A stretch of DNA of 64,000 nt from Amphiscolops sp. MND2022 (lineage: Eukaryota). The position numbers and the translations under genes are program-made. Under the pieces are notes generated by a model. It did no database searches and was not told the DNA's origin. It saw nothing but the letters and a program-made list of their open reading frames with translations. Each line of letters opens with the position of its first letter. Position 1 is the first letter of the stretch. Below, piece by piece: positions 1 through 64,000 of this stretch. The stretch is taken from assembly GCA_964187785.1 (NCBI GenBank), contig OZ076421.1:27838001-27902000 (forward strand). The letters are read 5' to 3'.

Positions 1-3000
1 AACTATCTACATGAGACCAGGGGTCCCCTGAGACATTCCCGCTACAAAACCGAAGCTCCAGATCTTTGAAAGTACCCAAAGAAGCTTCTGTAGTACACAC
101 TGACACTGCATTAGCAACATTAGCGAGGTAAGACTGTGCGGGCATGATGACTTCGAACAGCCGACTTCGGGGTTCACTACAATCAACTCCGGGGAATTTG
201 ACAGCTGGGAGCTCTGGCAACTTAGTTGTAAGGCACAAACAACTCAATTGGAAGATGTGGAACAAATGTTTACGCATCTTCAGCCCAGGCATTTCTATCA
301 GGGTGGCTACCATGTCAGTAAAGACCTCAGGGGTATCTTTGGCTCCGGAATTCAACTGGCGGAAGTACTCTAAAAAGTCAATGTACTCATCGCGGACATC
401 AGCCTCTGGGGAATTTTCCAACCATCCTCGCAAACTGAAGGATCGATACAATGCTGAAAAGCAATAGGTGGCTTGATCAAGAGGAAGACACAAGAGGGCC
501 ATTGGGTCGAAACAACCCAAACCTCTGACAATACCTGCATTCAGACTGATATCCGACAAGAAGACTTTCAGAAGGTAGACGAGATAATTGCGAGCTTTGG
601 TAGCGAAATCGTCCCGGATGGCTCCAACTGCAATTTCTGTCTCCTCAGGTGTCAGCTGTTTTTCACTATGAATCTTCTTGACACGAGCGAGACAAGCCCC
701 ATCAAGATTCTCTTTCAGCTTTAAGCGAGTCAGGAAATCTCGGTTGGACAGTTGTCGCCAGTTCTGTCCTTGCATGTCGTCTAGGGCTTTCCAGTCTAAA
801 ATCTCTGGCACATGTCTAGGAAGTAGTGCCCGTGCTGCCAGCTTTCTGATGAAGGTGTGGAACTCGCGGAAGGTATAGAAGCCACTGTCCCTTCGTTGTG
901 CGAATTGACTCTCGAAGCTCTTGGTATCTGAAATACAAAATGCTCAATTGTCCTGGAGGGTACATATAACACCTGTGAACCCTCTATGACAAATTTCTAC
1001 TTGTGGATGCCTAACTCTGCCTACCGATGGAAAATTGAGACAATTCGGCCCAAAGACTGTACGAAGAGAACCCAATACTAACAATCACGGACTATCCGAG
1101 CGAAGAATTCCAGTTTGATAGTGTAGAAATCGTCGGCTACGATTTCCCACTCAAGACTTTGTGGCTTGCTCTTCACTCCCTGATTCATTTGAGGTGGCGC
1201 AACCTTTGTCAGGTATTGGTGAACGGACTTCCAGTTAGCAATCAGTTCGGAGCATATCGTTGGCACTGCAGCAATATCCAAATGGCAAGTTGTCATAGCC
1301 TACAAACAACATGAAAATTAGAATCAACCTATAACTGGACCTACAGGCGGTGAGACATTGACCTTACCCTGACAAATTCCGGCATTAAGGCAGCCCAAGG
1401 TTGTCCACCGCAGCCATCCAAGAAGGTGATCAGAAACTTCAACTGGGAGAAGAAACTGATGGATCCAAACACGCTGCCCCAACGTTCATGCATCATGCTC
1501 AGCAAGGACAAAGCATCGAATCTGAAGGGATATTCAATCCCCTTCTGGAAGAAACAGGAACGCTCAAGAAGCGGGATCAGCTCTGCTGGACACCCAGACA
1601 CACTCACAATTTGTGGCTGTGCAGATATTGCAGACAAGAGTCGAGAGAGGGCTAGCAAGAAGCCCGCAGCAGGCTCTGAGGCAGTTCGATAGCGCAGCAG
1701 CCGGACAACATTGAGGGACTCGCCTTTCCAGAAACGGATCGACACGAAGCTATAAGTACCTTGCGTCTCGAATTCCAAGGAGTACTGGCCTGTGGCTTTG
1801 ACCTGATACGCGATGTCAGAGATGCCACAGAGGAAGATATGATGGAAGATCGTCTGAAACAAATTAGCATGGATGAAAATATACCCCGTCCATAATAGTC
1901 TGGAAAGACCTCGAGGTTGAAAATAGTTGATACTTACTGTCAATGTTGTGGAGCCCCAATTATAAGGGGAGAACAGACTCTGGTGGTTGGTCACAGTTCC
2001 AATTTGTGACCACAGTGACTCGAGGACGTGCAGATCTCCGCAGCGAGGAGCAAAGAGGGCGACCAAAGAGATCTGTACACACAGTCTGATTTCCTCTTGC
2101 CCAGCAATGGAACCCAAACCAGCCATGTGGTCCTCGTAGAACGGATAACTGCATCCCATCTCAACTAAAGGGGCCTGCATGAAGAAGGGTTTCTCCCTCT
2201 CTAGTTCTAAGGGAGTAAGGATTTGGCCTTTCTTTCCCCTGACCTCATGGATGATTCGCCCAGTGACACTGTCCTTTTTCTTCAAATTCTCATATCTCCA
2301 GCGCTGATCCTTACGAAAGTGGGACTCACACTGGAAATGTCGGGTAATCTCTCGGGCGCCTTTTGAGAAAATTGACACATTGGCCTTACAAATCTGGCAA
2401 TAAAACTTATGTTTATTGTGCTCAGGATCGAGCGGCCCAGTGACAAAGGTCCGAGTCCATTGAATTCCTTTGGAATATGCCTCCTTCATTATTTTGCCAC
2501 TTCGTCCTGGAACCCGACGACGCTTGCGTGGTGGACTGGAGGCGGAAGCTTGATCAGCAGTCAGGGTAGCCAACGGCTCATAGTCCGTGGAACAGAATCC
2601 TGGACTGGGGACTTGGTGGCTAATAGTGGGATCAGTAGTGCAGGGAGAATCTTGGCCAGGAGGACTTGGGGGAGGCACAATACTCAATTCCTTGCCGGTT
2701 CTCTGGGAGTTGATGACAAACTCATCTTCTGAACTGAGGGCTCCACTGGTGTACCCCTCGGTACCAATGTCACTATCCTGACCTTCTAAACCAGGGCTAT
2801 CGGACTTCTTTCGGAAGCACTTGATGCGTTGTTTGGCGGGACCCTGATGGGTACTTTGGGAACGACCCACACGAAATGCCTCCTCTAAGATGTTCTTCAT
2901 TTGATGAAAACAAGAAGTGAGAGTCTCAGTGGACACAGCACGCAAAATAGAGTGCACCTGCCCCTGGTTGAAGGCTACTGTCGCATGGCCCACTGGAAGG

Positions 3001-3767
3001 ATACTCGGATTAGTCTCCGTGAAATGCTGATTGATGAGAGTACGCGCAGATGCAGACAAAGCCCGTGTGGGACTAAGGAGCTTTGGGGACGTGGCATCTG
3101 GCAACCCTGCAGAGGAGGTCAGTCCAGCCTCTTTAGGAACTTCTGACCCGGTGGCGCTCAAATTTTCCAAGGCGATTAGGAAAGGGGATTCTTTAAGAGT
3201 TTCTGCGCCTGAACTGTCCTGCAATTCTTCGGCGTCGCTGGTATCAGTTTGAAAATAATCCACCTTGGTAGCGGAAATACCCGCCTCGCTGTGGACGTCA
3301 GTCATCAGATCAGCATATTCTTCAGCAGACCCTTTATTGCTGGTCTCACCCGTGACCTGTAGAATAGGGTCCGACTCAGAGACCTTCTCAGCAACAGTTG
3401 GGAGCGACTTGTTTACGATGGCAGATGTAGTAGGAGGCAGGAAGGAAATGCCGAGTCCACTGCCCTGGCAACCGAGAGTTTGCAGCTGGCGTTCGATGTA
3501 TGCAGAGATACTTTCGTCAGTGGATGGACTAGGCGTTGGGACGGTCGTAGCTGGATTATCGCCTGGCAGCTCAATGTGTTCGGACTCAACGTCCCCGTGA
3601 CCTGAGATGGCCTGACTAGCTGTTGCCTTTTCATGGCTTTGCGAGACCTCTTCTTCGATTCGCGGTTCTGTGGTAGTAGCAAGGACAGCTTCACTTTGCT
3701 CTTCTGACGACATGTCTAAATAGAAAGAGATAAACTCAGGCGGATAACTTCCTGAAAAAGAGTCCAT
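1..3767 (-). CDS. Multi-exon gene: long Ser/Thr/Glu-rich N-terminus, BED-type zinc finger, then a hAT-transposase-like body without obvious catalytic residues; runs off the window start
   Basis: 808-aa ORF 3767-1341 contains FYCQIC...RHFQCESH (C2H2/BED-like). GT-AG introns at 1937-1854 (84 nt, in frame) and 1367-1300 (68 nt), probably also ~1082-1021 and ~972-928. An unlisted stop-free frame of ~309 codons runs from 927 to 1 (DTKSFESQFAQRR...GCFDPMALL...DPWSHVDS). The hAT resemblance is by eye only. Confidence 0.55.
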
Positions 3768-4995
3768 TACCGCGTTTAAAAATCTTCCGGAAGTAGATAT
3801 TTTGAACTCGAGTGAATGCTTGAGTTATGGGACAGGAAGTACGTGAATGAAACGAGAGCCCTGATCAAGCCTCAGATTAATTCATTATCAAGATTAGAAG
3901 TGAAAATCCTAAATTGCTACTCACCTGACTGATTCTGGTAGAAGTGTGTCCTGTGTGCAAAACTGCTGATGGCAAGTTGACTGGCTGTCGTAGAATTTGG
4001 AGACAGATGGAATTGTCAGCGGAAGCGTCGGTGAATCTGTTTAATGTCTGTGCAATAGTTGCCGCTTGGGGGAGCAAATTCTTCTTCGGAAGAAGACGAG
4101 AATGGTGAATATGGCAGGAATTGCCGAAAGGGACTCAGTGTCGATGGTCCTGGGACGGCCCAAGAAATCCACAAAAGACGTAAAGGAGAGAGATTACAAA
4201 TGGAAACTTCAAACAAATACAAAGAAAATACTACTCAAAGACTAAAGACTAAAGACGGTTAAATACTGGACGATAATACAAGAAGAGTAATTCGAAGGAA
4301 TTTGAAAGTAAAGAATTAAAAGGTGAATTGGCAATGTGACAAGATGTCAAAATTGGAGTTCGTGGCTGTACAATTTGGTGTCAAATTTAGTTATTTACAA
4401 TTCGTATTATTATGTGGATGAAGTCTGCCAGCAATATCTACATTCATTCATTTATTTCGAAACTTTGTTATTTTACAAATTATTTCATGATTTTACCATG
4501 ATTTTATTCATTTTCAAGGTCATTTATATTATTCCTTATATGGATCTACGGCCTTGGGGAGCCATTTTTATTCAGAGAGGGTTATGCTGCAATTCTATTG
4601 GTTGATCAAAACTGCTGATAGACGGCGTGGCCGTCTGCCATATCTTCATCCTCTTGAAACCCTTAAGTGCTAGATGAGTGTTAATAAACACTCAAAGTGA
4701 CGCTCTTAATATGGAAGTGTTGATAGAGTTAATGTAAGTCAACAAAGCCTCTGTCGGCATTTTCAAAGAAGACTGAGCGGCTAGTTAATAGACTCTAGAA
4801 AGAAGGAATTTTGTTATTGAAAATTTAGTCAGCAAGGAAGGGAGAAACCCCGGGAAACTGAAACGAAAACTCCCGCAAGTCGACAGAAGGGGAAACCGCC
4901 ATTGTTTCAGTTTCACTTTTGAAAACCAGCAGCTTCTCAAAACTCAAGATTTAAAACCTTTCAGTCAATTGTCCAAAATAGCTAAAAAACTGATC

Positions 4996-5835
4996 ATGGA
5001 TAAATTCCTGTCAAGTCACTTCGACTGTGAGTCTCCTCAATATTACCCCGAGGACTTTCAGGGGGCAGCGCCCGGAGACGGAATAATATACATATCATCG
5101 GACGACGACATGGAATGTGTCAGCAGCGCATCTGTTGACGACCTAGAAAGCCTGTCTGACGACGATGAGATGGCCCTCCTGGCTCAATGTGTGGAGAGAC
5201 AGATGGAGCTTCCATCGACATCAGAAGCAATTTCCATCCCTTCCTCTGCCAATAAGCAGGAAGTGACACGCGCAGCGACTCCCAGACTAGCGTACGTCCC
5301 TGGGCCTATGTTCGATGCTGGCTATTTTGACTTGGGAATGGGCAGAGGGCCGATTGCGAGAGACCCGCGACTAAGGAATGACCACCCAATCAATTTGTGT
5401 AGCCAGCTAATCCCTATGGTCGACACGCCTATGTCTCCCCCAGCCGTCGACAAATATCCGTCAGGCGACTGGAGAATAGCAGCGGAAGCCACTACTAGTA
5501 GCAAACAAGAACGTGCCAACGGAATACACTTCAGGGGACCAAGTGGCGCAGATAACCCCTACATCTCAGGATGTACAGACTGCCTCGTCTGCGGAAAATC
5601 AGTCGAACAGATTCAAGACGAGGCAGTCATCGACTACCTTCATAAAACAACCATCCAAGGAGAATCGGCCCTTCAATTCAACGCAAGAAGGCTAGCCTTC
5701 TTAGAAGGAATGAAGGTGGGATGTTTTATGCTCATTCCAGGGGGAGTGTCCCAGGCGTCCGCCTGTGATGGAAATCTCTATTCAATTAGCCACAACTACA
5801 AGAAGGCGCAGCCCAACACCCTCCCACTGAATTAA
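4996..5835 (+). CDS. Uncharacterised 279-aa protein inside the candidate LTR (acidic N-terminus, CxxCxxC motif)
   Basis: Intact ORF from ATG 4996 (MDKFLSSHFDCESPQYYPEDF...GCTDCLVCGK...TLPLN*), GC-richer than its flanks. No family recognised. Confidence 0.55.
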   Translation: MDKFLSSHFDCESPQYYPEDFQGAAPGDGIIYISSDDDMECVSSASVDDLESLSDDDEMALLAQCVERQMELPSTSEAISIPSSANKQEVTRAATPRLAYVPGPMFDAGYFDLGMGRGPIARDPRLRNDHPINLCSQLIPMVDTPMSPPAVDKYPSGDWRIAAEATTSSKQERANGIHFRGPSGADNPYISGCTDCLVCGKSVEQIQDEAVIDYLHKTTIQGESALQFNARRLAFLEGMKVGCFMLIPGGVSQASACDGNLYSISHNYKKAQPNTLPLN

Positions 5836-6725
5836 GTCTTACAAGCAAAACTATATTTGTTGCCTTAAAAGTCATGTAAAATCTTATATTTTATTTTATA
5901 CGATTTATACTAAGTAATCACAAGTAAAATTATAGTACAGGCGCTAATAATATGTATGTGAGTTAATTGGACACCAAGGCGTACAGGTAAAGGAAACGCG
6001 TTCAAATGTTTCCTCGCCTGTCGCCTTGGTCCGCGAGTCCGATTAACTCGTCAGCCAATCGCAGTGCAGTATTATTTATCTTTATTTGCTGCTATACTAT
6101 ATCGGTAGATTAAAGGACTGGATGGCTATATGCCGCCAGTCAACAAAGCGGTAGTCCGCTCTAGTACATTGGACACTGAGTCCACTTTTGAATTAAAAGC
6201 GCTGTATAATTATTGGTACTGACCACATGATCACTAGTGTTTTGATTATTTATGAAATGTACTATTAGCCCCTAAGGGACTCATGAACGATATTAGACAT
6301 GTATTGTGGGTGCAATTCATATAATTCATGCAATAAGCGTTGCGTTGAAAAACATGTACAGTGTTCTATTTTATATTGTTGCTTGTCCTTATGGACTCAC
6401 AGGCTTCCCGCCTACTCTAGCGGTCGGAAGGCCCTTTGATGTGTATAACGTCACGATGATGCTAGTTACTATTTATAGCGTTTGGCTATATTTAGAAAGT
6501 CCTTATGGCTATTTTTAGAATATGATCACCATTTTATTGAGTGTCATGTAGATTCAAATATATATAACCGGGACTGGTGGTCCCGGGGACAGAATTATCC
6601 TGATGATACTTTGATACGTTACTGTTGCGTTACTGTTACGAATTGTTTATTAAAACTACCCGTTCATTTTCACTTTGCAAGCCCGAGATATTAATTTAAA
6701 TTCTTGCCTCTTGCAATAATCTCTT

Positions 6726-7275
6726 ATGCCTTCTACTAGACGTCAAAAGGCCAAAGCTAGGAGATCTAGAGAAATGGACATGCTGTCCGACTACGATAAC
6801 CTAGACGTGATGTTGGGAAGTGAAAATAATAATCCCATTGAAAGAGAACTAGCTGAAGCGATAGATCAGTCGTCGGCCCACGGGGACGATGATACAAACG
6901 TGTACCATGAAAATGAGTTTAGAGATTACTTACATGAAAATGAACCCTTGAGGCAAAATGAAGTCAGGCAATCCTTTGAGGCCTTTTCAAGTGAGTTTAT
7001 ACTTAGATTGTCTCAAGAAATGGAATCTATGGTGTCAATAATGCATAGCCAAATAAATAGGGCTATAACAACAGCTATAGCTGAAAGAGTTATTCCAGAA
7101 ATCCAGAATATTGCGAACTCGATGTCTTCTATGGGACACAGGGACACTGAGGCCAGCTCGTCCCCAAATAGTCAGGAGAACAGGGAAAGCGCACCCGGGC
7201 CTAAAATAAAAATTGCAAAGAAAGATTCAAGATCTGTAGGTGACTTAAGAGATACCATGTGTCATGGTTCTTACA
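6726..7275 (+). pseudogene. Gag-like/helical ORF start (MPSTRRQKAKARRSREMDML...) truncated at the candidate LTR end
   Basis: About 183 coherent codons with an amphipathic segment (FSSEFILRLSQEMESMVSIMHSQINRAI). The remainder of track ORF 6726-7598 reads through unrelated repeat DNA. Confidence 0.45.
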
Positions 7276-7380
7276 GCAAGTCAGCTTATAAAGCTTATAA
7301 AATCTGTCAGTTCGGTGGTCTCAAAAAAAGAAAAGTCACTGCTATAGTCTGCGTTTTCTACGAAAAGCGCCGACTAAATC

Positions 7381-7810
7381 TAGCCGGGAAGCGCCCTAGT
7401 TGGCGCAATATCTCAGGCTCTAAACTAGCAAAAGGACTTCAAAGTGTCAAAGTATTCCTTCTACAGTACCGGAAAAACCGAAAAGTTGGATCGATTTGGC
7501 GCGCCAGGGGAGACGCTTTGAGATTTTTTTTCCCTTCTGTCGCAAGTCATCAAAAAAGTCTCACAATGCCGGAAAAACTGGAAGGCGGGACCGTTTAGTC
7601 TCGCCCGGTATTGTATGTTACGCTGAAAAAAAGGGAAAACCTTTTTGATTCAATTCTCTGGGCCAACAAGTACAATTTGGCGCCCTCTTTCAAACTGTGT
7701 AGAACTTTTGGTAGAACTATTTAGGTCACTTCAGGTGTATCGAAAAGAACACTGACGAAAAGCCATGACTATAATCAACTCTTTTCTTAAGAAAAGCGCA
7801 GACTAAAAAC
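7381..7810 (-). mobile_element. Non-autonomous Helentron-like element (HINE/DINE-1-like), complete copy
   Basis: On the minus strand it starts GTTTTTAGTCTGCGCTTTTCTTAAGAAAA (7810) and ends GCGCCAACTAGGGCGCTTCCCGGCTA (7381). The body matches 36700-36850 in reverse complement. Confidence 0.6.
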
Positions 7811-9643
7811 ATTCATGTTAAATTTAACCAAGTGCTCACATTTTGAATATAATTTTGAGACATATTTTATGGTAAACCCCCTGGTCTGTTTTCAACATTT
7901 AATAAATTTTGGTAAAATTGTTCAACAAAACAACACCAAGAATTTTGGGGTTATCCTTCTGAAATTTTACAATTGAAAGTCTTAAGACTCCAATATTTGA
8001 CTTATAATCTCAAAACCAAAACGTTTTTATACAAACTCAAAGGTTTCGTCAGAATATAGGCCGTTCAATAGAAGCTCGAAAAATGTTAAGTATCAGCTTT
8101 ACAACGCCAAAAAACGTCGAACTGTATCTTTTGAATTCTTCAATTACCTCACAAAATTACATCTATATTTCCATATTCACATTCGAGTTTCCATCAAACA
8201 TAACAAATTCTTCGAATAAGATCACTTTGCTCCGAGTAAACATTGCTTACTGCCTCGAGCAAGTAGTTTATCAACTCGACTGAAGTTCACATTCTTTCAC
8301 AATTCAAGTCGTTCAGAGATTTTTCTGACGAAGTCACTATCGCTCAAGGACACTCGGTTACATGGCTTTCTATGATCTCTACTCGTTGGAACACGATTCC
8401 CATCAAAAATGGCGTCTCGCATTGCAAGCATCCTAACGAACTGAGAGGCATGTTTATAGCAATAATGAGGCCGTTTCATTTATTTTAAAGCGAAATTTTA
8501 CTCTTGGGCAAATTTCAGAATTATAAAAACTTGAGGTCCGCCTATGGCTTCGCATTACATCTGCCACACCTAAACTTCTCAAAAATAAAAAATCTCAAAA
8601 TTCAATTGTATCCATTCCTTCTGGTCCTCTTGAACGTCCTAAACAAACAAAATTCGCGCATTGGATTGATGTCTGTGAATTCCATGTACTTCAATTGGGG
8701 TTCAAAAGTGATTATCTTGGACAGTAATTGATCGTATCTTTCAGTTTGGTCACTTAGGACAGCAATCGTCCCCAGACGTACCCAGGGGTTGAAAAAACTT
8801 GAATTGACTGCATTTCAATTTTATCGATAGTTTCAACTTTTCATAGGGTTTAACTTTTATCGATTGATTTTGCACTGACGAATCTTAGACTCTGCTTAAA
8901 GCTGAATCCTAGTATAGTTGGATTCCAGCGGTCGACTATGTCTGAGGAAGTTGGAGTCAAGGTAATACTGACGTCAACTCATAACATGAAATCAAAATTA
9001 TCAAAACTCTAGCAACCAGGTTTGTCATCTAAAGAATAGCAAACCACGCTTTTGTCAATATTCCCAGTTTACTCATTGAAGCCGGGTTTTTTTAAAAAAA
9101 AGTGGTAAATTGTCATGCTTCAAAGCGGAGCGTTGGCTCAGAGATCATGGCTATTTCCTAAGATTTCCTAAGATTCTGAAAGAAAAATGGAAGTAGTAAG
9201 TGTATCTATCCAACTAGTTAAGTAGACAAGTGGAACGCAATAAATGAATGGCAGTTGGCTGAGAAAAAAAAACGTACGATTCGTTACTTTTCTAAGAAAA
9301 CTGTTTGTGGCTGAGACAAAAGTTGTTTGCGGGGAGATGGGATTGAAAAAAGGTATGGTTGCGAAACATCAAAACATTGGTGTTGCACATGTACTATGGT
9401 ACGTTACAAAAACACTAACAGGAAATACTTGCTAAAACATCATTTCTCGAAGCCAGCGTGATTGGTCAGAACTATCTAATGAGCGAAGAAACTTTGAATT
9501 TATATTAACATTAAAATTGGTGTACTACTTTTATTTTCTCATTCTAATTTCTATGCATTCATTCTTTTTTTATTCTTCATTCCATCTTCCATTCATTCAT
9601 GCAGAAAATTAATCTTCTCTCGCATCTCTTAGCTAGCGACTGT

Positions 9644-12600
9644 TCACCAGTCCTGAAGTATGGGGTCAGCCCACCCACAAGATCTTTCTATACCCAGGTT
9701 GTAATCGCTAGCGTTCTTGGAAGAATTGGGGAAAGCGGCACTTGTTGGCAGTCTCACCCATCCCTCTTCACCCCAGTAGTGACCCCAACTGTTCCTCACA
9801 ACCCAGTATTCACCCACTGTTTCGTCTACCCCCCAACCGACGACTGACACGATATGGTTGCAATCAGCCTGGGCATAGGGCACGTATTCTTGGTAGACGT
9901 AACCACCTGGACAAAAATTCACGTTTTTACTCTCAATATCATAAAACTGAATAGTATCACAATCTAGGCTAGATTCTCGTGCAATAATACCAATCAATGT
10001 CCTACGCAAGTGGGAGTTTTACCTTCTGACAAAATGATATGCGAAACAATTTAAAAATGTCTGTCATCAAATTGCAGATCTTTACTTTTTTGACATTGGT
10101 GAATTAATTGATCTCATTTCATTTACAAATAGGATAATGTTTTCTGTTTATGCTCTCACTATTTTTGTTTAGATTATAGAAGCGAAATGATAAATGTCAA
10201 ATCTCCAGCACACTCAAAAAAATCTTTTCGAAAGGTTTCCTCTTGAAAAGCCTCAGTGCTTATTGAAAGCCTTTCCAGGGTGCAAGATAAACTAATATTT
10301 ATATTTATATGGTATTTATAGCATAATATCTGCAAAAAATGTGAAAAATTATGTATGGTAAACCCTGATAAATTCAATTATACTATTATCTAGTGTGGTG
10401 TTTAACCAGGGTCTGTAAAAATATGGTCCATAATCCAAGCATGCCTATTTATCGAGGCATTTTTATCGAGTGAGTAAAAATAGATGCTCTCAATTAGAGG
10501 CGATACAATGCCAATAGGAGCAGAAAAGAAGCTTGGCAAATAAATTGAAAAATTGAAACTTTGTGCAAAAAGTGTAAGCTCTAGAATTGGTCAAATTTCA
10601 AATTTTGGAAGCTCCTTTCTCGAGTCTTGCGTTATTAAAAAGCATGAAGATGTGACTCGCTGAGAGTTGGCTTGAAGTTGGAAATACAGAAGATTTAAAA
10701 TTGTTTAATCAAATAATTACATTCATTTAGCATGGAAAGTACAGATCAAAAAAATATCTTCCAAGCTGTGAAAATTCAAAAAATTCCAAAAAGAAAGTCG
10801 AAGTATAAGTACTTTTTTGGACGTTGGTAATATCGTGAAACTTCTGAGGAACCGAAGAGAAACCACCATTTTGAATGGTAGAAAAATTTTAGACATTGCA
10901 TTGAAACGTCCTACGATGATTTGAGTTCTAAAACATTCCCAGTGTAACCTTGGAATTGAGTGAGCTGTTGCGTGGCGTGCACACAGCATGCGAGGGGTCC
11001 CCCAGAGTAGATCTCGTTCTTCATGTCGTCTCTGCCCTGTAGCTCCCCATAGTTTGACACCTGGTAGTGGGTGAAGTTACTCACAGGGGAGCAGTTGCCG
11101 AAACCCCAGCAAGTTCCACACTGAAACGATCATGCATTCACAAGTATAGTAAACAAACCGGGAACGGCCCAAGTCGGCACCTCACTTGAGGCTCAATAAG
11201 TGCAAGTACTTCATAGCTTTCAAGAACTGTTTTTCAAAACATTCTCAATCGCATAGTGCCAAAAATTCAAAGGGGACCCTTTGGGCTTAAAAAGGTTTTC
11301 GAGCTTAAAACATCAGTAGAACCATCAACGTAGGACCATTGTGAAAAAGAAAAGTTTCGAAAACAGTAGCGCAGTGTCGAAATTTGCACATGGCTGTTTA
11401 ATCAAAATAAATATGTTGAAAAACGAAATGGAGGACCCTTTGAACTATTTTGGCATTTGTAGATTCTCTGTAAATTCGACCATATGGAAAAAACTATAAA
11501 GAGCATTTATAATTGTCGCGTTTTATTTAATAAAGTGTCGACTAAGAACGGTTCTCATCCACAAAAGATACATAATTCAGATTTGGAGAAAAAACGAAGA
11601 AGTCAGTCCGAGAAGATGGCCTTGAACAGGATGCTAGAACCACTGTTACTTTCTGAAACTTATATTTCTAAAATAAGCTTTGTTTTCAACAAAAATAACG
11701 CTTTGTAATTATTTGTCAAAGTCTTTAAAACTATAGTTTTATAATTCATGATCAGCTTGAATCGGGGACGCTACAAAATGGCCGATTATCAGGCATAACG
11801 AAACAGCCAATTTTTGAAGCGTAACATAAACGACATAATCAGGTACGGAGACAAACATAGTGCCTCGAATGCAGTAGCAAAGCGGAGCGGATTACTTGAC
11901 TAGCGGCTAATTTTCACGAAGGCAGACATGAGAGATGCCCATGGAAAACAGTGATGATGATAATAAGGTTACTTACTTGGTTATAAGCAGTGCAGGACTG
12001 ATCCTTGGCTTGGTAGTTGTTACAGGTCTCATGGGGCACTCCAGTGTTATGCATATACCTAAACAGTGAAGGACTTGCAATGAAAGAAATGCTTTTTTTT
12101 GGCGTCGCATACTCCAAGCTAGAGACTTGATCCAAAATCAATATTACGTGGGTAGAACTGATGGGGTCGATGAAACGATGACAACTGTATATAAAAGAAA
12201 AGTAAAAAGTGTTGAGCAACTTTGTGTGCCCTGAACAAATAGTTTTTTTTCATTCCGAAGTTTCATGTTCAGATGGTAAGCTGTTCAACACGTGGCTATC
12301 TAAGTTGTCAAAAGTAGTGTTACAAAATGGAAGGAATCCTGTAGACTGATAAACGCGGACAGGCCATGGGAATGTTGACTGATAAAAGAAGTAAATTGGA
12401 AACGTCTCAAGTTGGCGCCCGCTTGAGGCTCAAAAAGTGAAACGCGACTGTTATAGTGACTCTTTTTTTTCAATCCACACGAACTGACAAAAATAGTTCT
12501 TAAAAGTTCTACAAAATATAATTGCACCAAATTGCACCATTTGGCCTAGCGAACTGAACCAAAAAGGTTTTTCCTGTTTTCCCGCGTAACATACCATACT

Positions 12601-14714
12601 GGGCGAGACCAAAGGGTCCCCTTGGAAGTCCTTTTGCGATTTTTGAGCCTCTTGGATATGGCGCCGACTTGGGCCGGTCCCGACTTGTTCTGATTTATTT
12701 GTTTCTGCTAGAAATATACATACTTTGGTTCGAATTTAACCGTTTACGAACTTTTGTTTGTTTCCGAACTCAATTATTTTTTTGCTGTTTTCTGACAATA
12801 CGAATACAACAACAAAAAATGCATATAACAACAAAAATCCATTTAACAAAAAATTTGTTAATAACAAAATTGTTTTTCGGAATACTTTGCCAAGTAAGAG
12901 CAGCAGAAATGCTCATTTTCAAGTTGAGTTTTTGGGGCAATATATGAAAATGTATATGTAAGAACCAATTTTCAGATCTGCATAGGCATTTTAGTTGAAA
13001 ATATTCCCCTTTTTTCTAACATTGGCAGATATTCCCTGAAAGCGCTTGTAACATGATACAACAATGTGACGAAATCTTTCACTGACACGAATATGCAGAC
13101 CATCTGTTCAAAAATTATGCAAAAATTACAACACAAGTTGATCTTGAAAAACCAAATTTCCAACAAATTGGGTAACCAAACAAATTTTTGGTTAACAAAA
13201 ACCAAATTAGGGTAAAATGAACGAGTCAAGAAAAATTTCTCTTCAGAACCGAAAACCCTTCATATGGCCTGCATAAAATCGCAGTCAAACAACTTCCATG
13301 AACAATCTCATAGGTTTTTTGGCAAGAGGTTGCAATCTAACCATTTTTGTAAAAAAAACGAACAAAAAAATAAAGTTGATTTTCGGATAAGATATTTTAT
13401 TCTGAACGCCCAACATAAATGAAAGATTTATTGAAGATAAAATTGTTGATTATGTTTTCATGCAAAAAATCTGTTTTCAGATCCATTTTGTTAGTATTAC
13501 TCTAAAAAATGACCATTTTTTAGATTTTAGAATATTCTTCATTTCTAGTCGAAGATAAGTGTAAAAACGTTTAAAAAATAGGATATTGTGTTTTTTAACA
13601 ACATGAATATCAATGTAATAAACGTTATAGTAAAACTATTCATATGATGTTAAGGAAAGAGTTCATTTACCTGTAGACAGGGGTAAATTCACCCCCATGG
13701 CATGTTCCGGCATTGGCACAAGCCAGCACGTGTTGCACTGAGAGCATCAAACTGGGTTCCAGATATCCGGTCGCTTTGCTCTTGTCGATGATAAATCTGA
13801 AACAAAGATCAAACTTCAGAACCTCTCATAACTACCTGATTTCAAAAATTGGATTGCTTATAAGCATTTCCTATTGGGTATACGGGTGAACTGCTAATAT
13901 GCCCGCTTGGAAATCGAATTAACTTTCAGTTGTCACTGGAAAACATTCTGGAATATTGAAACATACTGAATTTAAGCCCAAACTTGTAAATTATTGAAAT
14001 CGCAACAAAGCGATAGATTGGAAATGAGGTTTATGCTCTGGCTATTTTGAAAATTTTTTGTTCATAAAGTTTTCCAATCATCAAAAAAGGTAGTAAACCC
14101 CTTTACCTCATTTTAGTCAAAATTATGGAAAAAATTATATAGAGAAAAGATTTCGATTATCCATCAAACTTGGATCATGGACAAAATGTTTCCTTTTAAC
14201 CAATTTGAGCTGACCTTCATTTCAAACTAACACAATTATGCTTTCAACTATCATAAAGCTCGTTGACATACGCGTATTAGCAATAGATCTGTATGTGTAT
14301 CTATTAAATTCAACAATGATCAACTATTTTCAGTTCTTCAAACAGTAACGAAAGTGAATTCAATATTCAATACTCATTCAACAGTAACACCATGGTATAA
14401 CAGGAACCAACATACCTATCACCGATGGCACTGAGAGCTCCATGGGCCCAACAAGAGCCACAGTACTGGGGGATGTGTTGGTTCCTGATTGGGCTCAAAT
14501 AATTTTCCCCATTGATGTTTCTCCAGTCCCAAACATCCGGGAGGTCACCCAAAAGACTCTCCATCAATCCTGGGGTCTCCCAAACCCTGGGATGCGTCTT
14601 GACCTCTCTAACCAAGTCTGGGTCATCACTTCGTTTGTAGCACTGGAACTGGGTTTCAGCAAAAACTTGAAAACTCGCGGAAAGTGTGAGAAAAAGAAAT
14701 GCCTGAAGATGCAT
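9644..14714 (-). CDS. CTSZ: Cathepsin Z (cathepsin X), 313 aa; exons 14714-14416, 13796-13671, 12058-11977, 11120-10949, 9906-9644
   Basis: Signal peptide and short propeptide with Cys (QCYK). Diagnostic HIP insertion [13 protein letters not shown] with the catalytic Cys, [10 protein letters not shown] (His) and RNSWG (Asn). All introns are GT-AG with matching phases; 942 nt in total. Confidence 0.96.
12415..12689 (+). repeat. HINE-like dispersed repeat copy in CTSZ intron 2 (a second, minus-strand 3' end lies at ~11152-11200 in intron 3)
   Basis: Ends TTTTGAGCCTCTTGGATATGGCGCCGACTTGGGCCGGTCCCGACTTGTT. The internal CAATCCACACGAACT...GCCTAGCGAACTGAACCAAAAA block is shared with 36331-36854 and 37101-37504. 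Confidence 0.65.
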
Positions 14715-16774
14715 TGCGGTCAGAACTCCAAATTTGAGCAACTTTCTTGAATACTTTAACAAATCAACCTATAGTTTATATATCGATAAAATGATAATTG
14801 TAGAATGGATTTTGGCTCTCAGTGTTATGGAATTTATATTGGTTCACGTTTGTTCAATAAACACAAATATTTCATTTTTCAGTCGGTCAAACTTGACCTT
14901 TAAAGGGTACATTCATATTAATTATCCCAATGAGCGCTCAGGTTGTAAGCATGGCAAACGATATTTGAAAACTTACAATGATTTCAAACAATTCACAAAG
15001 CCAACTCAAGAATGCTCACTTGGAGACCTTTATGTTTTTCGAATGTGTTGAACCTTGTTTGTTTATAATTCCCAAAGTTTTGCGAATGAATACCAAAATT
15101 CTTTAATCATGAATTTTTTTCAATCTATTTCTGAAGGGTGGAGTTTATCCGCCAACGCAATCAATTAAAAGGCATTAAAGTTGTACTTTTATTAGAGAAA
15201 AATTAATCGAATGATGGAGAAAATTCTTTAGTATCTACTTCTTGATATGTCCCACTTCTCTTGAGCAACTGTTCCTTTTTTGTGATTAACTTTCATTGAG
15301 TTATTATCATTATATTAATGATGCCTAGAAGATAATTATAACCTAGAATTTTTCCATCGTTACAAAAATCTGTTTTAGCAAATTCTGGAAATACTGAAAA
15401 CGATGATTTTGACAATCATTTATGTGGCTCGGAACAATTTGACGAACCAGAGGAAAAATCTGTTTAAAAAAGCATGCAATGGTACCTTTGGACCTTTGGA
15501 CACATTACCAGCTTGGTCAAATAACTAGATTTGAAAAACGCGAATGACACAGTCGAGCTACATGCATAGCAGACTTCCTGTTGTGGGATACTGTCTTCAA
15601 ACATCTGAAGGTCTTGTCAAGTTTTTCATTCACAAGTTGGTTTCAAACTTGGCTGTTCCTTTAAAGACAGTACTTCACATATTGTGGAACTGAGATCTTT
15701 GAATTGAATGATTTGAGGAATCAAATATTCAACTAAAGACTATTTGAATCTTCAGAAAATGTCTCTAGACGACCTTACATTTCTGCTTTGAACCAAGGTT
15801 TTCGATTTGAATGATTGATTTGCAATGTTCGAAGCTGTTTGGAGACGTTTCTGGCCCAATATTCTGAAATTTGAGTTCTCGAAAAATTTCATGTGTTCCA
15901 CTTTTTTGGAACCTAGTATTCTAGTGATTTGTTTTGATGTTGGCATGTATGTTTTGAAATTGCCAACTTATAGTCAAACAAGCTGCAATTTCCTCCTTCC
16001 CCATATCCAACCTCGTGTCAGCCCTTGGAATCTCACATGGTCAGAGCTAACTCAGTTAATACACGTCAATGAAGATATGGAAATCATGAGAAAACCATGG
16101 CTCCTATTCTTTTTATTGTATCCTCACAATTTTAATATGCCTCCGACTTTTATAAACACCACTTTTTGTCAAAAATCAACATCTGCATCTCCTTTCCATT
16201 GGAGTGAAATTCGTGTTGATTTTTCGCTTGAACATTTCTTGGTGATTAAAAAAATTTTCGTCACTTTAATGTACAAAATTGGCGCCAATGTGCTCCTGCA
16301 AAATGCGCCTGATATGAAAAGCTCAAATGTTTCCCGTGAGCCATATCAAGTGGGCTCAAAATCATCACAAAACTCCAATGAGATGAAAACCAAGTTAGAG
16401 AGTTTCCGAGTCAGGATTAAGTTTATACAATCTATTTTATCCTCGTTGGAAAAGCATGAAGCGGAATGTTTGAATGTTTTCGAGACGAAAATAAAGTTCA
16501 CATCTCTGGAATACTGAATATAAGTGCACAAGATTGCCACATCTGCGTTTTTGCTTGTATAAATATCGATTTTAAGCAAATGACAGAGGAGGAAAAAATA
16601 TGGTTACGCATTATTCCTAAAAACCCCAGAGAAAATTGTTTCACTAGAAACCAAAAAAGCTGAAAGAATTTGGGAATATGACTTACTTTGGAGTCTTCAA
16701 AAAGCTTAGGGAAGTCTCAGATTTCTATTTTCTAGCCACAATGGTTTCGTCTCAAAAGCCCAAGATTTCGTTGT

Positions 16775-19700
16775 CTTCTTCTTCTTCGTCTATAGCTTTA
16801 ACCCTTCTTCAAAGGGTACGCTCTCCTCACCTCCCTGTGAGCAGGTTCGTCTGTGTCTGGCTAGACTTGTTGCTGATACTTGGGTTTGGCAGTTCGGACA
16901 TGTGGTGTATTTTGATCTGTAGATTCGGGCAGTTGATTGTAGGGGACTGTTCTGCGGTTTATTTTTGGATTTGCGGTATGTTCTGGAATGTCTTGCGAAG
17001 TTGGGACTTGATATCTCTTTGTTGCAGTTCAGACAGCGTTTCGTCATCCCGTCTGTCTCTCCGCCTTCACACGATGTCTGGTGGTTTTTCATCGCGCTTT
17101 CGGTTCTGAAGCTGCTGTTGCATTTAGTACATTTGAACGTGTTTGGGTCATGGTTACTTTCGTGCATTCGCTGTATATGGATTCCCCCGCATTCAGGCAT
17201 TGTTTTTGGCAATATCTGCATGTGAGAGATTTCAGTTGTTTCGTTTCATTTCTGTTGGTTTCTATTGCTTGTTCTCGATTTCCGTTGCTTTTTCCCACCG
17301 TTCCATAAATGACATTCGTTTCCTGACAGATTTCCTCTATTCCGTTCTATTTTCTGTTAGACGGAAGAGGTCCGTTGCGTCTATTCCCGCCTCTGATAAT
17401 AGTCGGCGCCAAGATTATGGGGTATTTCTGCACCTTTTCCTTTGTCTATCGATTGTTTCCAGTGGCGGGATCCATCCCTGGATTGCTCGTTTTGCCGGAC
17501 GATCATCGCTGAGTATAATTACGTGTCCATTACGTTGAAGGGATCTTTTCTCGATTTTCCATTCGACCGACTTTATTCCTAGGAGGTTTTTATGTCTTGC
17601 ATGTTTTGGCTGGTTTTCTGCTTTATTTTGAGGGGTGCTTCTTTGTGATGGCTCCATGTGTCTGTATCTTTTGTCCATCCATTGTTGGTTTGTCAATTCC
17701 CGTTTTTGCCATGGGAGGTCCGCTTTCTACGCAAGTTTGTACTACCAGGGACTTTTGTCTCTTGGATAGTTAGCTTTTCACCAGTCGAGGACGGACTCTG
17801 CTCCACAGATGACGAGCTCTTTCTATTCTGTCTTGGACGTCGACTTTAAGATTCTTCCAACTGCCTGGCATTCTGATACCATGAGACGAAGTTTCTTCAA
17901 AAACTAGGCTCTCCTCTTTTGTTTCGTTGTTCTTCTCTTCAAAAGACGTCATCACTTCCTTGTTGGCCTTAAAACCTCGTTCAAGTTCCTCTTTCGTGCG
18001 GAAGATGGTTGTATCATCTGAAAACAGTGACAAAAAAATGTTTGTCTTTTTTTATTCAGAGTTGTTCCTACCATACTGGCTGTTGCGGGTTCAGTTTGCC
18101 GCCTGAGAGCCAGTTCTATTCGATTCCCACATTCTTTTCGCTTTGGTTATCCAATTCACGTCTTTTCGTTTCCGCTGTTTCGATTACCATCTGGTGAAAA
18201 ATGTTGAACAGAACCGGAAATGTGGGCATCCTTCTCTCAGACCACGTTCCGGGGACCAGCTTGAACTCACACTATGTTGGCTTTGGACACAGTAGTTGGT
18301 CGAATCATGTAGGTCCATTATGCAGTGGAGAAAACCCCCGTGTAGTCCTTGCTTCCTCAGAAACTCCCGATTGGCCAATTTCGATACCCGGGGTTAGACT
18401 TTCTCTAGGTCTAACAGGCGTCCATCGGGGTCGGCGTTCTGGTCAATCTTCTCGTTTTGTTCCGATCGGAGCGCATTGACAAACTGCATATCCTCGAGGA
18501 TCCTTATGAGCACTCGTGGCGTCAGCGGTTGATCTATTTGGGCGAAAGCCACTTTGGTTCTCGTCATGTACGTTGAGTTCTTCAGTCCATCTACAGAGGC
18601 GTTTGCTGAGGACGCGGGCTAAAATTCGGCTAATCATCGAGAAAAGACAGACACTTCTATAGTTTCTGCATTTCTGGCGGTCGCCTTTCTTGAAAAGGGG
18701 GCGCCTATTTGGCCGACTAAAGCGGACTGATATCCTGGTCTTACTGATGAGGTAGACAACGTTGTTCCTATTTTCTCTTGCGGTTGTTTCCCGCAGCAAT
18801 CCATTTGTTTATCTCTTCTCGCATCAATTCTAGTTCCATCTCTGCGCCTGTAATCCAGGGGTTTTCTCCTCTTTTCCCTTGAGTTCCACAAACTTCTTTG
18901 GCGGCATGAACTAGGATGTCTGCTACTTGGTCCCAAGTCCAATCTTTTCGTTTTCTATCATTTAGGCGGTCTTGATTTGGAATTTTGTTTCTTTGCTCGG
19001 GTTCCGTAGAGCTTCCGAAAACCATTTGATGTTGGTGCGTTTTGCTCCCCTTGTCTCCATTTTTTCATCATCTTTGTCTCTATGTTCAGGACGACCTGTT
19101 TGTGCTCTGAGTATGACAGTTTATGGATGGTTTTAATACCTCTCGCGTGTTTGTGCCGTTGGTTTCTGCGCATTTAGGAACCCTCGGGTTCATACCATTT
19201 CCCGGGACCCTTGTGAAGCCAAGTCCACCAGTCTCGATGGCTTGAGGTGCCGTTGACCCATCAGAGGCTGTTTTCATTACACCAGTCAAGGAGGTCATGT
19301 CCTTGTTCATCAGTTGCCGTTTCGAGTCCGATCTGGTTTCTGTTTTTCTTTTTCGTCTGTTGTGGTCATGAGCCAATATGAGAAGCGTTTTCATGGGGCA
19401 TCTTGCTAGGAGGTTCTACAGCTCGTATCGATATTCTTAAAGGCTTCTTTTCCATGTATGCTTACTGGTTGGTAGATGGCTATCACTACCAAGTCTCTGA
19501 TATGTGTGTTGCTCGGGGTTTGAACTCCATCGGTTGATTCTCTTCGACCCACTCGTTGAGAGCGCTTCCACGAAGGATGATATTGTGCGTTTCAGGATTT
19601 TTCGGTAGTTTTTTCTCAGTGATACCACGTGTAGGTTCCGGGTCACGTTCCGTTTTCTGGTTGTTGTGGGAGACGGTTTTTCCCTTTTTTCGAGCGAGAC

Positions 19701-20051
19701 GTTTCTTTTTCGTCTCTCATTGCGCTCGGCCTTCCGGTCAGGGGCTCTCTTGGTTTTTTCACGTCTTTTCGGACCTGGGTTGGGGAGAATTGTTAGTTGC
19801 TTCATTACTAGCCTCGCACAGTGGCGTTCCTGCATCACGGGTCCGAGAGAGCCCCCGCCGATTGAATTTTTGAAAGGATCGTTAGTCGGCTGGTCTCGCG
19901 ATCCTTTGTTGTTTTCCAGGTAGTGTGGCAGCTCCTTGCGGCGTCTGTCGCACGCCTTTTCTGGAAACCTTGTGTGATCTTTGACGCACAAAGACGCGTC
20001 TTATGCGCTGCCCGATTCCCACTGCTTGGAGGTGTCACATTCGGGTAGCAT
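16775..20051 (-). mobile_element. Decayed RTE-like non-LTR retrotransposon (APE, RT, C-terminal C2HC zinc fingers), (GAA)n tail, 11-bp TSD
   Basis: RT motifs KKGDRQKCRNYRSVCL, ENQSGFRPNRSTAD, GLREGCP and LFSDDT; APE-like GKWYE...SEHK; three CxxC-x(11-12)-H-x3-C fingers (one with the last Cys replaced) ending at TAG 16790. Short GAA tail at ~16775-16787. GATTTCGTTGT occurs at both 16764-16774 and 20052-20062. Many stops and frameshifts. Confidence 0.85.
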
Positions 20052-22925
20052 GATTTCGTTGTTTTCGAAAAACACAACAATTCTTCATCTTTTGTTAGAG
20101 AAAAACTATCTGAAAAAGACATAAATCGTTGGTTTGATGTATGACAGAGCTGGATAGTTCCTTTATGCTCAAATTTTCTCTTTCGTTGTTGTTCAATACT
20201 CAGACGGTTCATCGATTGTTAGCCGAAAGCGAAGCTATGGTGCATTGAGCTTAATTTCTGTATTTGGCAGCTCTTGACACATCCGCAATGTAACTCTGAA
20301 AGATTCACGCTATAAGATCACGTAGTCGCTTGCAAAATTGAATAGCAGTTGAGAATGCATCATTTTATGTGCCAGGTGCCTTTCAACCCGAGTTTTTGTT
20401 GATCCATTCGTCTGAAACTCTCCCAAAACATCAAAATTTTTCTTAATTCCCCCAGCACTCTTTTCCCAAATTCAATGACTATGTTTTGGGCGGGAATGTT
20501 TTGCAACACTTTTTTGCTGTTTTATTGCACATTTGTTAGATATATTTATTCCTTTGTTCGCTCAGTTAAAACGGCATGGTTTTGACACAGGCAAAAGTAA
20601 AGTCAATGTTGATGAACAACTGGATGAAAACGGAAATCTTGTTACATGAACAAGTTTAAAAAACCTTCCAATACAAGAGATGGAAAGAAAACCACTGCCG
20701 ACAAGCGACAATTTCCAATTAGCAGCCCCATACATGATGTTCAAACAACTGGAAGCATTCAGTGGCGACATGGACAGAATACTAGACTATGTTGAAAAAT
20801 TTCTCAAATAAGTGAGTTGATATTCTGTTGCACTGAGACGACAACTGAATAAACTTATAAACTCTAGCAACGGCCACTCTAAAACACTTTTACCTACTGT
20901 CAAATCTAACTATCGTAGGTCAACTTTCCCCCTTATCTGCTAAAAACCCGGAAAATCTCAAGTCGGAAGCTGATAGTTCAATTGTTTTAGGACTTGAAAT
21001 GTCTGGTCAGACTATTAATTTTAGGCGTTTTTAGTCGGCGCCTTTTCCTTTAAGGAAAAAAGCCCGACTATCACAGTGGGTAGTTTTTTTCTTTTTCAGC
21101 CTACAATCTCTTTCTGAATGGTCCACTTTTTACAACTTTCATGATTCATGAATTTTAGCAAGCAAATTTATAAATAATTGCACAAAAGTTTACAACGTTG
21201 TTTTACATCATCTAAGAAATTTAACGGGACCAAAGGGTACTCCCTTACAGTATTTTCGGCTCTGTGAGACTTTTTCCGAAAAATTTCGAATTTTCCCTTT
21301 TTGATGTTTTTTGTAACCATAAGCCACTTTTTGTGTTCAAGGGGTCCCCTTTCAGGTTTTTCGGCACTGTGCGACTTTTAAATGTTCTTGAAAAACACTC
21401 TGAAGCGTATTAAGTGTATTAAGTTTAAATATTAATTGTTACTGATTGTTTACTGGCTGTTGACTGTTATTGACTGTTCTTAACTGTTGTAGTTCGTTCA
21501 GGGGGCAATGGTCCCAAGCACGCCAGAACGAACGAATCCGGGTGTGGCAGACCCTACTGACCAATTGGTGGTTGCTCTATTAATCTTTGGGGGTGTAGCA
21601 GTCGTCACCCTAGGAAGCAACGTCCTTCCTAGACCAAGCGCGGCTGGTCCCTTTGAGGATTTGGATTTTTAGAGCTCGGGTGGCCCTTACAGACGCACCG
21701 TTTTGCGTCCCAACTTTATGGGCAGAGGGTCCGCATACTGTTTGGACGCAAAATGCTGTCACCTTATATACCCGGCTTTTGTTCTTAATCTTAGCGACCA
21801 TCCGTGACAACTGATGTCGTCAAGAGAGATGATGTTGTCGGGAGCTCGGGTGACCCCTCTTCGAAGTTTTCTGCTTGGACGTTAGGATCTCAAAAAAAAT
21901 TGTTTAAAGTGTAATTGAGATCAATGATTTCCAGTATTTTTTTTGAAAGTATATAGAAACCCTGTAGCACTGGGGATTGATTCTAGCAGCGAATATTATT
22001 GTCCATTAGCAGATAACTTCGAAGGCCCATTTCAGTATGCTGTCGTTTGGGCCCTCTTCCCAGAACGGCATCGCTGCTGAAGGGCTCCAAGGATGGTCTC
22101 CCTTCGCACCGATTTGGTGCGGAGTAGGCGTTTTCGTGTTTCAAAAATGTAAAAAAAGGCCACCTCCCCTTGAAGTTTTTTTCCAGGATCGGAAAATCTT
22201 AGCCACAAAAACCCCTATTTCGCAACCCTGCTGATAGACCGAAAGATTTTACAGCTGAAATGATCCAAGGAAATAGCATTTGATCCTGAATTCCAATTGT
22301 TTGTTCAATATATTTCCTCAATATTTGGAGCTTCAACATTTATTTCTAAAAAATTTTCTATTCTACGTTTTTCAACTTTAGAATGAAAATTGTCTCTGTC
22401 AGTTTTACTTAGCATTCGCTGTGCCCAAACCTAGGTTATCATTATGGTTTTCTTTTTTATTCACAATTCAATTAATTTGTTTTTTTAATCTTACTGCTCT
22501 TTGAGTTCCTAATTATAAATCAATTGAGTATTTTGTCTTTTGAAATATGATGTAGTCAATATAGATAGAGCCATTGAGATTTTTTTTACTTAGTAGTGTT
22601 TTCGATTAATAATTCATAGTTTCGAAAGTTTCCGCCACAGCAAAAATTCGTTTGTCGTTGTCGAAGTTTTTAACTATCGAACCAGCACTTCAAATGTGTA
22701 TACGTTTACAATGTACCTTCGTGAATTCTCTATAACGTTGTTCGGACGGCTTCCTGCTGTTGTTTCTCGGCGCCCTCTTTTGACAATAATCTAAGAGTTT
22801 TTCAGAACGAATTCAAATTTTACTTGAAGCATTTTTGTTATTTTATATGCTTGTGTGCTCGCTTTTGACTTCTTGCTTACCTAACTGTCGATTTGTTAGT
22901 ATGTTGAACGTTTTCAGGGTGTAAA

Positions 22926-24034
22926 ATGTCAATCGATTCTAAACTACTGCCTCTGCTCGATAGCTCTCTGGAAGAAATTGAAACGATTCATGATATTCTT
23001 TTCTCCGCCAAATCTTCATTCTCTAGTGCTCTCATGGAAACACCTTAATCGACCAACACGAAAGATGTTCCTCGACTGTTTGATGGAGAGAAAGTCCTAC
23101 TGACAGGTATTGATCGAGCCCTTCTCCATGCCAAAAACACAGCTGCAATGATAAATGCGCAACGCAAAGATGTGCTCGCAACAGTGAAATCGGCTGAGCG
23201 GTCTCATGCTAATTATGTCACTGCATTGAAGAAATTAGCGAAGTTCAGAAACTGCAATCGCCCCACTGTGACACCGAAGTTTTCCGGATCCTCTAAAGGC
23301 GTTCAGAAAAATACTAACGTAGTCGTTCTTGTTCCAGGGACGTATTTCCTCGTAAACTCAGCTCGATCAAAACTCGAACTCCATCAATGCAAGTCTATCC
23401 TCCTGCAACCAAAAACTTGGCAGCGTCACCAAGTAGTGTTCCCAAAATTTCGATCACTTCGAGCAACCTTTCATCAGCGTTGCCTACATAGAGTTTCAAG
23501 TGTACATCTGCACAACCCGCTGGGGCCATCGAGCACGGTACCAAAGCAAATCCGATGATCACTGCAAATCCTGAAATTTGTCAGAAGTCCGGAAAGAAAT
23601 CGAGAAAAGAAAAACAGCTTTCAGCTCCGCGCGTATCATCTTCCAAAACGCTAGATATGAGCTCCCTGCCGTCTTTAACAGGAAGTTCTCTTGACGATAC
23701 AATCGCTAACTTCCCCATCGAAGACGATCAAGCTGAGCCATTTATGATTGAATCAGACAAGTCTCCTCTTTCTCCCTCGAACATGAACTCACTCAATGAA
23801 GAGATATCACTGAAGAAAGGAACACTTGATGGTATCTTCAAAGAATCACTTCCTGAAGTTGGCATTGACATGGTGGCTCCTAGTCAGCCTCGCTTTGATT
23901 CTGGCTCTCAAGTTAAAAAAGAGCCGGAAAAAAAGAGAACGAGGGCTCTAGCCTCAACAAGGAAGTCAACAAGAGCCCTCGCACTCGCTGGGGCTGTATA
24001 TAACGAGGAGTTCCCGAGTGATAGTGAAATGTGA
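22926..24034 (+). pseudogene. Helentron accessory ORF1 of unknown function (helical N-terminus, disordered C-terminus)
   Basis: ATG 22926 follows a TTTTCAG acceptor. MSIDSKLLPLLDSSLEEIETIHDILF... has an in-frame stop at ~23046, continues as track ORF 23148-23558, then shifts into 23555-24034. Confidence 0.5.
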
Positions 24035-24687
24035 TTGCGCAGCTGCAAAATGTTCATTCTTAGATCATGCTTCAATCATGTTTTTCGAGCAGGCTTGTTT
24101 CGTTTTTCATCTTTAGTTTCATTTTATCGCAATAGTCGTATGTCCTGAAGTGTGGTCGTTTAGCAGTGATATTTAGCATCGTCATCTTGAAAGTTTACTC
24201 GTAATTTTACCCTGGCAATGAGATTATGTTTTTGAAACTTTCTCATTTACTCGTAGTATTGTTCTTGTTTATACAATCGGTCTGATGCCCTAGTTTTCGT
24301 TAATTCTTTGGTATGTCTTTACCTCAAAATTTGTTCCTGAAGTTATCTCATTTTGAAAATCATTGAACGATTCGCATCAGGAAGTACCGTTATACTGGCA
24401 GGTAAATTTTACAAAAAAACTACATTGTCTTAAAAAAAATGTTTTCGTTTTTTCTTTTATCTCGTATCGATCGAATCAGCTTTTTCCGTTGTCATTCAGT
24501 TCTCATGTTTTTTTCTAGAGCTGTGTATTTCTCCAATTTGATACGTCTCTTTGATTGTTTTATTCACTCAATACAATTATATCTGCTTGCCTTTTTGAAA
24601 CTTTTGAAGCATTGAGGACGAATAAGTTTGAATACGAAGATACTCTTGAAGCTTTCATTTTGTAACGTTTTCACCTTTTTCAGGTCG

Positions 24688-25626
24688 ATGATTAATTTAC
24701 CCGAAGAAGCTCTGCGAGTACTTATCGATATTGCCAGTTCAAATCTTGATAACCAAGGTAATCATGTGGAGACACTTCCTTTTTACTCGCCATCAAAGAA
24801 GATGTTGATACTTACACAATCACAGATGTGATCCTACCAACTCAGTCAAGTAGCGGAGTGTTTGTTGAAGATCATGGCGTCAATAATCAGGATTCTGTTG
24901 TTTTTTTTGCGAAGTTTATGTAATCAAGTTCCAACAGAATTTGTGATCGGCTGGTTCCATACACATGTCCGCCGCACTCCGTTGATGCTGAGTGCTGTTG
25001 ATTGTCATACCCAGTTCCTGTACGAAACAGCAGTGTTCAAGGGAATTAAAGCTTTTGTCTTGCATCTACCATCCCAATCCCTTGAATACTATGAATTGAC
25101 TGAAACTGGTTTAAATGCTTTACGTTTGTGTACGCTGCAGCACCCCTGGAAGGCAACCATCCAGCACCCAGAATGCTTTCAATCTTCATTTTATTCCTTC
25201 TTGAAACATCTTTTGAAGAGTGGAGACACTTCTGTTACACTGATTGATGCCACGGAAAGCAGGCCTTTTTCTCAGCCACGTAGCAGTTATGAAAAGTTTT
25301 TATGTGGCAATAAGTTGCCGACAACCAAAGTCTTGGAAAGCTGTCAAGCTGACTCTCTCCATCAGACACTTGATTGCACCTTCAAATGCACTTCTTGTGG
25401 AAAATCATTCCGAGATCTCAGAACAAAACGCAAACATCTGAGCAGAACCAAATGTACTGAAACCGTCACATCTAAAGATGCACTCTCCCAGCCTGTTCCT
25501 CCTGTCGACCCCCTGAAATTTCTCGAACAGCCTTCTGTGGGTTGCTCAACAACTTTCCAGAACCAAATGAGGCTTTTCAGCATTTCTCCCGAAGCGCTTG
25601 TAAGACCTTGTACGGAACAGTTCTAG
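24688..25626 (+). pseudogene. AMSH/STAMBP-like JAMM (MPN+) metallo-deubiquitinase domain plus a C2HC-type zinc finger, two 1-bp frameshifts
   Basis: Correcting -1 at ~24778 and +1 in the T8 run at 24901-24908 gives MINLPEEALRVLIDIASSNLDNQGNHVETLAFLLAIKEDVDTYTITDVILPTQSSSGVFVEDHG...VIGWFHTHVRRTPLMLSAVDCHTQFLYE...YYELTETGLNALRLCTLQHP. This is collinear with AMSH (VETCGIL...FTITHVLIPKQ...[21 protein letters not shown]...FKLTDHGLEEISSC). Then CTSCGKSFRDLRTKRKHLSRTKC. Confidence 0.85.
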
Positions 25627-25926
25627 CGGAGAGAAAGCGCTTGAAAAAGCAAATGTAAGACAGCGATAGAAATAAAAAAGACATTCGACAACCACGATCT
25701 ATCAAAATGATGACCAGTAATAAAAATAAAACTCAATATGAAAAAAAATCGGATGAGGTTGAAAAGAATCTATGTTGTTGCGTTGAAAGATAAGTTGAAG
25801 AGGAAGTACCAAGATAGACTCAAAGAACAATTGAGATTGAAATACCTAATCTATCGCAGGGAAAGTCTGAGAGTGGAATACTAGGAAACCTTGCGGAGTA
25901 AATGGAAAGAAAAGTATCAGATGAAT

Positions 25927-26322
25927 CTGAAGGAACCGCTCACCGATAAGTATCGCCACAGATTGAAGGATGCGCTCGCCGAAAAGTATCGCCACAGATT
26001 GAAGGAAGCGCTCACTGATAAGTATCGCCGCAGATTGAAGGAAGCGCTCGCCGATAAGTATCGCCACAGATTGAAGGAAGCGCTCGCCGATAAATATCGC
26101 CACAGATTGAAGGAGCCGCTTCGTGTCAAATACCAGACGAAATTGAGGGAACCTTTGAAACTGAAATACCGCACTTCATTGGAGAAACCTTTGAAAAGAA
26201 AATACCAGGCTTCATTGAAGGAGCCTCTCCGGATCAAGAACCAAAATTGTCTGAAAGAACCTCTTCGCATTAAGTACCAAGAGTCAATCAAAGAACGTTC
26301 GCAGCTAAAATATCGAATCAAG
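25927..26322 (+). repeat. Coding 36-bp tandem repeat (12-aa unit LKEALADKYRHR), 5 near-identical plus ~6 diverged units, N-terminal to Rep
   Basis: Visible in track ORF 25891-26478; no spacers, in frame. Confidence 0.9.
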
Positions 26323-26329
26323 AAGTCCA

Positions 26330-28881
26330 CGAAGACGTTTGATGAACTTTTGAATGAATTCCGGCGGAGTGTGTGTTTGGGCCTAACCTTTGAATGTATT
26401 TGCTGCGAACGAGTACTTTTTGAGAATGGTGTTGTTAAGATATCCGAAAACGCTTTTCCCGACTTGACAAACAGTTGATTGCGAGAAGCATCAAATCAGA
26501 ACTTCTTTCTAGTCATAATTATTTGTGCCACTGCTGCCATCGATGTTTACCAAAGGGTGACTTACCCAGCATGTCTGCTCAGAATAGTCTTACTATCGAG
26601 TCACTTCCTGAAGAACTCAAACTTTTGGATTTTGAAATGCAACTGATTGCTAAAGACCTTTTATTTTCGAAAATTTTCAGTTTGCCGGAGTCACGCATGC
26701 CAGCGGTTAAAGACAAAGTTATAAATGTGCCTCTAACGCATACTGATCTTGAAAATACAACAAAGATTCTCCCACGTAATTTGGACCATTCGCTACTGAT
26801 CAATGTGCAATTCAAGCGATGCAAAGATTTCAAAAACGCTCATTCAGAAGCGCTGGTTCTTCCACACATGTTAATCAAGGCGCTAGCGTGGCTGCAATCT
26901 AGAGGAAATCCTTTCTACAATGAAGTTGTCCTGAATCAGAAGTTTCGTCTGGACGAAACAGCCCTTTTTTCAACGGACGAGCAGCCGCAAGATGACCAGG
27001 AAGCAGCTCAAACGAAGAAAGAAGATAACTTAGACACATACCTTATTCCTCAGAACTCGGCTGCTCATGTGATTTCCATTTATGGTGTTGTCCGCGAAGT
27101 CGTCTCGGAAACTATTGTTGTCGCTCCAGGAAAAAAAAACAAATTTCCGACGAACTGCTTGGCTAATGTGGACTTCGAAGCAAAGTCCTTTCCTTGTTTT
27201 TTCCCGTCCGGAAAGTTTACATTGAGTGCTACACGCGATGAGAGAATTAGTTCCCAGCAATACTTCAGTCAGAGGATAATGAACAAGAACTCTCGTTTCT
27301 CCGAAGACAGTAGCTATTTGTTTGCTGCTCAGCAGCGAGTAGAAAGAGAATAACTGGAACGATAATGCGATATATTTTTTCGCAAAGGAAAAACAGAGCG
27401 CTTGGATAATGACACAGTCAAAGTAAGTCAAGATGACATACAAACAGTCTTTCAGCGAATTCGTGGAACTAGTCAATACTGGAGAGTCGCTCGTATTAAG
27501 TTAATCGCAAAAGTTAAGCAACCAACTCGGTCCCTTTCAGTACTTTTTCACGCTTTCATGTGCCGAAATGAGATGGCCCGAGGTTTTTACGACAGTTCTG
27601 AAATCACAAGGACATACAATCAGCCTTGAAGCCAAGTTTGACCCAAGTGGTAATGATTCTCGAGTGCTTGTCGATGACGTGCCTTTGAAAATTTTTCGGG
27701 AATCCCAACCCATCGAAAGAGTTACTGTCCTCCGGCACTTCGTCGTTCATGTTACAAGGATATTCAACAATAGAGTTCGAACCTTCATTCAGAAAGTAGT
27801 AATGTCAAAGTACGAAGGCTGCTTGCCAGTTTTGTTTTATTCATATCGTGTTGAGATGCAGTTACGAGGAAAGGCCCATTTTCATGGTTGCTGGTGGTTG
27901 GATGAAGCGTTCTTGCGCGAATGTAGCTTTTTGAGTGACGAACAGTGAATCGCCAATCTCATTGAAAACTTCATCACTTGCGCATTGCCACTTGAGTCCG
28001 ATCCCTTGCGTCAAATTGTTCAAGAATTTCAAACCCATCATCATACGAAATCTTGTATGAAAAAATCTTTCTCATGCAGGATCGGTTTCTCTAAGTTTCC
28101 TTCGGAAGTGACTTTAATAGCTCAGCAACCGGAGACGAAAGATGAAAATTCCATCGAACAGAGTCGTCTGGTACTACAAAAAGCAAAAAGTTTAATACAT
28201 AGTCCTAATCTGCCTCTCACTTTCGAAGATTTCTACGAACAGCTGAACGTCTCTCGCGAAGTGTATCATTCCGCGCTCTCTATATTTTCGAGAGGCAAAG
28301 TCGTCATCATCAAACGGAACCTCAATGAATTGTATATCAACAATTATAATCCGAAGTGGCTGACGGCGTGGAACGGGAACATGGATCTACAGTTTTGTTG
28401 CGACCCTTATGCTGTGGTTACGTATACTTGTGACTAAAACTCGAAGAATGAGACAGGCCTCACCGATGTTCTCAAGCAAACTGTCAAACAACAACTGGAC
28501 CTGCGTCAGTCAGAATACGAAATGCTCAAAATTCTGAAGAGTGTGTACCTTACTCATCGGCAGATTGGAGCTTGCGAGGCGACATATAGACTTTTGAAGA
28601 GTTTGCATTTAAAAGACTCTAACATAACTACAGTCTTCATAACGACTGGTTTTCCGGAGAATAGGTGTCGGTTCTTGAAGTGGACAGAGGAACAGGATAT
28701 TCAGAATGCGCCGGTAAATATCGCAGGACGAGAAGGGTCCTACTTGTGGACCATGACCATACATGAGAAGTACAGCAAACGGCCTTCTGCCCTCGATGAC
28801 ATTTGTTTAGCAGAATTTGTGATTAACTATAGTTCTATGCCCTCAAATAGTTCCAAACCAAAACGAATTGTCGCAAACTAG
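26330..28881 (+). pseudogene. Helitron Rep (HUH rolling-circle initiator) region with upstream Cys-rich domain, multiple stops and frameshifts
   Basis: FECICCER and LCHCCHRC...KVINVP; EMQLRGKAHFHGCWWL (HUH at 27877-27885); QTHHHTKSC; NNYNPKWLTAWNGNMDLQFCCDPY; HRQIGACEATYRLL. Confidence 0.9.
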
Positions 28882-31510
28882 AGATTGTTTGCCAGTTTTT
28901 GTTCTTTTGAACGATAACGCTGGTGTGATGCGTTTGCGAGAGATTCCGTGTGTTTTGCGATTACATGAGTCCAAAAGGAAGATGGAAAACTACGAGTTTG
29001 TTTACTCTGAGTGCCTATTGTGCTTTTCTTGGAGAATTGAAGATGAACTGCACCGACATTCTTCCGAGGATTCAATCAAATTATACCATGACAATCGAGA
29101 AGTGTTCCTCAGAAACAAGTGCAAAATTTTCCCCTTCACTCAAGAAAATGAAATAACTGAAGAACGCCTCACATCTGTTGACATAACTGCTCACCGAGCT
29201 GTCCACATTAGTGACACTCTAGATCCCCAAAGTGAGCAAATGAATGAGGACGAATTAGATGAGCTTCTAAACCCTGAATTCTGTAATAGGCATTCTGGAT
29301 CCTTCTCCGCTGATGTTACTCCTGGATCACGTACTACTCTGCCGACGATAAAGAGTTTGCAACCGACGGAGATTCGACAAAGTATTCGGTCGTTACATGA
29401 AGAGCAGCGGAAAGTTTTTGATGTGGTTGCACATTTCGTTAATCAGTTTCTGCGTGGTGGCAACCCAACGCCTCCACTTTTTATTGTCCAAGGAGAAGCG
29501 GGCACTGGAAAGACCAAACTCATCAATTCAATTATGAACTATGTGTCATCTATTTCAGCTGGCGGTGGTTCGCAACTTGACAAACCAAAAGCACTGGTCG
29601 TTGCTCCGACCGGAATTGCAGCTTCTCTCGTGAATGGGAATACCTTACATTCAACGTTTCAACTCAATTTCGGCGATGATCTCACCAACCTTGCTGATAG
29701 TTCACTCGACAAATTGAGGTCCACATTGGAATAACTGGTCATATTGATTGTTGATGAAATTAGTATGGTACGTTCGGACCTCTTCTACCAACTGCACGAG
29801 AGGCTTCAAATAGTGAAACAAAACGATCGCCTTTTCGGGGGTATTGCCGTGCTGCTTTTTGGCGACCTCTTGCAGCTCAAGCCTGTTCGCGGTCGTTTCA
29901 TATTTCAACAACCACGCGCTCAAACATATGCCGAATACTATGACTTCTGCAATCTCTGGCTTCAGTTTCAGTCTGTCGTTCTTCAAGCTAATCATCGGTT
30001 AGATATCAACATTTCCCTGGTTTATACATGAGTTGTGCTTTTTCTTTTACCTGTACTGTGTTTTAGGCAGAAAGGTGATTGCAAATTGATAGAAATTCTG
30101 AAACGTGTAAGCACTGCTTCGCTAACTGAAGATGTCCATATTGTCCTATCTTCTCTACAAGTACCTGAAAACGTCGTCTCCCTACCACCAGACGCTACTC
30201 GCATTTTATTCACGAATGCCGAAGTGGACTCTTACAATAATGAGAAGCTGAATAGTTTACCTGGACAAATGTTTGTTTCTAAGTCTGTAGTTACCTCTCC
30301 AGTCGGATGTCGACCAAAAGTAGCGCATGGGAAAACCGATGACACGGCTTTTAGTGACTTGGTCAGTTTGCAAGTGGGATCTCGAGTAATGTTGGTTTAT
30401 AATGTGGATGTCAAAGTTGGCCTAACCAACGGCCAGTTGGGAACAATTGTGGGCAATATTTCCTCTGATTTATGTCTAATTGATTGCGTGCTTGTTTCTT
30501 TCGACGACAAGCACATCGGTACCTTCCTTGCCAACCAGTACACGCAATTTCAGAAGACATACCCGGGGGCCGTTCCGATTTTCAAAGCTTTCGTATCCTA
30601 CCAGCTTGGAGGAAAAAGTCAACACGGTGCTCGCTCCCATTTGCTACAACTCCCCCTCCGCCTCGCTTGGGCTCTAATTTGCCATAAAGTGCAAGGTCAA
30701 ACTTTTCCTTCTGGACAAAAGGTAATAATCAAATGGGATCGAAGTCTACAACCTGGAATGGCATACGTCATGCTTAGCCGGGCCAAAAGTATGTCGGACA
30801 TATCAATAACAGGCGACTTTTCTCCACGACAATTAAGATGTAATGCTGAGGCCAAGTTAATGTGCGATTTTCGGCAGCTTCCCGAAAGGTCCGCAACGTC
30901 TACCGCGAACATTTTCTTGAACAGTCCTAAGCTGAGAAATTGTTGCCTAAATATCCAGTCGTTGAATGCCAATATAGAAGATCTCAAGGCAGATTATCTC
31001 ATCAATTCTTGTGACTTTCTTCTGCTGTCTGAAACTTGGCTAGAGACGAGTTATCCAGTTCTTGACTTGCAGCCTAGAGTTTTGACATCCAGACATCTGA
31101 AAGAAGGCAGAGGGCGAGGTTTAAGTAAATACTCAACTCATACAAACTGCGAAATACAACTTCATAACTCAATGATCAAAATTCTTGTGAAGGCTGCCAG
31201 CTTCTCAATTATTGGAGTGTATAGAAACCATCAATGTCCTTTTTCGCTTTTTATGGATAACTTGCTAAACCGTATCACTGATGAAACTGCCATTATCATA
31301 GGAGATTTCAACTCTCCGGGCCCAACTCGCATTGAAGGCTTCCTTGAAAAGCTCGGCTTCAGGCAGCTTGTCGCTACGCCAACGCATTGTGCAGGCAACA
31401 AACTCGATCTTTGTTTCGTGAGATACATTGACGTCTCACTCTTTGTTCATCCTTGCTACTATTTCCATCACGATTGTATCTGTGTAACTGTCAATAGCAT
31501 CAAGTCCTAA
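28868..31510 (+). pseudogene. PIF1-family SF1B helicase fused to an APE/EEP endonuclease (Helentron C-terminal half)
   Basis: Walker A GEAGTGKT (29492-29515), APTGIAA, IVDEISMV, FGGIAVLLFGDLLQLKPV, HKVQGQT, AYVMLSRA. A GT-AG intron at 29998-30066 restores NHRQKGD. EEP motifs LNIQSL, LLLSETW, IIGDFN, LDLCF, FHHD. Confidence 0.92.
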
Positions 31511-31717
31511 TCGTTTTTTTTTCTGTTATGTCAAGAATAGTAAGTATTTGATTTAGATGAAGTTTTTGTTTTAACTGTCCAGTTTTTGAATTCAAAATTA
31601 ATTTCTTCAGCTATTTTTTTGTTTTGTTTAGAAACTCGGTAAAGCATCTGTTGGACGGGGAGGTTAACAGTCATATCAAATATTCAAGTTCTTAGGCGAG
31701 ACGTCAACATGGATTCT

Positions 31718-31820
31718 AGTTCGGATGTAACGTTTTCAAAGTTCGGATGTAACGTTTTCAAAGCTCCGATGTAATGTTTTCAAAGTTCCGATATAACGTT
31801 TTCAAAGTTCAGATATAATT
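31718..31820 (+). repeat. 22-bp tandem array (AGTTCGGATGTAACGTTTTCAA x ~4.5) in the Helentron 3' region
   Basis: Units at 31718, 31740, 31762, 31784 and a partial one at 31806. A reverse-complement array lies at ~32424-32578. Confidence 0.9.
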
Positions 31821-32288
31821 TTTTCATTTCTCGTATAATATCAATTTTTGCCCCAAAATGTCACATAATTTGCTTCCAAAGTATTGCTTAGGGGTCAGAG
31901 TTTCAGTATTATAAGACTTTGGATTTTTGAGCCTTAGATATGGCGCCGACTTGGGCCGATCCCGGCTTGTTGGTACTAAAAAACTCTAGTAATGAAACCT
32001 GATGTAATGGCAATAACAGAGATTCTTCGAATGACAGAAATTAACCCAATGGAAAAACTTCACTTCAATGGACATCAGTCAATTGTTTCAAATCCACGTA
32101 AGAAATATAAACATCGATCGGGTGGTGTTGCCTCTAATACCAAAGTTGGTATGCAACTTTAGCCAATGAAAACAATCGAGGTTGAGTTCCAGCCTATTAA
32201 GGTGGAATTCAACCACGACGTATTCATACTTTTCATGTAATTTATTCAGACAAAAATTTTGGGCTGTCACGTTTCTTGAGAAAACAGG

Positions 32289-32711
32289 AACAAGCCGGGA
32301 ACGACCCAAGTCGTCGCCGTACCTAAGGCTCAACAAGTTATATGAAATTTTGGGGGAAAAATCGATAACGTTATACGATGAGTGAAAACGGTGAATACGG
32401 ACTTTGAAGAAGTTGCATCAGAGTTTTGGAAACGTTACTTCAGAATTTTGAAAACGTTACATCCGAACGTTGAAATCGTTACATCCACACTTTAAAACGT
32501 TATATTCTAACACTTTGAAAACAATATATTCGAAGTTTGAAAACGGTACACCGAGCTTTGAAACGTTATACCCAAACTGAGATCCGTGTTATTCCCTCGA
32601 CTAAAAAATGAACAAAAAAAAACAAAACGTGGACCTATTCAAGGTAAACTGAGAACAAACTACCCACTGTTATACCTGGGCCCTTTTCTTAGGAAAAGTG
32701 CCGACTCAAAA
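32289..32711 (-). mobile_element. Complete ~420-bp non-autonomous Helentron derivative (HINE)
   Basis: Minus strand starts TTTTGAGTCGGCACTTTTCCTAAGAAAA...ACAGTGGGTAGTTT (like 21028-21085), carries ~7 units of the 22-bp array, and ends GGCGACGACTTGGGTCGTTCCCGGCTTGTT (like 31942-31971). Confidence 0.8.
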
Positions 32712-34675
32712 CAAATCAGGATCATAATGAACCTGAGAGATGATAATGCAAGGATCTTTTTTCCTAGTCGATCAAAAATTAATGTCATTCTAACAACAGC
32801 TTGAATTCACCTTTCAAAAGTTTTCGCTTATTCCATTTCGACGGCAACTTTTCTTGTTTCTTCAAAAGTACTTGTTCGTGAAAAACACTCATGAGTCGAG
32901 AGTTTCAAAAGTACTTTTGAAGGAACAAATAAAGTTTCCGTCGAAATGGGATATGCAATAAGTTTTAAAATGTTGCTCCCCAATGATAGAACCTCAATTA
33001 GCAACATTATTCATGAACTGGGATGAAAAAGTCATTTTCCCGATTGCTTCGAAACAACAACAATATTATTACATTGTTGAGGTGACTGCAAGGACACCGG
33101 AAATTTCAGGTCAAAAGGATGTTCATGTTCTTTGAGAAGACTTTTCGAAAAATCATCACTCATACGATTGCTGTATTTTTAGCCAACACGAAATCTTTTG
33201 CATAGAACTCAGTTTGGGTTTAGATCTAAAAACAGCTTCGCAACTGTAGTCGAATACATGAGACCAGCTATAGATAAAAAGCAGTGAACGAACTTTGTTT
33301 CATTGATGTGCAGAAAGCTTCCGATACTCTTAATTATGAAGTGTTTTCGTTTGGAAGTGAAGCTTACGGTTACCGAGGGACAGTAACTTTGAGGGACAGT
33401 TATCAAAAAATTCCTATCAAATTTCTAAAGGATAGGAGTCAATTCGTATGTAACAATATGCAAGCATCATCAAAAGGACAGATTATTGCGAATATCAAAC
33501 GACGATCTCTGTTCGGGTCATTTCTTTTTGGAAACCCAAATGATTTATAAGCTGTTATCAAAGCAAGTCAAGTTGCCATGTTTTCTGATGACACAAGTTA
33601 CCCCAAGAACGAAAAAAAAAGCGAAGTTTCATTTTATGTAGTTGTTGAAATTGTGTCAAGGGTAATAGGTGACAAGTTATTGTAATGGTCGCAAAATGTG
33701 AAGTTCTTTCATTTGGCAAGGGGTTTTTTGGGAATATATATTTTTAAAAAAGTCATTGAAATACTAGGAAAAATAACTAGTTGGATATTTGATAATCGCT
33801 GACCACCTATAGTATGTTCGTGTGCTTGACCGTTTCGTTAACCAAATCTATCACAACCTATGGTTTATTGATTTATGGAGCTAAAATGATTTATAGGCTG
33901 ATCATTTTTGAAATTTCTCAAAGCAGAAGTCGTGCAGGGATTGTTTCATACAAAATTTCGATTACCTCAGATACATTTGGTTCTAAAGCAAACTCTAGAC
34001 TGTCTTTGAAAGGTATATAGAATTGTTCACAGCAGGTCGGAACAGATTAGAAGTGAGTATCCCCTAGAAATCTTCACTTTTCCTTCACATGCAAAGATTC
34101 ATATTTTATAAAATCGTGGTCGTTGAAGGAACATTTCCTTTCTGGGAAATATGTGGACAGTGGTCAGACAAAATGAAATCTCATTTTTTATGACGTTTGT
34201 TTGTTGAATTTGGATTTGATCTTTTTTGATTTCGACAGTTTTTGAAAACGTTTGGAAGATGACTAATACGGAAACCAGGTCACTTCTTGACAAAATTGAT
34301 GTTGTATGTGCTTAACAACAGAGTAGTTTTATCGTTGATTTTTTCTAATTTTTTTCATCAATCCATATAATGGTTTCTCAAGGGCTTGACGAGCAGTCTC
34401 TTCGCCTGTACTGGCTGGACGTTTGCTATCATAGTTACATGCATTTGGAAGTTCTGTTTGTATTTTGTATATCGATTTTACTGTTCTGATCTGGTTGGAT
34501 AAGCGTTTCTCCATTCAGACCCTTTTGCAGCACCAACTTTACACAATCTCAGACTGTTCCGTTGTCTGTCTATTTTGCGTAGTGGAAACCCTCGTAATCG
34601 AGAGTTCAGCATTTCGCTGCGAATAAAGTTTCAGCGTTTTAGAACACAATTGGACAATAATTTCACTGTCAGCCA

Positions 34676-34702
34676 AATAATAATAATAATAATAATAATA
34701 AT
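34676..34702. repeat. (AAT)9 microsatellite
   Basis: Read directly from the sequence. Confidence 0.95.
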
Positions 34703-35274
34703 TTAATTCATCTATTAAATAGAGTATCTATATCTATAGATACTATTTAAAGGTATCTATTTAAATAAAACAGGTATTCAAAATAAACAATAGGCATGAC
34801 ACTACCAGAAAAGACTTTCAAAGGCGCAATGCCCGTTTAACAAAAGCCTTGAACAAATTAGGATTTACAATGAGGAGTGTTGCTGATAAAATATCATTTA
34901 AAACCGTGAAATATTATTTAATTAACTGTTTGGAAAGCAATGTCGCGGTGTTTTAGTGACAATCCGTCGGAACACAAAGCCATTGTTGAGAAGGTGAATT
35001 TGATCAGATTTGAAACAAATACTGTCTGCGTACAGCGACAACTCATATCAAATCGAAAGAGTGAAAACTCGGTGGTTTCCCGAATGACATAAATGCAAAT
35101 AACATAAAAATAAATTAATTCCCAGAAAACATAAAAGTACATTGAATTCCCATTTAACATAAAAGTAAAATATTATTACGTATAACTTCATGTATAACGT
35201 AGTCAGATATGTTCACATACCCCTAGTGCCCTAAATGCAGGAGCGAAGCGAAGCGGAGCGACGTGCCATATGGC

Positions 35275-35803
35275 CAGGGACTCCGAAAAAATAATTTTTA
35301 TGGAAATAATGGCCATAAATTATTTGTTTTTCATCACGAAAATAAAAATTATTTATTTTCAGATAGAGTTTAGGGAAATGATTTATTTCACATACTTGAA
35401 ATAATTCAAGAAAATTTTGGCGCCAACAGAAGTGGAAAGCAAACAAAACGCGTGATCAAAATTTCTCATTTGTCGAGCAAAAAACACACTCAAGACAATA
35501 TCACACCAATGCACCAGGAAGATGAACTGTTCTTATCAATAATACTAAATTCTGGGATGCCTAATGGATTTCCTGCATAATGTAATTTGAATTTTGCTAT
35601 TCAAATTGCTTTAGAAAATTTACCATTATTTCCATTATTTATTTTTTTCAAAAAGTTAGGGAAATAATTTATTTTTTGCGAAGGATTAGGGAAATTATTG
35701 ATGGCTTTACGTCCATAAAATGCCATTATTTTTTTGCGAAGGATTAGGGAAATTATTGATGGCTTTACGTCCATAAAATGCCATTATTTTTACGGAGTCC
35801 CTG
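35275..35803. mobile_element. hAT-type MITE (529 bp), 20-bp TIRs, 8-bp TSD
   Basis: TIR CAGGGACTCCG(A/T)AAAAATAA at both ends (1 mismatch). CATATGGC duplicated at 35267-35274 and 35804-35811. Internal 58-bp tandem duplication at ~35672-35787. Confidence 0.9.
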
Positions 35804-36330
35804 CATATGGCCATGCCTCAATGTTGCTACTTGGCGAAGGGAGCGAAGCGACCGATCCATACAACAGATATGCAAACCTTTTCAAATAAATTAAGTTCCA
35901 TCATATTGGCTGTAACAATGATTCAGCGCAAGCGAGAAAATAATGCAAGGTTGAATTTCAATTTTCAACCAATCAGAAGCGTTTAATTGTTTTATGTTTT
36001 CTGGGAATTGATTTATTTTTATGTTATTTGCATTAATGTCATTTGCATTTATGTCATTTGGGACGTAATCGAAAACTCTACAATCAAACCTCATATCCGA
36101 AAATTAAACAAAAGAATCCAAATAATTTATGAAATTTGAAACAAATTACCTAGTTGATCAGCAATTAATAGATAATATAATGTACTATGAGGATATTATG
36201 GTAAAAATTAATGCCTTGGATAATTAATAGATTATCTCGCCTTGGTCAAACGGTTTGAGAAAACAATCTTGGATAAAATGCATAAAATGTCAATTGATGT
36301 CAAATAAATTGTGCAATGTTTAATCGTAGC

Positions 36331-36854
36331 TTTTTACTCGGTGCTTCATTAAGTGAAACGTGATTATTATAGTAACTTTTTTCAATCCACACGAACTTAC
36401 AAAAGTAGTTTTTAAAAGTTCTACAAAATTTTATTGTGTCACATTGAAGCATTTGGCCTAGCGAACTGAACCAAAAAGGTCGTTCCTTTTTTCCGCGTAA
36501 CATACAACTCCGAGCGAGACGAAAGTGTCTCCCTTTCAGTTTTTTTTCTGTATTTTACGACAGAATGGATCATTGAAAATCCCAAAGGGTTCCCCTTCCA
36601 GATTCTCTCGAAATTTAGATTTTTTCAACGAATATTTTTATAGTGTCCAAAGGGTCTCCGTTCAATTTTTTTTAAATGTTTTGCAACAGAATGGGTGTAA
36701 AGAATCAGAAAGAAGCTCTCCTTTTAGCGCGCCAATTTGGTCCAACTTTTGATTTTTTCGGGTACTGTAAAAGAGTATAATTGACACTTTGAAGTGCTTT
36801 TGCTACTTTTGATTCCTAGATATGCCACCGACTTACGCTGTTCCCGGTTTGCTT
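36331..36854 (+). repeat. HINE-like dispersed repeat copy
   Basis: Degenerate 5' TTTTTACTCGGTGC, shared internal block, 3' GATATGCCACCGACTTACGCTGTTCCCGGTTTGCTT. Confidence 0.65.
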
Positions 36855-37100
36855 AAATTTATTGAATTATTGTTTGGTTAAGAACCTATAGACAACTATA
36901 TATCTACTTATACGGGTTATCGCTGCACAATTTGTCGCTATGCGTGATGTCTTGAGTTTTTTTTACAAAACCCCAATGATCTACTTTTATGCAATTGGCT
37001 GGTACCTCGGCATTATTTTGTTGATTTGGCAGGTTGGTATTTCAATGTTTGATGAATAGCGTTAACAAACACCGATAGATGTCGAATTAACTAGAAAGCG

Positions 37101-37504
37101 TTTTTATCGGCGCTTCATGAAGTGAAAAGCGATTATTATAGTGGCTTTTTTTCAATCCACACGAACTGACCAAAATAGTTCTTGAAAGATCTACAAAATT
37201 TTGTGGTGTCGAATTGAGCCAATTGACCTAACGAACTGAACCAAAAAGGTTTTTCTTTTTTTTCGCGTAACATACAATACCGGGCGAGACTAAATTTTTT
37301 CGTCAATGTGGGACCTTTTTTCGGAAATTTTTTTTTCACCGAAGGGTCTCCCCTTCAATTTTCATGGTTTTGCGACGGAAATGTTGAAAAATCCCAAAAT
37401 GTCCTCCCCTTTTATTCGGTCCAACTTTTGGGTTTTTCGGGTACTGTAAAAGAGAATACTTGACACTTTGGAGTCCTTTTGTTATTTTTTAGCCTTAGAT
37501 AAGG
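37101..37504 (+). repeat. HINE-like copy whose 3' end was split by the BEL/Pao insertion (continues at 44453-44480)
   Basis: Removing 37505-44452 gives TTTTAGCCTTAGATAAGGCGCCGACTTATGCCGTTCCCGCCTTGCT, which matches the family 3' motif. Confidence 0.8.
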
Positions 37505-37933
37505 TGTAAGAAAACTGTGGGGTTTGCATTCAGTTTCTTTTACTAGTTTCTATTTCAATCCAGTGTATCGAATAAGGTAAATCGTTTTAGTCAACAGCAA
37601 TTCAACAGTTAGTTTGAGAAGTTTTCACATTCATTGAATCGAGACAAGTGAAAGTTATCACGTTCGTTTCAGAAAAAGTTTAAGAAAGTTTTCAGGCAGG
37701 CGGAAGTTGTCGTGACTTCTGTTGAAAACCAAATTCGCTTGAAATGTTCGAAGTCAGCTACACCCGGCCTCATTTTGCAATCGCAAAATTTTTTTAATTT
37801 TAAAATTGGGGTAATGCTGAAAATTGGAATCATGTAGGAAACAACCTAAATAAACAGAACTGCGTCGAAAAATTTGATATCTAGTATGATCATTCTGTCT
37901 TTCTTTGAATAGTTGATCTTTGTAATCTGGAAG

Positions 37934-40900
37934 CTATTCGTTTATTTCCAAAGCACACAATCTAATAGCTGGCAAAATAAGTTCTCCCCGTGGTGTCCGA
38001 ACTTTGTATTGTCTATACTGACTATCTTTAGAGAACTCGACTTCTTCACCATTAGATACAGGAGCTACGATCCGTCCCAAAGGCCAAAGACCTCGTGGTG
38101 TGAATTCCTGCAAAATCCATACAATTGAACCTGGTTGAAGAGGTTTGGATAAAGCTGTCCACTTTTGTCGGGGAATTAACGATGGATAAAACTCTTTTTG
38201 GAGACGATTCCAAAGGTAGTCAGCCAGTTGCTGAGCAAATTTCCATTTTTTAGAAATTGTTGCTGGAGATGGGTATGGCTGACTTAGAGGAACGTTGCTG
38301 TAGGCTCTTCCCAGCAAAAAGTGGTTTGGGGTCAAAGGCTCAACATCTCCAGAGTCGGATGAAACCGCAGTGAGAGGGCGATTATTCATGAAGTGTTCTA
38401 CTTCACAAAGAAGGGTGTTGAAGGTGTCGTCAGTTAAAGCGTTGTTGCCCAAGATGGCATAGAACGCGTCTTTACAGGAACGAATGAGACGTTCCCAGAC
38501 GCCTCCGAAATGAGGCGCCTGCGGAGGGTTGAAAATCCAGCGGATTTCTCGTTTTCCGAAAAATTCTTGCAAGGTTGGTTGACTGAAGATTTGGAGTAAT
38601 TCTTTTTCCGAGGCGGTGAAGTTGGTGCCGTTGTCAGAGATCAGCAAATGCGGTTGACCTCGGCGGGAAAAGAAGCGGCATAGAGCTTTCATGCACGCGT
38701 CTACGGACAAGTCGGTACACATTTCAAGGTGAACTGCGCGAGTGGTGAGGCAAGTCAAGATTAGACCATAGCGTTTATTGTAACTGTGGGAAGTAGTCTT
38801 CGATGCGAATGGTCCAAAAACGTCGAGTCCGGTTTGCTGAAACGGAAATGGTTGTTCGATTGGAAAACGATAAATCGGCAGGTCGGACATTTCAGGAAAC
38901 TCGGCGAACGCAGATTGACGGCGGCAATCGAAACAGCGGCGAATGATTTTCTTTATAACCGATGCGGAGGACAAGATCCAATACTCAAGCTGAAGTATAT
39001 GTTGTGTTTGCTTCAGGCGGGTATGACCATTGCTGCAATGGACGAAGTCGATGAACAATTGGATTATGCGATTGTGTCCATCTAAGATCATGGGGTGTTT
39101 CAAGCAGTAGTCAAATGGCGACTTACGTAAACGACCTTCGGCGCGAAGGCAATTGTCGGCGTCGAGGAAGGGCTTCAAGTTTCGTAGGCGGCTTTTAGGG
39201 GCGATAATTTTTTGCTGGACAAAGATAGAATTTCGTTATGGAAACTCTCCTTTTGCGAGGCTAGGAGAAGAAACATTTTTGCATCAGACATTTCATCAGC
39301 GGACGGAAACGGAACGGCGTGACGGGGCGAGAGTGACCGGAACGACGACGAGTGAAACTTGCTCAGCGACGGCGTCATGTTGCGACAGTTAGTAACGTTA
39401 TTAGGCGTTTGGGAGCGAAAGCGGAGGCTCCTAAATTTTTTGATAGCTCGAAGAACAAAGGCAGTGACACGAACTAGACGTTTCCATGAAGAGAAACGAC
39501 TGACTTCAAGAGTGTGGGAAGTGTCCTGTTGAACGATAGAGCTTGATGATGGTGAAGGAGTCAAATGGGCCTGCGAGCATGTGTTTTTAGAACATGTTGA
39601 AGCAATGCTAACGTGTTCCATTGCACATTGCGGTGTTGACACAGTGGCTACTACTGTGGCGTCTGTGCCAACTAAATCTTCGTCGGCTACTTCTGTGGCT
39701 GTAGATATTTCTGCTGCTTCGTCTTCGTCTTCTGCTTCTTCGGCATCTTCTGCTGTTAGGACAGCAGCGGCGTCGGAATTGTGTGTGGCATCTTCTGCGT
39801 TACGGAGACCGTCGGTGTGTGGGGCTTGAACATTTGTGGCTACGTCTGCGGCTTTGTCTTTGGTGGCTCCGTGTGCGACTTCTTCTTCTGTGGCTACGTC
39901 TGTGGCATCGTCGTTGGCTACGTCTGTGGCATCTTCGTTGGCTACGGCTGTGGCATCATCCTTGGCTACGTCTGTGGCATCGTCCTTGGCCACGTCTGTG
40001 GCATCGTCCTTGGCTACGTCTGAGGCATCGTCCTTGGCTACGTCTGTGGCATCATCCTTGGCTACATCTGTGGCATGGTCCTTGGCTACGTCTGTGGCAT
40101 CATCTTTGGCTACATCTGTGGCGTCGTCGTTGGCGTGAAAACAATTCTTCTGTGAGGTTCTTCGGGTACACCTCATCGTTGTCAATTGCGTGTGGACGGG
40201 ATTTGATGGCCATTGCGAAACTGGTTGTTTCAAGAACTCAGGTCCTTGGAACCAGCGAGTGTTACTATGAAAGTCGCGGAACGGAATTCCGCGTGTACCA
40301 TCATCGGCGGGATTCGTTTCTCCAGGACAATGATTCCATTGGTGTGATTGTGTATTGGTGAGTATTTCTGCTACCCTGTTGGCAACAAAAATTTGTTGAC
40401 GTTGATGGGATCCGTAAATCCACTGCAAGACAGTAGTGCTATCTGTCCAGAGATGGATAGAGTCGAAGGAGAGTCGCTGTTCGTGTTGAACAAAGTGTGC
40501 GAGGCGGGAGCCCAAAAGAGCTGCCTGCAGTTCGAGCTTTGTTATGGTATGTTGCTGCAAGGGGGCAACTCGGGCCTTACCAAGCGCGAAACAAACTTCG
40601 GGCGGTGACGACGGCGAACAACGGTAAACGAAATACGCGACGGCAGCGAGTGCGGAGTAGGAAGCGTCAGTGAACACATGGAGCGATATGGCGTACGGTT
40701 TATCACGGAAGTACTGTCGCGGAATTGTGACGGAAGACAGTTCCGGCAATTCAGCAACTGTGACGAAGAATTCTGGCAAGACGGACGGAGTTATTGGGTC
40801 GTCCCATTTCAAGCCTTTTCGCCAAATAGTCTGCTGAATTATGCGAAAACGAATTGTAACGGGAGCGGCGATTCCGAGAGGGTCGAACACGGAGGACGTG

Positions 40901-43900
40901 GCGCGCAAAAGGGTTCTCTGCGTAGGTTTCTGACTCAACTGGTTTTTCAGCTTATCAGGAGAGAATTGCAGTTCATCAGTGGATAGATTCCACTCGACTC
41001 CGAGAACCTTCTGCATTTTGGGAGCATGGTCGAGCTCTTCGGGTTGCAATGCGCGATGCTCGGAAGGAACTGCGGACAAGATTTCAAGACAGTTGGTGAT
41101 CCATTTTGTCAGATTGAACCCCCCGCGCGATAGGACGGTTCGGGAATCATGAATGATTTGAACGGCTTGCTGAACGGTGTCGGTGGAAACGAAAAGGTCA
41201 TCCATGTAGAAATGGTCACGAACGAGGCGTTGTATATGCGGATAGTCGGTTGAGTGGTCATCGGCGCAAGTTTGGAGAGCAAAATTAGCACATGTTGGAG
41301 AGCATTAGGCTCCGAACACGAATCGAAGGTATTCGAAGAATTGGGGATCGTTTTTGCCCCAAAGGAAGCGGAGGAATTTTCGATCATCCGGGCGTACGGA
41401 AACTTGCATATACATCGCTTCAATGTCGGCGGAAAGCGGGTACTTATTTTCGCGAAATCGGAGGATGATTCCAAGAAGGTTGGCTAGTAGGTCGGGACCA
41501 GTAAGAAGCATGTCATTCAGACACACTCCTTTATATTTGGCTCGAGCGTTAGAAACTCGTCGGAGTTTTCCAGGTTTATTCGGGTGAAGAACTCCGTGTT
41601 CTGGTAAGAGCCAACCAGTGGAGGGAATGTCATCGGCGGGAACGCGGCGAATGTATTCATTTTTGAGATCGTTCTCAATAGTTGCGGAATACAAGTCGAG
41701 AGTGATTGGGTCCCGATTGAGTCGTTGTTTCAATTTTTTGAATTGTTGAATGGCGGCGGCGAAATTGTTCGGAAGTTCGGCGTTCGGCTTCCAGAGCAAT
41801 CCTACTTCGTATCGGTTGTCCACGAAGCGAATGGTGTCTCTGAGTGTATTGAGAGCGTGTTTTTCTTCCTTTGACATGGTTACCTCAGGGTTAATCCCGA
41901 AGTTTTCCATTCTCCAGAAGGACGCGAGAAGATCGTATAAGTCGTCATCGTCGTGATGCCTGTCGGTGGAGGTGGGACAGTGGAAGGTTGTGGCATGGAA
42001 AGTTGATTGATGATAACGGCTGTCATGGGGACCGCCGATGGTCCAACCTATGTTAGTTAGAACTGCGCGCGGTGCGTTTGGAGGACCTTTGAAGACAGTT
42101 CGAGCAGTGATGAGATCGAAATTGTCCTGTCCTAAGATTAGTCCGATCTGCTTGCTTAGAAGCTGCGGAAAGTTTATGCTTTGAAGGTGGGGAATTTGTT
42201 GACAGATGTCATTGAGAAATGTGGTATCAACGTCGGCGAGGTTGAAGGACGGCAACACGAAAGCGTGGTTGATGGTGAAACTTTCAGCGATGTTACCGAA
42301 GGGATGAATTTTCACTGAAACTATATTTGCTTCCAGTGATTTAGACTCGTGAAACCCTCCAATGTCGAGCTTCACAGCAGGTCCAGTGATCTTGCATTGC
42401 AAATTGCTAGCAACGTTTGATAGTAGATAACTACATGTGCTTCCTGAATCGAGGAAAGCATATGTTGAGATGAAGGTATTTTCATTTTCTAATGTCACTG
42501 GTACCACCATCAAAAGGGCACCAACATTTGTAATGTCAGGTGGAGGTGGGCTTGTAGATGATTGGTTACCAGCAAACTGAGTGTTTTGGAGAGGCTTCTT
42601 GCTGTTGGCGAAAGATTTTGTTGTAGATTTGGAATTGCGGCTGTTGTCGTTGGACTGCTCACTATGTTGTCGGGGAGTTTGCAGTATGTTTTCGTCGTGT
42701 AGGGTTGTATGATGTTTGCGATTGCAAGAACGACAGTTGTGCTGAGACTTACAATCGTTTTTCAAGTGGTGTCCTAGACAATTCAGGCAAAGTTTGTTGT
42801 CTAACACCATTTGGCGTTTCTGTTGCAGGTTTGCGTTCTTGTAAATGGAGCAATGGGATGGATGATGATCAATTTTGTCGAAAGGACAAAGTTGTCGATT
42901 CTGTTTGTGTTGGGGAAATCGTGATGGAGTTTGGTCTTTTGTTGTGGAGTTAGTCGACGGGCGGTTATCTGGGCTATATGGAAGATTATCGCAAGCGAGT
43001 GCGAATTGTCGCATCCAAATGTTGAAATGGATGAGGCTCGGTTGTTGCAAGTTGTTAGTCACCGCATACTGTGACCATTGTAGTCGTTGAGTAGGCGGCA
43101 ACTTGTTCACAGCAAATTGAACGTACAGTGTCGAGTTCAGATCATTGTAGAAACCAAGTGATTGGAATGTTTCCACGAGGTTGTTAACGAAAGTTGAAAA
43201 CTCTGTAAATGTGTTGCGATGCTGTACTGAAGGCTGACGGAAGTTCTGTAGAAGGTGTAGAAACTTGTTGACATTTATCTCAGGTCTTCCGAATCGTCGT
43301 TGTTGTTCGGTAATAGCTGCGTCGTACATCTGGCTGTTACATGAGAACCCTGAAATAGCTTGATTTGCTACTCCAATGGTCAGAGTTTGAAGATGGGTCA
43401 TTTTCTCTGCTAACGAAATAGGTTGATCGTGGATTAGGGTTTTGAAAAGACCGTACCACAAGTTCCATTTCATGGGGTCTCCGTCAAACGGCTCAATTTT
43501 CAGTTTTGGTCGAGCGAGATGAGAGAGAGTGTTATGTGGCGGTTCTAGTGTTTTAGAAGGCTTTGGCTGCTGGGTGTCTGCTTGTGGTTGAACATCTGCG
43601 GAGGAAAGACGCGTATTGTTAGGCGGATCACTTTGAATGGAAGGTCCGATGTGATTATCTACCGCTAGCGTTTCTCCTGATGTAGTGACATTTATTGTGT
43701 CGGCTGGTTGTAGTAGGTCGACTTCGTTGCGGTTGTTGCATGTTTCGTCGGGTTGATTTGCAGTTGCAGATTTGACCAAACTGGAGAACTTTTCTGTCAA
43801 GTCGTCGTATTCATCCTGTATTTTGGTGAAATCGACGATGAGTTGGTCAGCTGTTGCAATCTCTGGTAGATGATCGAGTAAAAATAGCGTTGATTCTTCG

Positions 43901-44067
43901 ACATCAGCGAGAATTGTTTTCAATTCCGTTTTTATTGGTTCAATATTGAAGTTCGAATTTTCTTCATCGATGGCTCTATATATCCTGCTAAAGAGGCGAG
44001 TGGCTTTTGCGATATGAAAGTTACGCTGTGCAAGCGAAGTTTTTGGCTGGTTGACTTTGGAAGGCAT
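37934..44067 (-). pseudogene. BEL/Pao gag-pro-RT-RNaseH-integrase polyprotein with one nonsense codon and one frameshift
   Basis: Pao-type gag with three Cys/His knuckles, protease FLDSGST, RT FYMDD, RNase H VFTDAS...KLELQAA, integrase GLDVFGP/ISDNGTNF/GVWERL. In-frame TAA at 41307-41305 (FGA*CSP) and a -1 shift in the A-run at ~39208-39213. Confidence 0.93.
39891..40134 (-). repeat. Coding 24-bp tandem repeat x10 (DDATDVAK) between RNase H and integrase
   Basis: Plus-strand unit TGGCTACGTCTGTGGCATCGTCCT; ten consecutive units counted. Confidence 0.95.
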
Positions 44068-45351
44068 GGTGAGTCACAAAAGGAAATTGCAAGGGATCGC
44101 AACAAATTGGCTGGTCAATTGATGGAAGAGACAAGTTCTGTAGTGAATCTAGCTGGAGATTACTCTAACTTGAAACTTGCGGCAACAATGTGATCATCAA
44201 TGGCAGGTTGAAGTTGGTTTAACAAAAGGCAGCAGAAGAATCAAATTCTGAGGCGTATCTTTCGGTAGACAACCTTAATTTGATACTTTTGATACTGATT
44301 CGATAACCTAAACTTAACCCCAAAGAAAGCAAAGAAATTCCTATTTTTTGTGTTTGCAAATTGAGTTAGCCGTCGTAGACAGAAGGCCAGCCAGTTCCCA
44401 GAGAAAAGCGGGTTCGGATCTTTAGGGCGCCATGTAAGAAAACTACATAAGGCGCCGACTTATGCCGTTCCCGCCTTGCTATATCAAGTCGTTTGATGTG
44501 AGTTGTTGCTTCACCGGTCGATAAGTATTTTTTTGCTTCGAGACTATTGGTAGCTGTAAGCCATGTATATCATGAAAGAATGTTAAAGCCAGACTCAATA
44601 TATTTTTCTCACAAGAATTAGTCAAGAAAAATACGTTATCTTCAAGTGTCTTGAAAGCATCCTGTTTTTTAAAAAAAAACTCGCTTTTTCAACGAATGCA
44701 ATCGTTTTGTTCCCGGATAGGTGCTGAAATTAGAAAAACGTTTTCTTTTGATTTTCAAAATTGTATATGTTGAGGTCGATGTTACGGTTGTAAATAAATA
44801 CTCGACTCTTTATTAGTTCTTGAAAAACTACGAACATTTGGGTCATTTTTAGCGAAAAACTGTTCGTTTTCGGCTGCTTTTTGCAAAAGGCCGTGAGGTG
44901 TCAGAGTTGATAAATCGCAAACGCTTTTTGAAAATTAAACTCAACACTGACCTGTGCAAACTTGAGCTGCGAAAAACTCTCACAAAAAGTTTATCATTCT
45001 GAATAGCATCCGCGATGAGATTAGAAACTATTCCATAGAACAATCGCAGAAAAAAATGCTTGAGATCACAAACGCTTTCTGTTTTAGATAACTTTTTAAT
45101 TGAACAAATTCAGTTTCTTCCCCATAAATTTTGACTCCAAAAAATGTACTGAAAACCTCCGAATACCGAGTTGTCTTTCCTTTTGTTTTTTTTCTTCTAA
45201 TTCCCGGTCACTGAGACAACGGATATGAAAAGAAGATTTGTTTTCACTTTTTCTTCGAAATGTCTTCATGTGAGGTTAGTAAGCGTTTTAATTTTTGCCC
45301 CGGATTTGTTTACAAATGTGTGTTTATTGCATTTTCATTGGTGTTGTAGTT

Positions 45352-48300
45352 TCACTCGTCTTCTCGTTCTTCGCCGTTCTTGATGATCTTCACGAAAGCC
45401 TCATAGTCGAGTCCATCTTCGTAGAGACACGAGTCGGCTCCCTTGAACATGTCTTCTACCTCGTCTTTGGTGAATCGGTCACCCATTGACACTAGAAGTC
45501 GTCGAAGTCTGCAAAAAACATTTCGATCACGTTTTCTTTCAATTTTTGGTCGGCGCTTCTTCAAAACGAGATTAATGTAGTGTCTTTACGTGTTTTTTAA
45601 TCCGGTCGAATTGGCCATTAAAGTTCTACAAGTTGCCAAATTAATTGAAAGGGTCCTCCGTTTCGTATTTTGACATAATTATTTGCACTTGCAAGGAATT
45701 TGGGGGTTATTTTCGGCACTGCGCTAACTTTTTTCGACAAATTTCTAATTTCCCGCAAAATTCCCCCTTTTGTTGAATCTTTTTAGTTAGAAAAAAACAG
45801 TTCAAACCCAAAAAAGTTCCCGGCATTGCGATTGTTTGACATATTGAAATATTGAAATACTTTCGCGCTTTTTGAGCCTTGAACGGGGCGCCGACTTATG
45901 CCGTTCCAAATTTGTTTAGTACATTCTTACTGATTCTTACTTAAATCTCACTCTAATTCTGATTTTCAAAATTCATGGATGGTTGCTGGGTCTTGAATAA
46001 ATGAAGAATAACTCATATAATTCAAAATAAATTTTATGGTTCAGCGGTTGGTTGATTCTGCTTTTTAGGTTTCGGCGCATTTCAACCGGCAAAGTTCATA
46101 AGGTCATCAATATTTTTTGGTATCTCGGTTGCAATTCATCACCCGATCTAGATTTTCAGCAATGGCATTCACGCATACGTAACAATGAAATTAATCAATG
46201 TTTTTTCTACTTCAGTCCTTTGGGCGATGTTGGTGGATTTGGTTCCAAGAGAAACTAGTTTAATTAATACGTTAAATTTAAAATTTTGTAAAATTTTCCA
46301 TGCAGGATCTAGGAATTTTCTACAATTTATCAAAATGATCCATGCATGCATGCGCATGTGAAATTTTTTCTGCAATTTTGACTAGGGCATTGCAGCGTTT
46401 TAATCTTACGTTAATTCAAAGACGACTCAAAAATTCAAAAAACGGAGCTTCTGTAAGCTGTTTTGAGCTTTCCGGACTTTTGGTTTCCAGGCCTGGCCAG
46501 GGATGGTCCATCCCTGGCCAGGGATAAAAGTGGCGATTGCCATCCCTGGTCCATCCATGGACCAGGCCTGGCCAGGGATGGAACTGCCATGGACCATCCA
46601 TGGCCATGGATGGAATGCCATGGAGTCTCAGTACGGGTACCTATTCGGGAAATCAGGAAGAAAATATTTCCTCAAGTAGATCAGTAGTGGGATGTTTACT
46701 ACTTAACTCCATCAAAAATAACTCGAGTACTCACAGTGGAAATTTTCCTAATCGTAAAACATTTGATGAAGGCATCTAATTTTTTTTAAAAAAATCAAAA
46801 CGAATTAGCATTGAATTCAAGTTCTGCATAGGTGATTCAGACTCCTCACTTGTCTTCAGGGATCCTCCCGGTGCCCTCTTCGTCGATGAGTTTGAAGGCG
46901 TTTCTGATGGAGTCCTCTGGGTCGGTGCCCGATAGCCTCTCCCCAAACAGGGTGAGGAACATGGTGAAGTTGATGGGGCCGTTCGCTTCCTTGGCCATGG
47001 TAGCCACATCCGCGGAGCTGACGTTCTTGCCCAGAGATTGCCACGTCGCCGAGATGTCAGCCTCGCTGATCACTTGGTCTTTGTCTACGTCAATGATGCC
47101 AAACGCCTGCATCACAAAAGAAACACATTACTCCAAGTACGTATATCTAAATGGGCAGAATCAGTAGGAAGATGAGAAGACGGAAACGTCTAAATGCATC
47201 TCAAGAAACACAAAGTCTTTGAAAATAGGCCCCTCCGGGGCTCAGTACTATTTCTGCTTTAATCTTTATTTTTTTAAAACAAAAAATCATCAATAAAAGA
47301 ATCATATCTGGAATACCAATACACTCCTGTTTAATCATTACTTAGAGCACAATTAATCACTGTACAAGTTTACACCGCCTTTAATTCTTCTCGGACTAAA
47401 GAAAATATAACTAAGCGTAGACGAAGTTTCGCATTCGCATTTGAATGCAGGCGAAGCTCTCAACGAACGAATAATTAACACTCATTCGCTTCATCTCAAT
47501 GACGTCAGCATACGAATGGATAATTACCACTCGCTCGTTCTATCGCACTAGAATTGAATTGTTGTCGGCAGCTTTCCCACGCTTACACTCACTGCCGAAC
47601 AAAATATCTGAATTATTCAGTAGGACGAAATTTGACGACTGAAAAAAAAAAAGGACCAACTTTGAGGTTACAATAACATTCCTGCTAAAGCAGAAATATT
47701 AAAAAAGGCTTAGAGAACGTTTCAATGAAAAAGCAAATAACTCCTCATTTCGAAAAAAAATGAAAGGGGGACACTTTTGGCTACACAATTTTAGTTGACT
47801 ACAGTATGCTAAAAGACATTCATGCAACAAGAGAGACTACAGACTGAAACATATATTTCCTTTAACTAAAAATAGTTAAATTATTAAGGAGGTCTTGCTT
47901 TAACTGAAAATCGTAAACCAGTCTATGTTCATCCTGTTTATTATAGACATGTACGATCAAATTATCATTAGCCTGAAATCATACAGTGTCAGCAATGTTT
48001 CAAAACTTGCTATGGCCACTTTGACCCAATCTTGATACCAGTGGGATAAAATGGGCATAAACAAAAACTGAAAAAAAAAACGAAAAATCTGCGCAGATTT
48101 TTTTTGGTTTTTTGGTCCCGTTTTCTTGATTTTGGAGATGTGTCAATATTCCGTGAAAAGGCTTGCAATGCTATGTAATACCGTCTGAAAATCTTATTCA
48201 AGAGTTTTCTTTACCATAAAGTCAGCTGGTTCGTTCAGAAATTCGCAGAAACGGACTGGGATATATACGTCCCAATGGTCCATTTAGGGTTAAAGAAAAC

Positions 48301-50140
48301 TGGATTTCGAGTCTTACGGGTGATTTCTTTGGTTGAAAGTGACATCGGTGGGAATGACGAGAGTTTTCTCAATAATTGTGAAAGATATCTCTGGCTCTGT
48401 GCGACTTTTTTCTGTACACTAAAGGTTCGCTGCTTTGTTTTTCTGATATTTTCAGTTTATAAATCGCGTTTTTAGAGCTAAACGGTCAGGCTCTTTTCGA
48501 ACCAAAACTTTCCGGAAAAATCACAATATCGACTTTGTTATATTTTCAGTTAAAAAAGACTTTTCTTCACCCTGAAAGGTCTCCCGTGGAAATTTCATAT
48601 TTTCTGTGGTAACAGTATACGAAAAATATCACAGTGTGCATCTTGTTTTGTTTTCTTTTTAAAGCAAGGAAATAGCTTTTTCTATGACCAAAGGGTCCGC
48701 CTTTTGTTTTTTTGGCGTTTTTTCGTGTGACTTCGAAATTGTTAAATCCAGACTAAGGGTTCGCGTTTTGGCAATATTGATGTTTTCAGTTAAAACAAAT
48801 CTTTTTAAGCCCAAAGATTCTTCTTTTGAACATTTTAGCGCTGTGAGGTTTTTGAGAATATTTGAAGTGTTTTGCCCTCTTTGAGCCTTGAACGGTACGC
48901 CGACTTGTTTTTTCAATAGCCTAAATTTGATCCTTTCACAAGGATCATAGATCTTGAAGCGTTCATCCTGAATCACTAAAAAATCTACAAACGGAAGTGT
49001 GCTCAGATCATCTAAGTGATTGATTTTTGTGTCAAAACATGAGTTTGACCTTTCGTGACCTTACCTCTTTGAACTCTTGAATCTGCTTCTGGTCGAACAT
49101 GGCGAACACGTTGGATGAAGCTCTCTCCACCTTCTTCTTCTGTCCTTTAGCCTTGGAAGCCTGAACAAAAAAAACACGTGACACAACAAGAAAAACATGT
49201 TTTTTTTTCTAAAAATACAAAACACCATTGAGCAACTGCCTCATTTCTTCGCTTCAACATCGCATTTTAACCTCGTAGATAATCTTAGGAACTTTTTCCT
49301 AACTACACCCCACACGCGATGTGGAGCGTGTGGATTTTTTTGTGGAAAAAGTAGCATAAAGAGTAGCTTATTACATGCAATGAATTCATCAAGAGAGAAT
49401 CGAGTTATTTAGGAACTGTTAAAGAGTAATTTTCGAGAAACTATTTATTTTATCAAATTTATTTTTTCAACGTGTCTGGAAAGTGAAAAAATACTAATCG
49501 TCATTCTGAGTATAATCGTAAAAAAGCTTCATGATCGAACTGTTTTGAAAGACATTCGAAAAGTCGTGGGTTATAATTATACATAAACTGATTTTCACAT
49601 GCAGCTCAATTCAACTGATATCCATTTTTTTCAAGTTATAAGAATTTTTGGTTGCTGCATCTCTACTCTGGATTGCTACCGTCCGAATTCGAAAACTTCC
49701 CAGAACTTCTTGTTTCAAATGAGGAAAGACTGAAAAGGAAATAGTTATTTTTAACAAAAACTGTCATATACATGAGCAGGGGGCTTCATTTATATTCAAC
49801 AGTTTTTGTGACTTCAGCCAACAGCTTGCAATACAAAAATTTGCAAATAAAAAGCGATAAGTTGAGCACAAAATGGAGTACAAAGGTGGTATGCTCAAGT
49901 ACTATTTTCAACGAAAATGAACAAACCCTTGAAAATACTTTTCAAATTACTGCTAAATTCGATTTAAAAAACTATTATTGTTCATTAAAGCTGGTTTTAA
50001 GTGCTTAAAGTTTTAGTGAAAGGCTTCATTTCTCAATAGCCTAAGTAAACATGTTTTTTGGATGTATTGGCATTTATTTTGGAGCTTTTCGATAACACAT
50101 TTTCAAGGAAAAATCTTTAAAAAAGTTTTGGTCTTACCAT
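45352..50140 (-). CDS. Myosin regulatory light chain (EF-hand), 170 aa; exons 50140-50138 (ATG only), 49160-49065, 47106-46850, 45508-45352
   Basis: [43 protein letters not shown]...GPINFTMFLTLFGERLSGTDPED...MGDRFTKDEV. All junctions are GT-AG with consistent phases (513 nt). The ATG-only first exon (CGAAATG|GTAAG) is the least certain part. Confidence 0.93.
46492..46622. repeat. GC-rich cluster of three adjacent perfect inverted repeats in RLC intron 3
   Basis: 15-bp arms with 1-nt loop (46492-46522); 10-bp arms with 2-nt loop (46545-46566); 20-bp palindrome CCATCCATGGCCATGGATGG (46594-46613). Confidence 0.9.
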
Positions 50141-53100
50141 TTCGTTTAATTGGTAGTAAGGACGTTGATCACAATTCTGGAAGAGCTTCAAGCTTCAATA
50201 CAGAGACAAGAGTCAGAGAGGAGTCCACGCAACGAAAGGGCCCGTAATGGTAATAATGAACAAATTCCCTTTTCTACCAGATAAAGTTTCCCGCCAATAA
50301 TACACTTAATCACACCTTTCCATGCAATACCCTTTCCATACATTTAGCAGACAGGTCACAAGAATTCTTATAACTACTCATATAACTTGTTATAACTGGG
50401 CCCTTTCCCAGCGCTCTTATCAGTGGTTACTACCAAGTTTATTTATCCATATGAAATTTCTTCAATTTCTTCATTTCTTCCATTGAAGTACTTCAATTTC
50501 GTTCAATTTTCCGTTTATGGTGGCTAGCTCAGTACGTTGGTTGAAACATTCTGCGCAAACGTGAAATCTATTTCATTCATATCCCATAAACTTTAGGAAT
50601 AGAACGCTGAAGAGAAAGTGAGTGTTGTTTCTTCCGGCTATGAGAATGAAGTAGCAAATGAAAGTTTAATCGTATCTTGGCAAACTGTGGAACATTTATT
50701 ATGTCGAATGAATGTGCAAAATAACAATGTGGTACTAAATGTGAGTCGTTTCAGTATAGGGAGTAACTATAAATAGACGACATATTTGTATTTATTCATT
50801 CCACGATATATACAATTGTTGGTGTGGACTAAAGCTATCAAATTTTCGGGACTTATATAGTAGTTGCCTTATTATCGCAAAAGATATGCCGACCATTTCA
50901 TTATAATGTTGTAAACCCGACCTAATTTCGAGTACTTGGTTAATAGATTGAAAATGTAACATGCGAACAAGAAACTAGGACTGTTTTTAATGCTGGTTGT
51001 AATTGCCATTTCGGGGCTATTATGTTTATTCACATTTGAAGACGCCGATAATAAGTTAGATTTCTCCATAAAAACAATTGTAACTTGACTGTTCAATGTT
51101 AATGGTGTACGCTCTTGACCCCGAAACTGCCAAAAAATCGAAGGGATAACCCTTTGGGCTAAAAGTTTCTTGACTGAAAACATGAAAAACGTGATATAAA
51201 AATATATAAATTTTTAAATCAAGTGAAGAGTAGAAAAAATGAATACCCTTGGCCCTCTTTGTAAGGCTTACTGAAACACTTTTTAGAAACTTTTTGGTCA
51301 TTTCGACCGGATAGGAAAAATCAACAAGCAAGTGTGACAGCACCTTTTGAAAGAAATTTGAACCGGAAAAGTCACTGGAATACAAAATATGAAAAACTAA
51401 AAAGTATCAGAGTAGTGTCTGGGGTTACCCTAGTCAAGACAGCTGGAGCTTTTAAATGCCGCATGCAGTTATTTAACTCCGTTTTTTAAAACAATCTGTT
51501 GGGCATCTTTTAGAAATCATAGTACACTGAGGTACCAAAAAGCCAAAGACACTCCTTTTTGCTTATGATCATTTTTAATGGCAAAAACATTGTAGAGTAT
51601 TGTCTGGGGTCATCCAAGTCAAGACTGCTGGAACTATTAAATGATGCAGGCTGCACGCACGGTGGTAAACCTTGTACATTTTCATTTTCACGAGTTTCCA
51701 CAGCTGCAAATCGAACCAGGAAGGTTCCTCAATTCGTTACCGGTACAACCACGTTGTATTCACACTTTGAGTTCTCAACAACCTCTCTGACCGAGATGAC
51801 ATTAGTTTGTATTTTTTTGTTCGAAAGTGTAATTGATATCTCGTTAGACTGCGCTGAACGAAGTGAAACTTTCAAACTTTTTCACTTCTTTGAGACGAAA
51901 TAGCCCTCAAATATGCTTCAAAAAACGAATTTTAGAAAGTACCAAAACATTGTCTGTTCAAAAACCGTCGCGCTGCGATGTGTTTCGTATACTGTTACAA
52001 AAGGCCACGGAAAAATTATGATTTACAAAACTCAATTGTTCGAAAACGAAAAAGAAACGGAATAGTCCCAATTCAAATTTCTTTTTAGATATTAAAATTA
52101 ACTGCATTCGATCTGAAATGCTTTGAAGTTTCAAAACGGAGACTAATTGGCTCATTGCTAAACATCCACAGCAAACGAAAAATCGCAATGGGCGTCATTG
52201 TGTGGGTATGTGAGCCCGTCACTGATTGGTGGACATCAGTGCAATGTGGATTATGAAGTCCAGGATCTTGACTGTCAGGTTGTTGTAGGACGTCTATAGA
52301 CACACTGTCCCAAGACTTTTGAGCGCGCTTCTTCCCATTTGCTCCAGCTGGTGTGGTAGTTCTGCTGTCTCTGGTTCTGGGCAGCAGTGAGGACAGATGG
52401 GGTTTGATGATACACCAAATATGTCTTGTATCCATCAGACTGGTATCTCGATGTGCCCTCAGTCTGTAATCAATGTTTTTTCTTTCATGCTCCTGTTCAC
52501 TGACCGCTCCAAAGGCCGACCATTTGTGGCTCTTCTATGCTTGCTGTCTTCCGGAATTAGACAAAAATACTCTTCCCTGGCCTTCATCGCGGCCCATCTG
52601 ATTCTGTTAGCTGAGGTCCAAGTTCTTTCTCAGACACGTGCGGCATTCGTACCCCTGCTTCGAGGCCCCAGTCACTACACAGACACAGCCAAGAGGGAAG
52701 TTTGTTCGAGTAATCTAGTAATTCCAGGCAAAAAATCAGGAAAAACTGGCAGAACTTCAATTTTTTTCAAAAAAGATTCGTTTTTGCTTCAATTTGCGGA
52801 TTAGCATATGATACAAAACAACTCAGCAGTTAGGTTTTCAGACTTGCAGGTACGTTAGTGGACTTGTCGCCCAAAAAAAGGAATCTGTTTCGTTTAACAC
52901 TTTCCGACGGATTTTATCGAACTTTTACCTTCTGATAGTGCCATAGTTGCATCTCCGACATTACTTTAACTAGCTAAGCTGCAAAAGGAAATGTTCTATT
53001 TTCTAAGTCAAGTTCCAAAAGTCTTTCAACGTCGTTGATTTTACGATGTGGGAACGTTATAGGTCATCTCGGCAAAAGTTTGATATACTAGTTTCCCCTA

Positions 53101-54405
53101 ATTTCTAAACTTCATCATAAGCTCAGTAAAATTTTTTGATAAAAACTTCACCTTGTAATTACTTATACCAGTCGCAAGAAAAGTGCATACCCAGTTCACG
53201 CCCTCTACTGCGGTTTAATGCGCTGAAGACTTCATTTTCTATCCTATTTTTCAAAACAGTAAATGTTATATATTATATGTGGAATACTAAATCTCCGAAA
53301 AGAACCTTTACTGTTGGTTTTTTTTCAGTGTGTAGTTTGCTTAATCGATACTCAAAGATCAGAAAGCAGCTTGCTTTTACAAAAATGACTTTCTATCCGT
53401 TCAACGAGAATGGCACCATGCGTTTTATTCATGAGGCAAATAGTTAATTTAGCCCGTAATTATCAAAATTTCTCACTTTGTTTGTACATTTCTCCAACTA
53501 CACATCGATAACTTGGGATATTAGAAGTAATCGGCAAGACAAAATTATTTCTGGTAAATTATAATAATAAAAATGAAGCTGGGAAGACACAACAGAAATA
53601 AAAAAAATACTCCGACGTAACGCGCTTCATTTGTATAGATGGTGTTTCAACATCTGAATGTTCGCTATATGAAACGAAAGTATTCTCAACATTAGTTTTC
53701 ACACTAACTTTTTAAAAGCAAACAGGCAACTGTTCGTCTGTTCAATATTGCAGAGGGATATTCTCCATCAACCGTTATGAACACTTCATTGAGACTCAGA
53801 TTTCTTTTAATGCCCTGGTGGTCTTATAAAGTTTTAAATTTCATAAGGAATGATTTTCGTCGACGCTTTTTGTAACGAAGTTTGAAGTTTGACTAGTACA
53901 GCGGTAAGAATTTTGTCAAACCAGACCTCTCACTGAATAGTCTTTTTTGAAGAACTGGTTCTCAAAGCTTGCTTCCCAAACAGGTAGTGTGTTCGAGTCC
54001 CGCTCAGAACTAATAGTTTTATTTGCTAAATTTTGGCGGGATCAAAGAGTGTAACTTTTTCGCCACAGTGCAACTTTTCTAAATGTTTAAATTTGAGTTG
54101 AAACTAACATTAAAAAGACGGAGAACTTGAAAGATCCTTTCAATGATCATCGCTGCAACTACAAGACTTCTCCGAATTCATTCATTTTGTTAAAGCTTCC
54201 CTACCGTCGTAGGGCAGAAAAAAAACAAACGGAGGGTCCGTCTATCTTTGAACAAAATTTTACACCTTTCACAAAAACAGAAGAGACCAAATGGTCCTTC
54301 CTTTCGATTTTGTTCATCAATGTGTGAGATTTTTCAATTTCACCAGAGCCATCCTTTGGTTGTTTGAGCCTTACGGTTAGGTTCTCCCATGGATAATTTT
54401 TGGAA

Positions 54406-54729
54406 TTAACAATTAAATTCAGCCCCATTCATACAAAAACCTTCGTATTGCGGTGAGCAATCGGAGTAAAAAGTTCCTGTTGAATTTATAGGTTGTTCAA
54501 ACTTGGTTGACTTTATTTCTCTAGACGCTTTGTTTACTGTTTTGTCTTTGTTTACCACAACCAATTCAGCTCCGATCACCAGCAGTACCACGCTGGCAAT
54601 TATGGAGACGATGATTGCGCAAATAACTGTAAAAATTAGTGTGCGACTTTTCATTGTTCCTTGTTTGACCTTTTTGTCATCACTTTTTGATGCTCCATTC
54701 TTAACAACTGTGCACACTTGCCAGGTCAT
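54406..54729 (-). pseudogene. Hydrophobic segment followed by the first half of an EGF-like domain; exon or pseudogene fragment
   Basis: LIFTVICAIIVSIIASVVLLVIG then DCSPQYEGFCMNGAEFNC*. The C-x7-C-x-NG pattern is EGF-like but the domain is incomplete and no downstream exon was found. Confidence 0.35.
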
Positions 54730-55330
54730 AAAATTATTTGCAGTGTAAGTGAGACCTCTTCTAAAGCAAACAGTGTAATTTAAATGTTTGTAAAACGGTC
54801 GTAAAAATCAAGGATTAGACCCGTTGTTAACTGCCAAACCCCAAAGGACACCCCCCGTTGTGAACCCTCCCATCTTCCATACTACTGTCATCTTTGTTCA
54901 TTTTTACGGTAATTTTTCCAAAAAATTTTCCATAATTCCTCAAAAACAGCTTCTGAGCATATTTGAAACAACGCTTTGTTCCAGTCTTGATTTTTGAGCG
55001 GGAGTTGTTTTTTTTACGGTGAAACTTCAGCTTCAGTCACCCAAAGAGGCAAAGCCTAAAAATGTGAATTTATGCGTCAATGTCCAAATTTGTTGCCCAT
55101 TGCAACATAATTCGAATTCAACATAACAGTTGAATATAATTCGATAATCCTGGAAAAAGGGCGCTACTACTTTGTATCCGAAGGTCATGTATATTAGCTA
55201 AGCTCTAAAAATTCGTAAACACTTGCGGGCCAAAGGGTAAGCGTGACTAATGCTTCTAAAATGTTCAGACTATTCACGTTCTCGAACATGTAACACGAAA
55301 AATTTCAATTCAACTTCAAAAAGATATAGA

Positions 55331-57160
55331 CTATTTGAGACGGTCATCTAGCTTGTGCTCTGGATAAAAGGAGTCAACTCTGTTAGGAGGGTGCAAAAAA
55401 GTTTGTGAGCAGCCTCGAATAGTTTTCAGCTCATCAAAATAACGGGCTTCGAATTTGTGTCTTAGTCTCTTCAGAAGAATGTTGAGTAGATTGTTCTCGT
55501 GAGGTGGAGTGATTGCTGGTTCCAAGGCTGGGAAAGGGTTGCCCACAAGTTCTAACACACATCTGCAATAAAAATTATGATTGTTTTGAGGAAAAACTGG
55601 AAAACATTTTCTTCAATTGAAAAAAAAACAAATCAGAAGAAAAGAGAAACAAAAAGCCAGAGAGGTATTTTTAGTTTCAGGGATCTAGTTTATGGCAACA
55701 AAAGCAAAGAATGCTATTTTGAATAGAATCATCTGATACAAGTCTTGACATGAATAATTGTTCTTCAGTGTATTAATGTAATGCCATTACAAGGCACACT
55801 AATTACAAAACTAGCATTCTCACCTTTCTGTACCTTGGCCCGGATCCAGTCCATTGCCTTCGGGTGGCACCCTGTAGAATCTTGTGTAAGACCCAAAATC
55901 GTGCTGAGGTCCGAATCGAGGCACGATGACATTGAACAATTTGTAAATGAGGTTTTTATCATTGATGTAATAATCGGCTAGCTTCATGGCTTCTGGGTCC
56001 TGAAACTCATCAATAATAACCAGCTTTATCATCCGGATACAACTCAACAGGACTTGACAGTAGTTTGTTCAGAAGTGTGTATCAACTTTTTGATAGAAGA
56101 CTTGTGAATGAGTGTCTCGGTTTAAAAAGCTCAGTGTTATTTTCACGACCTTGTTTTAGTGACTGTGTCCATTCGAATTGCGGGTATATCTACGAACAAA
56201 ATTGAGCCTTTTCTTCAGGAGCATCGTTCTCAGTAGATGAATGAGAGCTCAGGTCATTACAATTGAAACAACGTCGTCTGCATACCCGATTATTTTTTCT
56301 TCCTGTTTGAAAGCGTTTGAATACAATTTTGGTAATCACTTTCCATGCCAAAAAGTTTTTGTTCATGAAATGTAACCTTCCATATGATGATTCTTTGTAA
56401 CAGAACTTTCGGTTGAAACAAGAGCCAAAGAACAAAGGTTTAGTAAGCATTAGAACAAATCATCAGTAAGCATTTCTGCAACAATTCTTTTTCTTTCAGC
56501 AATAATTGTTCCATGTGATCAATGATGAACGGTCTAACCAGAATTTAAACATCGATCGGTCGAATAATTCGGTAGATCAGCTCAGATGGAAATTATAACC
56601 AATAAATACAGTATTGTTGACCAGTAATGCAACTGGCCACAAAGTTGGCAGTAACTTTTACACTGATTACATGTCACTATTAGCACCTTCAAATTCTATA
56701 GGGTACACTACACATTGATTGAAGCAAGCAGTTTGTAAAAATATTAAAATTCCGTTTTCATGCAAAATTTTACTGCAACTCTTCCTACAGAATGAGAAAA
56801 CATAACATGGAATATGATTTGGAATCTAACCTGAGGGCCATATCTTGCGGTATGAATAATTCTTTCCAGATACTGCCGCGTTTCGTGTCCCAGAGGATAA
56901 GGTAAAATCATCCGCTCATTGCACATCATATCCGTGACGCATTTCTGGAGCTGACTAATTCTAGTGTAGGGACCACCTAATCCCCTTTTTCGTTTTTGCA
57001 GTTTTTCATCCATTACTCTGTACCCTTTGTAAGGATTCACTTGTCCAGAAGCGTCTTCTCTCAAAGCAGGGGGCACATAACCCGGTCTCTTGGCGGTATA
57101 TGGGGTGTACTTCCAGCGTGGAAGGGGGTATCGGTGTCGCTTCAGAGAAATTGGTGCCAT
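55331..57160 (-). CDS. MRPL17: Mitochondrial ribosomal protein bL17m, 245 aa; exons 57160-56831, 55999-55824, 55562-55331
   Basis: GGPYTRISQLQKCVTDMMCNERM...ETRQYLERII, AMKLADYYINDKNLIYKLFNVIVPRF...SYTRFY and CVLELVGNPFP match the animal bL17m pattern. GT-AG introns, phases 0 and 2, 738 nt. Confidence 0.88.
56050..56700 (-). mobile_element. Possible non-LTR RT relic in MRPL17 intron 1
   Basis: Only IIGYADDVVSIV (YADD at 56284-56273) is recognisable; the boundaries are guesses. Confidence 0.3.
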
Positions 57161-57567
57161 CTCAACGAAATTCAACAAATGCACTCAATCTGAAAGAAGG
57201 AGCATTATTAACCAATTACACTATTACTATAGAAATTTGATAAATATTCTAGATGAGAAAACTAAAAATTAATTCAAATCTATTATTAGATGTAGGTTCA
57301 AGAAGAATTACTCAACGAATTAGAAGTTTTATGGATTCAACAAAAGTCTACGCTAGCTTACAGCGGCTACAGCAGATGAATCCCCAAGAACAGGAAAGCT
57401 TTTGGGTCCAGCATTTTACTCGAACGTCACTGGAATATCATCTGCGGGGTAAAAGGCCAAGTTGCACAGGAATATACCCCTGGAACGCTTAGGCTCAAAT
57501 TGACATGGGCGTCCTAGAATTGACATGAACTCGCATGTTTGAAAATTGACAAACTTGTAACAAGACA

Positions 57568-58476
57568 TCAAGAAAACTTTTGTATGACTCTTGATTTTGT
57601 CACTCTTGTGTTTCTATTATAAGCGCGGATGCGATCAAGAAGAGGAAGGTTTTCAATAGGCCGGTTCGATAGCGAAAACTCCTGGTATGAAAAAGGGTCA
57701 TATGGGATTCGGCCTTGACTTTCGGCTAATTGAGTAATTTTAATAACAGATGATTCGTCAATGTTGAACCCCGAAGGTAATAGAAAAGGCTTCGACATTA
57801 ACTCGTGGGTTATTGCGTCCTTAAACTCCTCAGGACAATCTCCATCTATAAACGGTTCATTAATTTGTTTAGGAGGTTCAGATTCATTACGAACGGTGAT
57901 TGACGTTTCTGACGGTGTGTGCGAAACGCCAGAATGAAAAGAATCGAAACATTGTTGTCTGCAAAATAAATTTAGGCTACTCAAACAAGGCGTGCCGGCA
58001 TTCTTCATTCCTCTTATTTTGATTAACAAACGTCGCACTCCCGATAATACATCAGCAGAGACACGACAATGTTCCTGTTGCAATTCCCATCGTGAGAATA
58101 CTAAATATTTTGGGTAGTAATCAGAATTGGCAACAAATGCGGCCACTTTGCGCTCTCTGCTGATAATTGTACCATTTTTCAACAAGCCTTCACATAGGGT
58201 AAAAACTTCGAGTGAACTGACCACTTGCTCACCGACACATATTCCTATCACGATTGTATCAATATCGTTCCGCTCTTTGAAATTTATTGCAATGCTAACA
58301 GGAGGTCGCACAAAATTAGCTGCAAGAAACCCTCTACTACGAGAATTTGAATCGTCGCTGATCAAATTGGTGACTTCGAAACCATCCGTGCAAACTGAAG
58401 AAGCCTCAATTGACTCAATCGACAAGCTATGGCTAATGTCCCTCTCGATTATTGGATACCCAGTTGAATTACTCAT
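57568..58476 (-). CDS. UBOX5: U-box domain-containing protein 5 (RNF37) homologue, 302 aa, single exon, no C-terminal RING
   Basis: DGFEVTNLISDD...RGFLAANFVRPPVSIAI matches the UBOX5 N-terminal domain. CPEEFKDAITHELMSKPFLLPSG...GRIPYDPF is the U-box. First ATG at 58476; the track start at 58512 is TTG. Confidence 0.87.
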   Translation of the reverse strand: MSNSTGYPIIERDISHSLSIESIEASSVCTDGFEVTNLISDDSNSRSRGFLAANFVRPPVSIAINFKERNDIDTIVIGICVGEQVVSSLEVFTLCEGLLKNGTIISRERKVAAFVANSDYYPKYLVFSRWELQQEHCRVSADVLSGVRRLLIKIRGMKNAGTPCLSSLNLFCRQQCFDSFHSGVSHTPSETSITVRNESEPPKQINEPFIDGDCPEEFKDAITHELMSKPFLLPSGFNIDESSVIKITQLAESQGRIPYDPFSYQEFSLSNRPIENLPLLDRIRAYNRNTRVTKSRVIQKFS

Positions 58477-59108
58477 CTTTACATGGGTTGGACTAAAGTA
58501 GAATCGACACAAACCAAGAACTGCGTAGACAAGCAGAGACCAAACGTTCAGTGTCTATCATACGGTGACTGCGCCTGGTCTCGAATTTAAAATGTCATAG
58601 ATCTGAAATGAATACTGAACATGTAACTCACCAGGTCACTGTAAATAGCATTAGAATCAAACTAAAAAATTTTTTCTCTATCAGATATCATGGATCTTCG
58701 TCATCAATCAAGTGCCATGTGTACCATCATGTTGGGGGGAGAAGACACACACCCGTGGTCTGCAACGAAAGTAGGGGACCCCATACCAGCCACTATAACA
58801 GTAACAAAAAAACAACCAACAGACTACTCAAACCAGTCACTATGTGTAACGTCAAGCTAACAGCTACATTCTAGAACCGGGACAATGCTCAGGTTGCCTT
58901 AACAAGAGACCAGTGTCTTACAACAACCTAAACATCAGTTTTTGGTCCCAAAAGGTCTCAGTAGGGACTTTTCAAAGACGTCCTGGAGACTCCTTGATTC
59001 TTCGTGAAGCTCGAAAATCAAAACTTCGTTTCAACACTTGGATTGGGTTGACAACGTTTAGGAATTTAGGTCTTAGTTCTTTGTGAGGTGGTTTCAAAAG
59101 TAGTTAGT

Positions 59109-62100
59109 TGAACAAGAGAATGACTGAATTTCAAAGATATAAACATAATACTGAGGTTAAATAAATTAGTGAAGGAAAATCAACAATATCAAACATGCTA
59201 CAAGGCGGGAATTACCTTTTCATTCATAAAAATGAACGTGTACACGTATGCATTGTACAACGAAATTTTGTATAGTTACTTTTCAATACCAAAGATTAAA
59301 ATCAATGAATACACATAAAAATCAGTATATTATAGCAGCAAAAACATGTAAAACATACGGAAGATGTATCAAGTCACGCAATTGAGAGAATCAGCAGAGA
59401 TAAGCGAATAGGTGAAAAATAGGGCTTTTTTGTGACCAAAATAAAATGGCGGAATACATGATTTGGAGGAAAATGCTTATTAGCTGGATAGTTTACAACT
59501 AATTTAAGTGCACTGTTATAGTTTTTTTAATTGCAGTTGCGTGCGATGAGATTTAGGCTTCAATAGTGGATCCCAGTTCCATAGACTATGGGGGACGTCG
59601 AGGGGGTTCTTTTTCTCAGAAGTCACTGTATACCAAAATCAATAGAACAGTGCACTTTGTACTTTCGGTTTGTTGTTGTTGCGTTCTTTCCTGTTCTTTT
59701 CTATCCTCTATCTGCGTTGCAATATGGTCACTAAATTTCGGATGATTTTATATAAGACATGTCTGATACTACCTTTCCCAGAAGAATACTAGTTGATGCA
59801 GACTATAGGGAGCAGGAAAAGTGGGAAGACCATTGGTTTGAGGATTGGGTGACTCAAGAGGAAGAGGAAGATGGTAGAGAGTATGCTAAGTTGAGGATTC
59901 CGCCGAGAAAGTTGGGTTGGGAGCGTGGTAACAAGTTTTTCGGTCGTCGGAACAAAGGCCCACATGGTTGGCATGCTCATCCTCGCCGTAAACGTTTGAC
60001 GGCCCGGCGCAAACCTCAAGCCAGGGAAATGAATCGACAATATCGGCCGTTTGGGAAGAAGGCTTGTGAGGAGGCTTGGAGGCGGGATGCGTCCTTGCAA
60101 TATCGAAGACTGCTTCTGGAGGCACGTCCAGACTTAAAGCCTTTGTGGCGAGTGGTTGACTCTGATGATGAGCCGTTATCAGAGATCAAGAAGAGTATTG
60201 AATTAAAAAGGCTGGTTGAAGAGGAGCTGCAAGCAGAAGCGGCTCAGGGTGCTAGTACCTCGTATTGGTGCCTTCTTTTGTCTTGTGGTTACCCTCTTCT
60301 TCTGTTAAAGTTCTTCTTGTCTTTCGGTAAGTTCATTCCGCCCACCTTGAGCAATCCCAGTTGCTCAACTTAAAGGAAGTTTTCTCAACTTGATCACAGG
60401 TTTTACATACTCTCCACGTGCCGTTTTCACTTTAACAACTCGACAAATATTGTCTTGTCCACGATAAGCCTCAACAATTCGTCCCAGAGGCCATTGAAGT
60501 GGCGGTGTAGTCTCGTCTGTTACAAAAACAATGTCTCCTTCTTCAAGGTTTGAAGTTCCATCGCGATTCCACTTTCGTCTTATCTGAAGTGTGGTTAGAT
60601 ACTCAGAGCTCCAGCGCTTCCAGAAAAGAAATATCAATCGTTTCAAAAAACTCCATCTTTTTTGCGGGTTGACATCTTCTTCACGAATTTGGAAAGGACT
60701 AGTTTTCTCTGCAACTGAAAGGTATCGAATTTCCTTGCCATTGACAAGCATGGATGGCGTGAGCACCATGTCATCCGTTGGATCATCAGATGCTTCGATG
60801 AGTGGCCTAGAGTTGAGGATTGATTCGATATCGCAGATTAGTGTGGCAAGTTCTTCATAGTTCAGGACATTGTTTCCCATTGTCTTCTTGAGATGACGCT
60901 TGGCCGACTTGATTCCTGATTCCAAGAGGCCTCCCCAGTGCGGTGATCCTGGCGGAATCATGAACCATTGGGAACCCAAATCAATTGCAAGAATTGGTAA
61001 AGATTCCTTTGTGTGGTCCTGAGACAAAACTTCTTCAAGAAGCTTCAGCTCGTTTGCGGTTCCCACAAAATTAGTTCCATTAACGGAATACATTCGAACC
61101 GGTGCACCTCTACGAGCAACAAAACGACGCAGAGCAGCTGTACAAGCAGGTGTACTGAGTGACGATACAAGTTCCAGATGAATGGCCTTTGTTGAGAAAC
61201 AGACGAATAGTGCCATGTAGCATTTGAATGTTTCCTTTGTTTGGAAGTCTTTGACAGTGAAGGCACCAGTGAAGTCGACGCCCGTGTGCGTGAATGGTGG
61301 CGATGGTGTAATCCTTTCTTCTGGTAGATCACCCATGAAGGTGCTTGCATCCTGGATTTGTAGCGAAAACATTTGATGCAGTTGTGGATGTGTTTTCGAA
61401 TGAGAGTTTTGGCTTGAATGATCCAAAAATTCCGTCGAACTTCTGCCAGGGTAGCGTTTGCCCCAGCGTGTAGCATCTTCAGGTGCACATCTACGATGAT
61501 CAATCTTGAAAGTGGGCTTTCTTTTGGAATCAGGATGGGGAAGCGCTTCGTTTCGGCAGATGTCCAACTATTTCTAATTCTTCCGCCCACCTTGAGGATC
61601 CCATCCCCAATAAAAGGATGAAGCTGCAACAATGGACTTTTCCGGGGTAGTGGACGTTCATTTTGTAGGCAAGCAATCTCTTCTTCGAAATGGAGTCCTT
61701 GCTCCCATCGAACAATGTCTTCAAGGACCTTTTGCCAGAATTTGAGTGATCTTGGACCATTCTTCTTCAAAAATAGCAATTTTTTGAGACCAGAATTTTT
61801 CATTCTCAGCTTGTCGATGAAGAAACGAACATAACAGTGCACTTGAATAGCTTTGGACAGAGTGCACTGTTCGTTTAGATTGAAGCGATCCTGATCCTGC
61901 GTGTCTGAAAATGGTCTCAAAAAACATAAAATGTGGCTTTTCTTCCTCTCGGTGTCCGTTTTGCTAGTTTGCAGTTGTTTAGGAATGCTCAGACATCCTA
62001 TCCATCTTGGACCGTTCCACCAGAGTGCTGCTGAGTCTAATTGATCTGCTGATACTCCTCGAGTTGCTAGATCAGCTGGGTTATCTTCACTTGGGACGTG

Positions 62101-64000
62101 TTTCCAATGTTTCAGCTTCAAAATGTCCTGAATTGCTTGCACACGGTTGGCAATGAAGGTGTTCCAGCTTCGCGGGATCTCTTGGAGCCAACTCAGGACT
62201 AAAGTAGAATCCGTCCATCCATGAATTTGCTCCGGTATGAATTTAATCTTCTCCAAGATTGGTAGGACAGCTTTCAACAAGTTGCGTCCGAGAAATGCAG
62301 CACAAAGTTCCAATTTTGGAACAGTTAGAGGCTTCAGAGGAGCAACTTTTGACTTGGAAACTAAAAGATTGATTTCTTGTGTGTCAAGGCAACGAACGTA
62401 GATGCACGCAGCATATGCTAACTCTGAAGCATCGCAAAACAGGTGCAATTCGAAACGCCTCTTCAGGATGTGCCTCGGAATCTTCAGTTTTGCGATTATA
62501 GGGAAAGTTGTTTGCCATTTTGTGAAATCCGATTGAATATCTGATGGCAATTCTTCATCCAAATCAACTCCACGAACCCAGCAGGACTGCATTATCAATT
62601 TTAACTTCAATCTGACAGGTGTCAGTAGACCGAGTGGATCGAAGATTGTTGAGATATCCGACAACATCGATCGTTTGGTGAACTTCAGCTTGTCCGATTC
62701 CTTAATTGTGAAAGCAAAGATATCTTCATTTGGCAGCCACTTTATTCCAAGTGTTTTGACACTGTAGTCATTTTCAGTGAAGTTTTTCTCATTCTCGCGA
62801 AGATTTGGTTGGAGATCCTCAATGATTTGCGCATTATTGCTGTCGAATTTCCGCAAAATCTTTCCGTACTTCTCTAATTGCTTCGTTAATGCTTGGATGA
62901 GTTGAGTAGCTTCGTCCTTGGTGTGAGCACCAGAGAGAATATCATCTTCGTAGAAGACTTCCTCCACTGGCGATTCCTTTCCGGCTTCTTGGAGTGAACG
63001 TATGGAACGATATCCTGATGAGCCGATGCCATAAGTCACCCGTGTCATCCGGTAGACCTTGATAGGATCACTAGGCGTGTCTCTCCAGAACAGTCGATGA
63101 AAATCCTTGTCTTCTTTGTCTAAGGCGATTTGTCTATACATCTTCGCAATATCACCAGTGATTCCAATAGCATAGCATCGAAATCTGATGAGGTGGTCAA
63201 ACAGGTCATATTGTATCTTCGGTCCCACCAGTAGAACATCATTGAGGGAGACTTTTGCGGAAGTTTTCGCGCTGGCATCAAAAACAACTCGAAGCTTGGT
63301 TGTTGTACTTTCCTTCTGTACACAATGATGTGGCAAATAGAAGCATTTGTGCGGGGGCAAGTCGAGTTCATACTTTGAGACCTCCTCCAGATGTTCTAGA
63401 TCGATGAACTCGTAAACGAAATGTCGATATTGCTGATGAAGGTTGGGGTTTGCTTCCAATCGTTTCTCAAGCATGAGAAACCGTCTCAACGCACTAGCCT
63501 TACTTTCTCCAAGTGGGGCCTTACTTTCTCTCTTGCATTCGGTTTGAAGGGCAATTTGACTTGAAATCGTCCGTTCACCAGCTTAGTTGTTGCGTCATAG
63601 TGGTTTTTTGTGACCATCTCTGCTTCGGTGAGGGATGGTTTGGTTGATGGCACTTCTTCAGTGCACCAGAACTTGCTGATATCTTGTGCACTGTTTGTTT
63701 GCAGAAAGTTGCAAACCACTTCAAGATGAGAATTTTGGTCTCTAAATTTGTCAACTTTCGCTCTACCTGTTATGACCCAACCGAAGACTGTACGAGTGAA
63801 GGTTAGAGTCTTCTCTTGAAAACGATCGTTTGTTGTGATTTCGTTCATCAATTCCACTCCAAGCAACATGTCAATTGATCCTGGATGTGAGAAACTTTTA
63901 TCGGCTAGATGGAGATCTTTGATGATGTCCATGGTCTTCACATCTACTGGCTGACTGGGAAGAGTATTCGTTATTTTCGGAATCACATGCTTTTCCGATA
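59109..64000 (-). mobile_element. BEL/Pao LTR retrotransposon 2, 3' part (protease end, RT, RNase H, integrase, 3' LTR); continues beyond the window
   Basis: RT KLRVVFDASAK...GDIAKMYRQI...FYEDD, RNase H LFCDASELAY...KLELCAA, integrase GVDFTG...WGGLLESG, stop at 60365. PPT-like AAGGTGGGCGGAA (60348-60336) then TGAAC at 60335. The far LTR end at 59109 (TGAAC...GTTCA, ~1.2 kb) is tentative. Frameshifts at ~63510 and ~61340. Confidence 0.9.
59759..60373 (+). CDS. 204-aa ORF antisense to BEL/Pao element 2, mostly inside its putative 3' LTR; Trp-rich, acidic then basic
   Basis: ATG-initiated stop-free ORF MSDTTFPRRILVDADYREQEKWEDHWFEDW... No family recognised. Confidence 0.35.
   Translation: MSDTTFPRRILVDADYREQEKWEDHWFEDWVTQEEEEDGREYAKLRIPPRKLGWERGNKFFGRRNKGPHGWHAHPRRKRLTARRKPQAREMNRQYRPFGKKACEEAWRRDASLQYRRLLLEARPDLKPLWRVVDSDDEPLSEIKKSIELKRLVEEELQAEAAQGASTSYWCLLLSCGYPLLLLKFFLSFGKFIPPTLSNPSCST

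What the first reader, a model, noticed from the sequence alone, without database searches (positions are those of the whole stretch)
24688..31510. Helentron encoding an AMSH-like JAMM deubiquitinase upstream of Rep-Hel-EN
Seen: after fixing two 1-bp indels, a full MPN+ domain with the catalytic Glu (VETL, 24769), HTH (24958-24966) and SAVD. The His after the Asp, the Cys in LRLCTL and later His residues may form the AMSH second zinc site. It is followed on the same strand by a zinc finger, a 12-aa charged repeat, Rep, PIF1 and APE, all within the subTIR-bounded element. Established: AMSH/STAMBP are K63-linkage-specific zinc metallo-DUBs, and some animal Helitrons/Helentrons carry an OTU cysteine-protease DUB at the N-terminal side of Rep-Hel. 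I know of no report of a JAMM there. Inference: convergent recruitment of a mechanistically unrelated DUB to the same position would imply that rolling-circle transposons benefit from removing ubiquitin, for example K63 chains at their own DNA breaks or on the transposase. The spacing is HxH-x8-S versus x7 in AMSH, and this copy is decayed.
Basis: partly seen in the sequence, partly recalled or inferred. Interest (0 to 1): 0.85.

Follow-up and report, generated by a model that had tools for sequence, protein, structure and literature searches.

The report
Helentron transposon with AMSH-like metallo-deubiquitinase
A decayed rolling-circle transposon (Helentron) in this window begins its polyprotein with an AMSH-like zinc deubiquitinase domain, and this domain marks a whole, apparently undescribed Helentron clade, adding a metalloprotease to the cysteine-protease deubiquitinases these transposons were already known to carry.

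Summary
Window 24688-25257 encodes a complete MPN+/JAMM domain broken by exactly two 1-bp indels. It is followed on the same strand by a C2HC finger, a 12-aa repeat, DUF6570, Rep, PIF1 helicase and AP endonuclease.

- **Element:** the copy spans 21028-31971, wider than the finding, and is decayed.
- **Not a one-off capture:** divergent copies in the same genome and uninterrupted 2152- and 2165-aa ORFs in marine metagenomes carry the same N-terminal JAMM.
- **Selection:** omega is about 0.07-0.15. Catalytic residues are kept in at least 93% (mostly 96-99%) of about 130 cluster representatives.
- **Phylogeny:** all JAMM carriers form one RepHel clade that holds no OTU, VTD or USP carrier.
- **Closest relatives:** AMSH, AMSH-LP and Sst2, by sequence (E 4e-7) and by fold (E 5e-14).
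- **Differences from AMSH:** the transposon type has HxH-x8-S spacing and a probable His-Cys-His-Cys second zinc site, and it lacks a MIT domain.
- **Prior art:** I found no report of JAMM in Helitrons or Helentrons. The idea that Helentrons recruit different deubiquitinase classes is already published (PMC9741609).
- **Not tested:** enzyme activity and K63 specificity.

The scan's first readers noted the same kind of element twice elsewhere in this genome (s1-151694, s1-151803).

The parts
21028..31971 (+). Whole decayed autonomous Helentron copy (about 10.9 kb)
   Evidence: Homology to copies L007 and L008 runs from about 21027 to 31818 and on to the shared 3' terminal sequence. The 5'-end sequence GTTTTTAGTCGGCGCC... 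is shared by all copies. L007 6428-6482 shows a 3'-end|5'-end head-to-tail junction that fixes both termini.
21033..21042 (+). 5' subterminal inverted repeat AGTCGGCGCC, inside a terminal hairpin (about 21032-21070)
   Evidence: It is the reverse complement of GGCGCCGACT at 31942-31951. The hairpin folds at -12.2 kcal/mol, z -3.3 against shuffles.
21443..22232 (+). Highly conserved, structured non-coding block of unknown role
   Evidence: Mean column identity is 85% across subfamilies whose coding DNA is about 66% identical. It has no ORF over 66 aa and no Rfam match. Long hairpins are predicted, with almost no covariation.
23148..24034 (+). Upstream conserved ORF0 (two pieces, frameshifted), function unknown
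   Evidence: It aligns with ORFs at the same relative position in L007, L008 and L001. It has no Pfam family.
24677..24683 (+). Invariant TTTTCAG, a splice-acceptor-like motif just upstream of the JAMM ATG
   Evidence: It is invariant in all five copies, while the sequence further upstream is not alignable between subfamilies. That it is spliced is an inference.
24688..25257 (+). AMSH-like JAMM/MPN+ domain in three frame pieces (24688-24777, 24778-24905, 24907-25257). Key codons: Glu 24769, His-x-His 24958-24966, Ser 24991, Asp 25000, His 25006, Cys 25129, His 25165, Cys 25174.
25387..25455 (+). Single C2HC zinc finger (C-x2-C-x12-H-x5-C)
   Evidence: It sits in the same position, with the same spacing pattern, in all JAMM-Helentron lineages checked. 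Only weak, sub-threshold C2H2-type Pfam hits were found.
25738..26330 (+). Charged 12-aa (36-bp) repeat. The core array is 25928-26114; degenerate copies lie on both sides.
   Evidence: TRF gives period 36, 5.2 copies, 91% matches, and the repeat finder families D1 and D3 agree. Similar K-rich KY(Q/R) repeats occur in P0159.
26553..26942 (+). DUF6570, the marker domain of the Helentron/Helitron2 (HLE2) group
   Evidence: Pfam PF20209, E 9e-13, 49.3 bits against a cut-off of 24.3. Its use as an HLE2 marker is from PMC11417382.
27279..28830 (+). Rep (HUH endonuclease) region, with the HFH motif at 27877-27885, interrupted by in-frame stops
   Evidence: Pfam Helitron_like_N, E 7.5e-5. It is collinear by tblastn with P0014 residues 781-1246 at 42% identity.
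28874..30900 (+). PIF1-type helicase, with in-frame stops at 29732 and 30029
   Evidence: Pfam PIF1 at E 2.7e-10 and 2.7e-11, and Pif1_2B_dom at E 3e-6. The stops are seen.
30950..31510 (+). [quoted passage not shown]
   Evidence: Pfam Exo_endo_phos is weak in the window (E 0.011). It is E 3.7e-4 in P0014 and is on record as an unmarked Pfam hit in L004. It is collinear with P0014 up to residue 2151.
31718..31826 (+). 22-bp tandem repeat array (5 copies) in the 3' untranslated part of the element
   Evidence: The array is also present in L007 and L008.
31923..31971 (+). 3' terminal sequence, with the subterminal inverted repeat GGCGCCGACT (31942-31951), ending ...CCCGGCTTGTT
   Evidence: The same sequence ends the homology between L007 and L008. 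It abuts a 5' end in L007.
32289..32712 (-). Neighbouring 424-bp non-autonomous derivative in inverted orientation (5' end, then 22-bp repeats, then 3' end)
   Evidence: Its reverse complement matches 21027-21089, 31718-31872 and 31927-31971 of the main copy in order. Inverted repeats I1, I6 and I11 agree.

Best explanation
Window 21028-31971 is a dead copy of an autonomous Helentron (Helitron2/HLE2-group rolling-circle transposon).

Its polyprotein runs in this order: AMSH-like JAMM zinc isopeptidase, C2HC zinc finger, lysine-rich repeat, DUF6570, HUH Rep, PIF1 helicase, AP endonuclease.

The JAMM domain is an integral, vertically inherited module of one Helentron clade. It was acquired once, long ago, from an AMSH-like ancestor, and purifying selection has kept it.

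Most likely (inferred, not shown) it is an active metallo-deubiquitinase. It would do the job that OTU, VTD or USP cysteine proteases do in other Helentron clades: removing ubiquitin, plausibly K63-linked chains, from the transposase or from host proteins at the nicked or single-stranded DNA intermediates. That would protect transposition from ubiquitin-dependent degradation or damage signalling.

In this particular copy the domain is inactive, because two frameshifts break it.
For: **Domain identity**
- Pfam JAB is above threshold in the intact relative P0003, at 28.3 bits.
- PDB phmmer: AMSH-LP is best at E 3.8e-7 over residues 3-188, against RPN11 at 2e-3 and CSN5 at 0.29.
- The AlphaFold2 model of P0003:1-203 has pLDDT 95 and pTM 0.90. 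The top 24 Foldseek PDB hits are all AMSH, AMSH-LP or Sst2 (E about 5e-14, TM 0.7-0.8); the next is Prp8 at 3e-10.

**It belongs to the transposon**
- P0014 (2152 aa) and P0156 (2165 aa) are uninterrupted ORFs from JAMM through to the endonuclease region. Pfam finds Exo_endo_phos in P0014 at E 3.7e-4.
- P0156 is identical in two independent metagenome assemblies, one of them a TARA record.
- Copies L001, L002, L007 and L008 of the same genome, and L004 and L010, are all collinear.
- All 7 JGI loci with downstream DNA are collinear.
- The window is collinear with P0014.

**Selection**
- P0014 versus P0156: the MPN domain has the lowest dN of any domain (0.134) and omega about 0.11.
- Within-genome subfamilies: pN 0.21-0.26, pS 0.68-0.74, omega 0.07-0.15.

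**Catalytic residues across about 130 cluster representatives**
- Glu 51/55, His 120/122, His 117/122, Ser 118/122, Asp 118/122.

**One clade**
- In the JAMM tree, cellular AMSH splits from the transposon type at 99/97 support.
- In the RepHel trees, all JAMM carriers, the window's lineage included, form one clade (SH-aLRT 99 and 96). That clade holds no OTU, VTD or USP carrier and no row with at least 600 residues ahead of Rep and no deubiquitinase domain. The remaining rows in it are N-terminally short models that cannot be scored.
- The window's lineage is sister to the rest in both trees.

**Functional precedent**
- Helentron VTD domains are active deubiquitinases that cleave K48, K63 and K11 chains (PMC9741609).
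Against: - No enzymology exists for any member. Deubiquitinase activity and linkage preference are inferred from homology alone.
- The loop that carries the proximal-ubiquitin contacts in AMSH-LP is one residue longer here (x8 versus x7). Ins-2 is longer, with a different fourth zinc ligand. Specificity could therefore differ from AMSH.
- The structure was predicted for a 54%-identical relative, not for the broken window copy.
- dS is saturated, so omega values are rough upper-bound-style estimates.
- The JAMM tree is unrooted, so 'single acquisition' rests on congruence with the RepHel tree.
- The RepHel trees were quick searches with SH-aLRT support only, and six rows inside the JAMM clade are N-terminally truncated models that cannot be scored.
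- Host organisms of the window and of the intact copies were not identified.
Confidence: 0.8

Rival explanations
1. The JAMM domain is catalytically active but does not act on ubiquitin. It might cleave NEDD8 or another ubiquitin-like modifier, as CSN5 does, or process the transposon's own polyprotein.
For: The x8 loop and the altered Ins-2 and zinc site differ from K63-specific AMSH. Helentron VTD domains also cleave NEDD8 (PMC9741609). The domain sits at the extreme N-terminus of a very long polyprotein.
Against: Its closest relatives by sequence and fold are the ubiquitin-specific AMSH, AMSH-LP and Sst2, well ahead of CSN5 (E 0.29). It occupies the position that OTU, VTD and USP ubiquitin proteases hold in sister Helentron clades. 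No JAMM protease is known to me to process a polyprotein (my own knowledge).
Confidence: 0.13
2. The domain is a non-catalytic MPN scaffold, a pseudo-enzyme used for protein binding, as in Prp8 or RPN8.
For: Many eukaryotic MPN domains are inactive (my own knowledge). A few family members have lost the Glu and a His: P0062 and P0063 read Q for the Glu and HTR or HST for H-x-H.
Against: The metal ligands and the catalytic Glu and Ser are kept in 93-99% of about 130 divergent representatives. That level of retention is not expected of a scaffold. Omega is about 0.1.
Confidence: 0.05
3. This is a one-off or recent capture of a fragment of the host's STAMBP gene by this copy or family, with no role in the transposon.
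For: Helitrons are well known for capturing host gene fragments (PMC11417382).
Against: The domain is present in at least three subfamilies of this genome, 54-80% identical to the window's copy in protein, and in unrelated samples. The transposon type is separated from cellular AMSH at 99/97 support and is only about 25-30% identical to it. It has a family-wide x8 signature that cellular AMSH lacks. It is under purifying selection, and it co-diverges with RepHel.
Confidence: 0.02

Closest known systems
AMSH (STAMBP), AMSH-LP (STAMBPL1) and S. pombe Sst2: K63-specific JAMM deubiquitinases
   Same: They are the best sequence match (E 3.8e-7, aligned over the whole catalytic domain) and the best fold match (top 24 PDB hits). 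Shared features are the catalytic Glu, H-x-H, Ser and Asp, the His after the Asp, the Ins-2 Cys and one Ins-2 His. The alignment keeps Thr96 opposite AMSH-LP Thr353, and Met99 (Phe in most members) opposite Phe355. That these two residues contact the proximal ubiquitin is from my own knowledge.
   Different: - The spacing is HxH-x8-S, not x7, with Val instead of Pro after the second His.
- The fourth ligand of the second zinc site is probably a Cys at +3, not a His at -2.
- Ins-1 and Ins-2 are longer, with a conserved V[DE]D.GI motif.
- There is no MIT domain or STAM-binding region: the domain starts at the N-terminus of the ORF.
- It forms a separate side of the tree (99/97).
- It is encoded by a transposon, fused to Rep-Hel-EN.
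Helentrons carrying VTD (Herpes_teg_N) and/or OTU cysteine deubiquitinases (Erven et al. 2022, PMC9741609)
   Same: The element class is the same (Rep, PIF1, AP endonuclease, DUF6570), and the accessory deubiquitinase sits in the same position, N-terminal to Rep in the same ORF. The published idea that Helentrons benefit from deubiquitination supplied by different DUB classes applies directly.
   Different: Catalysis is mechanistically unrelated: a zinc metalloprotease rather than a papain-like thiol protease. The RepHel clade is different. No OTU, VTD or USP Pfam domain is found in the JAMM carriers. VTD activity has been shown biochemically; JAMM activity has not.
HLE2 elements with UCH/USP or Ulp1 (Peptidase_C48) domains (HELIANO survey, PMC11417382)
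   Same: These are further ubiquitin or ubiquitin-like proteases stably included upstream of RepHel in HLE2. USP carriers lie in the sister clade of the JAMM clade.
   Different: JAB/MPN appears nowhere in the main text of that survey or of its preprint. Its supplementary table was not available to me. Pfam JAB misses many transposon-type JAMMs at E 1e-3, including P0014, P0013 and P0021, which would explain the omission.

Membership tests
JAMM/MPN+ metalloproteases | The catalytic residues: Glu, H-x-H, Ser and Asp | tested here: met
   All are present in the window at codons 24769, 24958-24966, 24991 and 25000. They are conserved in 93-98% of about 130 family representatives.
JAMM/MPN+ metalloproteases | Canonical spacing H-x-H-x7-S-x2-D | tested here: not met
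   The spacing is x8 in the window and in essentially all transposon-type members. The cellular AMSH hits in the same search have x7.
JAMM/MPN+ metalloproteases | A match to the Pfam JAB (PF01398) profile above the gathering score | tested here: inconclusive
   The window's largest piece scores 21.1 bits against a cut-off of 22.5. The intact relative P0003 scores 28.3. Of 40 aligned members, 32 match at E 0.01 or better, but P0014, P0013 and P0021 are missed at E 1e-3.
JAMM/MPN+ metalloproteases | The MPN fold | tested here: met
   The AlphaFold2 model of relative P0003 has pLDDT 95. Foldseek finds 270 PDB matches at E 0.001 or better; all 50 listed are MPN-domain proteins (AMSH, AMSH-LP, Sst2, then Prp8). 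The window's own copy is broken and was not modelled.
JAMM/MPN+ metalloproteases | Zinc-dependent isopeptidase activity | not testable with these tools
   This needs biochemistry.
AMSH/STAMBP subfamily | Closer to AMSH than to the other MPN families (RPN11, CSN5, BRCC36, Prp8) | tested here: met
   PDB phmmer gives AMSH-LP 3.8e-7, against RPN11 2e-3 and CSN5 0.29. Foldseek gives AMSH-type 5e-14, against Prp8 3e-10. The only cellular hits in the 1.84-billion-protein search have the AMSH-type HTHP...SS.D motif.
AMSH/STAMBP subfamily | A second, structural zinc site formed by His, Cys, His and His in Ins-2 | tested here: inconclusive
   The His after the Asp (119/122), the Cys (109/110) and one His (101/106) are conserved. 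The other His position is not (mostly Asn). A Cys three residues later is conserved (103/106), which suggests His-Cys-His-Cys. The geometry could not be measured, because no model coordinates were available.
AMSH/STAMBP subfamily | N-terminal MIT domain and STAM/ESCRT-binding regions | tested here: not met
   The JAMM domain starts within 5 residues of the ORF start in the window, P0003, P0013 and P0159, and after about 55 unassigned residues in P0014. No MIT Pfam hit was found.
AMSH/STAMBP subfamily | Groups with cellular AMSH orthologues in a tree | tested here: not met
   The 11 cellular AMSH rows are one side of a branch with 99/97 support, and all transposon-type rows are on the other side. 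The tree is unrooted.
AMSH/STAMBP subfamily | K63-linkage specificity | not testable with these tools
   This needs a di-ubiquitin panel assay.
Helentron (HLE2 rolling-circle transposons) | HUH Rep fused to a PIF1-type helicase | tested here: met
   Helitron_like_N, the HFH motif at 27877, and PIF1 are all present. The region is collinear with the intact P0014.
Helentron (HLE2 rolling-circle transposons) | C-terminal AP-type endonuclease | tested here: met
   Exo_endo_phos is weak in the window (E 0.011). It is E 3.7e-4 in P0014 and an unmarked Pfam hit in L004. The tblastn alignment reaches P0014 residue 2151.
Helentron (HLE2 rolling-circle transposons) | The DUF6570 marker domain upstream of Rep | tested here: met
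   E 9e-13. Its marker status is from PMC11417382.
Helentron (HLE2 rolling-circle transposons) | Subterminal inverted repeats and terminal hairpins | tested here: met
   AGTCGGCGCC at 21033 pairs with GGCGCCGACT at 31942. The 5' hairpin has z -3.3; the 3' hairpin is weak, z -1.1. L007 holds a head-to-tail junction.
Helentron (HLE2 rolling-circle transposons) | Insertion between T and T | tested here: inconclusive
   Both ends lie in or next to T-runs, so the exact junction cannot be placed. No empty site was found.
OTU-, VTD- or USP-bearing Helentrons | Carries an OTU, Herpes_teg_N or UCH domain | tested here: not met
   None of these is found in the window's ORFs or in the JAMM carriers. They occur only outside the JAMM RepHel clade.

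The most novel reading that the evidence does not exclude
The JAMM-Helentron clade defines a new AMSH-like metallo-deubiquitinase subfamily, marked by x8 spacing, a His-Cys-His-Cys structural zinc site and an adjacent C2HC finger. On this reading its K63-directed activity is required for rolling-circle transposition: it erases K63-ubiquitin damage signalling, or ubiquitin on the transposase, at the element's own nicked or single-stranded DNA intermediates. Four or five unrelated deubiquitinase folds would then have converged on one job in Helentrons.
Probability: 0.3. Interest if true: 0.8.

Novelty: new variant of a known kind. Interest (0 to 1): 0.62.

Why it matters
- **A new enzyme class in these transposons.** Helentrons were known to carry cysteine-protease deubiquitinases: OTU, VTD and USP. 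A whole clade that carries a zinc metalloprotease in the same position strengthens the case that deubiquitination itself is what these transposons need, rather than any particular fold.
- **A defined enzyme family to test.** The intact natural ORFs (P0014, P0156) could be used to ask which ubiquitin signal restrains rolling-circle transposition.
- **Why routine annotation misses it.** Pfam JAB scores many members at or below threshold.
- **A protein-evolution example.** It shows an AMSH-like fold with a remodelled zinc site and substrate loop.

Tried and rejected
- **ESM Atlas feature search.** It returned only generic JAB clusters, mostly archaeal, and said nothing about taxa or relatives.
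- **AlphaFold DB cluster search.** It found only AMSH-type proteins at 24% identity or less, with organism names masked. No transposon-type cluster appeared.
- **Scans with a transposon-type JAMM alignment.** IMG/VR viral contigs and 185,579 prokaryotic species genomes gave no relatives. A first attempt with the broader alignment failed for lack of a conserved stretch.
- **Identifying the host organism.** The sources carry no names, and contig records give only accession numbers. The taxon of the window and of the intact copies remains unknown. One intact copy comes from a TARA metagenome record.
- **HELIANO supplementary domain table.** It is not held, so I could check only the main text and the preprint for JAB.
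The inverted repeat 21055-21089 / 32654-32688 at first looked like the element's terminal repeat. It is in fact the 5' end of a separate, inverted non-autonomous copy.
- **Zinc-site geometry.** It could not be measured, because model coordinates are not exposed.
- **The zinc finger.** Pfam scans gave only sub-threshold C2H2-like hits, and no ubiquitin-binding finger family.
- **The conserved 5' block.** Rfam found nothing.

Full report
**1. The observation**

The region was read directly and translated in three frames. An ORF starts at ATG 24688. It reads MINLPEEAL...GNHVETL and then loses frame. The next frame continues SFLLAIKEDV...LPTQSSSGVFVEDHGVNNQDS. After a second shift the first frame resumes with ...FVIGWFHTHVRRTPLMLSAVDCHTQFLYE...LRLCTLQHPWKATIQHPECF....

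A DNA alignment with four related copies shows that the window has exactly two lesions in the domain. One is a 1-bp deletion after 24777. The other is an extra T in the run at about 24898-24906.

The three pieces tile intact relatives without gaps. Against an HMM built from relatives, they are the only matches in the whole window: E 5.7e-6, 5.5e-11 and 1.8e-30, in order along the profile.

Downstream on the same strand:
- Pfam finds DUF6570 (E 9e-13), Helitron_like_N, PIF1 (two pieces, about 1e-10 each), Pif1_2B and a weak Exo_endo_phos.
- Tandem Repeats Finder finds the 36-bp (12-aa) repeat.

The copy is decayed, with several frameshifts and in-frame stops.

**2. What the domain is**

A word-indexed search with the largest piece found five proteins, all from one ENA assembly. 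P0001 is 99% identical and may be the window's own locus in that assembly. The others are 54-80% identical, and P0003 is annotated JAB.

- **Pfam.** P0003 (338 aa, intact) scores 28.3 bits on Pfam JAB, above the 22.5 cut-off.
- **Solved structures, by sequence.** The best match to P0003 is AMSH-LP (E 3.8e-7), aligned across the whole catalytic domain. STAMBP and Sst2 follow. RPN11 (2e-3) and CSN5 (0.29) are far behind.
- **Fold.** An AlphaFold2 model of P0003:1-203, built on a 40-sequence alignment, is confident (pLDDT 95, pTM 0.90). Its top 24 Foldseek hits in the PDB are all AMSH, AMSH-LP or Sst2 catalytic domains (E about 5e-14, TM 0.7-0.8). Prp8 MPN domains follow at 3e-10.

**3. A large transposon-type family**

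An exhaustive HMMER search of 1.84 billion cluster representatives returned 144 hits. About 130 of them carry the signature H[ST]HV-x7-S-x2-D, which is H-x-H-x8-S. About 25 are cellular AMSH-type proteins with HTHP-x6-S-x2-D, which is x7, and these have the domain at the C-terminus of proteins of about 420 aa.

Conservation across the family is high:

| Residue (P0003 numbering) | Conserved |
|---|---|
| Glu28 | 51/55 |
| His90 | 120/122 |
| His92 | 117/122 |
| Ser101 | 118/122 |
| Asp104 | 118/122 |
| His106 | 119/122 |
| Cys147 | 109/110 |
| His159 | 101/106 |
| Cys162 | 103/106 |
| His153 | not conserved (mostly Asn) |

In cellular AMSH the equivalents of His106, Cys147 and His159 are conserved, but Cys162 is not. 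The second zinc site is therefore probably His-Cys-His-Cys here, against His-Cys-His-His in AMSH-LP (the AMSH-LP ligands are from my own knowledge). A few members (P0062, P0063) have lost the Glu and a His and look inactivated.

A maximum-likelihood tree puts the 11 cellular AMSH rows on one side of a branch, at 99/97 support, and all transposon-type rows on the other.

**4. The domain belongs to the Helentron**

- **Same genome.** L001 and L002 are copies whose JAMM regions are 54% and 68% identical in protein to the window. Both have the JAMM ORF followed, on the same strand, by DUF6570, Helitron_like_N, PIF1 and (in L001) Exo_endo_phos. L007 and L008 show the same order.
- **Intact ORFs elsewhere.**
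  - P0014 is a single uninterrupted 2152-aa ORF. It holds JAMM (61-257), DUF6570, Helitron_like_N, PIF1, Pif1_2B and Exo_endo_phos.
  - P0156 (2165 aa) is 75% identical to P0014 in the JAMM region. It occurs identically in two independent assemblies, one of them a TARA record.
- **Other long members.** Eleven transposon-type proteins of 461 aa or more carry DUF6570 in the same protein. In ten of them it lies downstream of the JAMM; in P0012 a DUF6570 fragment lies ahead of it. L004 and L010 show RepHel downstream.
- **Unbiased sample.** A pattern scan of JGI metagenome contigs gave 11 loci. All 7 with at least 1 kb downstream are collinear with P0014. Two of them have ORFs of 1869 and 1935 aa running from JAMM into the helicase.
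- **The window itself.** It is collinear with P0014 from residue 61 to 2151.
- **Shared architecture.** In all lineages checked, a C2HC finger (C-x2-C-x12-13-H-x5-6-C) follows the JAMM by about 20-30 residues. In P0014 and P0159, whose linkers were read, lysine-rich repeats follow it.

**5. Selection and history**

- **P0014 versus P0156.**
  - The JAMM domain has the lowest dN of any domain (0.134). DUF6570 is 0.152, Rep 0.158, PIF1 0.209 and the endonuclease 0.214.
  - Omega for the JAMM domain is about 0.11.
- **Within-genome subfamilies.** pN is 0.21-0.26 against pS 0.68-0.74, giving omega 0.07-0.15. dS is saturated, so these values are rough, but neutrality is excluded.
- **Which Helentrons carry it.**
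  - A search with the RepHel region of P0014 returned 143 full-length Helentron proteins, 120 of them listed.
  - Scanning those with the transposon-JAMM HMM found 7 carriers, all with the domain at the N-terminus. None is annotated JAB in the precomputed Pfam column.
- **RepHel trees.**
  - All JAMM carriers, plus the six JAMM loci including the window, form one clade (SH-aLRT 99 and 96).
  - That clade holds no OTU, VTD or USP carrier, and no protein with N-terminal room but no DUB domain.
  - The sister clade holds OTU, USP and VTD carriers.
- **Congruence.** The window's lineage is sister to the rest in both the JAMM tree and the RepHel tree. This fits one old acquisition followed by co-divergence.

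**6. Element anatomy**

Homology to L007 and L008 starts at about 21027, which is 3.6 kb upstream of the JAMM ATG.

- **5' end.** All copies share the sequence GTTTTTAGTCGGCGCC..., with a strong hairpin (z -3.3).
- **3' end.** The sequence is ...GGCGCCGACTTGGGCCGATCCCGGCTTGTT, at 31971. AGTCGGCGCC and GGCGCCGACT are the subterminal inverted repeats.
- **Junction.** L007 holds a 3'-end|5'-end head-to-tail junction, which fixes both termini.
- **The long inverted repeat.** The repeat reaching to 32713 belongs to a separate 424-bp non-autonomous derivative in opposite orientation.
- **Upstream of the JAMM.**
  - There is a conserved ORF0 of unknown function.
  - There is a 750-bp non-coding block that is more conserved than the coding sequence.
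  - An invariant TTTTCAG lies just before the ATG. This suggests an intron, which is an inference.

**7. How it probably works**

*Shown:*
- an AMSH-like MPN+ fold with all catalytic and metal ligands;
- fusion to Rep-Hel-EN in one ORF;
- purifying selection;
- restriction to one Helentron clade.

*Inferred:*
- The domain is a zinc isopeptidase that removes ubiquitin. K63 chains are plausible, given the AMSH kinship and the alignment of Thr96 and Met/Phe99 with AMSH-LP Thr353 and Phe355 (their role as contacts is from my own knowledge).
- It would act on the transposase or on host factors at transposition intermediates, as the counterpart of the OTU, VTD or USP modules of sister clades.

The functional precedent is that zebrafish Helentron VTD domains cleave K48, K63 and K11 chains (PMC9741609). 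The altered loop and Ins-2 mean that specificity could differ from AMSH.

**8. Comparison with what is known, and novelty**

- **Already published.**
  - PMC9741609 describes VTD and OTU domains in Helentrons. [quoted passage not shown]
  - HELIANO (PMC11417382) lists OTU, UCH, Peptidase_C48 and Herpes_teg_N among 20 stably included domains. JAB/MPN appears nowhere in its main text or preprint. Its supplementary table was not available.
- **Not found.** Full-text searches pairing Helitron or Helentron with JAMM, AMSH, JAB or MPN domain found nothing relevant.
- **Why it may have been missed.** Pfam JAB misses P0014, P0013 and P0021 at E 1e-3, which probably explains the gap.
- **Verdict.** The concept is known. 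The enzyme class, and the clade that carries it, appear to be new: a new variant of a known kind.

**9. Limits**

- There is no biochemistry for any member.
- The host taxa are unknown.
- The structure was modelled on a relative, not on the broken window copy.
- The trees are unrooted or were quick searches.
- The literature library lacks most subscription journals and Repbase Reports.
- The scan's first readers noted the same kind of element twice elsewhere in this genome. I did not examine those loci.

Noticed in passing
window 32289-32712 (- strand): A 424-bp non-autonomous derivative of the same Helentron family lies 317 bp downstream in inverted orientation. It consists of a 5' end, the 22-bp repeat array and a 3' end. 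Together with the main copy it produces the long inverted repeats seen around 31718-32497, and also the pair 21055-21089 / 32654-32688.
   Followed up: yes
window 21443-22232: A non-coding block of about 750 bp, near the element's 5' end, is conserved at 85% across subfamilies whose coding DNA is only about 66% identical. It includes a 41-nt invariant run at 21592-21632. It has no ORF and no Rfam family. Several long hairpins are predicted, with almost no covariation. Its role is unknown; it could be a cis-acting signal, a promoter or a non-coding RNA.
   Followed up: partly
window 23148-24034: A conserved upstream ORF0 (two pieces, frameshifted here; 330 aa in L007:8235-9227) has no Pfam family. 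It sits at the same relative position in L001, L007 and L008. It may be a separate gene or an upstream exon.
   Followed up: partly
window 24677-24683: TTTTCAG, 4-6 nt before the JAMM ATG, is invariant in all five copies, although the flanking upstream sequence is not alignable between subfamilies. This looks like a conserved splice acceptor.
   Followed up: partly
L007:5613-6520: There are three successive copies of the Helentron 5' end, and a 3'-end|5'-end head-to-tail junction at about 6466/6467. This is the kind of tandem arrangement expected from rolling-circle read-through.
   Followed up: partly
L009:388-2196 (P0025): A 602-aa ORF has a transposon-type JAMM (57% identical to P0014 residues 1-335) fused to a C2H2 zinc-finger array. 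No RepHel homology is found in the 3.1 kb downstream. Near-identical proteins occur in several samples. It may be a domesticated gene or a non-autonomous element.
   Followed up: partly
P0066 (1673 aa): This protein has at least 12 tandem partial copies of the N-terminal half of the transposon-type JAMM domain (query residues about 27-95) and no Pfam family.
   Followed up: no
P0062, P0063: These transposon-type MPN domains have the catalytic Glu replaced by Gln and the H-x-H motif degraded to HTR or HST. They are probably inactivated (MPN-minus) offshoots.
   Followed up: no
P0014, P0013, P0021: Pfam JAB does not detect the JAMM domain of these proteins at E 1e-3, and the precomputed Pfam lists of all seven full-length JAMM carriers lack PF01398. 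Pfam-based surveys of transposon accessory domains would therefore miss this family.
   Followed up: yes
window 37934-44067 (- strand): Three large ORFs (414, 676 and 920 aa) lie in a stretch with raised G+C (0.44-0.50) and strong positive GC skew. This is probably another mobile element. I did not examine it.
   Followed up: no
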